Below are positions 1-32,000 of a stretch of 32,000 nucleotides of DNA, piece after piece. A program made the position numbers and the translations under genes. This stretch comes from Acaryochloris thomasi RCC1774 (GTDB lineage: Bacteria; Cyanobacteriota; Cyanobacteriia; Thermosynechococcales; Thermosynechococcaceae). Numbering within the stretch: position 1 is the stretch's first letter; each line of letters opens with the position of its first letter. Location: contig NZ_PQWO01000009.1 in the NCBI RefSeq assembly GCF_003231495.1, positions 150,001-182,000 of the forward strand, given 5' to 3'. The notes under the pieces are model-generated. The model did no database searches. It was given only the letters and a program-made list of their open reading frames with translations, and was not told where the DNA came from.

Positions 1-2468
1 CCTTGTTCACTGGGTGCCTTTTCAATATCCAGCAGCCGATAGTCTATGAACGGATAGTCAGCAAACTTCTCTTCTGCCTTGGCGGTGAATAAAAAGGAGA
101 CATCGGTGAAGGTATATTCAGTCCTGTAGCCGGGAAGCTGGGGCAAAACGTAGGCTGTTGTCCCGCCGGTACCTGCCCCAATTTCTAGAATTCGAATGGT
201 GCGATCTGTAGGGAGATCTTGGATGGCGGTTGCGATCGCATCGACAACCCACTGATTCGCCACCTGAGCCGCCGGAGAATCTTGATACAGCGCCTCAACA
301 TCGGCAACCGATCCGTCAGGGAACAATAGATTGAGCGGATCTTGGCCCTGCAAAACCGACGCTAATCCCTGTCCACATCGCCCCAACAAACTGATCTCAG
401 CCTGACAAGCCGGATAATGAGTTTGAAGACCTTGAAGACGCTGGGCTGGCGCTTCAAGGGTGGGCACCTTCTTGATCTGCCATTGGTTTGCCCCTTGAGC
501 AATGAGAATATCTTGCTCCGTCAAAACCTCAATCAGGCGATGCAGGAGCCGGTGATGCTGGGGCTGGATCTGCTGCCGTAGGGCAGCAAAAGGAAACGGC
601 TGTCCAGGCTGCAAGTTCAGATCCATATCCCAAAAAGCCCAGAGAATAAAATCTCGACTCAAGGTATTGAGCTGGGGCAATAGATCTCGATAGACATCTA
701 GCTTTTCTATACGAGTCTGCTGACGCACTTGATTAGCAATTTGGGACACAGAATCAAAGGTTAGAGTCGTATCCTGTAGTTCCGGCAAAGAGCAAGGACG
801 CCACTCCACTTGATAGAACCAGTCTGCAATCTGGGAGCAAGGGATACTCATCGGCTGCAGCCGAATGCCCTGAAGCGTCATTTTGACGGTGCCGTCAGCG
901 TCTAGAACCCGCACGTCCCCTGTCAGTTCGTCGGCCTGAGAGGTGAGAACTGCATGGCTATAAAGTGGGCCGTCAAGCGCCTCTAGAATGGTGAGTTCAC
1001 CGAGACCAATGGGTAAATAACTAACGGTGTCGGCTTCGGGTAGCGTTGCCCAAAGAACCTGTAGACAGGCATCTAACAGCGCGGGATGAGTACTGTAGTC
1101 GTCGGCATTGAGATGAGCGGGGAGCTTGATCGTTGCGATCGCTTCTCCTTCTGTTCGCCAAAGCTGCTCAATCCCCTGAAAGCTTGAATCTAGCTCAACC
1201 CCACGCGCTTTTAAGGTTTGGTAGAACGCCTTGTTTGCGATCGCATCACAGCGTCCTTGAATAGCGGCAATCGTGTTCCTTTTTAGATCTTGAACATCCT
1301 GAGCCGGGTCTTCTGAATCTGCCGCCATCTCTGGTAAGTGAACCGGAATGCTAACAGAGGCTTCAGTCAGTTCTTTACAGGCCGCGCGCAGCCGATTGAG
1401 ATGGGGAAGGGTTTGCAGAATTAAATCTGGATGCGGCCCAAAATCAAGGAGGCAGGCGATTTCGTTAACGCCGATATGATGAAGCTGCTCCACGAGGCTC
1501 TGACAGCTCTCAGAAGTGCCCAGCAAGGCTCTGCCCTCGCTATAGAATTTCTCGAAAATCCGATCCGTCATCTGATCAAGATCGGTCTCAGAAAGAGAGC
1601 CCAGATCGACAGACTGTCCTCGGCTGTAGCTCAACCCCTGCAGCAGCGGCAGATTGGCTTTCAGATAGCTGCAGTAGGGATGCCGCACTTCTTCCCGCAC
1701 TGTAGTCAAGTCATGGCCCATGTAGGTGTGCAGCGTCACCGTTACCTTGCCAGGGCAATGACCATATTCCACACTCGTTTGACGATACAGCGCAATATTC
1801 TGCGCTAGCGTCGCTAAATCTTGATCAAAGAGATGCGTGAGTAAATTTGCACCTAACTCCCCTGCTTTAGCAAAAGTTTTTGGGTTGCTAGCCGCCGTCA
1901 CCCATAGCGGGAGCTGCTTCTGTACCGGTGTCGGATAGACTCTAATCTCACGGAACTGACCATCACCACCCTGCACCGAAATAGAGTCGCCTCGCCAGAG
2001 CTTCTGGACAGTCTGAATCCCTTCTTCCATGACCTGCCACCGCTGATCGTAGCGCTCAGGGAAGAAGGCAAAATCTCCCGGATTCCAGCCCGAGGCAAAA
2101 GAAAGGCCCACGCGACCATCGGAGAGGTTATCCACCATCGCCCATTCCTCTGCCACTCGGATTGGGTCGTGCAAAGGCAGGACGACACTCCCGGCCTGCA
2201 GGCGAATATTCTGGGTTTCGCGGGCCAGCGCCGCCTGTAAGACCACAGGATTAGGATACAAACAGCCCAAGGGCGTGAAATGCCGTTCAGGAATCCAGAT
2301 GCTAGAGAAGCCATTTTGATCGGCAAACTTGGCGCTTTCGATGACGAGGCGATAGCGATCTTGCTCTAAGTTATCTTCACCACTGGCAAAGAACATCAGA
2401 CCAAACTGCATTCCCGTCTGAGCCATCTGAGCCGTTGCAAGGCTGGGAGTCTGTAGTGCACTCGTCAC
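1..2468 (-). CDS. Type I PKS subunit, truncated by the window edge. It carries a luciferase-like FMN monooxygenase (LLM) domain, the C-terminal half of a PKS dehydratase double-hotdog, and a SAM C-methyltransferase domain. The C-terminus lies beyond position 1.
   Basis: This ORF is absent from the ORF track because it has no stop inside the window. My own minus-strand translation from 2468/2426 down to position 1 is stop-free. It reads MAQTGMQFGLMFFASGEDNLEQDRYRLVIESAKFADQNGFSSIWIPERHF...AGSVVLPLHDPIRVAEEWAMVDNLSDGRVGLSFASGWNPGDF (LLM, MupA/Atu3671-like). It continues with AFYQTLKARGVELDSSFQGIEQLW and YSTHPALLDACLQ (DH motifs 3 and 4), then RILEIGAGTGGTT (MT motif I). The GTG at 2468 overlaps the upstream stop as GTGA and has AAGGA 7 nt upstream. 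ATG 2426 is the alternative start. Confidence 0.85.
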   Translation of the reverse strand, partial: MTSALQTPSLATAQMAQTGMQFGLMFFASGEDNLEQDRYRLVIESAKFADQNGFSSIWIPERHFTPLGCLYPNPVVLQAALARETQNIRLQAGSVVLPLHDPIRVAEEWAMVDNLSDGRVGLSFASGWNPGDFAFFPERYDQRWQVMEEGIQTVQKLWRGDSISVQGGDGQFREIRVYPTPVQKQLPLWVTAASNPKTFAKAGELGANLLTHLFDQDLATLAQNIALYRQTSVEYGHCPGKVTVTLHTYMGHDLTTVREEVRHPYCSYLKANLPLLQGLSYSRGQSVDLGSLSETDLDQMTDRIFEKFYSEGRALLGTSESCQSLVEQLHHIGVNEIACLLDFGPHPDLILQTLPHLNRLRAACKELTEASVSIPVHLPEMAADSEDPAQDVQDLKRNTIAAIQGRCDAIANKAFYQTLKARGVELDSSFQGIEQLWRTEGEAIATIKLPAHLNADDYSTHPALLDACLQVLWATLPEADTVSYLPIGLGELTILEALDGPLYSHAVLTSQADELTGDVRVLDADGTVKMTLQGIRLQPMSIPCSQIADWFYQVEWRPCSLPELQDTTLTFDSVSQIANQVRQQTRIEKLDVYRDLLPQLNTLSRDFILWAFWDMDLNLQPGQPFPFAALRQQIQPQHHRLLHRLIEVLTEQDILIAQGANQWQIKKVPTLEAPAQRLQGLQTHYPACQAEISLLGRCGQGLASVLQGQDPLNLLFPDGSVADVEALYQDSPAAQVANQWVVDAIATAIQDLPTDRTIRILEIGAGTGGTTAYVLPQLPGYRTEYTFTDVSFLFTAKAEEKFADYPFIDYRLLDIEKAPSEQ

Positions 2469-5400
2469 GCTGCGATCCTTTCCCGACTGGGCTGAAGGAC
2501 GATCGCAGAGGCGTGCAGCGTCCAAGGGGCTGTTGCAGATTGCCGACTATGAACCTGAAAACAGGCGGAGGGTTTGGATGCCGCCAACGACACCTGGACT
2601 GTTTTTGGCTGGCCGGGAGTCAGAAAAAGCGGGATATGTAGCTTGAGCTGCTGCATAGGATATTGCCCTTGTCCCCAAGCCGTTTGAGCTGCAGCCATCA
2701 CCATTTCTAAATAAGCTCCCATAAATAGAACCGGTGCTCCTCCCACACGATGCTCATTCAGGTAAGGCATTGTTTCTGGATCGAGTGCAACCTCCCAAAG
2801 CCAGTCCGTTGCTCGATGGGCAGGTGACGCTAACCGATGACCCAAAAGGGGATGATCGGCTTGTTCGTCAACCAGCCTCAGCGAAGGTTCTGTCGTCGGC
2901 AACCAATACCGCTGATGCTGAAATGGATAGGCCGGGAGAGCAATCCGCTGCCGAAGATAGTCCTGATCGAAGCCTTGCCAGTCCACTTCAAAGCCAAACT
3001 CGTACAGCCGCCCCAGACTTTTTAAGAGGCAGGTCCAGTCATCCTGTTTGGGTCGTAGGCTCGGTAGCCACTGGTGAGATGATTTGCCTAGGCACTGTTG
3101 ACCGAGGCTTAGCAAGGTTGGCTGAGGGCCAATCTCTAAGAAAAATTCACATCCCTGATCTGCCAGTGCTTTTATCCCTGCGGCAAACTGTACGGGCTGT
3201 CGAACGTGCTGCACCCAATAATCGGCAGTAGCAATCTCAGGGGGGGCCAGGTCTCCGGTCAGGTTACTGATTAGCTTGATCTGGGGCTGTTGAAAGCTGA
3301 CCGATTCAGCAATCTGTCGAAACTCATCTAAGATTGGCTCCATCAGCGGCGAATGGAATGCATGGGATACCGTTAGCACCTTGAGCGATATTCCTTGAGC
3401 CATTAGCTCAGCAGAAATCTTGCGGACCTCTGAACGCTGCCCAGATATCACAACGTTTTGGGGGCCATTGATGACGGCGATGCTGACGTTTTGATACGCC
3501 GCTACTAGCGGCTCTACTTGTTTAAGGGCAGCCCTAACTGCGACCATTTCACCCTCGGCGGGTAGAGCCTGCATGAGCCGACCTCGGGCTGCAATTAGCT
3601 TTAACCCGTCTTCAAGACTAAAGACACCGGCAATGCAGGCTGCAACATATTCACCAACGCTGTGCCCTAAGAGTGCGTCTGGCTCGATTCCCCAAGACTG
3701 CCATAGTTTTGCGAGGGCATATCCTAGGGCAAAGAGGGCAGGTTGAGTGTGAGCAGTTTCGTCAATGAGTGATGTCGTACTGATAGCTGGATAGAGAACA
3801 TCTAGCAATGAAGGCTCTAATTGCAGAATCTCTGCACAGTCATTGAGTGCCTGCCGGAAGGTGGGTTGAGTGTCGTAAAGCTGTCGCCCCATGCCCACAT
3901 ACTGAGATCCCTGCCCGGTAAACAGAAAGCCGATGGTTTTAGATTGTGTTTGAGGATGCTTTTTGTAACCCTGAGAAATTAAGGTTTGGAGCTGCTCTTT
4001 GAGGTGCTGGGTGGAGTGGGATGCGATCGCAACTCCAAACCCAAGCGAAAAACGTCCTGTATTAGATGAATAGCAAAGATCTGCAAGGTTCACGGTGGCC
4101 GCGACCTCCTGCACATACAGTTCACACAGTGCCTGCAGCGCTGCGGGAGTCTGAGCCGATAACGCCAATAAATGCTGCGGCCTCTCGTTCGGGACTGGAG
4201 CTTTAAAAGTTTGGATCGGGGCTTCCGCAATAATGGCGTGGGCATTGGTACCGCCGAAGCCAAAGGCACTGACGCCTGCTAAACGCCTTTGATCAGAAGC
4301 GGGCCAGGGTTGGGGTTGGGATGCGATCGCAAACCCTGAACCCTCCAGTTCAATATAGGGATTCAGTTTCTGACAGTTCAGATGTGCCGGAATAGAGCCA
4401 TGCTGTAGAGCCAACACAACCTTCATTAATCCGGCGATACCCGCAGCCGACTCTAAGTGACCGATATTTGTTTTCACCGACCCAAGCCAGCAGGTCTGTT
4501 CACGACCCTGCCCTAAAACCTTTTGCAAAGAGGCCACTTCAATCGGATCTCCTAATGGCGTCCCCGTGCCGTGGGTTTCGACATATTGAATCTTTGCCGG
4601 AGCCACACCCGCTTGATCTAACGCCTGAGCAATCACCCGTTGCTGTGCTAAACCATTGGGGGCTGTAATTCCATTACTGCGGCCATCTTGATTGATGGCC
4701 GATCCCATGATTATCGCCAGAATCGGATCGCCATCTCGTTGGGCATCTGCCAATCGCTTGAGAACAATCAGTCCACAGCCTTCTCCTCTGACATAGCCAT
4801 CGGCATCGGCATCAAAGGTTTTACAGCGACCATCGGCGGCCATCATTTGAGCCTCCGTGAAGGCTGTCGTTAGTTCTGAAGAGAGAATGGCATTGACGCC
4901 ACCTGCGATCGCAAGTTCGCAGTCCCCCACCCGCAAACTCTGACAGGCTTGATGAACTGCTACGAGCGCAGAAGAACAGGCAGTATCAACAGCAATACTC
5001 GGCCCCTGCAAATTGAACTGATAAGAGAGTCGATTCGCCGCCATACTCAAGGCATTACCCGTGCTGGCGTAGGTGTCCCAGTGTTGTTGAGATTGGGCTA
5101 GTTTGCGACCATAGTCACTGTTGCTGATGCCAACAAACACACCCGTCTGACTATCTTTGATATTTTGTGCCTGTCCCGATCGCTCAAAGGCAGACCATGC
5201 GACCTCAAGCAGTAATCGGTGCTGGGGATCAATCTTTTCGGCTTCCCGTGGAGTAATCCCGAACAGGTCAGCATCAAACTGATCGATGCCCTCGATAAAC
5301 CCGCCCGGATATTGGGACGTGGGGCTGATGGGTTGGATGCGATCGCAAGGCACTTCCCCAATTGCATCAGCGCCATCTTGCAGAAGCTGCCAAAACGCTT

Positions 5401-7564
5401 CTGGACTCTCTGCACCCGGAAATCGACAGTCCATCCCAATAATGGCAATACCGTCTGTCGTCGTTTGAGCTGTTGAAGGCGCAGTTGTCGTAGTCTCGTT
5501 CGCTAAATACTGAGCAAGCTGACGAATGGTGGGGTAGTCGTAGAGCAAGATGGGAGACAGGCGACGCTGGAGCCAGGTTTCCAATTTACCCGAAAGGCTA
5601 ATCGCCGTTGCAGAATTTAAGCCTAGGCTGACAAATTCCACCTGCGGATCAATCTCCGCAAAAGGAACGCTGACTTTCAGGGCAATTTGGTTCCTTAGCC
5701 AAGTTTCAATTGCCTCGCTCGTTACACGAGCAGCCTGAGCCTCCTGAATTTTGGAGTGAGGAGAGAGAAAACTGCTCTTCGCCTTCCCAGACTGCCCATT
5801 GGGTTGTAAATCAGTGGGTTGTAGATGATTGTCCGCAGTCCATTCGCTCAGTACAGTCAATGAGTTGTTCAACAAGCCTTGCTTACAAGCCTGCCGCTGA
5901 ATCTTTCCGCTTGATGTTTTAGGAATGCTCCCCGGCTTCAGCAGATAGAGACCGTGAATCTGTAGCTCGTGGTGTTGAGAAACGGCCTTTTGAACAGTTA
6001 TGATGATGTCTTCGATATTGAGCCTGCGGCGATGGCTACGCTCAACTTCTTGGACAATAACCAGCCGTTCTTCCCCTGCAACAAACTGAGAAACGGCAGC
6101 GCCACAGCCTGATTTCAAGGCTGGATGGCACTGAGCAACTGTGGCCTCAATATCTTGGGGATAGTGGTTCTGCCCTCGAAAAATCAATAAGTCTTTCCGG
6201 CGTCCGGTGATATAGAGTTCACCATCACTGAGAAAGCCCAGATCGCCCGTTCTCAAGAAAGGGCCATCGCCATCAAGATCGGCGCAGAAGGCCGCTTTCG
6301 TCAGCTCCGGCTGATTCCAGTAGCCCTTAGCCACGCTGGGACCAGACACCCAAATCTCTCCTACTTGTTCTGAGGAACAAGGCGTGAGCTGGTCAGGATC
6401 AACAATCTGGACGCTTTGATCCAGTGCTGAATATCCACAGCTCACAAGGGTTTGGGCATCCTCCTCAGTTGCATCAACTTCAAGCACTTGATTGAGTCTT
6501 AGGGCAGTGCCTTGAACAGTTTTGCAAACGAGTTGTTCTGATGCCCGCTTTCCCGTCGTCATCAGGGTTGTTTCAGCCATGCCGTAGCAGGGTAAAAAGG
6601 CTTCCCGTCGGAATCCGCATTCAGCAAAGGCTGTGGCAAAGTTTGAGAGCGTTCCCGCTCGAATGGGTTCGGCTCCTGTGAAGGCGACCCGCCAACTGCT
6701 CAGGTCTAACTCGGCTTTATCCTGGGGTGTCGCTCGCTCGACGCAGAGGTCGTAGGCAAAATTGGGAGCGCCGCTGGTGGTTACCTGATATCGAGAAATA
6801 GCCTGTAGCCACCGAAGGGGCTTCTGCAAGAACTGAGCTGGGTCCATTAGCGTAACGGAACCGCCGCAGTACAAAGGCTGAAGAATCCCCCCAATCAACC
6901 CCATATCATGGTAGGGCGGCAGCCAGGAAACCACGCTCATCTGAGACGTGTGATTGAACTGCCGAGCAATCCAGGCTAGATTGTGCAGCAAGTTCTTATG
7001 GGTGACCATCACCCCTTTGGGGGCTGCGGTTGAACCTGATGTGTACTGGAGAAAGGCAACATCGTCCCCAGCCATCGGCTCAATATGCACGGGTTCTTGT
7101 GGCTTCTGCGCATCATCAGTGACGATCCACTTTAGCTTTTGCAGCCAGGGTAAATCGGGCAACTGTTGCAGACGGTTTAAGGTGGCAGTGGTGGTGAGCG
7201 CCAGCGTGGGTTGAGCGTCGTCAACGATGGACTTTAAACGCTCTAGACTGCGGTTAGGTCGTGGTGGGTAGATAGGTGTTGCGATCGCACCTGCATACAA
7301 GCAACCAAAAAACGCTGCCACGTAAGACAGCCCTGCCGGAAACACCAGCAACACCCGCTCCCTCTTGGCCTCAAACTGCTGGAGCTGCTGGCAAATCCAT
7401 CGAGCCTGCTGGTCGAGACTCTCGTTAGAAAGCTGAACCGCATCTGCCTCACCATCGGTCAGAAAGGTATAGGTCTGATGCTGAGGCTTCGACTGCGCCC
7501 TCCAAATCAGTAGCTCCACAAGTGTCTGAATATCTTTTCTTTCTGACGATTCAGCTTCGAGCAT
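2465..7564 (-). CDS. Type I PKS loading and first extension module: fatty acyl-AMP ligase (FAAL) - ACP - KS - AT (malonyl-type) - N-terminal half of DH
   Basis: This is the 1719-aa track ORF. FAAL/adenylation motif: FLQYTSGSTAAPKGVMVTHKNLL. Carrier motif: LGLNSATAISL. KS motifs: DTACSSALVAVHQA, ETHGTGTPLGDPIE, KTNIGHLESAAG. AT motifs: GFLFTGQGSQYVGMG, GHSVGEYVAACIAG, SHAFHS. DH motif 1 (HPLLGHRLASP) is followed by only about 125 aa before the stop. The track start is a GTG at 7624. ATG 7564 (MLEAESSERKDIQTLVELL...) fits FAAL N-termini better. Confidence 0.95.
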   Translation of the reverse strand: MLEAESSERKDIQTLVELLIWRAQSKPQHQTYTFLTDGEADAVQLSNESLDQQARWICQQLQQFEAKRERVLLVFPAGLSYVAAFFGCLYAGAIATPIYPPRPNRSLERLKSIVDDAQPTLALTTTATLNRLQQLPDLPWLQKLKWIVTDDAQKPQEPVHIEPMAGDDVAFLQYTSGSTAAPKGVMVTHKNLLHNLAWIARQFNHTSQMSVVSWLPPYHDMGLIGGILQPLYCGGSVTLMDPAQFLQKPLRWLQAISRYQVTTSGAPNFAYDLCVERATPQDKAELDLSSWRVAFTGAEPIRAGTLSNFATAFAECGFRREAFLPCYGMAETTLMTTGKRASEQLVCKTVQGTALRLNQVLEVDATEEDAQTLVSCGYSALDQSVQIVDPDQLTPCSSEQVGEIWVSGPSVAKGYWNQPELTKAAFCADLDGDGPFLRTGDLGFLSDGELYITGRRKDLLIFRGQNHYPQDIEATVAQCHPALKSGCGAAVSQFVAGEERLVIVQEVERSHRRRLNIEDIIITVQKAVSQHHELQIHGLYLLKPGSIPKTSSGKIQRQACKQGLLNNSLTVLSEWTADNHLQPTDLQPNGQSGKAKSSFLSPHSKIQEAQAARVTSEAIETWLRNQIALKVSVPFAEIDPQVEFVSLGLNSATAISLSGKLETWLQRRLSPILLYDYPTIRQLAQYLANETTTTAPSTAQTTTDGIAIIGMDCRFPGAESPEAFWQLLQDGADAIGEVPCDRIQPISPTSQYPGGFIEGIDQFDADLFGITPREAEKIDPQHRLLLEVAWSAFERSGQAQNIKDSQTGVFVGISNSDYGRKLAQSQQHWDTYASTGNALSMAANRLSYQFNLQGPSIAVDTACSSALVAVHQACQSLRVGDCELAIAGGVNAILSSELTTAFTEAQMMAADGRCKTFDADADGYVRGEGCGLIVLKRLADAQRDGDPILAIIMGSAINQDGRSNGITAPNGLAQQRVIAQALDQAGVAPAKIQYVETHGTGTPLGDPIEVASLQKVLGQGREQTCWLGSVKTNIGHLESAAGIAGLMKVVLALQHGSIPAHLNCQKLNPYIELEGSGFAIASQPQPWPASDQRRLAGVSAFGFGGTNAHAIIAEAPIQTFKAPVPNERPQHLLALSAQTPAALQALCELYVQEVAATVNLADLCYSSNTGRFSLGFGVAIASHSTQHLKEQLQTLISQGYKKHPQTQSKTIGFLFTGQGSQYVGMGRQLYDTQPTFRQALNDCAEILQLEPSLLDVLYPAISTTSLIDETAHTQPALFALGYALAKLWQSWGIEPDALLGHSVGEYVAACIAGVFSLEDGLKLIAARGRLMQALPAEGEMVAVRAALKQVEPLVAAYQNVSIAVINGPQNVVISGQRSEVRKISAELMAQGISLKVLTVSHAFHSPLMEPILDEFRQIAESVSFQQPQIKLISNLTGDLAPPEIATADYWVQHVRQPVQFAAGIKALADQGCEFFLEIGPQPTLLSLGQQCLGKSSHQWLPSLRPKQDDWTCLLKSLGRLYEFGFEVDWQGFDQDYLRQRIALPAYPFQHQRYWLPTTEPSLRLVDEQADHPLLGHRLASPAHRATDWLWEVALDPETMPYLNEHRVGGAPVLFMGAYLEMVMAAAQTAWGQGQYPMQQLKLHIPLFLTPGQPKTVQVSLAASKPSACFQVHSRQSATAPWTLHASAIVLQPSRERIAA

Positions 7565-7729
7565 GTTCAAAATTGGCAAAAAATAGAGATTGGGCCAGCA
7601 AAAGCGGGTGACGTGGTTTACCACGCTTCAGAAATTCCGATTAGAAAAAGACAGAATATGCGATGAAAACTGAGAGCCACCCTCCTAGACTTCAATCTGG
7701 ACATGGGGCGACGCTCTATTTGATCTGTT

Positions 7730-7777
7730 TTGAGAATATATCTCATTTAAATTAATTGCAACTACTTCTCAATAAAT
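7730..7777. promoter_or_regulatory. Candidate Fur-type iron boxes in the divergent PKS / receptor promoter region
   Basis: TTGAGAAT at 7730-7737 is the reverse complement of ATTCTCAA. It sits inside the dyad TGAGA-ATATA-TCTCA (7731-7745). CTTCTCAATAAAT lies at 7765-7777. From memory, the Anabaena FurA consensus contains ATTCTCAATAAAT. The region is AT-rich and lies between divergent iron-type genes. Confidence 0.45.
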
Positions 7778-7942
7778 AAATTTGTTTTGAGACCAAGATA
7801 AAAAACTGTGCCTGTTATTATGAAGGAACTTCAGAGATTTTACGCGAGGTTTTGGGGCTGAAAAGCTCTAGAAACAGTATTTCCCAATTCTCTGCAGCCT
7901 ATAATCTAACTGCCACTTGACAAAATGATCCTTCGCTTGGCT

Positions 7943-7980
7943 GAATAGTAATGGTTGTGAGTAAATACTACTATTCTCAA
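7943..7980. promoter_or_regulatory. Inverted repeat plus a third ATTCTCAA core upstream of the TonB-dependent receptor
   Basis: GAATAGTA (7943-7950) and TACTATTC (7969-7976) form 8-bp inverted arms with an 18-nt spacer. An exact ATTCTCAA lies at 7973-7980, about 97 nt upstream of the receptor start codon. Confidence 0.35.
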
Positions 7981-8076
7981 CTAAAAGGCTTTTGAGTGCC
8001 TAGGGCTATTGAATCTATTGTGAATAAAGTGGGGATCGCGCCTGTATCAAAGTACAGAGCAAAGTGAGGAGTCATT

Positions 8077-10701
8077 GTGCAAAATTGGTTATTTCCTTGT
8101 GGGGCTTTAGGGGTTGCGGCTGTTCTCATCGCCCAGCCAGCTCAGGCGCAGACGGTTTCCATTAGTGCCGTTGAGCTACTGCAGACCGAAACAGGTCTCA
8201 GTATTGTGCTGACGGTGCCAGATGGAGAAAATCTTGAGGTTTCTACATCTAGTACTGAATCAACTTTCACGGCTGATATCAGCAACGCTCAGTTGAATCT
8301 TCCAGGTGGAGAAATCTTTGAGCAGGCAAACCCAGCACCCGGCATTCGCGCAGTTTCTGTGATCCCCCTAGATGTCAGTCGCGTTCGCGTCACGGTTGTC
8401 GGTGAGACCGACGGTTTGACCAGTGTGGTGCAGCAAGAGGCGCAGCAATTGGTCTTCCAGGTTGAGGCCCCCACTGTCTTAGAGACTCCTGCAACGGAAA
8501 CGCCTGATGATGTCCCCGTAACTGAAGACTCCCCAGAAGAACCGGGGACCGAGGAACCCAGTGCTGACGTCCCGTTCGAAGAGGATGATGATCTCGAGAT
8601 TATCGTCACAGCGACCCGCACCGAAGAAGAAACGGAAGACGTGCCTCGATCCGTCACTGTCGTCAAACGCGAAGACATTGAGCGAGAAGGTCTTGCAGGG
8701 GGCGATCTCACTAGCACACTCGGTAAGCTAGTTCCTGGCTTAGGACCGCCGACTAGCGATGGTCGGACTCGAGTCTTTGATTTGCGGGGTCGTCCCGCTC
8801 AGATTTTAATTGATGGTATTCCTCAGACGGGTAATGCCTCCTTCGGGACAGAGCTATCGGCCATCGATCCCTCATCGATTGAGCGTGTTGAGGTCGTTCG
8901 TGGACCCACCGCTATCTTCGGAGATGGCGCAACAGGGGGTGTGATCAACATCATCACCCGCACACCCACCGAAGAGGGCCAGCAAGTGCGTCTGGGTCTC
9001 ACCCTTCGACCCGACTTTGATAATCTCTCAGAGGGTGGCGTGGGTTTCAAAGTCGATACTGGCATCACGGGCAAGGAAGGAAAGTTTGATTTTCTTTTAA
9101 ATGCGGCCTTTGATGTCAATGACCCCTCATTCGATGCCGAGGGCGATCGAATTCCTCCCACAGATGGTTTGAATAATGACAATCGCGCCATCAACGTTTT
9201 AGCGAAGGCTGGTTTCGATATTTCTGAAAACCAGCGGGTTCAGTTTACCTATAGCTTTTTCAATAATGTCTTCGCGACTGACTTTACTGCTGATACAGCC
9301 AGCATCATCCCTCCAGGCAATCAAGAAGTAGATGCCCTAGAGGTTGGTGAGATTCGATTTGGTGATAACGAGCCTTCTCAAACGGTGCAAAATTTCAACA
9401 TCACCTACCGCCACCAAGACGTTTTTGATTCCGAAGTCAATGTGCAGGCTTTCTTGAGAACGACGGACCTGACCCAGAATATAACTGATATTCGGCAGAA
9501 TCCGGCTCTGGCCCCCTTGTTATTCAACCCCTTTTTGCCCCTTGTGTCTCAGACACAGCTAGACGCTTTAGAGCTTGGGGGACGTCTGCAGGTGGATACA
9601 CCTATCACAGAGCGGTTGAGCCTTTTGTGGGGCGCTGATGTTTCCTATGAAGAGAATGAGCAGCTCTTTCTCGACATTGATCCAGACGCCTTTGATAATG
9701 ACCAAGAAGCCAATGTCTTTCGAGAATTCAATCAGTCTCCGCTGTACAGACTGCGAAATGCGGGTACTTTTGCTCAACTCCAGTGGAACGCAACCGACAA
9801 GCTTGCATTCAGTGGTGGCGCTCGGTATGAGAATATTCGTCTTTCCGTTGATGACTATACAGTCAGTCCCTTTGCAGGGGGGTTCTTTGGCTTCTTCCCC
9901 CCGGCTCAAGTAGAAGGGGGATCGGTAACGGTAGATGATTTTGTGTTTAATGCCGGTATTGTCTACAAAGCCACCGATCAGATTAGTCTGTACGGTAATT
10001 TTGCCCAGGGTTTCTCCATACCGAGTGTCGGAATTGCTTTAGGTCTGGTTGCGGAGGGCAGCACCCTGGAGGACAACGCTCAGCTAGAACCCCAGAAAGT
10101 CAACAACTACGAATTGGGCGTACGCGGTAACTTTGACGATTTAACGCTCAGCCTTGCGGGTTTCTTAAGTACATCTTCCCTCGGCTCAACAATCCAGGTG
10201 GATCAGACCGGTATTACAAGTCAGGTAAGAGCGCCTCAGCGTAATTATGGGGTTGAGTTTACGGCTGATTGGCAGCCGGTCGATCGCTGGCGATTGGGTA
10301 CCATTCTTTCCTGGAATGAAGGTGAAAACAACCCTGAAGATGATGGTGATGACAGCTTTGTTCCTCTCAGTTCCATTGATATTCAGCCCTTCAAGGCAAC
10401 AGTATATGTCGAAAATGAAACACTACCGGGTTGGCGTACTCGTCTCCAGGCTGTGTTTGTTGGAGGACGAGATCGCGCCTTTGATGCGGGTGTTGATCAG
10501 TTTCAAGTGACTGGCTATACCGTCGTTGACCTCTTTAGCACGGTCAAGCTTGGCCCCGGCAAACTTCAGTTCGGAATTAAGAACCTATTAGATAACCAGT
10601 TTTTGCCGGTTAGCTCTCAAGAGCGAACCGGCATTCAAGAAATCCGTCGCTTCCCTGGCGAAGGTCGAACCTACAGTATTCGCTATAGCTTTGAGTTTTA
10701 G
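8077..10701 (+). CDS. TonB-dependent outer-membrane receptor (ferric-siderophore type) with an AMIN-like N-terminal extension
   Basis: 874 aa. The signal peptide ends in AQPAQA. It is followed by an AMIN-like domain and an acidic Pro/Glu linker. A TonB-box-like DLEIIVTATR is present, as is the plug motif RVEVVRGPTAIFGDGATGGVINIIT. A long barrel ends in YSIRYSFEF (aromatic terminus). GAGGAG lies 5 nt upstream of the GTG start. Confidence 0.9.
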   Translation: MQNWLFPCGALGVAAVLIAQPAQAQTVSISAVELLQTETGLSIVLTVPDGENLEVSTSSTESTFTADISNAQLNLPGGEIFEQANPAPGIRAVSVIPLDVSRVRVTVVGETDGLTSVVQQEAQQLVFQVEAPTVLETPATETPDDVPVTEDSPEEPGTEEPSADVPFEEDDDLEIIVTATRTEEETEDVPRSVTVVKREDIEREGLAGGDLTSTLGKLVPGLGPPTSDGRTRVFDLRGRPAQILIDGIPQTGNASFGTELSAIDPSSIERVEVVRGPTAIFGDGATGGVINIITRTPTEEGQQVRLGLTLRPDFDNLSEGGVGFKVDTGITGKEGKFDFLLNAAFDVNDPSFDAEGDRIPPTDGLNNDNRAINVLAKAGFDISENQRVQFTYSFFNNVFATDFTADTASIIPPGNQEVDALEVGEIRFGDNEPSQTVQNFNITYRHQDVFDSEVNVQAFLRTTDLTQNITDIRQNPALAPLLFNPFLPLVSQTQLDALELGGRLQVDTPITERLSLLWGADVSYEENEQLFLDIDPDAFDNDQEANVFREFNQSPLYRLRNAGTFAQLQWNATDKLAFSGGARYENIRLSVDDYTVSPFAGGFFGFFPPAQVEGGSVTVDDFVFNAGIVYKATDQISLYGNFAQGFSIPSVGIALGLVAEGSTLEDNAQLEPQKVNNYELGVRGNFDDLTLSLAGFLSTSSLGSTIQVDQTGITSQVRAPQRNYGVEFTADWQPVDRWRLGTILSWNEGENNPEDDGDDSFVPLSSIDIQPFKATVYVENETLPGWRTRLQAVFVGGRDRAFDAGVDQFQVTGYTVVDLFSTVKLGPGKLQFGIKNLLDNQFLPVSSQERTGIQEIRRFPGEGRTYSIRYSFEF

Positions 10702-10704
10702 TCA

Positions 10705-11706
10705 ATGAATACCTATAACGCCCTGAGTTCAAATGCCGTAAATCTTTATAGACATCTAATTTGGTTCGTTGTGGGTCTACTCTTATTTATTCTGCTTTCA
10801 AGCTGCACAAAAGATCCCCTGCCAGATCTAGCGGCTCAGCGTTCCCCACTGCCTCAAAACAGTTCTCGTACCATTGAGCATGCAATGGGAACGAGCCAAG
10901 TTCCCCAAAAGCCCCAGCGTGTCGTGGTAGTAGATACGGCTGCTCTAGATGCATCTCTAGCACTAGACGTAAAGCCTGTGGGATCAGTAATTTATGAGCA
11001 ATTCCCTAATTATTTAGGGTCGCAGACCGAGGGGATTGAGTCTGTAGGAGACGGAAATCAACCTAACCTAGAAACAATCCTCCGCTTAAACCCCGACTTG
11101 ATCTTAGGGAGCAAGGTTGGCTCTAAGCGACTTTACAAGAATCTGAATCGAATTGCCCCGACTGTTTTTTCTGAGGGCAGTGGTAGAGCAGGCGATTGGC
11201 AAGAGAACTTCATCCTTTTTGCCCAGGCTTTAAATAAAGAACAGCAAGGTTGGCAACTTCTACAGGACTATAAAGATAAAGCTGCAGCTCTCAATACCCA
11301 ATCAAAAGATGTCAGTGAGACGGTCGTTTCTATTGTTGCAACGGCCCAAGGGAAAGTGGGCGTTTTCAGCGTCAAAAGCTTTGCCGGCTCCATCCTGCAA
11401 GATATAGGGGTTGATCGACCAAAAGCGCAGCAGAAACCCAAAAGACATGCAGCTTTTGTTTCTCGAGAGGATTTAGAGAGTCTTGATGGCGATATCATTT
11501 TTCTCGTCCGAGACCAGCGCTCTGATACCAGCTTAGATCGGCAAGCCTTTGTCAGTGATCCTATCTGGGCAAAGCTGAAGGCTGTGAAACGCGATCGCAT
11601 CTATGAAGTCAGCAATCAGGTTTGGTCTGCGGGTAGAAATATCCTCGCCGCCCAAGAGATCCTAAAGGATCTTGAGACAGCTCTTTCTGCTGAGAATCAG
11701 TCCTGA
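10705..11706 (+). CDS. Periplasmic iron-siderophore (FhuD/FecB-type, Peripla_BP_2) substrate-binding lipoprotein
   Basis: 333 aa with a lipobox (LLSSC). PQRVVVVDTAALDASLALDVKPVG and LNPDLILG are patterns typical of class III binding proteins. The gene starts 3 nt after the receptor stop. Confidence 0.85.
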   Translation: MNTYNALSSNAVNLYRHLIWFVVGLLLFILLSSCTKDPLPDLAAQRSPLPQNSSRTIEHAMGTSQVPQKPQRVVVVDTAALDASLALDVKPVGSVIYEQFPNYLGSQTEGIESVGDGNQPNLETILRLNPDLILGSKVGSKRLYKNLNRIAPTVFSEGSGRAGDWQENFILFAQALNKEQQGWQLLQDYKDKAAALNTQSKDVSETVVSIVATAQGKVGVFSVKSFAGSILQDIGVDRPKAQQKPKRHAAFVSREDLESLDGDIIFLVRDQRSDTSLDRQAFVSDPIWAKLKAVKRDRIYEVSNQVWSAGRNILAAQEILKDLETALSAENQS

Positions 11707-11708
11707 AG

Positions 11709-13019
11709 ATGTCGGCAGTTCCTGGCGTTAAAGTCTACGGTACGCTTTGGGCCGGTCAATGTGCTTCCCTGCTTGGCTCTAACATGACGAACTTTGCCGT
11801 CACGCTCTGGGCCTGGGAGCAGACAGGGCAGGCCACACCACTATCTTTACTATTTTTCTTTGCCCAAGTCGCCAAAATTGCAGCGGCCACTTTCTCTGGT
11901 GTGCTGGTAGATCGCTATAGCCGCCAGAAATTGATGATCGTGGGCAACGCAATCGCAGGACTATCCTCTATCTGCATTCTTGTGCTGCTGCAGACGCATC
12001 AACTTGCCCTTTGGCATCTCTACTTTTCCTGCGCTATCAACGGCTTGTTTAGCTATATTCAAAGCCTTGCACTCTCGACCTCGGTGTCGCTGCTATTACC
12101 TGAGCATCACTATGGACGGGCCGGTGCAATGGATTCACTCAAAGGTGCAGGTGCCTTTGTCTTTGCTCCCGCCTTCGCCGGGGCGCTCTACCCATTCATT
12201 GGCTTACTGGGCATTTTAGGGATTGATCTAGCAACCTTCGGTTTTGCGGCTGTTTCCCTATTTGTACTCCATATTCCCCAGCCTTTGCCTATCAGCGGCC
12301 CAGAAACGATTCGCCAAAAGTTAACCTTTGGCTTTCGCTATATTGTTAAGCAACCAGGTCTCAAAGCCATTCTCATATTTTTATTTAGCGCTAACTTTTT
12401 TACGAGCGCCAGTATTGCGATCTTACCCGCCGTGATTTTAGCTCGCAGCGAGAATGATATTGGTCTATTAGCAACGTTCCAGTCAGCATTGGGCTGTGGA
12501 GGTGTCTTCGGGGCATTACTACTGGCAATCTTTGGTGTTTTTACCCCACGTATTCATGGATTATTTTTAGGTGTTGCTTTACCTCAATTAGGCTGGCTCA
12601 TTTTGAGCGTTACGCAAGCTAAAGGGCTGTGGATAGTTGCGGCTTTCTTAAGTGCTTGCTTCATACCGCTCGTTGGCGCATCAAACCAAGCAATCTGGTT
12701 AGCGAAGGTGAAGCCAGCCCTACAAGGTAGGGTTTTTGCAACTCGTTATCTACTAGCTCAAGCATCAACACCTTTGGGCGCAGTAATCTCAGGTCCACTT
12801 GCGGATCGTATTTTTGAGCCTGCAATGCAGAACCAAGGAATTCTAGCAAAGAGTTTTGTTGGGTCTTGGTTAGGAACGGGACAAGGCATGGGACTCACCT
12901 TAGAGCTAATGTGTTTTGCGACCTGCAACTTAGTTATTGGCCTAAGTGGCTATGGAATACGCAGACTTCGATATGCTGAGGTCGTATTGCAAGTTTCTAA
13001 GCCTTCGCTAAGAGAGTGA
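11709..13019 (+). CDS. MFS transporter, EntS/MFS_3-like (putative siderophore exporter)
   Basis: 436 aa. The protein is hydrophobic throughout, with roughly 12 TM segments by eye. The VDRYSRQKLMIVGN loop is typical of the EntS-like MFS_3 family. The ATG lies 2 nt after the binding-protein stop. Confidence 0.85.
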   Translation: MSAVPGVKVYGTLWAGQCASLLGSNMTNFAVTLWAWEQTGQATPLSLLFFFAQVAKIAAATFSGVLVDRYSRQKLMIVGNAIAGLSSICILVLLQTHQLALWHLYFSCAINGLFSYIQSLALSTSVSLLLPEHHYGRAGAMDSLKGAGAFVFAPAFAGALYPFIGLLGILGIDLATFGFAAVSLFVLHIPQPLPISGPETIRQKLTFGFRYIVKQPGLKAILIFLFSANFFTSASIAILPAVILARSENDIGLLATFQSALGCGGVFGALLLAIFGVFTPRIHGLFLGVALPQLGWLILSVTQAKGLWIVAAFLSACFIPLVGASNQAIWLAKVKPALQGRVFATRYLLAQASTPLGAVISGPLADRIFEPAMQNQGILAKSFVGSWLGTGQGMGLTLELMCFATCNLVIGLSGYGIRRLRYAEVVLQVSKPSLRE

Positions 13020-13084
13020 TTAAAACTGCTTGTGTTGTCTCTATGATGAGTTGTGTCTGAAGCGCTTTTCAAAGAGGCACAGAA

Positions 13085-13600
13085 TCAATCTAAGTAACCC
13101 ATTAAGTTTCCACTTGAAAGAGAGCTATTATCTGCAATCGGACGATTTCCCGGCAAAGATGCAGAAGGAGTGAGTGACGAATTTAAACGAACAACAGGGC
13201 GATTGCCAAACATTGCAACAATGTCCAAATCACTTTGAAAAACGGGACGATGTTGAGGTAAATGATCAAAGCTTGTCACCTGCCGGGTTCCGACAAGAAT
13301 AGGGCGACTACTGGGGAGTGTCTCAGACGGAACTAGAGTTGGATTGCCCCCATGAACAGGACGATGATCCGGCAGTTCGGATGGTGAGTACACAACCATC
13401 GCTTCGCCAGAATCCTCTGCAGCAGTCTTGGTCAAACGAGGTTCGCTAAATCCCCACCCTTTCTCAGGAAGCGGTGGAAATGGCTCGCCTTTCACGACAG
13501 TAACTTCGTATCCTTTGTCCCCACCTCTGGGACCGACAACTGGATATAGTCCACTATTCTCAACAATTTCCCCAGGACTAAAAAGTTTTTTACTCATCAC
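13085..13600 (-). CDS. Hypothetical protein: YjzC-like N-terminal domain followed by five degenerate RP[VI]-core repeats
   Basis: 171 aa. The N-terminus GEIVENSGLYPVVGPRGGDKGYEVTVVKGEPFPPLP resembles the YjzC family (from memory). Repeats follow at spacings of about 14-23 aa: LPDHRPV, LPSSRPI, LPQHRPV, FGNRPV, LPGNRPI. Confidence 0.6.
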   Translation of the reverse strand: MMSKKLFSPGEIVENSGLYPVVGPRGGDKGYEVTVVKGEPFPPLPEKGWGFSEPRLTKTAAEDSGEAMVVYSPSELPDHRPVHGGNPTLVPSETLPSSRPILVGTRQVTSFDHLPQHRPVFQSDLDIVAMFGNRPVVRLNSSLTPSASLPGNRPIADNSSLSSGNLMGYLD

Positions 13601-13810
13601 ATTTATCTCTGTAGAGGTAGTTTAACAATAGCTAAACAATTGCCGCATCTCAAACGCAGTCTTTCAGAATGCTAATTTTGAGAGCGATTGAACCTGCTAG
13701 AGCTGACAGGTCTGATCACTGCTGCGTAAATATCCACCCAGAGCCCAACGCAGAAAAGTAGCGTCTAGATTTTGAACTCTGCAGCTAAGTTGACAATCCC
13801 CTTCTGACTC

Positions 13811-13927
13811 CTAATCTTGGTGGTCAAAAATATCTAGCAAGAACAAGGTACCGAAAGTAGAGATCACAAGTGGCGCAAGGACAATCGATAGACGTGGATC
13901 TGAGAACAGTTTGTAAAGGATGTCCAT
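13811..13927 (-). CDS. Possible small membrane protein (38 aa)
   Basis: This ORF falls below the track size cut-off, so I translated it myself: MDILYKLFSDPRLSIVLAPLVISTFGTLFLLDIFDHQD. It has one hydrophobic helix and lies 28 nt downstream of sodX on the same strand. There is no homology evidence. Confidence 0.3.
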   Translation of the reverse strand: MDILYKLFSDPRLSIVLAPLVISTFGTLFLLDIFDHQD

Positions 13928-13955
13928 TTCTTTCTCTTCCTGCAGGATTTTGCAA

Positions 13956-14417
13956 CTATCGAGGCATACGGTAAAACAGACTCGTCACTTTCCCTAAAAT
14001 GTTGTGAGCAGGAACGTTACCGAAAGAGCGGCTATCAGTGCTAGCGTCCAGATTATCGCCGAGGAGAACATAGGTATTAGGGGAGGCGGCGGTCGATAAC
14101 CGACAGACCAATCCAGGAGTCAATAAATCCTGCGAAGAACTCAAAGGTACGCTGACGGTCATCGCAGCCACCCGCTTCACAATTTTCAACCCAGGCCGCT
14201 CCGGATGTTCCGCTACAACTAAATCTCCCACAATAGGGAGACTCGACCGATAAGCGTGGTGGTTAACCAAAACCTCATCTCCTGGATAGAGTGTCGGCAT
14301 CATCGATAGCCCAACCACCCGGAAACGAAAGCGCCGCCGAAACAACCAAAGCCCAAACTCGAAGAGATTGGGCTTCAATACAGCAGCCAAAGGCCGATCT
14401 AGCTGGCCTTGACCCAT
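13956..14417 (-). CDS. sodX: Nickel-SOD maturation protease (S26 signal-peptidase family)
   Basis: 153 aa. S26 motifs are GLSMMPTL (Ser) and LKIVKRV (Lys), plus LLGDNLDASTDSRSFG. The gene lies immediately downstream of sodN and overlaps it by 19 nt. Confidence 0.85.
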   Translation of the reverse strand: MGQGQLDRPLAAVLKPNLFEFGLWLFRRRFRFRVVGLSMMPTLYPGDEVLVNHHAYRSSLPIVGDLVVAEHPERPGLKIVKRVAAMTVSVPLSSSQDLLTPGLVCRLSTAASPNTYVLLGDNLDASTDSRSFGNVPAHNILGKVTSLFYRMPR

Positions 14418-14869
14418 TGGACATCCCGGTCCTTAGTGGCCCAGAAAATGCCGTGAATTTGCTCCACTGCCGCCATCAGTTCAGTCGCATGCTCAACACT
14501 AACTTCTACCTTGCAGGCAGAACAGAGCTTCGCAGCTTTCCAGAAAATATCATGCAGATCAGGATACTTCTCTAAATGAACAGGCTTGAAGTAGTCTGTC
14601 CAAAGAATGAGAATGTCTTCTTTGGTCTTTTGGGCCTGCTCTTCCTTAATTGCGATGTAGCGAGACAGCGTATTGTTGTAAGCCACCATCGACGCTGCAT
14701 CTTGTCCAGCAGGCTGCAGGTCTACAATCTTTTTCGTCATCGAAAGTACAGCCTCAGCCGTAATGCGGGCTGCAGCCGGATCGTAGACACCACAGGGGCC
14801 ATCACAGTGGGCGTGAACCTCTGGAGCCGGGAAGCAAGCTTGAATTTTGGCTGTAATTGCGTTGAGCAT
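14399..14869 (-). CDS. sodN: Nickel-containing superoxide dismutase precursor
   Basis: The Ni-hook motif HCDGPCGVYDP follows a short leader (MLNAITAKIQACFPAPEVHA | HCDGPCG...). A start at ATG 14869 gives 156 aa, the usual SodN size. The track ORF extends upstream to 14959. Confidence 0.93.
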   Translation of the reverse strand: MLNAITAKIQACFPAPEVHAHCDGPCGVYDPAAARITAEAVLSMTKKIVDLQPAGQDAASMVAYNNTLSRYIAIKEEQAQKTKEDILILWTDYFKPVHLEKYPDLHDIFWKAAKLCSACKVEVSVEHATELMAAVEQIHGIFWATKDRDVQWVKAS

Positions 14870-15083
14870 AGCGTATCGTTCCTCGAATGGATCAATTTGG
14901 GGTATACCCGCATGGTATCTGTCTTTAGCGATCATGGAACAAATTTGACCCGCAATCAAGAAACTTAAGAATCAGTTTGAACTCTGCTATGCCTAGCTTC
15001 TGGCACAAACACGTCGAGGGCTCTTGCATAAGTCTGCGGTCCCAGGGCGATAGATCTAGTAAATCAACGTAATCAAAAGATTT

Positions 15084-15112
15084 TTGGCGTATTCCTCTGA
15101 AAAATACGCCAA
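15084..15112. promoter_or_regulatory. Perfect 10-bp inverted repeat (operator or 5'-UTR hairpin) between sodN and the haloperoxidase gene
   Basis: TTGGCGTATT (15084-15093) and AATACGCCAA (15103-15112) are separated by a 9-nt spacer. The repeat ends 50 nt upstream of the start codon at 15162. Confidence 0.4.
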
Positions 15113-15161
15113 CCTTCAGGTTGCGAAGAATCTAGTCTAATTAAAACGGGAGCAATCAACC

Positions 15162-17009
15162 ATGTGGCCCAAGCCAAATAAAGATCAGCATCGGCACGAT
15201 GACTCAAATCTACAGTTTGATCGCAGAACGGAAGCCAAGCTACGGCGCAAGAAGGCTGCAGTCTTAGCCGCCAAGCGTCCCCATGCAACGCATCAAAGTA
15301 ATGGGGAAGAAATCTTGGCCGGACAGCCCGGTAATTTCCGAAAAGGACTAGAGCATAGTGAAGATGGTTTTCTGGTAGATCCCAGAGACTATCAGACCTA
15401 TCGCAGCGCCATTCGCAGTGGCTTACCTGACGAGCTTGACACGGTGCCGGTCCCGCCCACAATGGGGCAAGGGCGTCGCAAATGGGAAAGTCCTGGCACA
15501 GGATTTGTCTTTGACCTCGAAGGCCCAGATGCTCAGGCGATCACAATGCCGCCAGCCCCAAAGCTTGATAGTGCAGAACTAGCAGCAGAACTGGCTGAAG
15601 TTTATGCCATGGCGAAGCTACGAGATACTCGGTTTTCTAGTTTTGGTGCAGGCGGCACCGTCTCTGAATGCATTACCGTGCTGAATAAATTCAGTTGGTT
15701 TGGCACTGGCTTTCAAAAGCGGCCAACTTGCCAGTACGACGTTGAGCAGATTTTCGGTGAACAAGCAGGGCGATTTCTCGGACGTGAGCGAGCATCAGTT
15801 ACACCAGGGAATCTATTTCGAGGCGTCACAGAGGGGGACGAGAACGGTCCCTTCATTTCTCAATTTCTGTTAATTGGAAATCCCAGCCGTGGTGCTGACG
15901 CTGAGGTGGCCAACCCACTACCAGAGCCGCGGTTCGAGTGGCAAGAAAATGCAGGGAAGATTACCTATGGCGCCCATAGCATTGATCAGCGTGTCCGCAT
16001 CGCCACAGAGAACATTGACTTCATGACTGACTTCTGCGATTGGAAAACAGTCCAAAATGGGGTTAACGTCAATCGCCAATACCGCTTTGACTATAATCGA
16101 ACAGACTATACCCCCATCGCTAGGACGGGCGACCCAAATGAGCCCAATGGTCCCGCCTATCGCTTTATTTCAACTCCTCGGGACTTAGCCACCTACGTTC
16201 ATTTCGACCAACTTTACCAGGCCTATCTCAATGCCTGTATTTTGATGCTGGAGCGGGGTGTGCCGACAGACCCAGGTTTTAATCGATTCAATAATGGATT
16301 TAATCAACAAGGCTTTGCTCAGTTTGGTGGCCCACATATTCTCTCGCTGGTCACTGAAGTCGCAACAAGAGCGCTAAAAGCCGTTCGTTTTCAGAAATTT
16401 AATATCCACAATCGCACAAGACCAGAGGCGCTGGGCGGTTTGATGGATCGATTACGAGAGAACGCTAACGATTCGAGACTAGAACCTGTGCGTCAACTCT
16501 GGACAACGCTACAAGATACTGGCGTTTTACCCATGAAAAACCATTTGTTGCCAATGGCTTTTCCTGAAGGATCCCCCATGCATCCTTCCTATGGAGCCGG
16601 TCATGCCACTGTAGCAGGGGCCTGTGTGACAATACTGAAGGCTTTCTTTAAACACGACTACAATCTTGTCGAGCCAGGTCGCAAGGATGACAATGGCAAA
16701 CCCTTCCAGGATCAAGCCTATGAGGCTAACCCTAGTACGGGTGGGCGATCGCTATGCCCAGTCCATCTCAGCAAGCCTCTAACCGTAGAAGGGGAACTTA
16801 ATAAACTGGCTTCAAATATCTCCATTGGTAGAAATATGGCTGGGGTTCACTATTTCTCGGACTATATTGAGTCTCTGCGCTTAGGTGAGCTGATTGCCCT
16901 TGGCATTTTGGAAGAACAGGCGCTGACGTACAACAGCCACCAGTTTCCATTTTCAATGACCGTCCCTCTTTATGATGGCGGGACCGTCGTGATTGGAACG
17001 ATTGAGTAA
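15162..17009 (+). CDS. Vanadium-dependent haloperoxidase-like protein (PAP2 / acid-phosphatase superfamily)
   Basis: 615 aa. K412-x7-R420-P (KFNIHNRTRP) has the same spacing as the algal bromoperoxidase vanadate site. HPSYGAGHA spans residues 474-482. GRNMAGVHYFSD spans residues 556-567. Together these form the PAP2/VHPO tripartite signature. Confidence 0.8.
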   Translation: MWPKPNKDQHRHDDSNLQFDRRTEAKLRRKKAAVLAAKRPHATHQSNGEEILAGQPGNFRKGLEHSEDGFLVDPRDYQTYRSAIRSGLPDELDTVPVPPTMGQGRRKWESPGTGFVFDLEGPDAQAITMPPAPKLDSAELAAELAEVYAMAKLRDTRFSSFGAGGTVSECITVLNKFSWFGTGFQKRPTCQYDVEQIFGEQAGRFLGRERASVTPGNLFRGVTEGDENGPFISQFLLIGNPSRGADAEVANPLPEPRFEWQENAGKITYGAHSIDQRVRIATENIDFMTDFCDWKTVQNGVNVNRQYRFDYNRTDYTPIARTGDPNEPNGPAYRFISTPRDLATYVHFDQLYQAYLNACILMLERGVPTDPGFNRFNNGFNQQGFAQFGGPHILSLVTEVATRALKAVRFQKFNIHNRTRPEALGGLMDRLRENANDSRLEPVRQLWTTLQDTGVLPMKNHLLPMAFPEGSPMHPSYGAGHATVAGACVTILKAFFKHDYNLVEPGRKDDNGKPFQDQAYEANPSTGGRSLCPVHLSKPLTVEGELNKLASNISIGRNMAGVHYFSDYIESLRLGELIALGILEEQALTYNSHQFPFSMTVPLYDGGTVVIGTIE

Positions 17010-17040
17010 CGCCGATTTGCAGGGAACAAACAATTCACAA

Positions 17041-17072
17041 GGTTCCGGCTCTGGGGTCGGGACCTTTTCTCT
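17041..17072 (+). terminator. Rho-independent terminator candidate after the haloperoxidase gene
   Basis: The stem GGTTCCG / CGGGACC has 7 bp including one G-U pair, with a 10-nt loop. It is followed by TTTTCTCTT. Confidence 0.5.
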
Positions 17073-17332
17073 TGAAAGACGTTTGACGGGTACATTCCCG
17101 CCCATACATCACTGATTGCGACGCTCTACCCTCAACTTATTGAGAGGCATTGTTACAAACGTTCAGAATATAGCTTGACAACTCTCCTCTACAATAAGGA
17201 ATACTTCTCAACTGCGAAAAAGAAGATATTTTGTAAATCCCTTGCTACACAAGTACTTCAGGATAAAGCGACCTGTATTTTTGATCGCATATTGCTCAAT
17301 CAATCTATTCCCTTTAGGAGGCTAACTGAAAC

Positions 17333-18493
17333 GTGTTGTCAAAGAAGACGATTAATCCACAAGCTCTAGAGGTATCCGTCGTCCAGCGTCGTACACCAAA
17401 AACACTATCCCTAATGGGTGCGGTTCTCGCCGTGCTGCTTTTGGGAACCGGGTGCGAAACCACGACAACAACCTCGGAAAGTGGCGGCAGTAGCTCAAGC
17501 GCTGGCGGCAACGTACAGCTGATAAGTGATTTCCCAGAGCAAGTTGTCATTCCGACGTACAAGCTGTTAGTAGAGAAGTCAAACACTCTCAAGACTAAAG
17601 TTGATGCCTTCACAGCCGATGCCAATGTAGAGACACTCAAGGCTGCTCAAGTCGCTTGGACCGAGGCCCGTGAACCTTGGGAACAGAGCGAAGCGTTTGC
17701 CTTTGGCCCGGCTGAATCTTTGGGGTATGACGGCGATCTTGATGATTGGCCCGTCAATGAGACCGATCTTAAAGGCGTGCTAAAGGGGGCGGCCCCCATC
17801 TCGGCAGAAACGGTTGAGGGGCTACAAACGACACAAAAAGGATTTCATACTATTGAGCTACTGCTTTTTGGCTCCGACAACAATAAAACGGCAGCAGATT
17901 TTTCTGACCGTGAAAAGCAGTTGGTGCAGCAGTTAGCCACCGCTTTTGACCAAACGGCAAATGATTTGGTGACCAGTTGGTCTGAAGGTATTGACGGCAA
18001 TCCAGCTTACAAGACTGTTTTAGCAACAGCGGGGAGCGAAGATAACTCAGCCTATCCCACGTCTCAATCGGCTCTAGAGGAAATCGTGGGTGGCATTATT
18101 GGCTGTCTAGATGAAGTAGGGAATGAGAAAATTGGCGAACCGCTCAAGGCTAAAACAACGGATGATCTAGAAAGTCGGTTTAGCCACACTTCTGCCACTG
18201 ATTTCAAAAACAACCTCATTGGCGCCCAGAACGCTTACCTAGGCAAGTCGAAGGCGGGCACAAGTGGTGCCAGCTTAAGCGCATGGCTTGCGGAAAAAGA
18301 TGCCGATCTTGATGCTCAGATTCAGAAAGAACTACAGGCCGCAATTGATGCAGTTGCCGCAATTCCGGCCCCCATTGAACCCAAGATCTCAGAAGAGGCG
18401 GCGTTGGCTCAAATGCAATCGGCCCAAGATGCTGTTTTGACTGCGTTTTCGACTTTCGAAGAGCAGGTATTGCCGCTGGTAGAGTCCAGCTAA
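17333..18493 (+). CDS. Imelysin (peptidase M75) / IrpA-like iron-regulated periplasmic lipoprotein
   Basis: 386 aa with a lipobox (LLLGTGC). WEQSEAFAFGPAESLGYDGDLDDWPVNETDL and GFHTIELLLFG are characteristic imelysin motifs. AGGAGG lies 11 nt upstream of the GTG start. Confidence 0.85.
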   Translation: MLSKKTINPQALEVSVVQRRTPKTLSLMGAVLAVLLLGTGCETTTTTSESGGSSSSAGGNVQLISDFPEQVVIPTYKLLVEKSNTLKTKVDAFTADANVETLKAAQVAWTEAREPWEQSEAFAFGPAESLGYDGDLDDWPVNETDLKGVLKGAAPISAETVEGLQTTQKGFHTIELLLFGSDNNKTAADFSDREKQLVQQLATAFDQTANDLVTSWSEGIDGNPAYKTVLATAGSEDNSAYPTSQSALEEIVGGIIGCLDEVGNEKIGEPLKAKTTDDLESRFSHTSATDFKNNLIGAQNAYLGKSKAGTSGASLSAWLAEKDADLDAQIQKELQAAIDAVAAIPAPIEPKISEEAALAQMQSAQDAVLTAFSTFEEQVLPLVESS

Positions 18494-18565
18494 GCCTGCA
18501 GTTCAATTCACTTTTCTCCTTGGTCAATGGCAGTTTTGGCCAGGAGTCGACTTCGTCCAAGATAA

Positions 18566-19972
18566 TTGTTCATCGTGCCGCTTATGTTCCGTTTTAAGTC
18601 AGTGAGTAAGCTGACGAAATTTCTTGTCCTTGCCGGTGGGGTTGCGATCTCAACCTTCCTCGCCTCAACCTTTTTCGTCCCCTCCTCTGTCCCTCCGGCG
18701 ATGGCCGGGGGCGACACCACCGTGATTAGCCGTAGTTCACGGGCCTACGAACATCCTGCTCCCAACCTCAGCGAGAAAAGTAATGAAGAGCATTTTGAAG
18801 GTGATCTGGCCTTTGATGCCGTCTTTGTCACGGCCCCCGCACGCGTCAATCCAGGGTTAGGACCACAGTTTAACAATGCCTCCTGTACTGGCTGTCACCT
18901 GCGAAATGGGCGTGGACTGCCTGAGAAAGGTCAGCTTTTGGTTCGGGTAAGCAATCCCGAGAATGCCTCAAACCTCCCTGACAAAGACGACTACCACGCT
19001 GAAAGGGTAGCCCCTTCAGAGAATACGCCTCCGGTTCCTGGTATTGGTACCCAGATTCAAGATCAGGCGATCTATGGACATCCACCTGAAGCTCGAGTAG
19101 AGATTAGCTGGAAAGCGGAAAAAGGACAGTATCAGGATGGGACGGGTTATGAGTTGCGATCGCCCCAGGCCACAATCACTCTTCCTAATGAGCAACCACT
19201 CCCCTCAGAAGTCTTAACCTCACTCCGCATTCCACCTCCAGTGTTTGGCTTAGGCCTCTTAGAGGCTGTCCCCGAAAAAAATATTTTGGCCCTAGCTGAT
19301 CCCAAAGACAGCAACAACGACGGCATCTCTGGTCGCCCGAATCAAGTTTGGGACATGGAACAGAAGAAAATAACCCTTGGACGCTTTGGGCTAAAGGCCA
19401 ATCAGCCTAATCTCCTGCAGCAGAGCGCGGCGGCCTACTTTAACGATATGGGCGTCACCAACCCCTTATTCTTAGAGGCGGACGGCTCCAGCGATATTGA
19501 TGCGCAGACACTGAAGGCAGCAGCGGTTTATGCTCAGACCTTGGCCGTTCCAGCTCGAACATTGATTAAAGATCAAAAGGTCAAGCGAGGTGAACAGCTT
19601 TTTACGAAGGCCAACTGTGCAAGCTGCCACATTTCTGAATTGCGCACGGGTCAGCATGAATATGCTGAACTAGAAAATCAAACCATTCATCCCTACACAG
19701 ATATGCTGCTGCACGATATGGGAGCAGGGCTAGCGGATAATCGCCCTGATTTCGAGGCGACGGGTAGTGAGTGGCGGACCTCACCTCTATGGGGCATTGG
19801 GGTTACTCAGACGGTTTTACCCTACTCTAGTTATCTCCACGACGGTCGCGCTCGCACCTTAGAGGAAGCCATTCTTTGGCACGGGGGTGAAGCCCAGTCT
19901 GCTCAGCAAACATTCATGGCAATGGCAGAAGAAGATCGAGACGCTCTGGTTCGGTTCCTGCACTCTCTATAG
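18566..19972 (+). CDS. DUF1111 di-haem oxidoreductase / putative peroxidase (usual partner of imelysin)
   Basis: 468 aa with an N-terminal signal anchor. Two CxxCH haem motifs are present (CTGCHLRNGRG and CASCHISELRTG). LLHDMG and SPLWGIG are also present. Confidence 0.85.
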   Translation: MFIVPLMFRFKSVSKLTKFLVLAGGVAISTFLASTFFVPSSVPPAMAGGDTTVISRSSRAYEHPAPNLSEKSNEEHFEGDLAFDAVFVTAPARVNPGLGPQFNNASCTGCHLRNGRGLPEKGQLLVRVSNPENASNLPDKDDYHAERVAPSENTPPVPGIGTQIQDQAIYGHPPEARVEISWKAEKGQYQDGTGYELRSPQATITLPNEQPLPSEVLTSLRIPPPVFGLGLLEAVPEKNILALADPKDSNNDGISGRPNQVWDMEQKKITLGRFGLKANQPNLLQQSAAAYFNDMGVTNPLFLEADGSSDIDAQTLKAAAVYAQTLAVPARTLIKDQKVKRGEQLFTKANCASCHISELRTGQHEYAELENQTIHPYTDMLLHDMGAGLADNRPDFEATGSEWRTSPLWGIGVTQTVLPYSSYLHDGRARTLEEAILWHGGEAQSAQQTFMAMAEEDRDALVRFLHSL

Positions 19973-19994
19973 TGTTCGAGCCTTATCTACGCTA

Positions 19995-20025
19995 AACGGC
20001 GTCGCCCTAGCAGAGCAACGCCGTT
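19995..20025. terminator. Hairpin between convergent genes (possible bidirectional terminator)
   Basis: AACGGCGT (19995-20002) pairs with ACGCCGTT (20018-20025). The stem is 8 bp and the loop 15 nt. There is no strong U-tract. Confidence 0.35.
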
Positions 20026-20054
20026 ATTAAACGATCAGGAACTCAATCTTAGGC

Positions 20055-20243
20055 TTAACCTTCGCCGCCTTCGCCGCCTTCACCGTCTTCTTCTTCAATC
20101 TCGGCTGGCGTTGTTTGTTCTGTATCTGTGGGCGCTGTCTCTGCTTCGCCACCTTCGCCACCTGCATCACCAGTGGTTCCGCAGGCCGTGACCGTTGCAG
20201 CTAGGCCCAGAGCCAAAAAGACTTCAATTGCTTTTGAGCGCAT
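20055..20243 (-). CDS. Small acidic lipoprotein with GEGGEG repeats
   Basis: 62 aa. The signal peptide has a lipobox (LAATVTAC). The mature part is rich in Glu, Gly and Thr and ends in GEGGEGGEG. It is encoded by tandem 9-bp repeats at 20059-20085 and 20144-20161. Confidence 0.55.
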   Translation of the reverse strand: MRSKAIEVFLALGLAATVTACGTTGDAGGEGGEAETAPTDTEQTTPAEIEEEDGEGGEGGEG

Positions 20244-20466
20244 TTACTTTCTCCTGTTTGTTACCGAAACACATTTATTAAATGAGAGTGATTCTTCATA
20301 AAATAGAATCATGAAGTGGTGCATTTGTCATGCACGGTACTGAAATATAGGGTACCACTGCCCATAGCAGTGATGCGAAAACGTTGCCTCGTCTCATGCA
20401 ATGCATCAAAAGCTAGACCATCAAATATTAAAACTATGATTCTCTACGGTAACCTGTTAAATCCTC

Positions 20467-21120
20467 ATGATTGTTGAAGTTGAAAATGTGCTCGCGTCTG
20501 AGGAGCTTGAATACCTCACCTCAGCGCTCTCAAAGGCTCAGTTTGTCGACGGCAAGATCACGGCAGGCTGGCATGCCAAGCAGGTGAAGCAAAACTTGCA
20601 GATGCAACGGAATGCTCCAGAAGCAGCAGACCTGCGGCAGGTGGTTGAGTCAGCCCTCAGGCGACATCCATTGTTTAGTGCTGTGGTGCGGCCCAAGAAA
20701 ATTCACTCCATCCTGTTTAGCTGCTATGAAGTAGGGATGTCCTACGGTAGCCATGTGGATAATGCGCTCATGGGGCAGTGGCGCTCGGATGTTTCGTTCA
20801 CGCTATTTCTGGGGACGGCCTATCAAGGCGGAGAGCTGGTCATTGAGCATGCTGATGGTGAACGGCGGTATCGGCTGGGTGTCGGGGATGCGATCGCATA
20901 TCCTTCTTCCACACTTCATCGGGTCGAACCCGTCACGGACGGCACTCGATTAGTCGCGGTGGGCTGGGCACAAAGCCTGATCCGCGATCCGCAAAAGCGA
21001 GAACTGCTCTTTGATCTAGACACCGCACGGCGATCCTTGTTTGCTAGAGAAGGTAAGACCGTCGAATTTGATCTGATCTCTAAAAGTCACGCCAACCTGC
21101 TGCGTCAGTGGGTTGACTAA
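20467..21120 (+). CDS. PKHD-type Fe(II)/2-oxoglutarate-dependent hydroxylase (PiuC/YbiX family)
   Basis: 217 aa. The N-terminus resembles YbiX (VLASEELEYLTSAL...AQFVDGKITAG...QVKQNLQ). The facial triad comprises HVD in SYGSHVDNA plus a distal His in STLHRVEPV. Confidence 0.85.
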   Translation: MIVEVENVLASEELEYLTSALSKAQFVDGKITAGWHAKQVKQNLQMQRNAPEAADLRQVVESALRRHPLFSAVVRPKKIHSILFSCYEVGMSYGSHVDNALMGQWRSDVSFTLFLGTAYQGGELVIEHADGERRYRLGVGDAIAYPSSTLHRVEPVTDGTRLVAVGWAQSLIRDPQKRELLFDLDTARRSLFAREGKTVEFDLISKSHANLLRQWVD

Positions 21121-21174
21121 CGATTCGGAACATCCCTTCTTAGGCATCGGTCAATACATCATTCAAGCGTTATG

Positions 21175-21204
21175 CGGCAATTCTTCGTATTGCCGTTCGT
21201 TTCT
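21175..21204 (+). terminator. Hairpin with a T-rich tail after the hydroxylase gene (terminator or attenuator)
   Basis: CGGCAAT (21175-21181) pairs with ATTGCCG (21189-21195) around a 7-nt loop. It is followed by TTCGTTTCT. Confidence 0.4.
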
Positions 21205-21215
21205 AGGAAGTGAGC

Positions 21216-22688
21216 ATGATTAACCGTGGCCTATGGCGCCCTCTTCTGATCAGCCTTCTTTGCGTGATTAGCTTTCTGGGGCCGTTAGCAGTCCCCGTGC
21301 AGGCCGTCACTGACTCCCGAGCCATCTACGTTCTCAACCGTCTTAGCTTTGGTCCTCGCCCAGGCGATCTGGAACACATTCAGGCCGTCGGCGTTGAAGG
21401 GTACATCAAAGAACAGCTCTCCCCTAAATCTTTACAGCCGCCGTCAAACCTCAAACGAAAGCTACAGCAGCTCAAGATATTGAAGCTTACCCCCATTCAG
21501 GTTATTCAGCGCTTCGAGCCTCAGCGTCAACAACAACAGAGGCCAGCAGCTCAGAAAGCCGCACGCCAAAAAGCCCGTCGGCCTTTGAAGCAAGCAGAGC
21601 AAGCCCGGATAATACAGGCGATCGCTAGCCCTCGGCAGCTAGAAGAAGTGATGGTCAACTTCTGGTTTAATCACTTCAACGTTTCGGCAGAAAAAGGCAG
21701 AGTCAAATTCTGGATCGGAGACTACGAGCGGAATGCCATTCGTCCCTATGCTCTGGGTTCTTTTCGGGATCTGTTGGGGGCCACGGCTAAACACCCTGCA
21801 ATGTTGTTTTATCTTGATAACTGGCGCAACACTGCCCCCAACAGTCCAGGCGCTCGGGGGCGATTCCAGGGGCTTAACGAAAACTATGCCCGTGAACTGC
21901 TAGAACTGCATACTCTGGGCGTGAATGGAGGCTACACTCAGGCAGATATCATTGCCACCGCCGAACTATTGACCGGCTGGAGCATCCCAGCCCCCCGACA
22001 GATGGCTCAGCATCCTACGGGGTTTTACTTTAATGCAAAACGACATGACCCTCGTCCTAAGACCGTTCTGGGCACAAAAATTACGGGCCAGGGGATCGTG
22101 GCTGGCGAACAACTCTTAGATCTTTTAGCAAGTCACCCCGCTACCGCTCGGCAGATTAGCTATGAACTGGCTCAATATTTTGTTGCTGATCAGCCGCCAG
22201 AGGCACTGGTCAAGCGCCTCACGCAACGCTACCTCAAGACAGATGGTGATATTCGGGCTGTTCTGGACACTTTGTTCCACAGCCCTGAGTTTTGGGACGA
22301 TAAGTATAAAGGCCGTAAATATAAAACGCCCTATGAATATGTTCTCTCAGCAACACGCGCCCAAGGGCGCGATCTAGATTTCAACACTCAGCAGATGCTA
22401 GGAATGTTCGCCCAGCTTGGTATGCCGCTCTATCGCTGTCGGACACCCGATGGCTATCCGAATACCCAGACTGAATGGTTAAATCCAGAGGCCGTGACTC
22501 GCCGCGTTAGTCTCGCAATGACGCTCACGAGAAATCGAGGATCTCAGAACCGACCGACCGATCTGCCCCAGTTAGTCAACACGCTGGGAGATCAAATTTC
22601 GTCCCCAACCCAAACCGTGGTTGATGCCAGCCCCGAGCGCCTGCGTGCAGCTTTGCTGCTGGGTAGCCCTGACTTCATGTACCGCTAG
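21216..22688 (+). CDS. DUF1800 family protein (secreted)
   Basis: The signal peptide is MINRGLWRPLLISLLCVISFLGPLAVPVQA. The hallmark NENYARELLELHTLGVNGGYTQADI is present. AGGAAG lies 7 nt upstream of ATG 21216. The track start is a GTG at 21210. Confidence 0.85.
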   Translation: MINRGLWRPLLISLLCVISFLGPLAVPVQAVTDSRAIYVLNRLSFGPRPGDLEHIQAVGVEGYIKEQLSPKSLQPPSNLKRKLQQLKILKLTPIQVIQRFEPQRQQQQRPAAQKAARQKARRPLKQAEQARIIQAIASPRQLEEVMVNFWFNHFNVSAEKGRVKFWIGDYERNAIRPYALGSFRDLLGATAKHPAMLFYLDNWRNTAPNSPGARGRFQGLNENYARELLELHTLGVNGGYTQADIIATAELLTGWSIPAPRQMAQHPTGFYFNAKRHDPRPKTVLGTKITGQGIVAGEQLLDLLASHPATARQISYELAQYFVADQPPEALVKRLTQRYLKTDGDIRAVLDTLFHSPEFWDDKYKGRKYKTPYEYVLSATRAQGRDLDFNTQQMLGMFAQLGMPLYRCRTPDGYPNTQTEWLNPEAVTRRVSLAMTLTRNRGSQNRPTDLPQLVNTLGDQISSPTQTVVDASPERLRAALLLGSPDFMYR

Positions 22689-22696
22689 CAATTTGT

Positions 22697-23947
22697 ATGC
22701 CTGTTTTTAACCCTATGAACCGTCGTCACTTTCTCCGATACGGAACCCTAGCGGGAGCCTCTAGTCTTTTGGCCGTCGGCACCCGCGATCTCTGGTTCCC
22801 GCACCATGCGTGGGGCCAGTCTAGACGCTCACCGCGTCTAATCGTCATTTTGCTGCGCGGGGCCGTTGATGGCCTTAACGTGGTGGTTCCTTATCGAGAG
22901 TCGGCCTACTATGAAGCCCGTCCTTCCGTAGCCATTCCTCAACCTGGGCAGCCTCAGGGGGCTTTACCCTTAAACAACCAGTTTGGACTGCACCCAGCTC
23001 TTGAGGCACTGATGCCGCTTTGGAAAGCCGGTCAGTTGGCCTTTGTCCATGCCTGTGGGTCTCCCGATGCCACGCGTTCTCATTTTGATGCTCAAGACTA
23101 CATGGAGACGGGTATACCTGGAAACAAACGCATTAAGGACGGATGGCTGAATCGATTGTTGGCAAATCTACCTGCAGGTCCGATCACACAGGCAGTCAAT
23201 ATAGGGGCACAAACGCCGCTGATTTTGTCAGGTAGCCAACAGGTGACAACGCTTCCCCTGGGCAAAAAGGCGGTTCGTCGTCAGTCCATCGATAATATTC
23301 CAGTTCAAGAAGCGTTTGACCGCCTATATCAAGGTGATAACGCTCTGGCAAAGGCCTATCAGCGGGGCCGTCAGGCCCGCACAGCCCTCTTGGCGGAGTT
23401 TAATACTGAGATGATGCAGGCCTCAAAAGGAGCGCCCTCTCCTGTGAACGCCGCCAGTGATTTAAACCGGCTTGCAAAGCTCATGACGGGCAAGACTCAG
23501 ACCCAAGTGGCCTCGATTTCTTTTGGGAACTGGGACACCCACGTTAATCAGGGGAGCAGTCAGGGACCGTTAGCAAATCGGCTGCGTAGCCTGGGCGAGG
23601 GAATTCAACAGCTAACCCAGGCGCTGGGTTCAACGTTTAACGACACCACTATCGTGGTGATGTCAGAGTTTGGTCGCACCGTGGGTGAAAACGGGAATCA
23701 AGGCACCGATCATGGTCACGGCAATGTGATGTGGATTTTGGGAGGCCAGGTGAACGGTCAGCAAGTCTACGGGAACTGGCCAGGATTGGCTGAGACGCAG
23801 CTCTATCAAGGACGAGATTTAGCCGTGACGACGGATTTTCGGGATGCGATCGCATCCATTCTCACCCAGCATATGGGCCTCAACAGTACCCAGCTTGCTC
23901 AGGTTTTTCCAGGGCATTCCGTACAGCAGACACTGCCGATCTTCTAG
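22697..23947 (+). CDS. DUF1501 family protein (sulfatase / alkaline-phosphatase-like fold) with a Tat signal
   Basis: 416 aa. The twin-arginine motif is NRRHFLRYGTLAGASSLL. The C-terminal part contains SEFGRTVGENGNQGTDHGHGN. The gene starts 8 nt after the DUF1800 stop, which is the usual DUF1800-DUF1501 pairing. Confidence 0.85.
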   Translation: MPVFNPMNRRHFLRYGTLAGASSLLAVGTRDLWFPHHAWGQSRRSPRLIVILLRGAVDGLNVVVPYRESAYYEARPSVAIPQPGQPQGALPLNNQFGLHPALEALMPLWKAGQLAFVHACGSPDATRSHFDAQDYMETGIPGNKRIKDGWLNRLLANLPAGPITQAVNIGAQTPLILSGSQQVTTLPLGKKAVRRQSIDNIPVQEAFDRLYQGDNALAKAYQRGRQARTALLAEFNTEMMQASKGAPSPVNAASDLNRLAKLMTGKTQTQVASISFGNWDTHVNQGSSQGPLANRLRSLGEGIQQLTQALGSTFNDTTIVVMSEFGRTVGENGNQGTDHGHGNVMWILGGQVNGQQVYGNWPGLAETQLYQGRDLAVTTDFRDAIASILTQHMGLNSTQLAQVFPGHSVQQTLPIF

Positions 23948-23966
23948 CCATCGGCGTATAAACAAG

Positions 23967-24254
23967 CTAGCGCCGATAGAGTCGGCAAACAGAGTCACCG
24001 AGACCGTCTGGCCGAAACGGGACCGTCGTCCCATCGGCTTGAATCTGGATGCGATCTCGACAGTTAAACACCACCTTCGCAGGTCGAAGACCATCCACGC
24101 TGACAACAGCCCAATACTCCCAGTAATGCTTTGCACTACGCTGCAGACGCACGATACAGAGATGATGGCCGTCCACAGACCGACAGCTTTCTGCCTGGGC
24201 AGGCAGAGCCACCACCAACATTAAAGCCAAGAAAATAGCGAAAAGCTGCGTCAT
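23967..24254 (-). CDS. Small secreted hypothetical protein (95 aa, 4 Cys)
   Basis: Starting at ATG 24254 gives a clean signal peptide, MTQLFAIFLALMLVVALPAQA|ES. The longer track ORF (up to 24422) adds a non-signal-like N-terminus. Confidence 0.5.
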   Translation of the reverse strand: MTQLFAIFLALMLVVALPAQAESCRSVDGHHLCIVRLQRSAKHYWEYWAVVSVDGLRPAKVVFNCRDRIQIQADGTTVPFRPDGLGDSVCRLYRR

Positions 24255-24437
24255 AGTAGGCAATTGCGGGGATAAGCTCCATAATAATGAAGAACCTGTG
24301 TAACTGATTACAACAAAGGTTCCCTCAGCTTTGCGCGATGAGGTTAGATCTGCAAAACAGCCACACATGATAGGGGGGAGATCATGGGATCTAGCAGTGT
24401 TCTCGGCTGAAATTAGAATCATTCTTGCCTCTCTTCT

Positions 24438-26501
24438 ATGCTGCGTCAGCTTACCTGCTCCAAGACTTTGCTACTTCTCAGAGAAGCATTTACGTCTCTT
24501 TTACCCATTGTCTTAATCATGAATATTGTGGTCTTGCTTTCGGGCTTGACCGGCATCTTAGAATCTTGGGGAATAATTAGGGCCTCCGCACTCAACGGCG
24601 CAGAAGTGAGTCGGCTTTATTACTTCCTTATTCCTTTATTTCTAAACTTAGCCCTCAGCATGCTGTTGGCAAAGACAAAAAGCCTTGATCCAATCGGCAC
24701 AATGCTGATTGCCATGGTCTGCTTCTTTCGGCTATCTGGCTTTCTATCTATCAATTCATCGGCTCAAATCACTTCCTACAACAGCTCAATTTTGACCAGT
24801 ATTCCAGCCACCTTTTTGGCCGCAGGAATTCTCGCCTTCTTTACCCGCCTGCCTTACCTCAAGCTCGTCAAGCAGCAAACTGACCTTAATCCTCAACTCA
24901 AAAAAACGCTCAACCTCCTCATTCCTGGCTTGCTGACGGTCCTTTGTTTTGAGCTATTGGGGCAATGCCTGCAGCTGATAGCAGAGACTGGATTGATCAC
25001 ACTCATCGCTCAATCTCTACCAAAATTTCAGCAAATCAGCCAAGTTCAGGAACTCGTCCTGTACAAAACAGTTTCATTGCTGACGTGGTTCATTGGCCTC
25101 CACGGTGAGCACAGTGCTGATGGACTCTTTCGTCTCTTAAAAAATACGCCAGCCGGTGATGCCAGCGGTCTGGGCCTGAAAACCTTCCATGATGTGTTTA
25201 TGAACATTGGTGGGTCGGGATGCACCTTCGTGGTTCCTTTTTTAATTTTGCTCACTCAGAAGCCCACCCAGTTCAAATCCATTGCCCAGCTTAGTTTGCC
25301 GTTCTCGCTGTTCAACGTTAATGAAATTTTGCTGTTTGGACTGCCGATTATTCTGAATCCATTTTTTCTCATTCCATTTTTCTTAGCCCCATTTGTGAAC
25401 ATGGTGGTGGCCTTAGTCGCTATGACCAGTGGAGCCTTCACCATTGACCCTATCGAAATTTCTTGGATGTCTCCTCCCCTTTACAGCGCTTACATCGCCA
25501 CTAATGGGTCAAAATGGGCCGTCTTCACAAATTTTGTCTGCTTGCTCTTAGATGGCTGTATTTACTACCCTTTTCTTGTACTGGCAGAACATCAATTTAA
25601 AACCCCCCTATATCTCTCTAACCTCTTTGAAGATGATGCCTATGGGTTTATCAATGAAGAGATCGATCTGCGCGAGGAGCGCCTATTCGTCAGCAAACAG
25701 ATGGGTAAGCTCAAGAGCATGACATCAGCGCGCCGGGTTCTAAAGCAGTTGAAAGGTCGTCAATTGCTGCTCTATTTTCAACCCAAGGTCGAAGCCCGAT
25801 CGGGGCAACTCATGGGCATAGAAGCATTAATCCGCTCTCGGGATGCGATGGGAAGAACGCTGCCGCCAAATTTTTTGCCTGTGCTCTATCAGCAAGGGAT
25901 CTCTAAAGTTATTGACCAAAAGGTGGTCGATCTCATCTTTGAGCAGGTCCAGCAATGGCGAGCCGAGGGCTTATCCATTCCTCCGATTAGCATTAATTTC
26001 GATAAGGACTTTTTATTGGATCAGCTAGCGGTCCGTACATTTATTGCCCTGGCGAAAGAATATGATATTTATTTTTATCTTGAAATCACAGAACATACTT
26101 ACACGGTAGAGGTCGCAGCTTTAGCTTCTGTTGTGCGCCAATTGAGGGCTGCAGGACACCGGATTTCTATTGATGATTTTGGCGCAGGCTACTCTTCATT
26201 AACGAATCTAGTGTCCTTAGAGGCAGACGAAATCAAGCTAGATCGCAAGCTGGTGGTCCCCCCTAAAAAGGAAAGTGTGCGAGGGCAGGTTTTACTAGAA
26301 TCCAGCGTGCGACTCTGCCATGACCTCGGGTTTTCGGTGGTAGCTGAGGGCGTCGAGAATCTATCTCAGCTTCAGCTTGTCAGAGATTGTGGTGTCGATG
26401 TAGTGCAGGGGAATTACACCGGTAGGCCAATGCCTGCTGATCAGATCAGTCTCTTGTTTACCCATATTGATCATTGCCAAGAAGAATCCTCTTTTCTTTA
26501 A
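24438..26501 (+). CDS. Membrane c-di-GMP phosphodiesterase: PTS EIIC type-3 (lactose/cellobiose/chitobiose family) domain fused to an EAL domain
   Basis: 687 aa. The N-terminal roughly 400 aa align by eye with E. coli ChbC: TWFIGLHGEH matches WFFGIHG, FMNIGGSGCTF matches FLGGSGATL, and QLSLPFSLFNVNEILLFGLPIILNPFFLIPFFL matches [33 protein letters not shown]. The C-terminal EAL domain has all its catalytic motifs: YFQPKV, EALIR, LEITEH, ISIDDFGAGYSSL, IKLDRKLV, VVAEGVEN, VQGNY. Confidence 0.9.
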   Translation: MLRQLTCSKTLLLLREAFTSLLPIVLIMNIVVLLSGLTGILESWGIIRASALNGAEVSRLYYFLIPLFLNLALSMLLAKTKSLDPIGTMLIAMVCFFRLSGFLSINSSAQITSYNSSILTSIPATFLAAGILAFFTRLPYLKLVKQQTDLNPQLKKTLNLLIPGLLTVLCFELLGQCLQLIAETGLITLIAQSLPKFQQISQVQELVLYKTVSLLTWFIGLHGEHSADGLFRLLKNTPAGDASGLGLKTFHDVFMNIGGSGCTFVVPFLILLTQKPTQFKSIAQLSLPFSLFNVNEILLFGLPIILNPFFLIPFFLAPFVNMVVALVAMTSGAFTIDPIEISWMSPPLYSAYIATNGSKWAVFTNFVCLLLDGCIYYPFLVLAEHQFKTPLYLSNLFEDDAYGFINEEIDLREERLFVSKQMGKLKSMTSARRVLKQLKGRQLLLYFQPKVEARSGQLMGIEALIRSRDAMGRTLPPNFLPVLYQQGISKVIDQKVVDLIFEQVQQWRAEGLSIPPISINFDKDFLLDQLAVRTFIALAKEYDIYFYLEITEHTYTVEVAALASVVRQLRAAGHRISIDDFGAGYSSLTNLVSLEADEIKLDRKLVVPPKKESVRGQVLLESSVRLCHDLGFSVVAEGVENLSQLQLVRDCGVDVVQGNYTGRPMPADQISLLFTHIDHCQEESSFL

Positions 26502-26534
26502 CGCTTGCGGGTGAGACTCTCTTGTACTGATGGC

Positions 26535-27377
26535 TTATCCCCGACGACCGCTGACATAGGCCTTCGTTAGAGAATGCTGGGGTTCAGAAAAAACCTGTTG
26601 GGTGGGGCCAGATTCAATCACCTGTCCGACGCCTTCATTCACCCAAAAAAGCGCAACCTGATCGGCGACGCGCCGGGCCTGAGCTAGGTTATGGGTCACG
26701 ACAACCACCGTATAGTCACCTTTAAGCTGACAGATGAGGTCTTCAACAATTTCGCTGGAGATCGGGTCCAGGGCACTACAGGGTTCATCCATTAGAATTA
26801 CGCAGGGCTTCAGCGCTAAGGCTCTTGCTAAACAAAGCCGCTGCTGCTGCCCCCCGGAGAGGGCGAGTGCAGGTGACTTAAGGCGATCTTTAACTTCGTG
26901 CCATAGCCCCACATCTTTCAAGGCCGTTTCAATGATGGTGTCGATCTCGTTGCGATCGCAAACCCCATGTTCCCGCAGCGGAAACTCAATATTGCGATAA
27001 ATCGAGAGCGGAAAGGGATTGGGCTTTTGAAACAGCATCCCCACCTGACGCCGCAGCTCAATCACCGGGAACTGCTGAATATCACGTCCCTCTAACTGAA
27101 TCTGCCCTGACATTCGAGTCTGGGGTGTCAAATCAATCAGTCGATTTAAGCAGTTTAAAAAGCTCGTCTTTCCGCAGCCAGAGGGACCGATCAGAGCCGT
27201 AATTTTTCCCGCTGGTATTGAGAGATTGACATCTTCGAGCACGCGCGTTTCCCTGTAGCGCAGGGCTAACTGCTTCACGTCCAGGCTCGGCGGTGAGTCA
27301 CAATCAGACGTCAACTGAAATTGACGAGATTTTACCTGAGGTTTGTGGGGCCGAGATTGGCGAGACTGGAGCAGCAT
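26535..27377 (-). CDS. pstB: Phosphate ABC transporter ATP-binding protein
   Basis: 280 aa. Walker A is GPSGCGKTS, the signature motif is LSGGQQQRLCLARAL, and Walker B is ILMDEPCSALDP. A basic N-terminal extension of about 35 aa is present. Confidence 0.95.
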   Translation of the reverse strand: MLLQSRQSRPHKPQVKSRQFQLTSDCDSPPSLDVKQLALRYRETRVLEDVNLSIPAGKITALIGPSGCGKTSFLNCLNRLIDLTPQTRMSGQIQLEGRDIQQFPVIELRRQVGMLFQKPNPFPLSIYRNIEFPLREHGVCDRNEIDTIIETALKDVGLWHEVKDRLKSPALALSGGQQQRLCLARALALKPCVILMDEPCSALDPISSEIVEDLICQLKGDYTVVVVTHNLAQARRVADQVALFWVNEGVGQVIESGPTQQVFSEPQHSLTKAYVSGRRG

Positions 27378-28231
27378 TAAGTCACCTGAAGTCTAGACTG
27401 ACGAAAACGATAGGCAAGCCACGAGACCCCGGCGTTGATCAAAATCAGAGTCCCCATCAAGACAAGGGCGGTGGCATAGGCGTGGGGTTCGCCCCCGGCA
27501 ATATTGGTGGCAAGGTCGTATATATGTATAGAAAGCGAACGACCTGAGTCTAAAAGAGAGCTGGGCATTCGGTCCACGTAGCCGCTGGTGAAAATGAGAG
27601 CCGCTGTTTCTGCGATCGCACGTCCAGTCCCCAACAGCAGGCCGACCACGATTCCCGGCATCGCGGCAGGCACAATCAATGTTCCCAGTGTCGCCGTCCG
27701 CGATAGACCTAAGGCCGCAGCCGAGCGTCGATAGTCCTGCGGAACGGCCTGCAGCCCTTCTTGAACCGAGCGAATCAAAATCGGCAGAACCATGCAGGCG
27801 AGGGTGAGTCCCCCTGACAGGATGGAAAAACCTAGCCCCAGCCGCTTGGAAAAGAGGGCATTACCGAAGAGACCAAACACAATGGAGGGCACACCCGCAA
27901 GAATATCAAGGCTGAGGCGGACGGCTCGACCCAGCGGCCCTGCTTGCCCACTAAACTCAGTCAGCAGAATTGCGGTTCCTAACCCCAAAGGCGTCGCAAC
28001 AGCCATACAGACCATCAGGATCAACCCTGTAGAAACCAGAATGGGAAAAATGCCTCCCTCAACGCCAGCTTTCTCTGGCGTCGTCGTCAAAAAGGCCCAG
28101 TTGACCTGCCCACCCCCCTGCCATACCAAATCACCGATCAACCACAGCAAAATCAGCGTGACAAAGACGGCCGTACTCCAAACGACAGCGGCCATCAGTG
28201 ACTCTGAGGCATGACGGCGGCGGATCGTCAT
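27377..28231 (-). CDS. pstA: Phosphate ABC transporter permease PstA
   Basis: 284 aa polytopic membrane protein. An EAA-type loop is present (GRAIAETAALIFTSG). The gene abuts pstB and overlaps pstC by 4 nt. Confidence 0.9.
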   Translation of the reverse strand: MTIRRRHASESLMAAVVWSTAVFVTLILLWLIGDLVWQGGGQVNWAFLTTTPEKAGVEGGIFPILVSTGLILMVCMAVATPLGLGTAILLTEFSGQAGPLGRAVRLSLDILAGVPSIVFGLFGNALFSKRLGLGFSILSGGLTLACMVLPILIRSVQEGLQAVPQDYRRSAAALGLSRTATLGTLIVPAAMPGIVVGLLLGTGRAIAETAALIFTSGYVDRMPSSLLDSGRSLSIHIYDLATNIAGGEPHAYATALVLMGTLILINAGVSWLAYRFRQSRLQVT

Positions 28232-29118
28232 GACTGCGGCTGCAGGAGTTCACTGACCAGCACCAAAACTGTGACGCCGATCATCAGCACTAAGCCGCTC
28301 ACAAAGAGAGCTGCTCGATGCTGTTCCAGAGCATAGGCCATCTCTAAAGCAATATTGGCGGTCAAGGTCCGCACCGGATCAAAGACCTGCTGGGGCACCT
28401 GCACAATGTTGCCGCACACCATCAAAACCGCCAGGGTTTCGCCCAGAGCGCGGGCTGTCGCCAGCATCACACCGGTAATCAGTCCCGAGCGAGCCGCAGG
28501 TAAACAGACGCCCTGCACCGTCGCCCAGGTTCCTAAGCCTAGAGCCTGTGATCCTTTCCAATAGTGGGGTGGAATTGCGGCCAGACTAGAATCGGTCACC
28601 AACATCACCGTCGGCAAAATCATGACGGCGAGAATCAACATGCCAGCCAGTAGGCTCGGCCCCGGAGGATGCAGCCGCCCAATCATAGGCACCAGAACAA
28701 CTAGCCCCCAAAATCCATAGACCACAGAGGGAATACCAGCCAGCAGCTCAATCAAGCGACGGTAGACCGTTGCGACAGCTTTAGGCGCGTAGTACTGACA
28801 AAAAATAGCGGACAGAACACCCAGGGGCGTCGCTAAAACCACGGCCCCCAAGGTCACTAGCAAGGTTCCAACCACCATTGGCGTCAAGTTGAACTGCTGC
28901 GAGGTCGGATACCAGCCAGGATCGCTAAAAAACCGCCACCAACCAATCTGATTAAGAATAGGGAGCGCTTCCAATAGCAGAAAGCCCACAATTAGAATCA
29001 AAACCGCACCAGAGAGCGCTGACAAAATCCGGAGGATGACAAGGAGGTTGCGATCGCTACGATAAAGGGACAAAATATTGCTCCTGGACAATATCGTGAA
29101 CCTGTTGAGATTGAGCAA
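28228..29118 (-). CDS. pstC: Phosphate ABC transporter permease PstC
   Basis: 296 aa polytopic membrane protein. An EAA-type loop is present (ARALGETLAVLMVCGN). The track start overlaps the pstS 3' end by 62 nt, so an internal TTG start is possible. Confidence 0.9.
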   Translation of the reverse strand: MLNLNRFTILSRSNILSLYRSDRNLLVILRILSALSGAVLILIVGFLLLEALPILNQIGWWRFFSDPGWYPTSQQFNLTPMVVGTLLVTLGAVVLATPLGVLSAIFCQYYAPKAVATVYRRLIELLAGIPSVVYGFWGLVVLVPMIGRLHPPGPSLLAGMLILAVMILPTVMLVTDSSLAAIPPHYWKGSQALGLGTWATVQGVCLPAARSGLITGVMLATARALGETLAVLMVCGNIVQVPQQVFDPVRTLTANIALEMAYALEQHRAALFVSGLVLMIGVTVLVLVSELLQPQS

Positions 29119-29890
29119 AGTCTAGAAACTTCTGCTGAGCTGGGGTTGGGGATCCGCTCGTGATCAGAGTCAGCGATCTCGACAACGGGAACGTTCCGTC
29201 TTCCACCGTTTCCAATGAAGCAACAACGCCATTTAGAGGCAGCAGCTTAATTGTTCCGCCGGTTTGCACTTGAGAAGCAGCCGTCCCCACAGAGACGTAA
29301 CCCACAGAATTGGGGTTTCCCGCCACCGTTTTGATCCCCTGCTCGTTGTCGCCAATCACGACATCAGCCTTGATGTTCGGCGATTCCAGCTTAAAGTGCT
29401 TGAGGAACAACTCTAGAGTAGAACGTCCTTCTGCTTTGTTGACCACCGTAATCGGAGCGTCTTGGCCGCCAATCTGACTCCAGTTATTGATCTTGTCGGT
29501 GTAGATACCGATGACCTGCTCTTCAGTCAGCTGACCGATAGGATTATCCTTATGCACAATTATGGCAATCCCGTCTTTAGCAATGGGGAAGGCCTTCAGG
29601 TCGGTCTCTTGATCATTGAGTGAGCGCGACACCATGCCAATATCAGCCACCTTTTGCCGGACATCCGCAATTCCCCGCGAAGAACCGCCCGACTGCACGT
29701 CGACTCGGGCACTCGGATTTTCTTGTTCGTAGCGCTTGGCGATTTCTGCCGTCAGTGGTGCCACCGTACTCGATCCCGTCAGCACGAGCTTGCTGGAAGC
29801 ATTGGACGCACTTGTTGAGTTACAAGCTTGAAGACCCAATGCCAGAGCAAATCCCAGCGGCATTAGCCGTAGAAAGGTTCCTCTGTTCAT
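29057..29890 (-). CDS. pstS: Phosphate-binding lipoprotein, short PstS/SphX (PBP_like_2) type
   Basis: A start at ATG 29890 gives MNRGTFLRLMPLGFALALGLQAC, which contains a lipobox. LTGSSTVAPL and QSGGSSRGIADV are PstS-family anion-binding motifs. The track ORF extends to 29926 and would overlap the regulator gene. Confidence 0.9.
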   Translation of the reverse strand: MNRGTFLRLMPLGFALALGLQACNSTSASNASSKLVLTGSSTVAPLTAEIAKRYEQENPSARVDVQSGGSSRGIADVRQKVADIGMVSRSLNDQETDLKAFPIAKDGIAIIVHKDNPIGQLTEEQVIGIYTDKINNWSQIGGQDAPITVVNKAEGRSTLELFLKHFKLESPNIKADVVIGDNEQGIKTVAGNPNSVGYVSVGTAASQVQTGGTIKLLPLNGVVASLETVEDGTFPLSRSLTLITSGSPTPAQQKFLDFAQSQQVHDIVQEQYFVPLS

Positions 29891-29894
29891 AGCG

Positions 29895-30209
29895 TTAAGT
29901 CGAAGATGTAGTAAAGGACAATTCACAGCAGCCCAGATCTAGCCCTTGCTGCCTAGTGCTGAGGATTTCAGGCACCAGCGAGTACAACATTGCTTTGCCG
30001 TCTCGCACCGACTGCACAAACCCAGCCTCTCTCAACACTTTGAGATGATGAGAAAGCAGGCTCTGCTCTAGACCTAAGACCCGATTGATCTCATAAACAT
30101 GCTGAGGACCATCCATCAGGAGCCTGATAATCGATAATCGGCTGGAGTCAGCTAAGATTTTTAACTTAATCACACAGCTCTGCGAGTTGTCGGCCACGGT
30201 ACAGCTCAA
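29895..30209 (-). CDS. ArsR/SmtB-family metalloregulatory transcription factor
   Basis: 104 aa. The winged-helix core is LKILADSSRLSIIRLLMDGPQHVYEINRVLGLEQSLLSHHLKVLREAGFV. There is no CVC motif in helix 3. Cysteines are at positions 3, 12 and the vicinal pair 94-95. The stop lies 4 nt upstream of pstS. Confidence 0.9.
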   Translation of the reverse strand: MSCTVADNSQSCVIKLKILADSSRLSIIRLLMDGPQHVYEINRVLGLEQSLLSHHLKVLREAGFVQSVRDGKAMLYSLVPEILSTRQQGLDLGCCELSFTTSST

Positions 30210-30249
30210 GTTCCTAAAGAGAAAGCGAAGGTAGAGACTAGATCAAGAT

Positions 30250-30279
30250 TGAATATACATTGATATCAATCTCTATTCA
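30250..30279. promoter_or_regulatory. 30-bp near-perfect palindrome, candidate ArsR/SmtB operator
   Basis: The sequence is TGAATATACATTGAT|ATCAATCTCTATTCA. The half-sites match at 13 of 15 positions, and the core TTGATATCAA (30260-30269) is a perfect palindrome. The element lies 41-70 nt upstream of the regulator start codon. Confidence 0.6.
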
Positions 30280-30394
30280 TGAGTCGAATCTGAGTGTTCT
30301 TTAAACCCTTGCTGAGCGTATCAGCCGTCACCGCTCATCAATATCGATAGAACCTGTGGATGAAGTAGGGCATGTTTTTCTGGGTTTGCTAGAC

Positions 30395-30577
30395 CTAGCG
30401 CAAAAGCTGGAGAGCCGTTAGTAAACCTGATACAAGCGTCAAAAGCAGCAGGATCCAGAGTACGTAACCCGGCAACATAGATAGAACCGCAAACCCACGG
30501 AGGATATAAATGGCTAAAGTGCCAGCGAAGAAGAAGCTGAACCACTTCAAGGCCCAGGCAGAATTGGCTCTACTCAT
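30395..30577 (-). CDS. Small two-TM hypothetical membrane protein (60 aa)
   Basis: The track ORF reads MSRANSAWALKWFSFFFAGTLAIYILRGFAVLSMLPGYVLWILLLLTLVSGLLTALQLLR and contains two clear hydrophobic helices. It is preferred over the overlapping 30321..30545 ORF. Confidence 0.4.
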   Translation of the reverse strand: MSRANSAWALKWFSFFFAGTLAIYILRGFAVLSMLPGYVLWILLLLTLVSGLLTALQLLR

Positions 30578-30750
30578 GATTCTTCACAGCAGGGGGTAAG
30601 ATTCTCTGATAGCAAGGATTTTGAGAGTTTGAGATGGTTAAGTTCTCTCATCTTATCGAGTCGTTGAGTCGGGGTTGCGATCGCACTTAGCTTAGCTCAC
30701 TCGGGGCAAAGTTTCTTCAACTTTTTTATGCGGCCCACCATCTGCAAACT

Positions 30751-30780
30751 CTAACTCACAATCCCCCTTTCGTGAGTTAG
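30751..30780 (-). terminator. Hairpin immediately after the stop of the 30791..31795 gene
   Basis: CTAACTCAC (30751-30759) pairs with GTGAGTTAG (30772-30780). The stem is 9 bp and the loop 12 nt. The U-tract on the minus strand is weak. Confidence 0.45.
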
Positions 30781-30790
30781 GGTTATCTTT

Positions 30791-31795
30791 CTACCAATAA
30801 GCTCCACGATCGCATACGCGAGAAAGATTTCCTGGTGTTTCCGTTGATAGAGGTCTCACCCAGTCACTATTATAGAGATTTTGATAACGTGGCCACTTGT
30901 CCCATCGTGTGCCTCGAATGCCAAATAAAATCTGAACGGCTCCTCCAAGATGTATAGCTTTCTTGCCAATGTTTTTAACAAATGATGCTAAGGGCAGTCC
31001 GTAAGCACCAGCGCCAATAATTGCAATATCAAAATCTATGTTAGAAATTTTTTCACACATCCAGTCTAATGCTTCAAACCAACTTTCAAAGTCTTCGTGA
31101 TGACCATTGACTGACTGAATAGCCTTCAATGTTAGGAGTTCAAAGTCAGGAAGTACCCGTGGATCTTCAAACAGCAACTCACGCTTGAGATATTGCTGTT
31201 GAATACTCTTATCAAAGGGATGTATGACCAATACTTTCTTATTCTCTAATGCCATAGACCAAGGATTGTTATGATGATAAGGTTCTAAATCAATTAAAGG
31301 AACAGCCTTAGCCTGTTTCAAAAATGACGTCAAGCAAGATTCTCCATCTAACCATGACCCAAGGATATTGATATCTTGGATATCCGACAGCATTCTCTTA
31401 CAGAATTTGTCTAACATCACCTCATTTGATGGGAAAAAGCCTGAGTTAACCTGCATCTTATCTTTAATGAAATCATTCCACCAAAAATATCCTATGTCAC
31501 CCCTAATATATTTTATTGTTTTTGAGTATATATTCGGATTTTCTTGCATATTTCTATAAATCAAGATCGCTCTTAGCTCAGTTCGACCTAAGCGAGAAAT
31601 CATGCAAGGAGAACTATTAGTAAGCTGGTCTTTTATTAAACTGCCTGCTTCTTGATCTTGAGAATTAATCGTTAGTGGAGTGCCATCCTTAGGGACAAAA
31701 AAATCCCACTCATTTTCCCGCGAAGGACTAAATAAATTAATTCTTTTATAAATTCTTCTTGTTTTGTTTAGGATCAGTTCAGTTGTTTTATCCAT
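30791..31795 (-). CDS. Hypothetical protein in an AT-rich patch, possibly a Rossmann-like glycosyltransferase (GT-D/DUF1792-like)
   Basis: 334-aa track ORF. ISRLGRTELRAIL resembles the S-x-R-x-GDGE motif of DUF1792, and DIAIIGAGAYGLPLASFV...IHLGG is Rossmann-like. The family assignment is from memory and weak. Confidence 0.55.
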   Translation of the reverse strand: MDKTTELILNKTRRIYKRINLFSPSRENEWDFFVPKDGTPLTINSQDQEAGSLIKDQLTNSSPCMISRLGRTELRAILIYRNMQENPNIYSKTIKYIRGDIGYFWWNDFIKDKMQVNSGFFPSNEVMLDKFCKRMLSDIQDINILGSWLDGESCLTSFLKQAKAVPLIDLEPYHHNNPWSMALENKKVLVIHPFDKSIQQQYLKRELLFEDPRVLPDFELLTLKAIQSVNGHHEDFESWFEALDWMCEKISNIDFDIAIIGAGAYGLPLASFVKNIGKKAIHLGGAVQILFGIRGTRWDKWPRYQNLYNSDWVRPLSTETPGNLSRVCDRGAYW

Positions 31796-32000
31796 ATTTC
31801 TTGAGATTCAAATTGATATTTCTAGATTGAACTGGATGTTGCAAGAGATTCAAATATAGCCAAGTAAAGGACATAAAAATGGAAATACTCCTACTCAGTA
31901 ATTCCATTTTATTTTGGACTTTGCCGGTCAAATCAAATAGCCCTGAGCAAAAATCTTCTCTATTCCCCCCCCCCAGAGGACTACAACCTCAACGAACCTT

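Follow-up and report, generated by a model that had tools for sequence, protein, structure and literature searches.

The gene cluster of cyanochelin B, a lipopeptide siderophore, is the closest described counterpart of the locus analysed here. The compound contains a threo-2,3-dihydroxy-2-methylacyl unit with its beta-hydroxyl kept, and the legend to the cluster names KS, KS0, AT, Ox, cMT and KR, with no DH in that list (PMC12628792). The chemistry of the related oxygenases has been studied on the free-standing enzyme MupA, after which the family is called. In an FMNH2-dependent reaction studied in vitro, MupA hydroxylates C-alpha of a beta-ketoacyl-ACP, not of a beta-hydroxyacyl-ACP, and does so without any DH (PMC10952193). 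The MupA/OocM bimodules of trans-AT PKSs have in common with our locus the luciferase-like monooxygenase (LLM) family TIGR04020 and, probably, the logic of alpha-hydroxylating an ACP-bound beta-ketoacyl chain. As far as the published legend goes, the cyanochelin cluster also resembles them in having a KS0 after the hydroxylating module (PMC10952193; PMC12628792). However, MupA and OocM act in trans on trans-AT lines, whereas the LLM described below forms a covalent part of a cis-AT module and sits within a dehydratase (DH) fold.

A related LLM, 47-48% identical to the one in our locus, is the Ox domain of PuwE (PDB 6KET), and others belong to the AmT-Ox tailoring pair of puwainaphycin, microginin and ralsolamycin-type lines. 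PuwE-type Ox domains occur in FAAL-primed cyanobacterial lipopeptide lines and have been proposed to install the 2-hydroxyl (PMC4219810). Unlike in our locus, DH halves around the Ox are not described for these AmT-Ox systems. With regard to the dehydratase itself, CurF, CurJ and CurK of curacin and other canonical DHs share with our protein pair a whole double hotdog, the catalytic His and the Asp of the DxxxQ motif, but they are built from one chain with a short inter-hotdog loop, whereas the loop here spans about 400 aa (LLM and linkers) and includes a chain break. Double hotdogs made from two single-hotdog polypeptides are known from the mycobacterial HadAB and HadBC, which are heterodimeric (3R)-hydroxyacyl-ACP dehydratases. 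These differ from our pair in being true dehydratases of unrelated sequence context, with no inserted oxygenase and outside a megasynthase. In the literature searched, whose scope lay outside the original cyanochelin description, nothing specific was found on an LLM inside a DH or on a split PKS double hotdog, nor was a module of the KS-AT-DH_N / LLM-DH_C type described as such.

The two PKS genes and their cyanochelin-type surroundings

The window, that is, the whole stretch of 32,000 nucleotides from Acaryochloris thomasi RCC1774 that was analysed, carries two adjacent PKS genes and a divergently oriented transport cassette, with the following features:

2465..7564, minus strand: protein 1, FAAL-ACP-KS-AT-DH (N-terminal hotdog), from Pfam and orthologue identity
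5852..7498, minus strand: fatty acyl-AMP ligase (FAAL; AMP-binding and DIP2-like subdomain), aa 43-591, PF00501 and PF23024
5504..5701, minus strand: loading ACP, aa 642-707, PF00550
4373..5452, minus strand: ketosynthase (KS), aa 725-1084, PF00109 and PF02801
3032..3928, minus strand: acyltransferase (AT), aa 1233-1531, PF00698
2468..2854, minus strand: N-terminal hotdog of the DH (DH_N) with HPLLG and the His motif EHRVGGAPVLF, where the polypeptide ends, PF21089
2465..2480, minus strand: gene junction, read from the sequence, with AAGGA (2480-2476), a 7-nt spacer and GTG (2468-2466) overlapping the stop TGA (2467-2465) as GTGA
1386..2405, minus strand: luciferase-like FMN-dependent monooxygenase domain (MupA/Atu3671 family), aa 22-361 of protein 2, TIGR04020 and match to PDB 6KET
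849..1262, minus strand: C-terminal hotdog of the DH (DH_C), aa 403-540, with the degenerate YGP motif GVELDSSF and HPALLDACLQ, PF14765
3..707, minus strand: C-methyltransferase (cMT) region (HTH_51 and the beginning of the Methyltransf domains), truncated by the window edge, Pfam
8077..13019, plus strand: siderophore transport cassette of AMIN-TonB-dependent receptor, periplasmic binding protein and MFS exporter (CctA/B/C-like), Pfam

The mechanical open reading frame of protein 1 (2465-7624, minus strand) reaches up to a GTG at 7624, and the ATG at 7564 agrees with the N-terminus of the orthologue BAU16016. Protein 2 opens at a putative GTG start at 2468, with alternative ATG starts at aa 15 and aa 20; its orthologue BAU16015 is annotated to start with MQFGL. 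The LLM comes first and is followed by the C-terminal hotdog and then by the methyltransferase domains, which begin at about aa 590 and run past the window edge.

The two proteins are 52-55% identical to BAU16016 and BAU16015 (CcsC) on plasmid 2 of Leptolyngbya sp. NIES-3755 (AP017310.1), protein 1 showing 55% identity over 1725 aa to its counterpart in this cyanochelin B cluster. The gene order, the domain order, the DH_N / LLM-DH_C split and the cMT after DH_C are the same in both. The sequence-only reading was aware of no characterised module built this way; the cyanochelin B cluster supplies one, with both genes divided alike and a published product structure (PMC12628792). The nearest relative is an Acaryochloris MAG (locus L005) at 72-75% identity; its orthologue of protein 1 is 63% identical, and that of protein 2 is 72% identical over the full length. 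There, the orthologue of protein 2 goes on as cMT-KR-ACP, beyond which lies a KS/NRPS open reading frame similar to BAU16014 (53% identity over about 2000 aa). Because the KR-ACP part lies off the window, the window's own sequence covers the ccs-type starter module only in part: FAAL, ACP, KS, AT, Ox and cMT are within it, and KR-ACP is known from the 72%-identical L005. Since the NRPS also lies off the window, the product is deduced from these relatives; the heterocyclisation and beta-OH-Asp modules that belong to a cyanochelin-type NRPS would be located beyond window position 1.

The receptor of the transport cassette is 45% identical to BAU16017 (CctA) and 65% identical to the L005 receptor, and a cassette of AMIN-TonB receptor, binding protein and MFS genes has been described (bioRxiv 10.64898/2026.07.30.741596). 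No E. coli-type Fur box was found in the window.

A dehydratase fold around an oxygenase

The profile PKS_DH_N (PF21089) matches in protein 1, at aa 1591-1694 and over its entire length (profile 1-103/103), with no C-half of PS-DH detected in that protein by Pfam, while PS-DH (PF14765) matches protein 2 after the LLM, at aa 409-540 (profile 16-159/166). The two halves correspond to the contiguous positions 824-1008 and 1012-1201 of the NCBIfam Pks2 model, and to residues 4-134 and 143-281 of the CurF DH; the N-half also maps to residues 35-152 of the AlnB DH and the C-half to residues 149-287 of the CurK DH. These profile searches, which the sequence-only reading had proposed, find the halves separately and identify the segment after the LLM as DH, and so bear out its claim of one DH fold split over two polypeptides with an LLM at the break. 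The motifs that it quoted are present in the sequence. As a correction, the catalytic His is found in EHRVGGAPVLF and not in HPLLG.

The inserted domain matches TIGR04020 over the full length of the model (1-341/341) with 465.4 bits against a cutoff of 244.45, and the Pfam match to Bac_luciferase covers aa 20-335. The match to the PuwE Ox domain (6KET) has an E-value of 1.5e-113, and Foldseek superposes the modelled LLM on this structure with a TM-score of 0.91-0.93 at 47-48% identity, in keeping with a TIM-barrel LLM fold predicted at high pLDDT.

The packing of the two hotdogs was modelled with AF2 on both window pieces joined in silico, that is, as an artificial single chain and not as a heterodimer, from an alignment that drew on 17 natural fused proteins. 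The joined model has a mean pLDDT of 88, with values of 82-97 in the DH_N hotdog, and the whole DH structures of CurF, CurK, CurJ and AlnB match it in Foldseek with target-normalised TM-scores of 0.83-0.87, in alignments that span the LLM. In this predicted structure, the window pieces come together as a canonical double hotdog from which the LLM branches off. For the natural fused protein P0177, AF2 was confident in the LLM and DH_C alone; its AT and DH_N had no alignment depth, which makes that model unusable for hotdog packing.

The His motif of the window follows HxxxGxxxxP with the P replaced by F, and HPALLDACLQ fits the Asp motif LPxxLDxxxQ/H; GYxYGPxF is replaced by GVELDSSF, in which YGP has become LDS. 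Members of the family from cyanobacteria and Chloroflexota have a degenerate YGP; it is intact in those from Streptomyces and Corallococcus, which have the full canonical motif set. Among 51 aligned related DH_N sequences the His is kept in about 84% and absent from eight, with the fold retained; the loci without it are three cMT-type relatives (L007, L008 and L009) and five others. Asp or Glu is kept in about 95% of the family members. Judging from these alignments, His and Asp are retained in the window and in most members to a degree that a mere scaffold should not require.

Probable alpha-hydroxylation and the proposed role of the hotdogs

We consider that the two genes probably account for loading and the first round of extension in an assembly line for a cyanochelin-type lipopeptide siderophore, in which the DH would serve as a docking scaffold without net dehydration. 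The FAAL would adenylate a fatty acid and load it onto the first ACP, KS and AT would extend it with malonate to a beta-ketoacyl thioester, and the cMT would methylate C-alpha. The LLM would then hydroxylate C-alpha of the beta-keto intermediate, its FMNH2 being supplied by a reductase whose gene lies elsewhere; the window open reading frames scanned with Pfam included no flavin reductase. Finally, the off-window KR would reduce the beta-keto group, and the resulting 2,3-dihydroxy-2-methylacyl chain would pass to the NRPS. The order of these steps is inferred, and the chemistry leans on published work, namely the structure of cyanochelin B and the reaction of MupA.

Because the cyanochelin B product has a 2,3-dihydroxy-2-methylacyl head, which fits the domain prediction for the window, the LLM is most likely an alpha-hydroxylase and the DH would act without net dehydration. 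The alpha-oxygenation of a fatty-acyl-primed chain, suggested from the sequence beforehand, is therefore the likely chemistry by LLM homology and by this structure. As to the dehydratase, the best reading is that of a scaffold or docking device. The inter-hotdog loop would carry the LLM, with the gene boundary at the N-terminal edge of the insert, and the hotdog halves would rejoin non-covalently. Their reassembly may thereby unite KS-AT on protein 1 with LLM-cMT-KR-ACP on protein 2 as one module and position the LLM. A quaternary C-alpha bearing both a hydroxyl and a methyl group has no proton for elimination; together with the degenerate YGP and the loss of the His in 8 of 51 sequences, this disfavours a dehydratase role.

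A catalytic engagement of the split DH with the LLM is unlikely, even when three possible routes are taken together. Enolisation of the beta-ketoacyl-ACP by the His/Asp dyad could prepare it to attack the flavin hydroperoxide; KR and then DH could yield a 2-enoyl intermediate that the LLM epoxidises, with a later opening to the diol; or, in members lacking the cMT, the DH might dehydrate a 2,3-diol to a 2-oxoacyl product. The His and Asp/Glu kept in the window and in most aligned members speak for such a role, as do the complete motifs including YGP in Streptomyces and Corallococcus and the intact double hotdog of the joined model. Furthermore, in the commonest architecture of the family, LLM-DH_C-KR-ACP, a beta-hydroxy substrate would be available. 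However, KR-less variants (LLM-DH_C-ACP) are also present and offer the DH nothing to dehydrate, and the His is missing from the three cMT-type relatives and the five other loci mentioned above. Moreover, cyanochelin B retains its beta-hydroxyl (PMC12628792), and MupA, which requires the beta-keto form, works without a DH (PMC10952193). These two observations, the YGP degeneration in the lineage and the His losses make the composite DH/oxygenase active site envisaged by the sequence-only reading less likely than a scaffold role.

Still less probable is that the locus makes a compound of another class and that the transporter genes next to it are coincidental. All that follows the cMT is off the window, and this split module also stands at the head of other kinds of cluster, such as those in Dolichospermum, Streptomyces and Burkholderia. 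Nevertheless, synteny between the window, the Acaryochloris MAG and NIES-3755 extends over the PKS pair and the divergent AMIN-TonB receptor, binding-protein and MFS genes, and the only members found to have a cMT are cyanobacterial relatives of the ccs genes. Hassallidins also carry a 2,3-dihydroxy fatty acid, and their use of this module was considered; the Dolichospermum homologue sits in a different-looking cluster. An origin of the DHABA residue of cyanochelins A and C from such a module was rejected, as the paper derives DHABA from the reduction of beta-OH-Asp.

The gene break across bacteria

The junction agrees with its previous reading as a GTGA at 2465-2468 with AAGGA 7 nt upstream. 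Translational coupling at this overlap is plausible in the window and is not a feature conserved across the family, whose junctions range from 4-nt overlaps to 135-nt gaps: in L005, the closest relative, the two genes overlap by ATGA at the corresponding site, and NIES-3755 has a 12-nt gap. In contrast, the position of the break in the protein is constant. Among 52 related genomic loci from eight phyla, 47 show the break at one and the same protein position and the remaining 5 are fused, so that the split form predominates in the comparison of homologous loci, cyanobacterial ones included, that had been advised. This census was taken from genomic loci and not from upstream proteins, because a homologue search with the 200-aa DH_N tail gave no matches at E <= 1e-10. 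The homologous proteins collected comprise 17 fused ones and 180 with the LLM first and a DH_C, and only two plasmid records hold LLM and DH_C together. By these sequence comparisons, the split layout is real and common in bacteria.

The same counts support a genuine, selected gene boundary and uphold the earlier view that the break is not a random frameshift. A frameshift from assembly or sequencing, or a pseudogenising mutation that recently split one fused gene, to which the reading frames one frame apart with a 4-nt overlap and the natural fused homologues might point, deserves hardly any credence and is effectively refuted on comparative grounds, given the identical break in 47 of 52 independent loci, junctions that vary by locus and include gaps of up to 135 nt with in-frame stops, the same break in the cyanochelin B producer, the ATGA at the site in L005 and the AAGGA 7 nt 5' of the GTG.

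The locus itself is ordinary, being another cyanochelin-like siderophore cluster, as neither its chemistry nor its type of cluster is new; its layout is an under-described architectural feature of a known kind of cluster. The point of interest lies in this architecture, in which a catalytic fold is cut open at a loop within the domain to take up an oxygenase, and most lineages retain the cut as a gene boundary. As a tentative generalisation, KS-AT-DH_N / LLM-DH_C-(cMT)-(KR)-ACP may represent a widespread module type, found in eight phyla and split in about 90% of cases, in which the double hotdog has been turned to a new use, holding the module halves together as a non-covalent heterodimer and bringing a flavin hydroxylase to the ACP. 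The retained His/Asp dyad may aid enolisation or, in cMT-less members, the conversion of a diol to a 2-oxoacyl product. If docking does run through the hotdog halves, evolution would have produced in them a split-domain connector, which could serve the engineering of split PKS modules and the insertion of tailoring domains. A protein that ends in PKS_DH_N, followed by a protein that begins with TIGR04020 and continues with PS-DH, would provide a genomic signature for alpha-hydroxylated (2,3-dihydroxyacyl) heads.

A dehydratase divided between two proteins

Two adjoining minus-strand genes, encoding proteins 1 and 2, share the dehydratase (DH) of a PKS module, with a luciferase-like monooxygenase (LLM) at the break.

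2465-7624 (-): protein 1, mechanical ORF; likely start ATG 7564
2468-2466 (-): GTG, candidate start of protein 2, overlapping the stop of protein 1 to form GTGA
2480-2476 (-): AAGGA, 7 nt upstream of this GTG

ATG 7564 is the likely start of protein 1 because the N-terminus read from there aligns within two residues of that of an orthologue. Pfam orders its domains as AMP-binding/FAAL, PP-binding, KS, AT and PKS_DH_N (PF21089), the last being matched over its full profile (1-103/103) at aa 1591-1694; no C-terminal DH model was matched in this protein, which ends 25 residues further on (stop TGA 2467-2465). The reading frame of protein 2, which from GTG 2468 exits the window at position 3, contains an LLM at aa 22-361 (TIGR04020, MupA/Atu3671 family, 465 bits against a cutoff of 244), followed by PS-DH (PF14765, profile 16-159/166, aa 409-540) and the start of a C-methyltransferase (cMT). 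Pfam thus agrees with the sequence-only reading, which had placed only the N-terminal hotdog (DH_N) in protein 1 and the C-terminal hotdog (DH_C) after the LLM in protein 2, and the stop/start overlap with its upstream AAGGA is read in the sequence as claimed.

The proposal that the two polypeptides share one DH fold is borne out by contiguous mappings. In the NCBIfam Pks2 model, the protein 1 tail aligns to positions 824-1008 and the post-LLM segment of protein 2 to positions 1012-1201. Against solved structures, the former corresponds to residues 4-134 of the CurF DH and 35-152 of the AlnB DH, and the latter to CurF 143-281 and CurK 149-287. Since the halves map to adjoining parts of the DH, the LLM and the chain break lie exactly in the inter-hotdog loop and, judged by these alignments, no DH residues are missing across the two pieces. 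The motifs quoted from sequence are all present, with the correction that the catalytic His lies not in HPLLG but in EHRVGGAPVLF, an HxxxGxxxxP motif with F in place of P. The YGP motif is replaced by GVELDSSF, and the Asp motif HPALLDACLQ is intact.

An AlphaFold model of a natural fusion (P0177) was confident for the LLM and DH_C only, being weak at the AT and DH_N because those regions had no alignment depth. A second model, in which the DH_N tail of the window was joined in silico to LLM-DH_C and modelled from an alignment that included 17 natural fusions, reached a mean pLDDT of 88.2, with low confidence confined to the junction (residues 142-152) and the LLM-to-DH_C linker (507-531). In Foldseek searches of the PDB, its LLM matched the Ox domain of PuwE (6KET; TM 0.91-0.93, 47-48% identity), and the model matched the whole DH domains of CurF, CurK, CurJ and AlnB (TM 0.83-0.87, target-normalised). 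These DH alignments span 671-680 query columns and therefore run across the LLM. The prediction is thus a single canonical double hotdog formed by both halves, out of which the LLM extends; it was made for one artificial chain and not for a heterodimer.

Conservation of the break

Relatives were sought in one genome per GTDB species, which gave 79 loci. From these and four others, 52 loci had DH_N just upstream of the LLM and DH_C after it; in 47 of them DH_N is separated from the LLM by a stop codon, and the five fused loci belong to three Acidobacteriota MAGs and two Bradyrhizobium genomes. Eight phyla are covered: Cyanobacteriota, Myxococcota, Acidobacteriota, Nitrospirota, Bacteroidota, Chloroflexota (Ktedonobacter, Dictyobacter), Pseudomonadota (Burkholderia, Bradyrhizobium, Halochromatium) and Actinomycetota (Streptomyces). 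The nucleotide structure of the junction, classified in 51 of the 52 loci, varies among them.

Junction structure in 51 loci
NTGA 4-nt overlap: 13
1-nt overlap: 2
Gap of 3-135 nt: 20
Longer or ambiguous overlap: 11
Fused: 5

Conservation of the break point is seen in the protein but not in the DNA, which rules out an assembly frameshift and upholds the earlier view that the break is not a random frameshift. A profile search against 1.84 billion cluster representatives agrees: in most proteins with LLM and DH_C the LLM comes first (residues 1-22), and in a minority it is internal. Across all proteins retrieved in the analysis, 180 were LLM-first with DH_C and 17 were DH_N-LLM-DH_C fusions. The layout is widespread and its split form predominant.

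Downstream, LLM-DH_C-KR-ACP (about 1150-1230 aa) is the most frequent arrangement; a cMT-containing type, that of the window, and a KR-less LLM-DH_C-ACP also exist. Upstream, FAAL-ACP-KS-AT-DH_N is found in Streptomyces, Ktedonospora and the window; in Dolichospermum, FAAL-ACP is a protein of its own and KS-AT-DH_N comes next. In Burkholderia sp. LMG 32019 (L033, 5601-13324) the upstream protein is FAAL-ACP-KS-DH_N; as no AT domain was detected in it, a trans-AT may serve this split module.

Relation to the cyanochelin B cluster

The LLM-DH_C query showed 54% identity to plasmid 2 of Leptolyngbya sp. NIES-3755 (AP017310.1), where 12 nt separate BAU16016 (1701 aa) from the next gene, BAU16015 (1534 aa), with a divergent TonB receptor gene. 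The locus has been published as the cyanochelin B cluster, in which BAU16015 is CcsC (PMC12628792). Over their full lengths, protein 1 is 55% identical to BAU16016 and protein 2 52% to BAU16015, and the window receptor is 45% identical to BAU16017. The cyanochelin B genes, an orthologous pair in a published cluster, supply the characterised module of this layout that the sequence-only reading did not know of.

8077-13019 (+): ORFs for an AMIN-Plug-barrel receptor, a Peripla_BP_2 binding protein and an MFS protein (Pfam)

These ORFs match the CctA/B/C cassette (bioRxiv 10.64898/2026.07.30.741596). The nearest genomic relative is an Acaryochloris MAG locus, 75% identical over the LLM-DH_C query; over full lengths, protein 1 shares 63%, protein 2 72% and the receptor 65% identity with it. 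Synteny is the same there, the junction is an ATGA overlap, and its protein 2 goes on as cMT-KR-ACP, with a BAU16014-like ORF next. Cluster type, Ox domain and product chemistry have been published already. The figure legend of the cluster gives KS, KS0, AT, Ox (flavin monooxygenase), cMT and KR and no DH (PMC12628792), the DH halves being omitted from this 2025 legend; no description of DH halves around an LLM, or of their division between two proteins, was found in the searchable literature (the first cyanochelin paper, of 2021, not included).

Between the divergent PKS and receptor genes, an AT-rich stretch holds the perfect inverted repeat TGAGA-N5-TCTCA (about 7733-7747), which may be a regulatory site; GTTTTGAGA occurs again some 50 nt downstream. 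No Fur box matching the E. coli consensus was found in the window. Beyond the transport cassette lie the following (Pfam):

13085-13600 (-) and 23967-24422 (-): smaller ORFs, no Pfam match
13956-14959 (-): nickel superoxide dismutase gene (Sod_Ni) overlapping a Peptidase_S26 signal-peptidase-like gene; looks like a sodN/sodX maturation pair
15162-17009 (+): 615-aa ORF, no Pfam match at all
17333-21120 (+): imelysin (Peptidase_M75), di-haem DHOR peroxidase and PKHD/PiuC-type 2OG-Fe(II) oxygenase, adjoining the siderophore transport cassette; this set looks associated with iron uptake
21210-23947 (+): DUF1800 and DUF1501 gene pair
24438-26501 (+): 687-aa protein with a PTS_EIIC membrane domain and a C-terminal EAL (c-di-GMP phosphodiesterase), an unusual fusion
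26535-29926 (-): four-gene phosphate-type ABC transporter (ATPase, two permeases, PBP_like_2 binding protein)

Proposed chemistry and probable role of the dehydratase

MupA, the namesake of the LLM family, hydroxylates C-alpha of an ACP-bound beta-ketoacyl chain in vitro, is inactive on the beta-hydroxy form and requires an external flavin reductase (PMC10952193). The N-terminal unit of the siderophore cyanochelin B is a threo-2,3-dihydroxy-2-methylacyl chain on methylthiazoline (PMC12628792). [quoted passage not shown] The DH of the window module would then bring about no net dehydration, because the beta-hydroxyl survives in the product and a C-alpha bearing OH and CH3 lacks a proton to eliminate.

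A catalytic contribution of the DH, by enolisation, an enoyl/epoxide route or, in cMT-less members, diol dehydration, stays a live rival, since His and Asp/Glu are both kept in the window and most relatives, and all canonical motifs in the Streptomyces and Corallococcus members. The His is lost in 8 of 51 aligned related DH_N sequences, three of these eight from cMT-type relatives, and the lineage of the window has a degenerate YGP motif; with the fold kept by the family, these sequence features point to a mainly structural role. In such a structural role, the reassembled double hotdog would probably serve in docking, tying KS-AT to LLM-(cMT)-KR-ACP and positioning the oxygenase.

Cyanobacterial MAG proteins of about 1100 aa (P0261-P0265, P0136) are LLM-DH_C-cMT-ACP, with KR absent from the precomputed Pfam hits, and would yield a 2-hydroxy-2-methyl-3-oxoacyl product. 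Dolichospermum flos-aquae CP051206.1 (L085, 4534-23624) has a cluster with two LLM domains, the first within a split DH (KS-AT-DH_N / LLM-DH_C-KR-ACP) and the second in the next protein, a PuwE-like KS-AT-ACP-LLM-NRPS of 4225 aa; this arrangement would predict a polyhydroxylated beta-amino acid.

Follow-up and report, generated by a model that had tools for sequence, protein, structure and literature searches.

The left part of the 32-kb window analysed here, a stretch of 32,000 nucleotides from Acaryochloris thomasi RCC1774, appears to carry the 5′ end of a cyanobacterial, cyanochelin-type hybrid PKS-NRPS siderophore cluster together with a minimal transport cassette (positions 3-13019), a reading to which we assign a probability of roughly 0.85. 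Two operons diverge in this region, as delineated by open reading frames and Pfam domains: PKS genes on the minus strand, and genes for a receptor, a lipoprotein and an MFS pump on the plus strand (Table 1). The reading frames and domains of the initial annotation were recovered where it had placed them, as were the gaps of 3 and 2 nt between the three plus-strand genes. From gene-cluster logic, that annotation had proposed a lipidic polyketide metallophore system. Homology supports the proposal by linking the locus to the experimentally characterised cyanochelin B system. The lipid-tailed siderophore reading is supported, with the correction that the product is probably a hybrid PKS-NRPS lipopeptide siderophore rather than a pure polyketide. 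The flanking sodX/sodN and bromoperoxidase genes bear no relation to the cluster.

Table 1. Features of the locus, in window coordinates.
Feature	Position	Strand	Composition or basis
PKS gene 1	2465..7564	-	FAAL-ACP-KS-AT-DH(N-half); alternative GTG start 7624
FAAL (AMP-binding)	~5852-7498	-	Pfam and solved relatives
ACP (PP-binding)	~5504-5701	-	Pfam; GLNS motif
KS	~4373-5452	-	Pfam; DTACSS, HGTGT and NIGH motifs
AT	~3032-3928	-	Pfam; GHSVG and malonyl-type HAFH motif
First DH half (PKS_DH_N)	~2543-2854	-	Pfam
PKS gene 2, N-terminal 808 aa	3..2426	-	LLM-DH(C-half)-cMT; continues past left window edge
LLM alpha-hydroxylase domain	~1386-2411	-	Bac_luciferase 1.2e-52; TIGR04020
Second half of DH double hotdog	~849-1244	-	PS-DH (PF14765) 1.6e-31
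C-methyltransferase start	3-191	-	Methyltransf_12
Divergent promoter/operator spacer	7565..8076	.	AT-rich, GC 0.39
Palindrome TTGAGAATATATCTCA, candidate Fur-type operator	7730..7745	.	Phylogenetic footprinting
Best Anabaena FurA-consensus match in window	7759..7777	+	15/19 positions (4 mismatches)
TonB-dependent ferri-siderophore receptor, CctA homologue	8077..10701	+	Pfam; signal peptide
Receptor AMIN domain	~8179-8454	+	Pfam
Receptor plug	~8635-8943	+	Pfam
Receptor TonB barrel	~9223-10587	+	Pfam
Periplasmic siderophore-binding lipoprotein, CctB homologue	10705..11706	+	Peripla_BP_2 1.3e-28; LSSC lipobox
MFS efflux pump, CctC homologue, presumed siderophore exporter	11709..13019	+	MFS_1 and MFS_3

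Biosynthetic genes and the cyanochelin B reference

The loading domain is a FAAL, as annotated: its top solved relatives are fatty acyl-AMP ligases (7R7E-G, E=1e-190; 3KXW; FadD32; FadD23; FadD28), whereas acyl-CoA synthetases score far lower in the same comparison. Alignment of relatives' N-termini makes the ATG at 7564 the likelier start of PKS gene 1, over the GTG at 7624. The LLM is of the expected MupA/Atu3671 type, matching TIGR04020 with 465 bits against a cutoff of 244. A member of this family, which is named after Atu3671, also occurs in the hybrid PKS/NRPS siderophore cluster Atu3670-3685 of Agrobacterium tumefaciens, an alphaproteobacterium. Both PKS frames are uninterrupted over 7.5 kb with every catalytic motif intact, and they have neither olefin-synthase nor glycolipid architecture, the non-chelating pathways named initially as alternatives.

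Among 72,556 plasmids, the best match for both the PKS and the receptor was AP017310.1, plasmid 2 of Leptolyngbya sp. NIES-3755, which holds the published cyanochelin B cluster and cctA-J (PMC12628792; bioRxiv 10.64898/2026.07.30.741596). Cyanochelin B, a lipopeptide siderophore with beta-hydroxyaspartate, is produced under iron deprivation and has been purified and its structure solved (PMC12628792). Collinearity with the start of that cluster and with cctA, cctB and cctC extends over all five visible genes, at 45-55% identity over 92-98% of each protein. The two systems have in common the divergent layout, the order of AMIN-domain receptor, binding protein and MFS pump, and the succession of domains in PKS genes 1 and 2, with the DH split into halves on separate proteins. 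PKS gene 1 is 55% identical to BAU16016 (98% coverage) and PKS gene 2 is 52% identical to BAU16015, rising to 81% and 72% in the related loci L085 and L001. The reference resides on a 98-kb plasmid, whereas the present locus is presumably chromosomal.

Transport genes

The receptor is 44.7% identical to CctA (BAU16017) and 65-68% to the L001 and L085 receptors. Its best NCBIfam model is RhtA (residues 174-848; 211 bits against an equivalog cutoff of 1100), and it matches IutA full-length at ~24% identity. Within the group of IutA, RhtA, SchT and YfiY, which serve aerobactin, rhizobactin 1021 and schizokinen uptake, it aligns with IutA and RhtA over plug and barrel. Unlike these, it bears a cyanobacteria-specific N-terminal AMIN domain, and its neighbouring biosynthesis is PKS/NRPS rather than NIS. 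A published tree places CctA beside the schizokinen and aerobactin receptors, in agreement with an RhtA/IutA-like receptor here.

It is extremely improbable that the operon imports something other than a siderophore (cobalamin, haem or a non-iron metal, for instance), with the product being a metallophore for another metal or no metallophore. TonB-dependent receptor families are admittedly hard to assign from sequence, the score of 192 bits against the siderophore-receptor model TIGR01783 falls just under its cutoff of 223.5, and titles and abstracts on other cyanobacterial PKS/NRPS products, such as lusichelins and fatuamide, term them metallophores, not siderophores. Against this, the BtuB and haem-receptor equivalog models hit the plug only or score far under cutoff, whereas IutA, RhtA and CctA match over the full length, so that the BtuB-like affinity raised initially as a counter-indication was not found. 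An Rfam scan of the spacer returned no family match, with neither a cobalamin nor any other riboswitch detected, and every relative of the binding protein has a ferric siderophore or ferric citrate as its ligand.

This binding protein is 46% identical to BAU16018. Its PDB matches are the schizokinen-binding protein YfiY (1.6e-51), SirA, FecB and HtsA, and its nearest solved relatives bind carboxylate/citrate-type siderophores; the earlier label "FhuD-like" is correct for the superfamily but not more closely, the nearest proteins being YfiY, SirA and FecB. Similarly, the MFS pump, 54% identical to BAU16019, is "EntS-like" at superfamily level but scores only 51 bits against the EntS model (cutoff 324). 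It is presumed to be the siderophore exporter, a role equally presumed for CctC of the reference.

Downstream of the pump, the reference genes cctD (ferredoxin-like), cctE/F (permeases) and cctG/H/J (DevBCA-like) are missing and unrelated genes occur instead. This, the unrelated flanks and the position of the remaining assembly line outside our view would suit a decayed or truncated remnant, its visible genes intact but its downstream line broken or missing and yielding no product. Such decay seems very unlikely given the open PKS frames with their intact motifs and the tight operon spacing. Moreover, CctA and CctB alone give Synechocystis cyanochelin-dependent growth (bioRxiv 10.64898/2026.07.30.741596), so such a cassette can function with no permease genes of its own, and the receptor and binding protein retained here correspond to this pair, shown by experiment to suffice for import. 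In the nearest relative (L085 with L162, described below), the FecCD/E importer genes are found at the cluster's opposite end.

The shared spacer

The divergent operons are separated by 452 bp from the GTG start or 512 bp from the ATG start, in line with the AT-rich region of 450-510 bp described initially; GC is 0.39 there, against ~0.51 for the window. By phylogenetic footprinting, no 16-mer is better conserved among orthologous spacers than the palindrome in this region, which has counterparts in those of L001, L049, L007, L005 and L081; its score of 63 exceeds the maximum of 60 from 10 shuffles by a small margin. The closest relative, L085, had been held out and yielded it as TTGAGAGTATCTCTCA. 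In all, the palindrome is conserved in the full set of seven spacers, and it is the sole TGAGA-N(3-9)-TCTCA match within the 32-kb window. The cyanochelin B reference spacer holds a related palindrome.

Scanning the whole window with the Anabaena FurA consensus AAATAAATTCTCAATAAAT (PMC4005646) placed the best match in the spacer, containing an exact 12-mer of the consensus, TTCTCAATAAAT, at 7766-7777; the second-best match (7725-7743, 5 mismatches) also lies in the spacer. For the E. coli Fur box there was nothing within 3 mismatches. The "Fur-box-like motifs" noted earlier are partly confirmed, as candidate sites of the cyanobacterial FurA type, not the E. coli type.

Conservation, proposed pathway and product

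Seven cyanobacterial loci (L085, L001, L049, L007, L005, L006 and L081) have the same receptor upstream of the same PKS and divergent from it; two further loci have a CctD-family gene and an ABC exporter in place of the receptor. Since the divergent pairing is kept while receptor identity is only 42-68%, the linkage goes beyond chance. The FAAL-KS-AT-DH/LLM cassette is also found, with no receptor nearby, in Ktedonobacteria, Acidobacteriota, Myxococcota and Bacteroidota, so a siderophore cannot be diagnosed from the PKS portion by itself. The PKS might accordingly begin a non-chelating lipopeptide or lipid, such as a toxin or a surfactant whose fatty head is alpha-hydroxylated, beside an independent transport operon serving, for example, a schizokinen-type xenosiderophore; schizokinen is the ligand of the closest solved relative of the binding protein, and schizokinen receptors share the clade of CctA in the published tree. 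We consider this unlikely in view of the sevenfold pairing, the palindrome conserved between the two operons, the import by the reference organism's cassette of the adjacent cluster's product (bioRxiv 10.64898/2026.07.30.741596), and the TauD and NRPS genes on relatives' contigs.

For the cyanochelin-type reading, the section of the assembly line responsible for chelation lies beyond the window, and we infer it from relatives 72-81% identical. The published string FAAL-CP-KS-AT-Ox-cMT-KR, KS0-Cyc-A... (PMC12628792) fits L001 and L085 gene for gene. In the gene-3 KS of both, Q replaces the first catalytic H, which marks it as a KS0. Orthologues of the cyanochelin TauD (61-62% identity) occur on contigs of 209,101 bp and 68,769 bp, taken as those of L085 and L001; the link from L085 to its TauD locus, L162, was made by gene-length arithmetic and the same contig size rather than overlapping sequence. 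NRPS genes, MbtH, a thioesterase, DevBCA-like genes, FecE and FecCD surround the TauD gene of L162, and on the shorter contig (Acaryochloris sp. IP29b_bin.148) two NRPS genes lie upstream of that contig's own TauD gene.

These observations suggest a pathway in which, under iron shortage, a Fur-type repressor would leave the spacer palindrome and both operons would be transcribed. The FAAL would activate a long-chain fatty acid as acyl-adenylate, possibly of a length like the C16 tail of cyanochelin B, and load it onto the ACP, and KS-AT would extend it once with malonate, consistent with the HAFH motif. The C-methyltransferase would methylate the alpha carbon, the FMN-dependent LLM would hydroxylate the same carbon on the beta-keto thioester, and a KR encoded just beyond the window would reduce the ketone. 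The resulting head may be a 2-methyl-2,3-dihydroxy acyl group, judging from the cyanochelin B structure and MupA biochemistry. Beyond the window, as seen in relatives, a non-elongating KS0 would pass the chain to a Cys module that cyclises and then to other NRPS modules, and a TauD dioxygenase would make beta-hydroxyaspartate as the Fe(III)-binding groups. The MFS pump would export the product; the receptor would re-import the ferric complex, which the lipoprotein would bind in the periplasm and deliver to a FecCDE-type ABC importer whose genes lie elsewhere.

Enzymes of the MupA type hydroxylate the alpha carbon of beta-keto thioesters carried on an ACP, in a step that precedes a KS0 (PMC10952193). 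The mupirocin bimodule (MupA, MmpD ACP, MmpA KS0; PMC10952193) shares with our locus the LLM family and the order of oxygenase, then non-elongating KS0, here seen in gene 3 of relatives. However, MupA is free-standing and belongs to a trans-AT PKS making an antibiotic, whereas the present LLM is embedded in a cis-AT module between DH halves. Cyanochelin C (Myxacorys spp., bioRxiv 10.64898/2026.07.24.740629) and cyanochelin A (Rivularia sp. PCC 7116) are likewise FAAL-primed cyanobacterial lipopeptide siderophores, with a TauD-type hydroxylase for beta-hydroxyaspartate and an oppositely oriented transport cassette adjoining the cluster. Unlike here, the cyanochelin C cluster has no PKS/Ox module after its FAAL, which is fused straight to NRPS modules; an Ntn acylase (CcsQ), of which our window has none, stands between the cluster and the cassette, and the cyanochelin C receptor is far removed from CctA in phylogeny.

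Known cyanochelin B clusters share 87-91% identity (PMC12628792), compared with 45-55% between our locus and the characterised system, so cyanochelin B itself appears an unlikely product. Relative to the cyanochelin B cluster, L085/L162 has a Cys module lacking the methyltransferase and ends in MbtH and a thioesterase instead of a reductase-type release; judged from these differences, a different congener is expected. The cyanochelins are a recently described family of fatty-tailed iron-scavenging molecules, of which this locus is a fairly ordinary further case.

Homology with the cyanochelin B system

By every feature that can be tested from the window sequence, the locus belongs with the cyanochelin-type systems. 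A tblastn search of 72,556 plasmids, with the PKS protein and the receptor queried separately, returned the same top record in both cases, AP017310.1, plasmid 2 of Leptolyngbya sp. NIES-3755 (PKS, 55% identity over 98% of length; receptor, about 44–45% over 98%). The matching locus is the published cyanochelin B cluster with cctA, cctB and cctC, which encode its receptor, binding lipoprotein and MFS pump (PMC12628792; bioRxiv 10.64898/2026.07.30.741596). There, PKS genes BAU16016 and BAU16015 lie on one strand and BAU16017 (receptor), BAU16018 (binding protein) and BAU16019 (MFS) diverge from them. Five window proteins align with this reference at 45–55% identity over 92–98% of their length; PKS gene 1 is collinear with BAU16016, and the transport genes keep the order and orientation of cctA-cctB-cctC (receptor 45%, binding protein 46%, MFS 54% identity). 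The domain string published for cyanochelin B reads FAAL, CP, KS, AT, Ox (a flavin monooxygenase), cMT, KR, then KS0, Cyc, A and onwards (PMC12628792), and the window follows it up to the window end. The initial annotation had proposed a lipidic metallophore system, a proposal that the homology and collinearity of the five visible genes with a characterised locus support.

Cyanochelin B clusters are 87–91% identical to one another. Because the window stands at 45–55%, and because its nearest relative differs from the reference in having a Cys module without a methyltransferase and a cluster end made up of MbtH and a thioesterase, the product is probably a congener other than cyanochelin B.

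Features of the window discussed in the text
Feature	Position	Strand	Domains or best assignment
PKS gene 1	2465..7624	-	AMP-binding, PP-binding, KS, AT, PKS_DH_N
PKS gene 2 (808 aa)	starts 2426, open to window edge	-	LLM, second DH half (PF14765), C-methyltransferase start
Conserved 16-mer TTGAGAATATATCTCA	7730-7745		
Exact TTCTCAATAAAT	7766-7777		
Receptor	8077..10701	+	signal peptide, AMIN, plug, TonB barrel
Binding protein	10705..11706	+	Peripla_BP_2, lipobox
MFS protein	11709..13019	+	MFS
Putative 171-aa ORF	13085-13600	-	
Sod_Ni and S26-type signal peptidase	13956-14959	-	nickel superoxide dismutase; presumably SodX
615-aa protein	15162-17009	+	predicted vanadium-dependent bromoperoxidase
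Iron-flavoured gene run	17333-23947	+	imelysin, DHOR, PiuC/YbiX-type, DUF1800/DUF1501
Two-domain protein	24438-26501	+	PTS_EIIC-like membrane domain, EAL
Pst-type ABC operon	26535-29926	-	PBP_like_2, two permeases, ATPase

PKS architecture and the divided dehydratase

The window (32 kb, about 51% GC) carries two long minus-strand reading frames at its left side, with 38 nt between the stop of gene 1 and the start of gene 2. Aligned with its relatives at the N-terminus, gene 1 more probably starts at the ATG at 7564. Alongside the PP-binding domain, the AMP-binding loading domain is a fatty acyl-AMP ligase (FAAL) as judged from its solved relatives, which are headed by 7R7E-G at 1e-190, followed by 3KXW, FadD32, FadD23 and FadD28, with acyl-CoA ligases around 1e-23. 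The catalytic motifs of KS and AT are intact, and the AT has a malonyl-type HAFH motif. The luciferase-like monooxygenase (LLM) of gene 2 scores 465.5 bits against TIGR04020, the MupA/Atu3671 FMN-dependent family (curated cutoff 244.45), and covers model positions 1–341 of 341. Both domain calls had been made in the initial annotation and stand, as does its gene layout: domains, strands, 3- and 2-nt gaps in the transport cassette and an AT-rich spacer of 452 or 512 bp were all recovered. The first 60 residues of the C-methyltransferase lie in the window. Beyond its edge we expect KR and ACP, which follow the cMT in BAU16015 and in the two nearest homologous loci from genome and metagenome collections, L085 and L001, where gene 2 goes on as cMT-KR-ACP.

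This domain content bears on a concern raised earlier, that the locus might specify a non-chelating lipid. An olefin synthase (FAAL-ACP-KS-AT-KR-ACP-sulfotransferase-TE) and an HglE-type glycolipid PKS were both rejected, as the domains fit neither architecture. No sulfotransferase or TE follows the PKS; there are instead DH halves, an LLM and a cMT, then, in relatives, a KS0 and NRPS modules.

The two PKS polypeptides are divided within the DH double-hotdog fold (window 2465–2854 and 849–2426, minus strand): gene 1 ends with the PF21089 half, and gene 2 begins with the LLM, behind which the PF14765 half lies. Of 71 homologous loci (L001–L154) from at least five phyla, among them Cyanobacteria, Ktedonobacteria, Acidobacteriota, Myxococcota and Bacteroidota, 63 share this break; the two parts are fused into one ORF in the other 8. 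The DH keeps its catalytic His and DxxxQ motif, although the β-hydroxyl stays in cyanochelin B. We give perhaps three chances in ten to a joint reading of these features. Its first part is that the congener may be structurally new, from a marine Acaryochloris-like lineage, with a cassette of only receptor, binding protein and MFS, the smallest yet seen. Its second is that the split DH is a functional non-covalent junction, whose halves may reassemble in trans, docking both PKS polypeptides and positioning the α-hydroxylase. The DH is broken exactly at the LLM insertion point; such a junction, if true, would be a way of docking PKS proteins that has not been described.

The sequence itself shows the domain identities and their order, the intact motifs, the operon structure and the homology. 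For the steps from FAAL to KS0 we draw on the structure of cyanochelin B, in which a C15 alkyl chain sits on a carbinol carbon beside a quaternary carbon with OH and CH3 that is joined to a methylthiazoline (PMC12628792), and on the biochemistry of MupA, which α-hydroxylates an ACP-bound β-keto thioester, with a KS0 coming next (PMC10952193). A long fatty acid would be loaded by the FAAL and extended once with malonate; the α carbon would be methylated and afterwards hydroxylated, and ketone reduction would give a 2-methyl-2,3-dihydroxy acyl head of the cyanochelin B type, to be handed via the KS0 to the NRPS part.

Transport cassette, spacer and neighbouring genes

In the receptor, an AMIN domain (36.8 bits, cutoff 20.5) is fused N-terminally to the plug (70.4) and barrel (142.9). 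By similarity it ranks closest to CctA (about 44–45%), then to Picosynechococcus PCC 7002/7117 plasmid receptors (39%) and IutA (about 24% full length, E about 1e-45 to 1e-50). Among NCBIfam models RhtA fits the receptor best, over residues 174–848. The initial annotation had named a BtuB-like affinity as an outcome that would count against a siderophore role; the BtuB, CirA, FepA and FhuA models match the plug only, and the full-length relatives are IutA, RhtA and CctA. In the plasmid search, 1,769 records cover at least 80% of the receptor, and the sampled E. coli/Klebsiella rows are almost all annotated iutA. This ranking would fit a placement with CctA and the citrate-hydroxamate receptors, away from BtuB, haem and catecholate receptors, and agrees with a published tree in which receptors for schizokinen, aerobactin and rhizobactin are the neighbours of CctA. 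Against TIGR01783, a TonB-dependent siderophore receptor model built mainly on proteobacterial receptors, the score of 192.2 bits is just under the 223.5 cutoff; a PDB sequence search matched plug domains only. No Rfam family, cobalamin riboswitch or other RNA element, matches upstream of the receptor or anywhere else in the window.

The binding protein and the pump had been described as FhuD-like and EntS-like, labels that survive at the level of the superfamily and fail at the level of the model. The binding protein reaches 49.6 bits against the FhuD model NF007864 (cutoff 252 bits) and is nearer an Fe-dicitrate binding-protein subfamily model (125.8 bits, cutoff 320), which places it in Peripla_BP_2 at superfamily level only. 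Its best solved relatives are YfiY (schizokinen-binding, 1.6e-51), SirA, FecB, HtsA and YfmC, all of which take carboxylate or citrate-type ferric siderophores. The MFS pump reaches 51 bits against the EntS model NF007792 (cutoff 324 bits), and the model it fits best is that of the general TIGR00900 H+ antiporter group (143 bits, cutoff 319.6); it appears EntS-like at most by analogy, with CctC as the true homologue. From homology to CctC, CctA and CctB, we predict that the MFS protein exports the product and that the receptor and lipoprotein re-import it.

The cassette holds no permease or ATPase genes; in the nearest relative, FecE and FecCD lie at the far end of the cluster. CctA and CctB suffice for uptake when the host provides FecCDE (bioRxiv 10.64898/2026.07.30.741596), and the window cassette is in line with the published view of receptor and binding protein as the functional core of uptake. 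Seven related loci (L085, L001, L049, L007, L005, L006 and L081) have a receptor upstream of the PKS in divergent orientation, at 42–68% identity to that of the window. In two others, L083 (682–3813) and L004 (823–3870), its place next to the FAAL-PKS is taken by a sucrase/ferredoxin-like gene of the CctD family together with a fused ABC exporter, so the make-up of the cassette varies within the cyanochelin-like family.

The length of the spacer depends on the gene 1 start, and its GC content is 0.39. Here the initial annotation had reported Fur-box-like motifs. No E. coli-type Fur box occurs within 3 mismatches, and sigma-70 and terminator scans of the spacer gave chance-level results. Matches to the Anabaena FurA consensus, AAATAAATTCTCAATAAAT (PMC4005646), are present: both best matches of the entire 32 kb fall in the spacer, and they include an exact TTCTCAATAAAT. 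When the window spacer was footprinted against those of five orthologous loci, the palindrome TTGAGAATATATCTCA came out as the 16-mer conserved best; each locus has a counterpart, and the score is 63 against a shuffled maximum of 60 (10 shuffles). Run on the L085 spacer, which had been held out, a matrix from the six sites recovered TTGAGAGTATCTCTCA. Its half-site TGAGAAT corresponds, as reverse complement, to the ATTCTCA core in the FurA consensus. Together, the palindrome and the FurA-consensus match are suggestive of Fur control, not proof of it.

Several genes to the right of the cassette were also annotated. A putative ORF on the minus strand, immediately past the MFS gene, carries repeated (N/H)RP(V/I) motifs and had no match in family and PDB searches. 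Further on, Sod_Ni adjoins an S26-type peptidase, presumably the maturation peptidase SodX, a pairing typical of marine cyanobacteria. The 615-aa protein has no Pfam or NCBIfam match, and its best solved relatives, bromoperoxidase 5LPC (E=1.4e-146) and then red-algal bromoperoxidases, mark it clearly as a vanadium-dependent bromoperoxidase. The iron-flavoured run, downstream of the cassette, comprises an imelysin (Peptidase_M75) weakly similar to EfeO, a DHOR-type di-haem oxidoreductase, an Fe(II)-dependent dioxygenase of the PiuC/YbiX type (297 bits against NF003974) and a pair of DUF1800 and DUF1501 genes; the start of the imelysin gene (17327–17342) matches the palindrome matrix weakly. Beyond it, a single protein joins PTS_EIIC-like and EAL domains and adjoins the Pst-type operon, and GC falls to 0.36 in the last kilobase (31001–32000), beside a GT-D-like protein.

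Relatives, chelating modules and significance

The nearest locus, L085, is on a 209-kb marine-metagenome contig (PKS 78%, LLM gene 81%, receptor 68%, binding protein 67% identity to the window), and L001 is from an Acaryochloris sp. MAG (63%, 72%, 65% and 63%, respectively); exact-sequence matching of three window proteins gave no hit, and the best identities in the GTDB and metagenome scans were 72% and 81%. Gene 3 of both encodes KS-ACP-Cy/C-A-PCP, with EAQGTGT where HGTGT is expected in the KS, which is therefore read as a non-elongating KS0.

We probed the chelating chemistry with the cyanochelin TauD dioxygenase BAU16062, chosen as a downstream handle since the N-terminus of the relative's fourth NRPS was too generic (a C-A didomain; no protein above about 1100 aa was returned). 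TauD matches at 61–62% identity lie on a 209,101-bp contig, taken as that of L085, and a 68,769-bp contig, Acaryochloris sp. IP29b_bin.148, taken as that of L001; a further match lies on a 58,774-bp contig, taken as that of L005. At the first match, L162, assigned to the L085 contig by length and not by sequence overlap, TauD follows three NRPS genes (2942, 1037 and 1580 aa) and precedes a fourth (1477 aa); after these come MbtH, a thioesterase, three DevBCA-like efflux genes, FecE and FecCD. These sizes closely parallel the reference (2933 aa, 1048 aa, ..., TauD, 1505 aa). On L165, a short Acaryochloris contig, NRPS genes of 1054 and 1570 aa are directly upstream of TauD. Because the relatives' contigs bear TauD and NRPS genes, we infer that the window belongs to the β-hydroxyaspartate lipopeptide siderophore family, its chelating modules being read in relatives, outside the window.

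The locus is a new member of a kind already known, with a product that is probably a different congener; it opens no new biological question and would not surprise a specialist. Known cyanobacterial siderophores are few, and the cyanochelin family was defined only in 2021–2026. With a marine metagenome contig and an Acaryochloris MAG as its nearest relatives, a divergent member would carry the family past the Leptolyngbyaceae, where cyanochelin B was found, and would offer a concrete target for natural-product chemists seeking a new congener.
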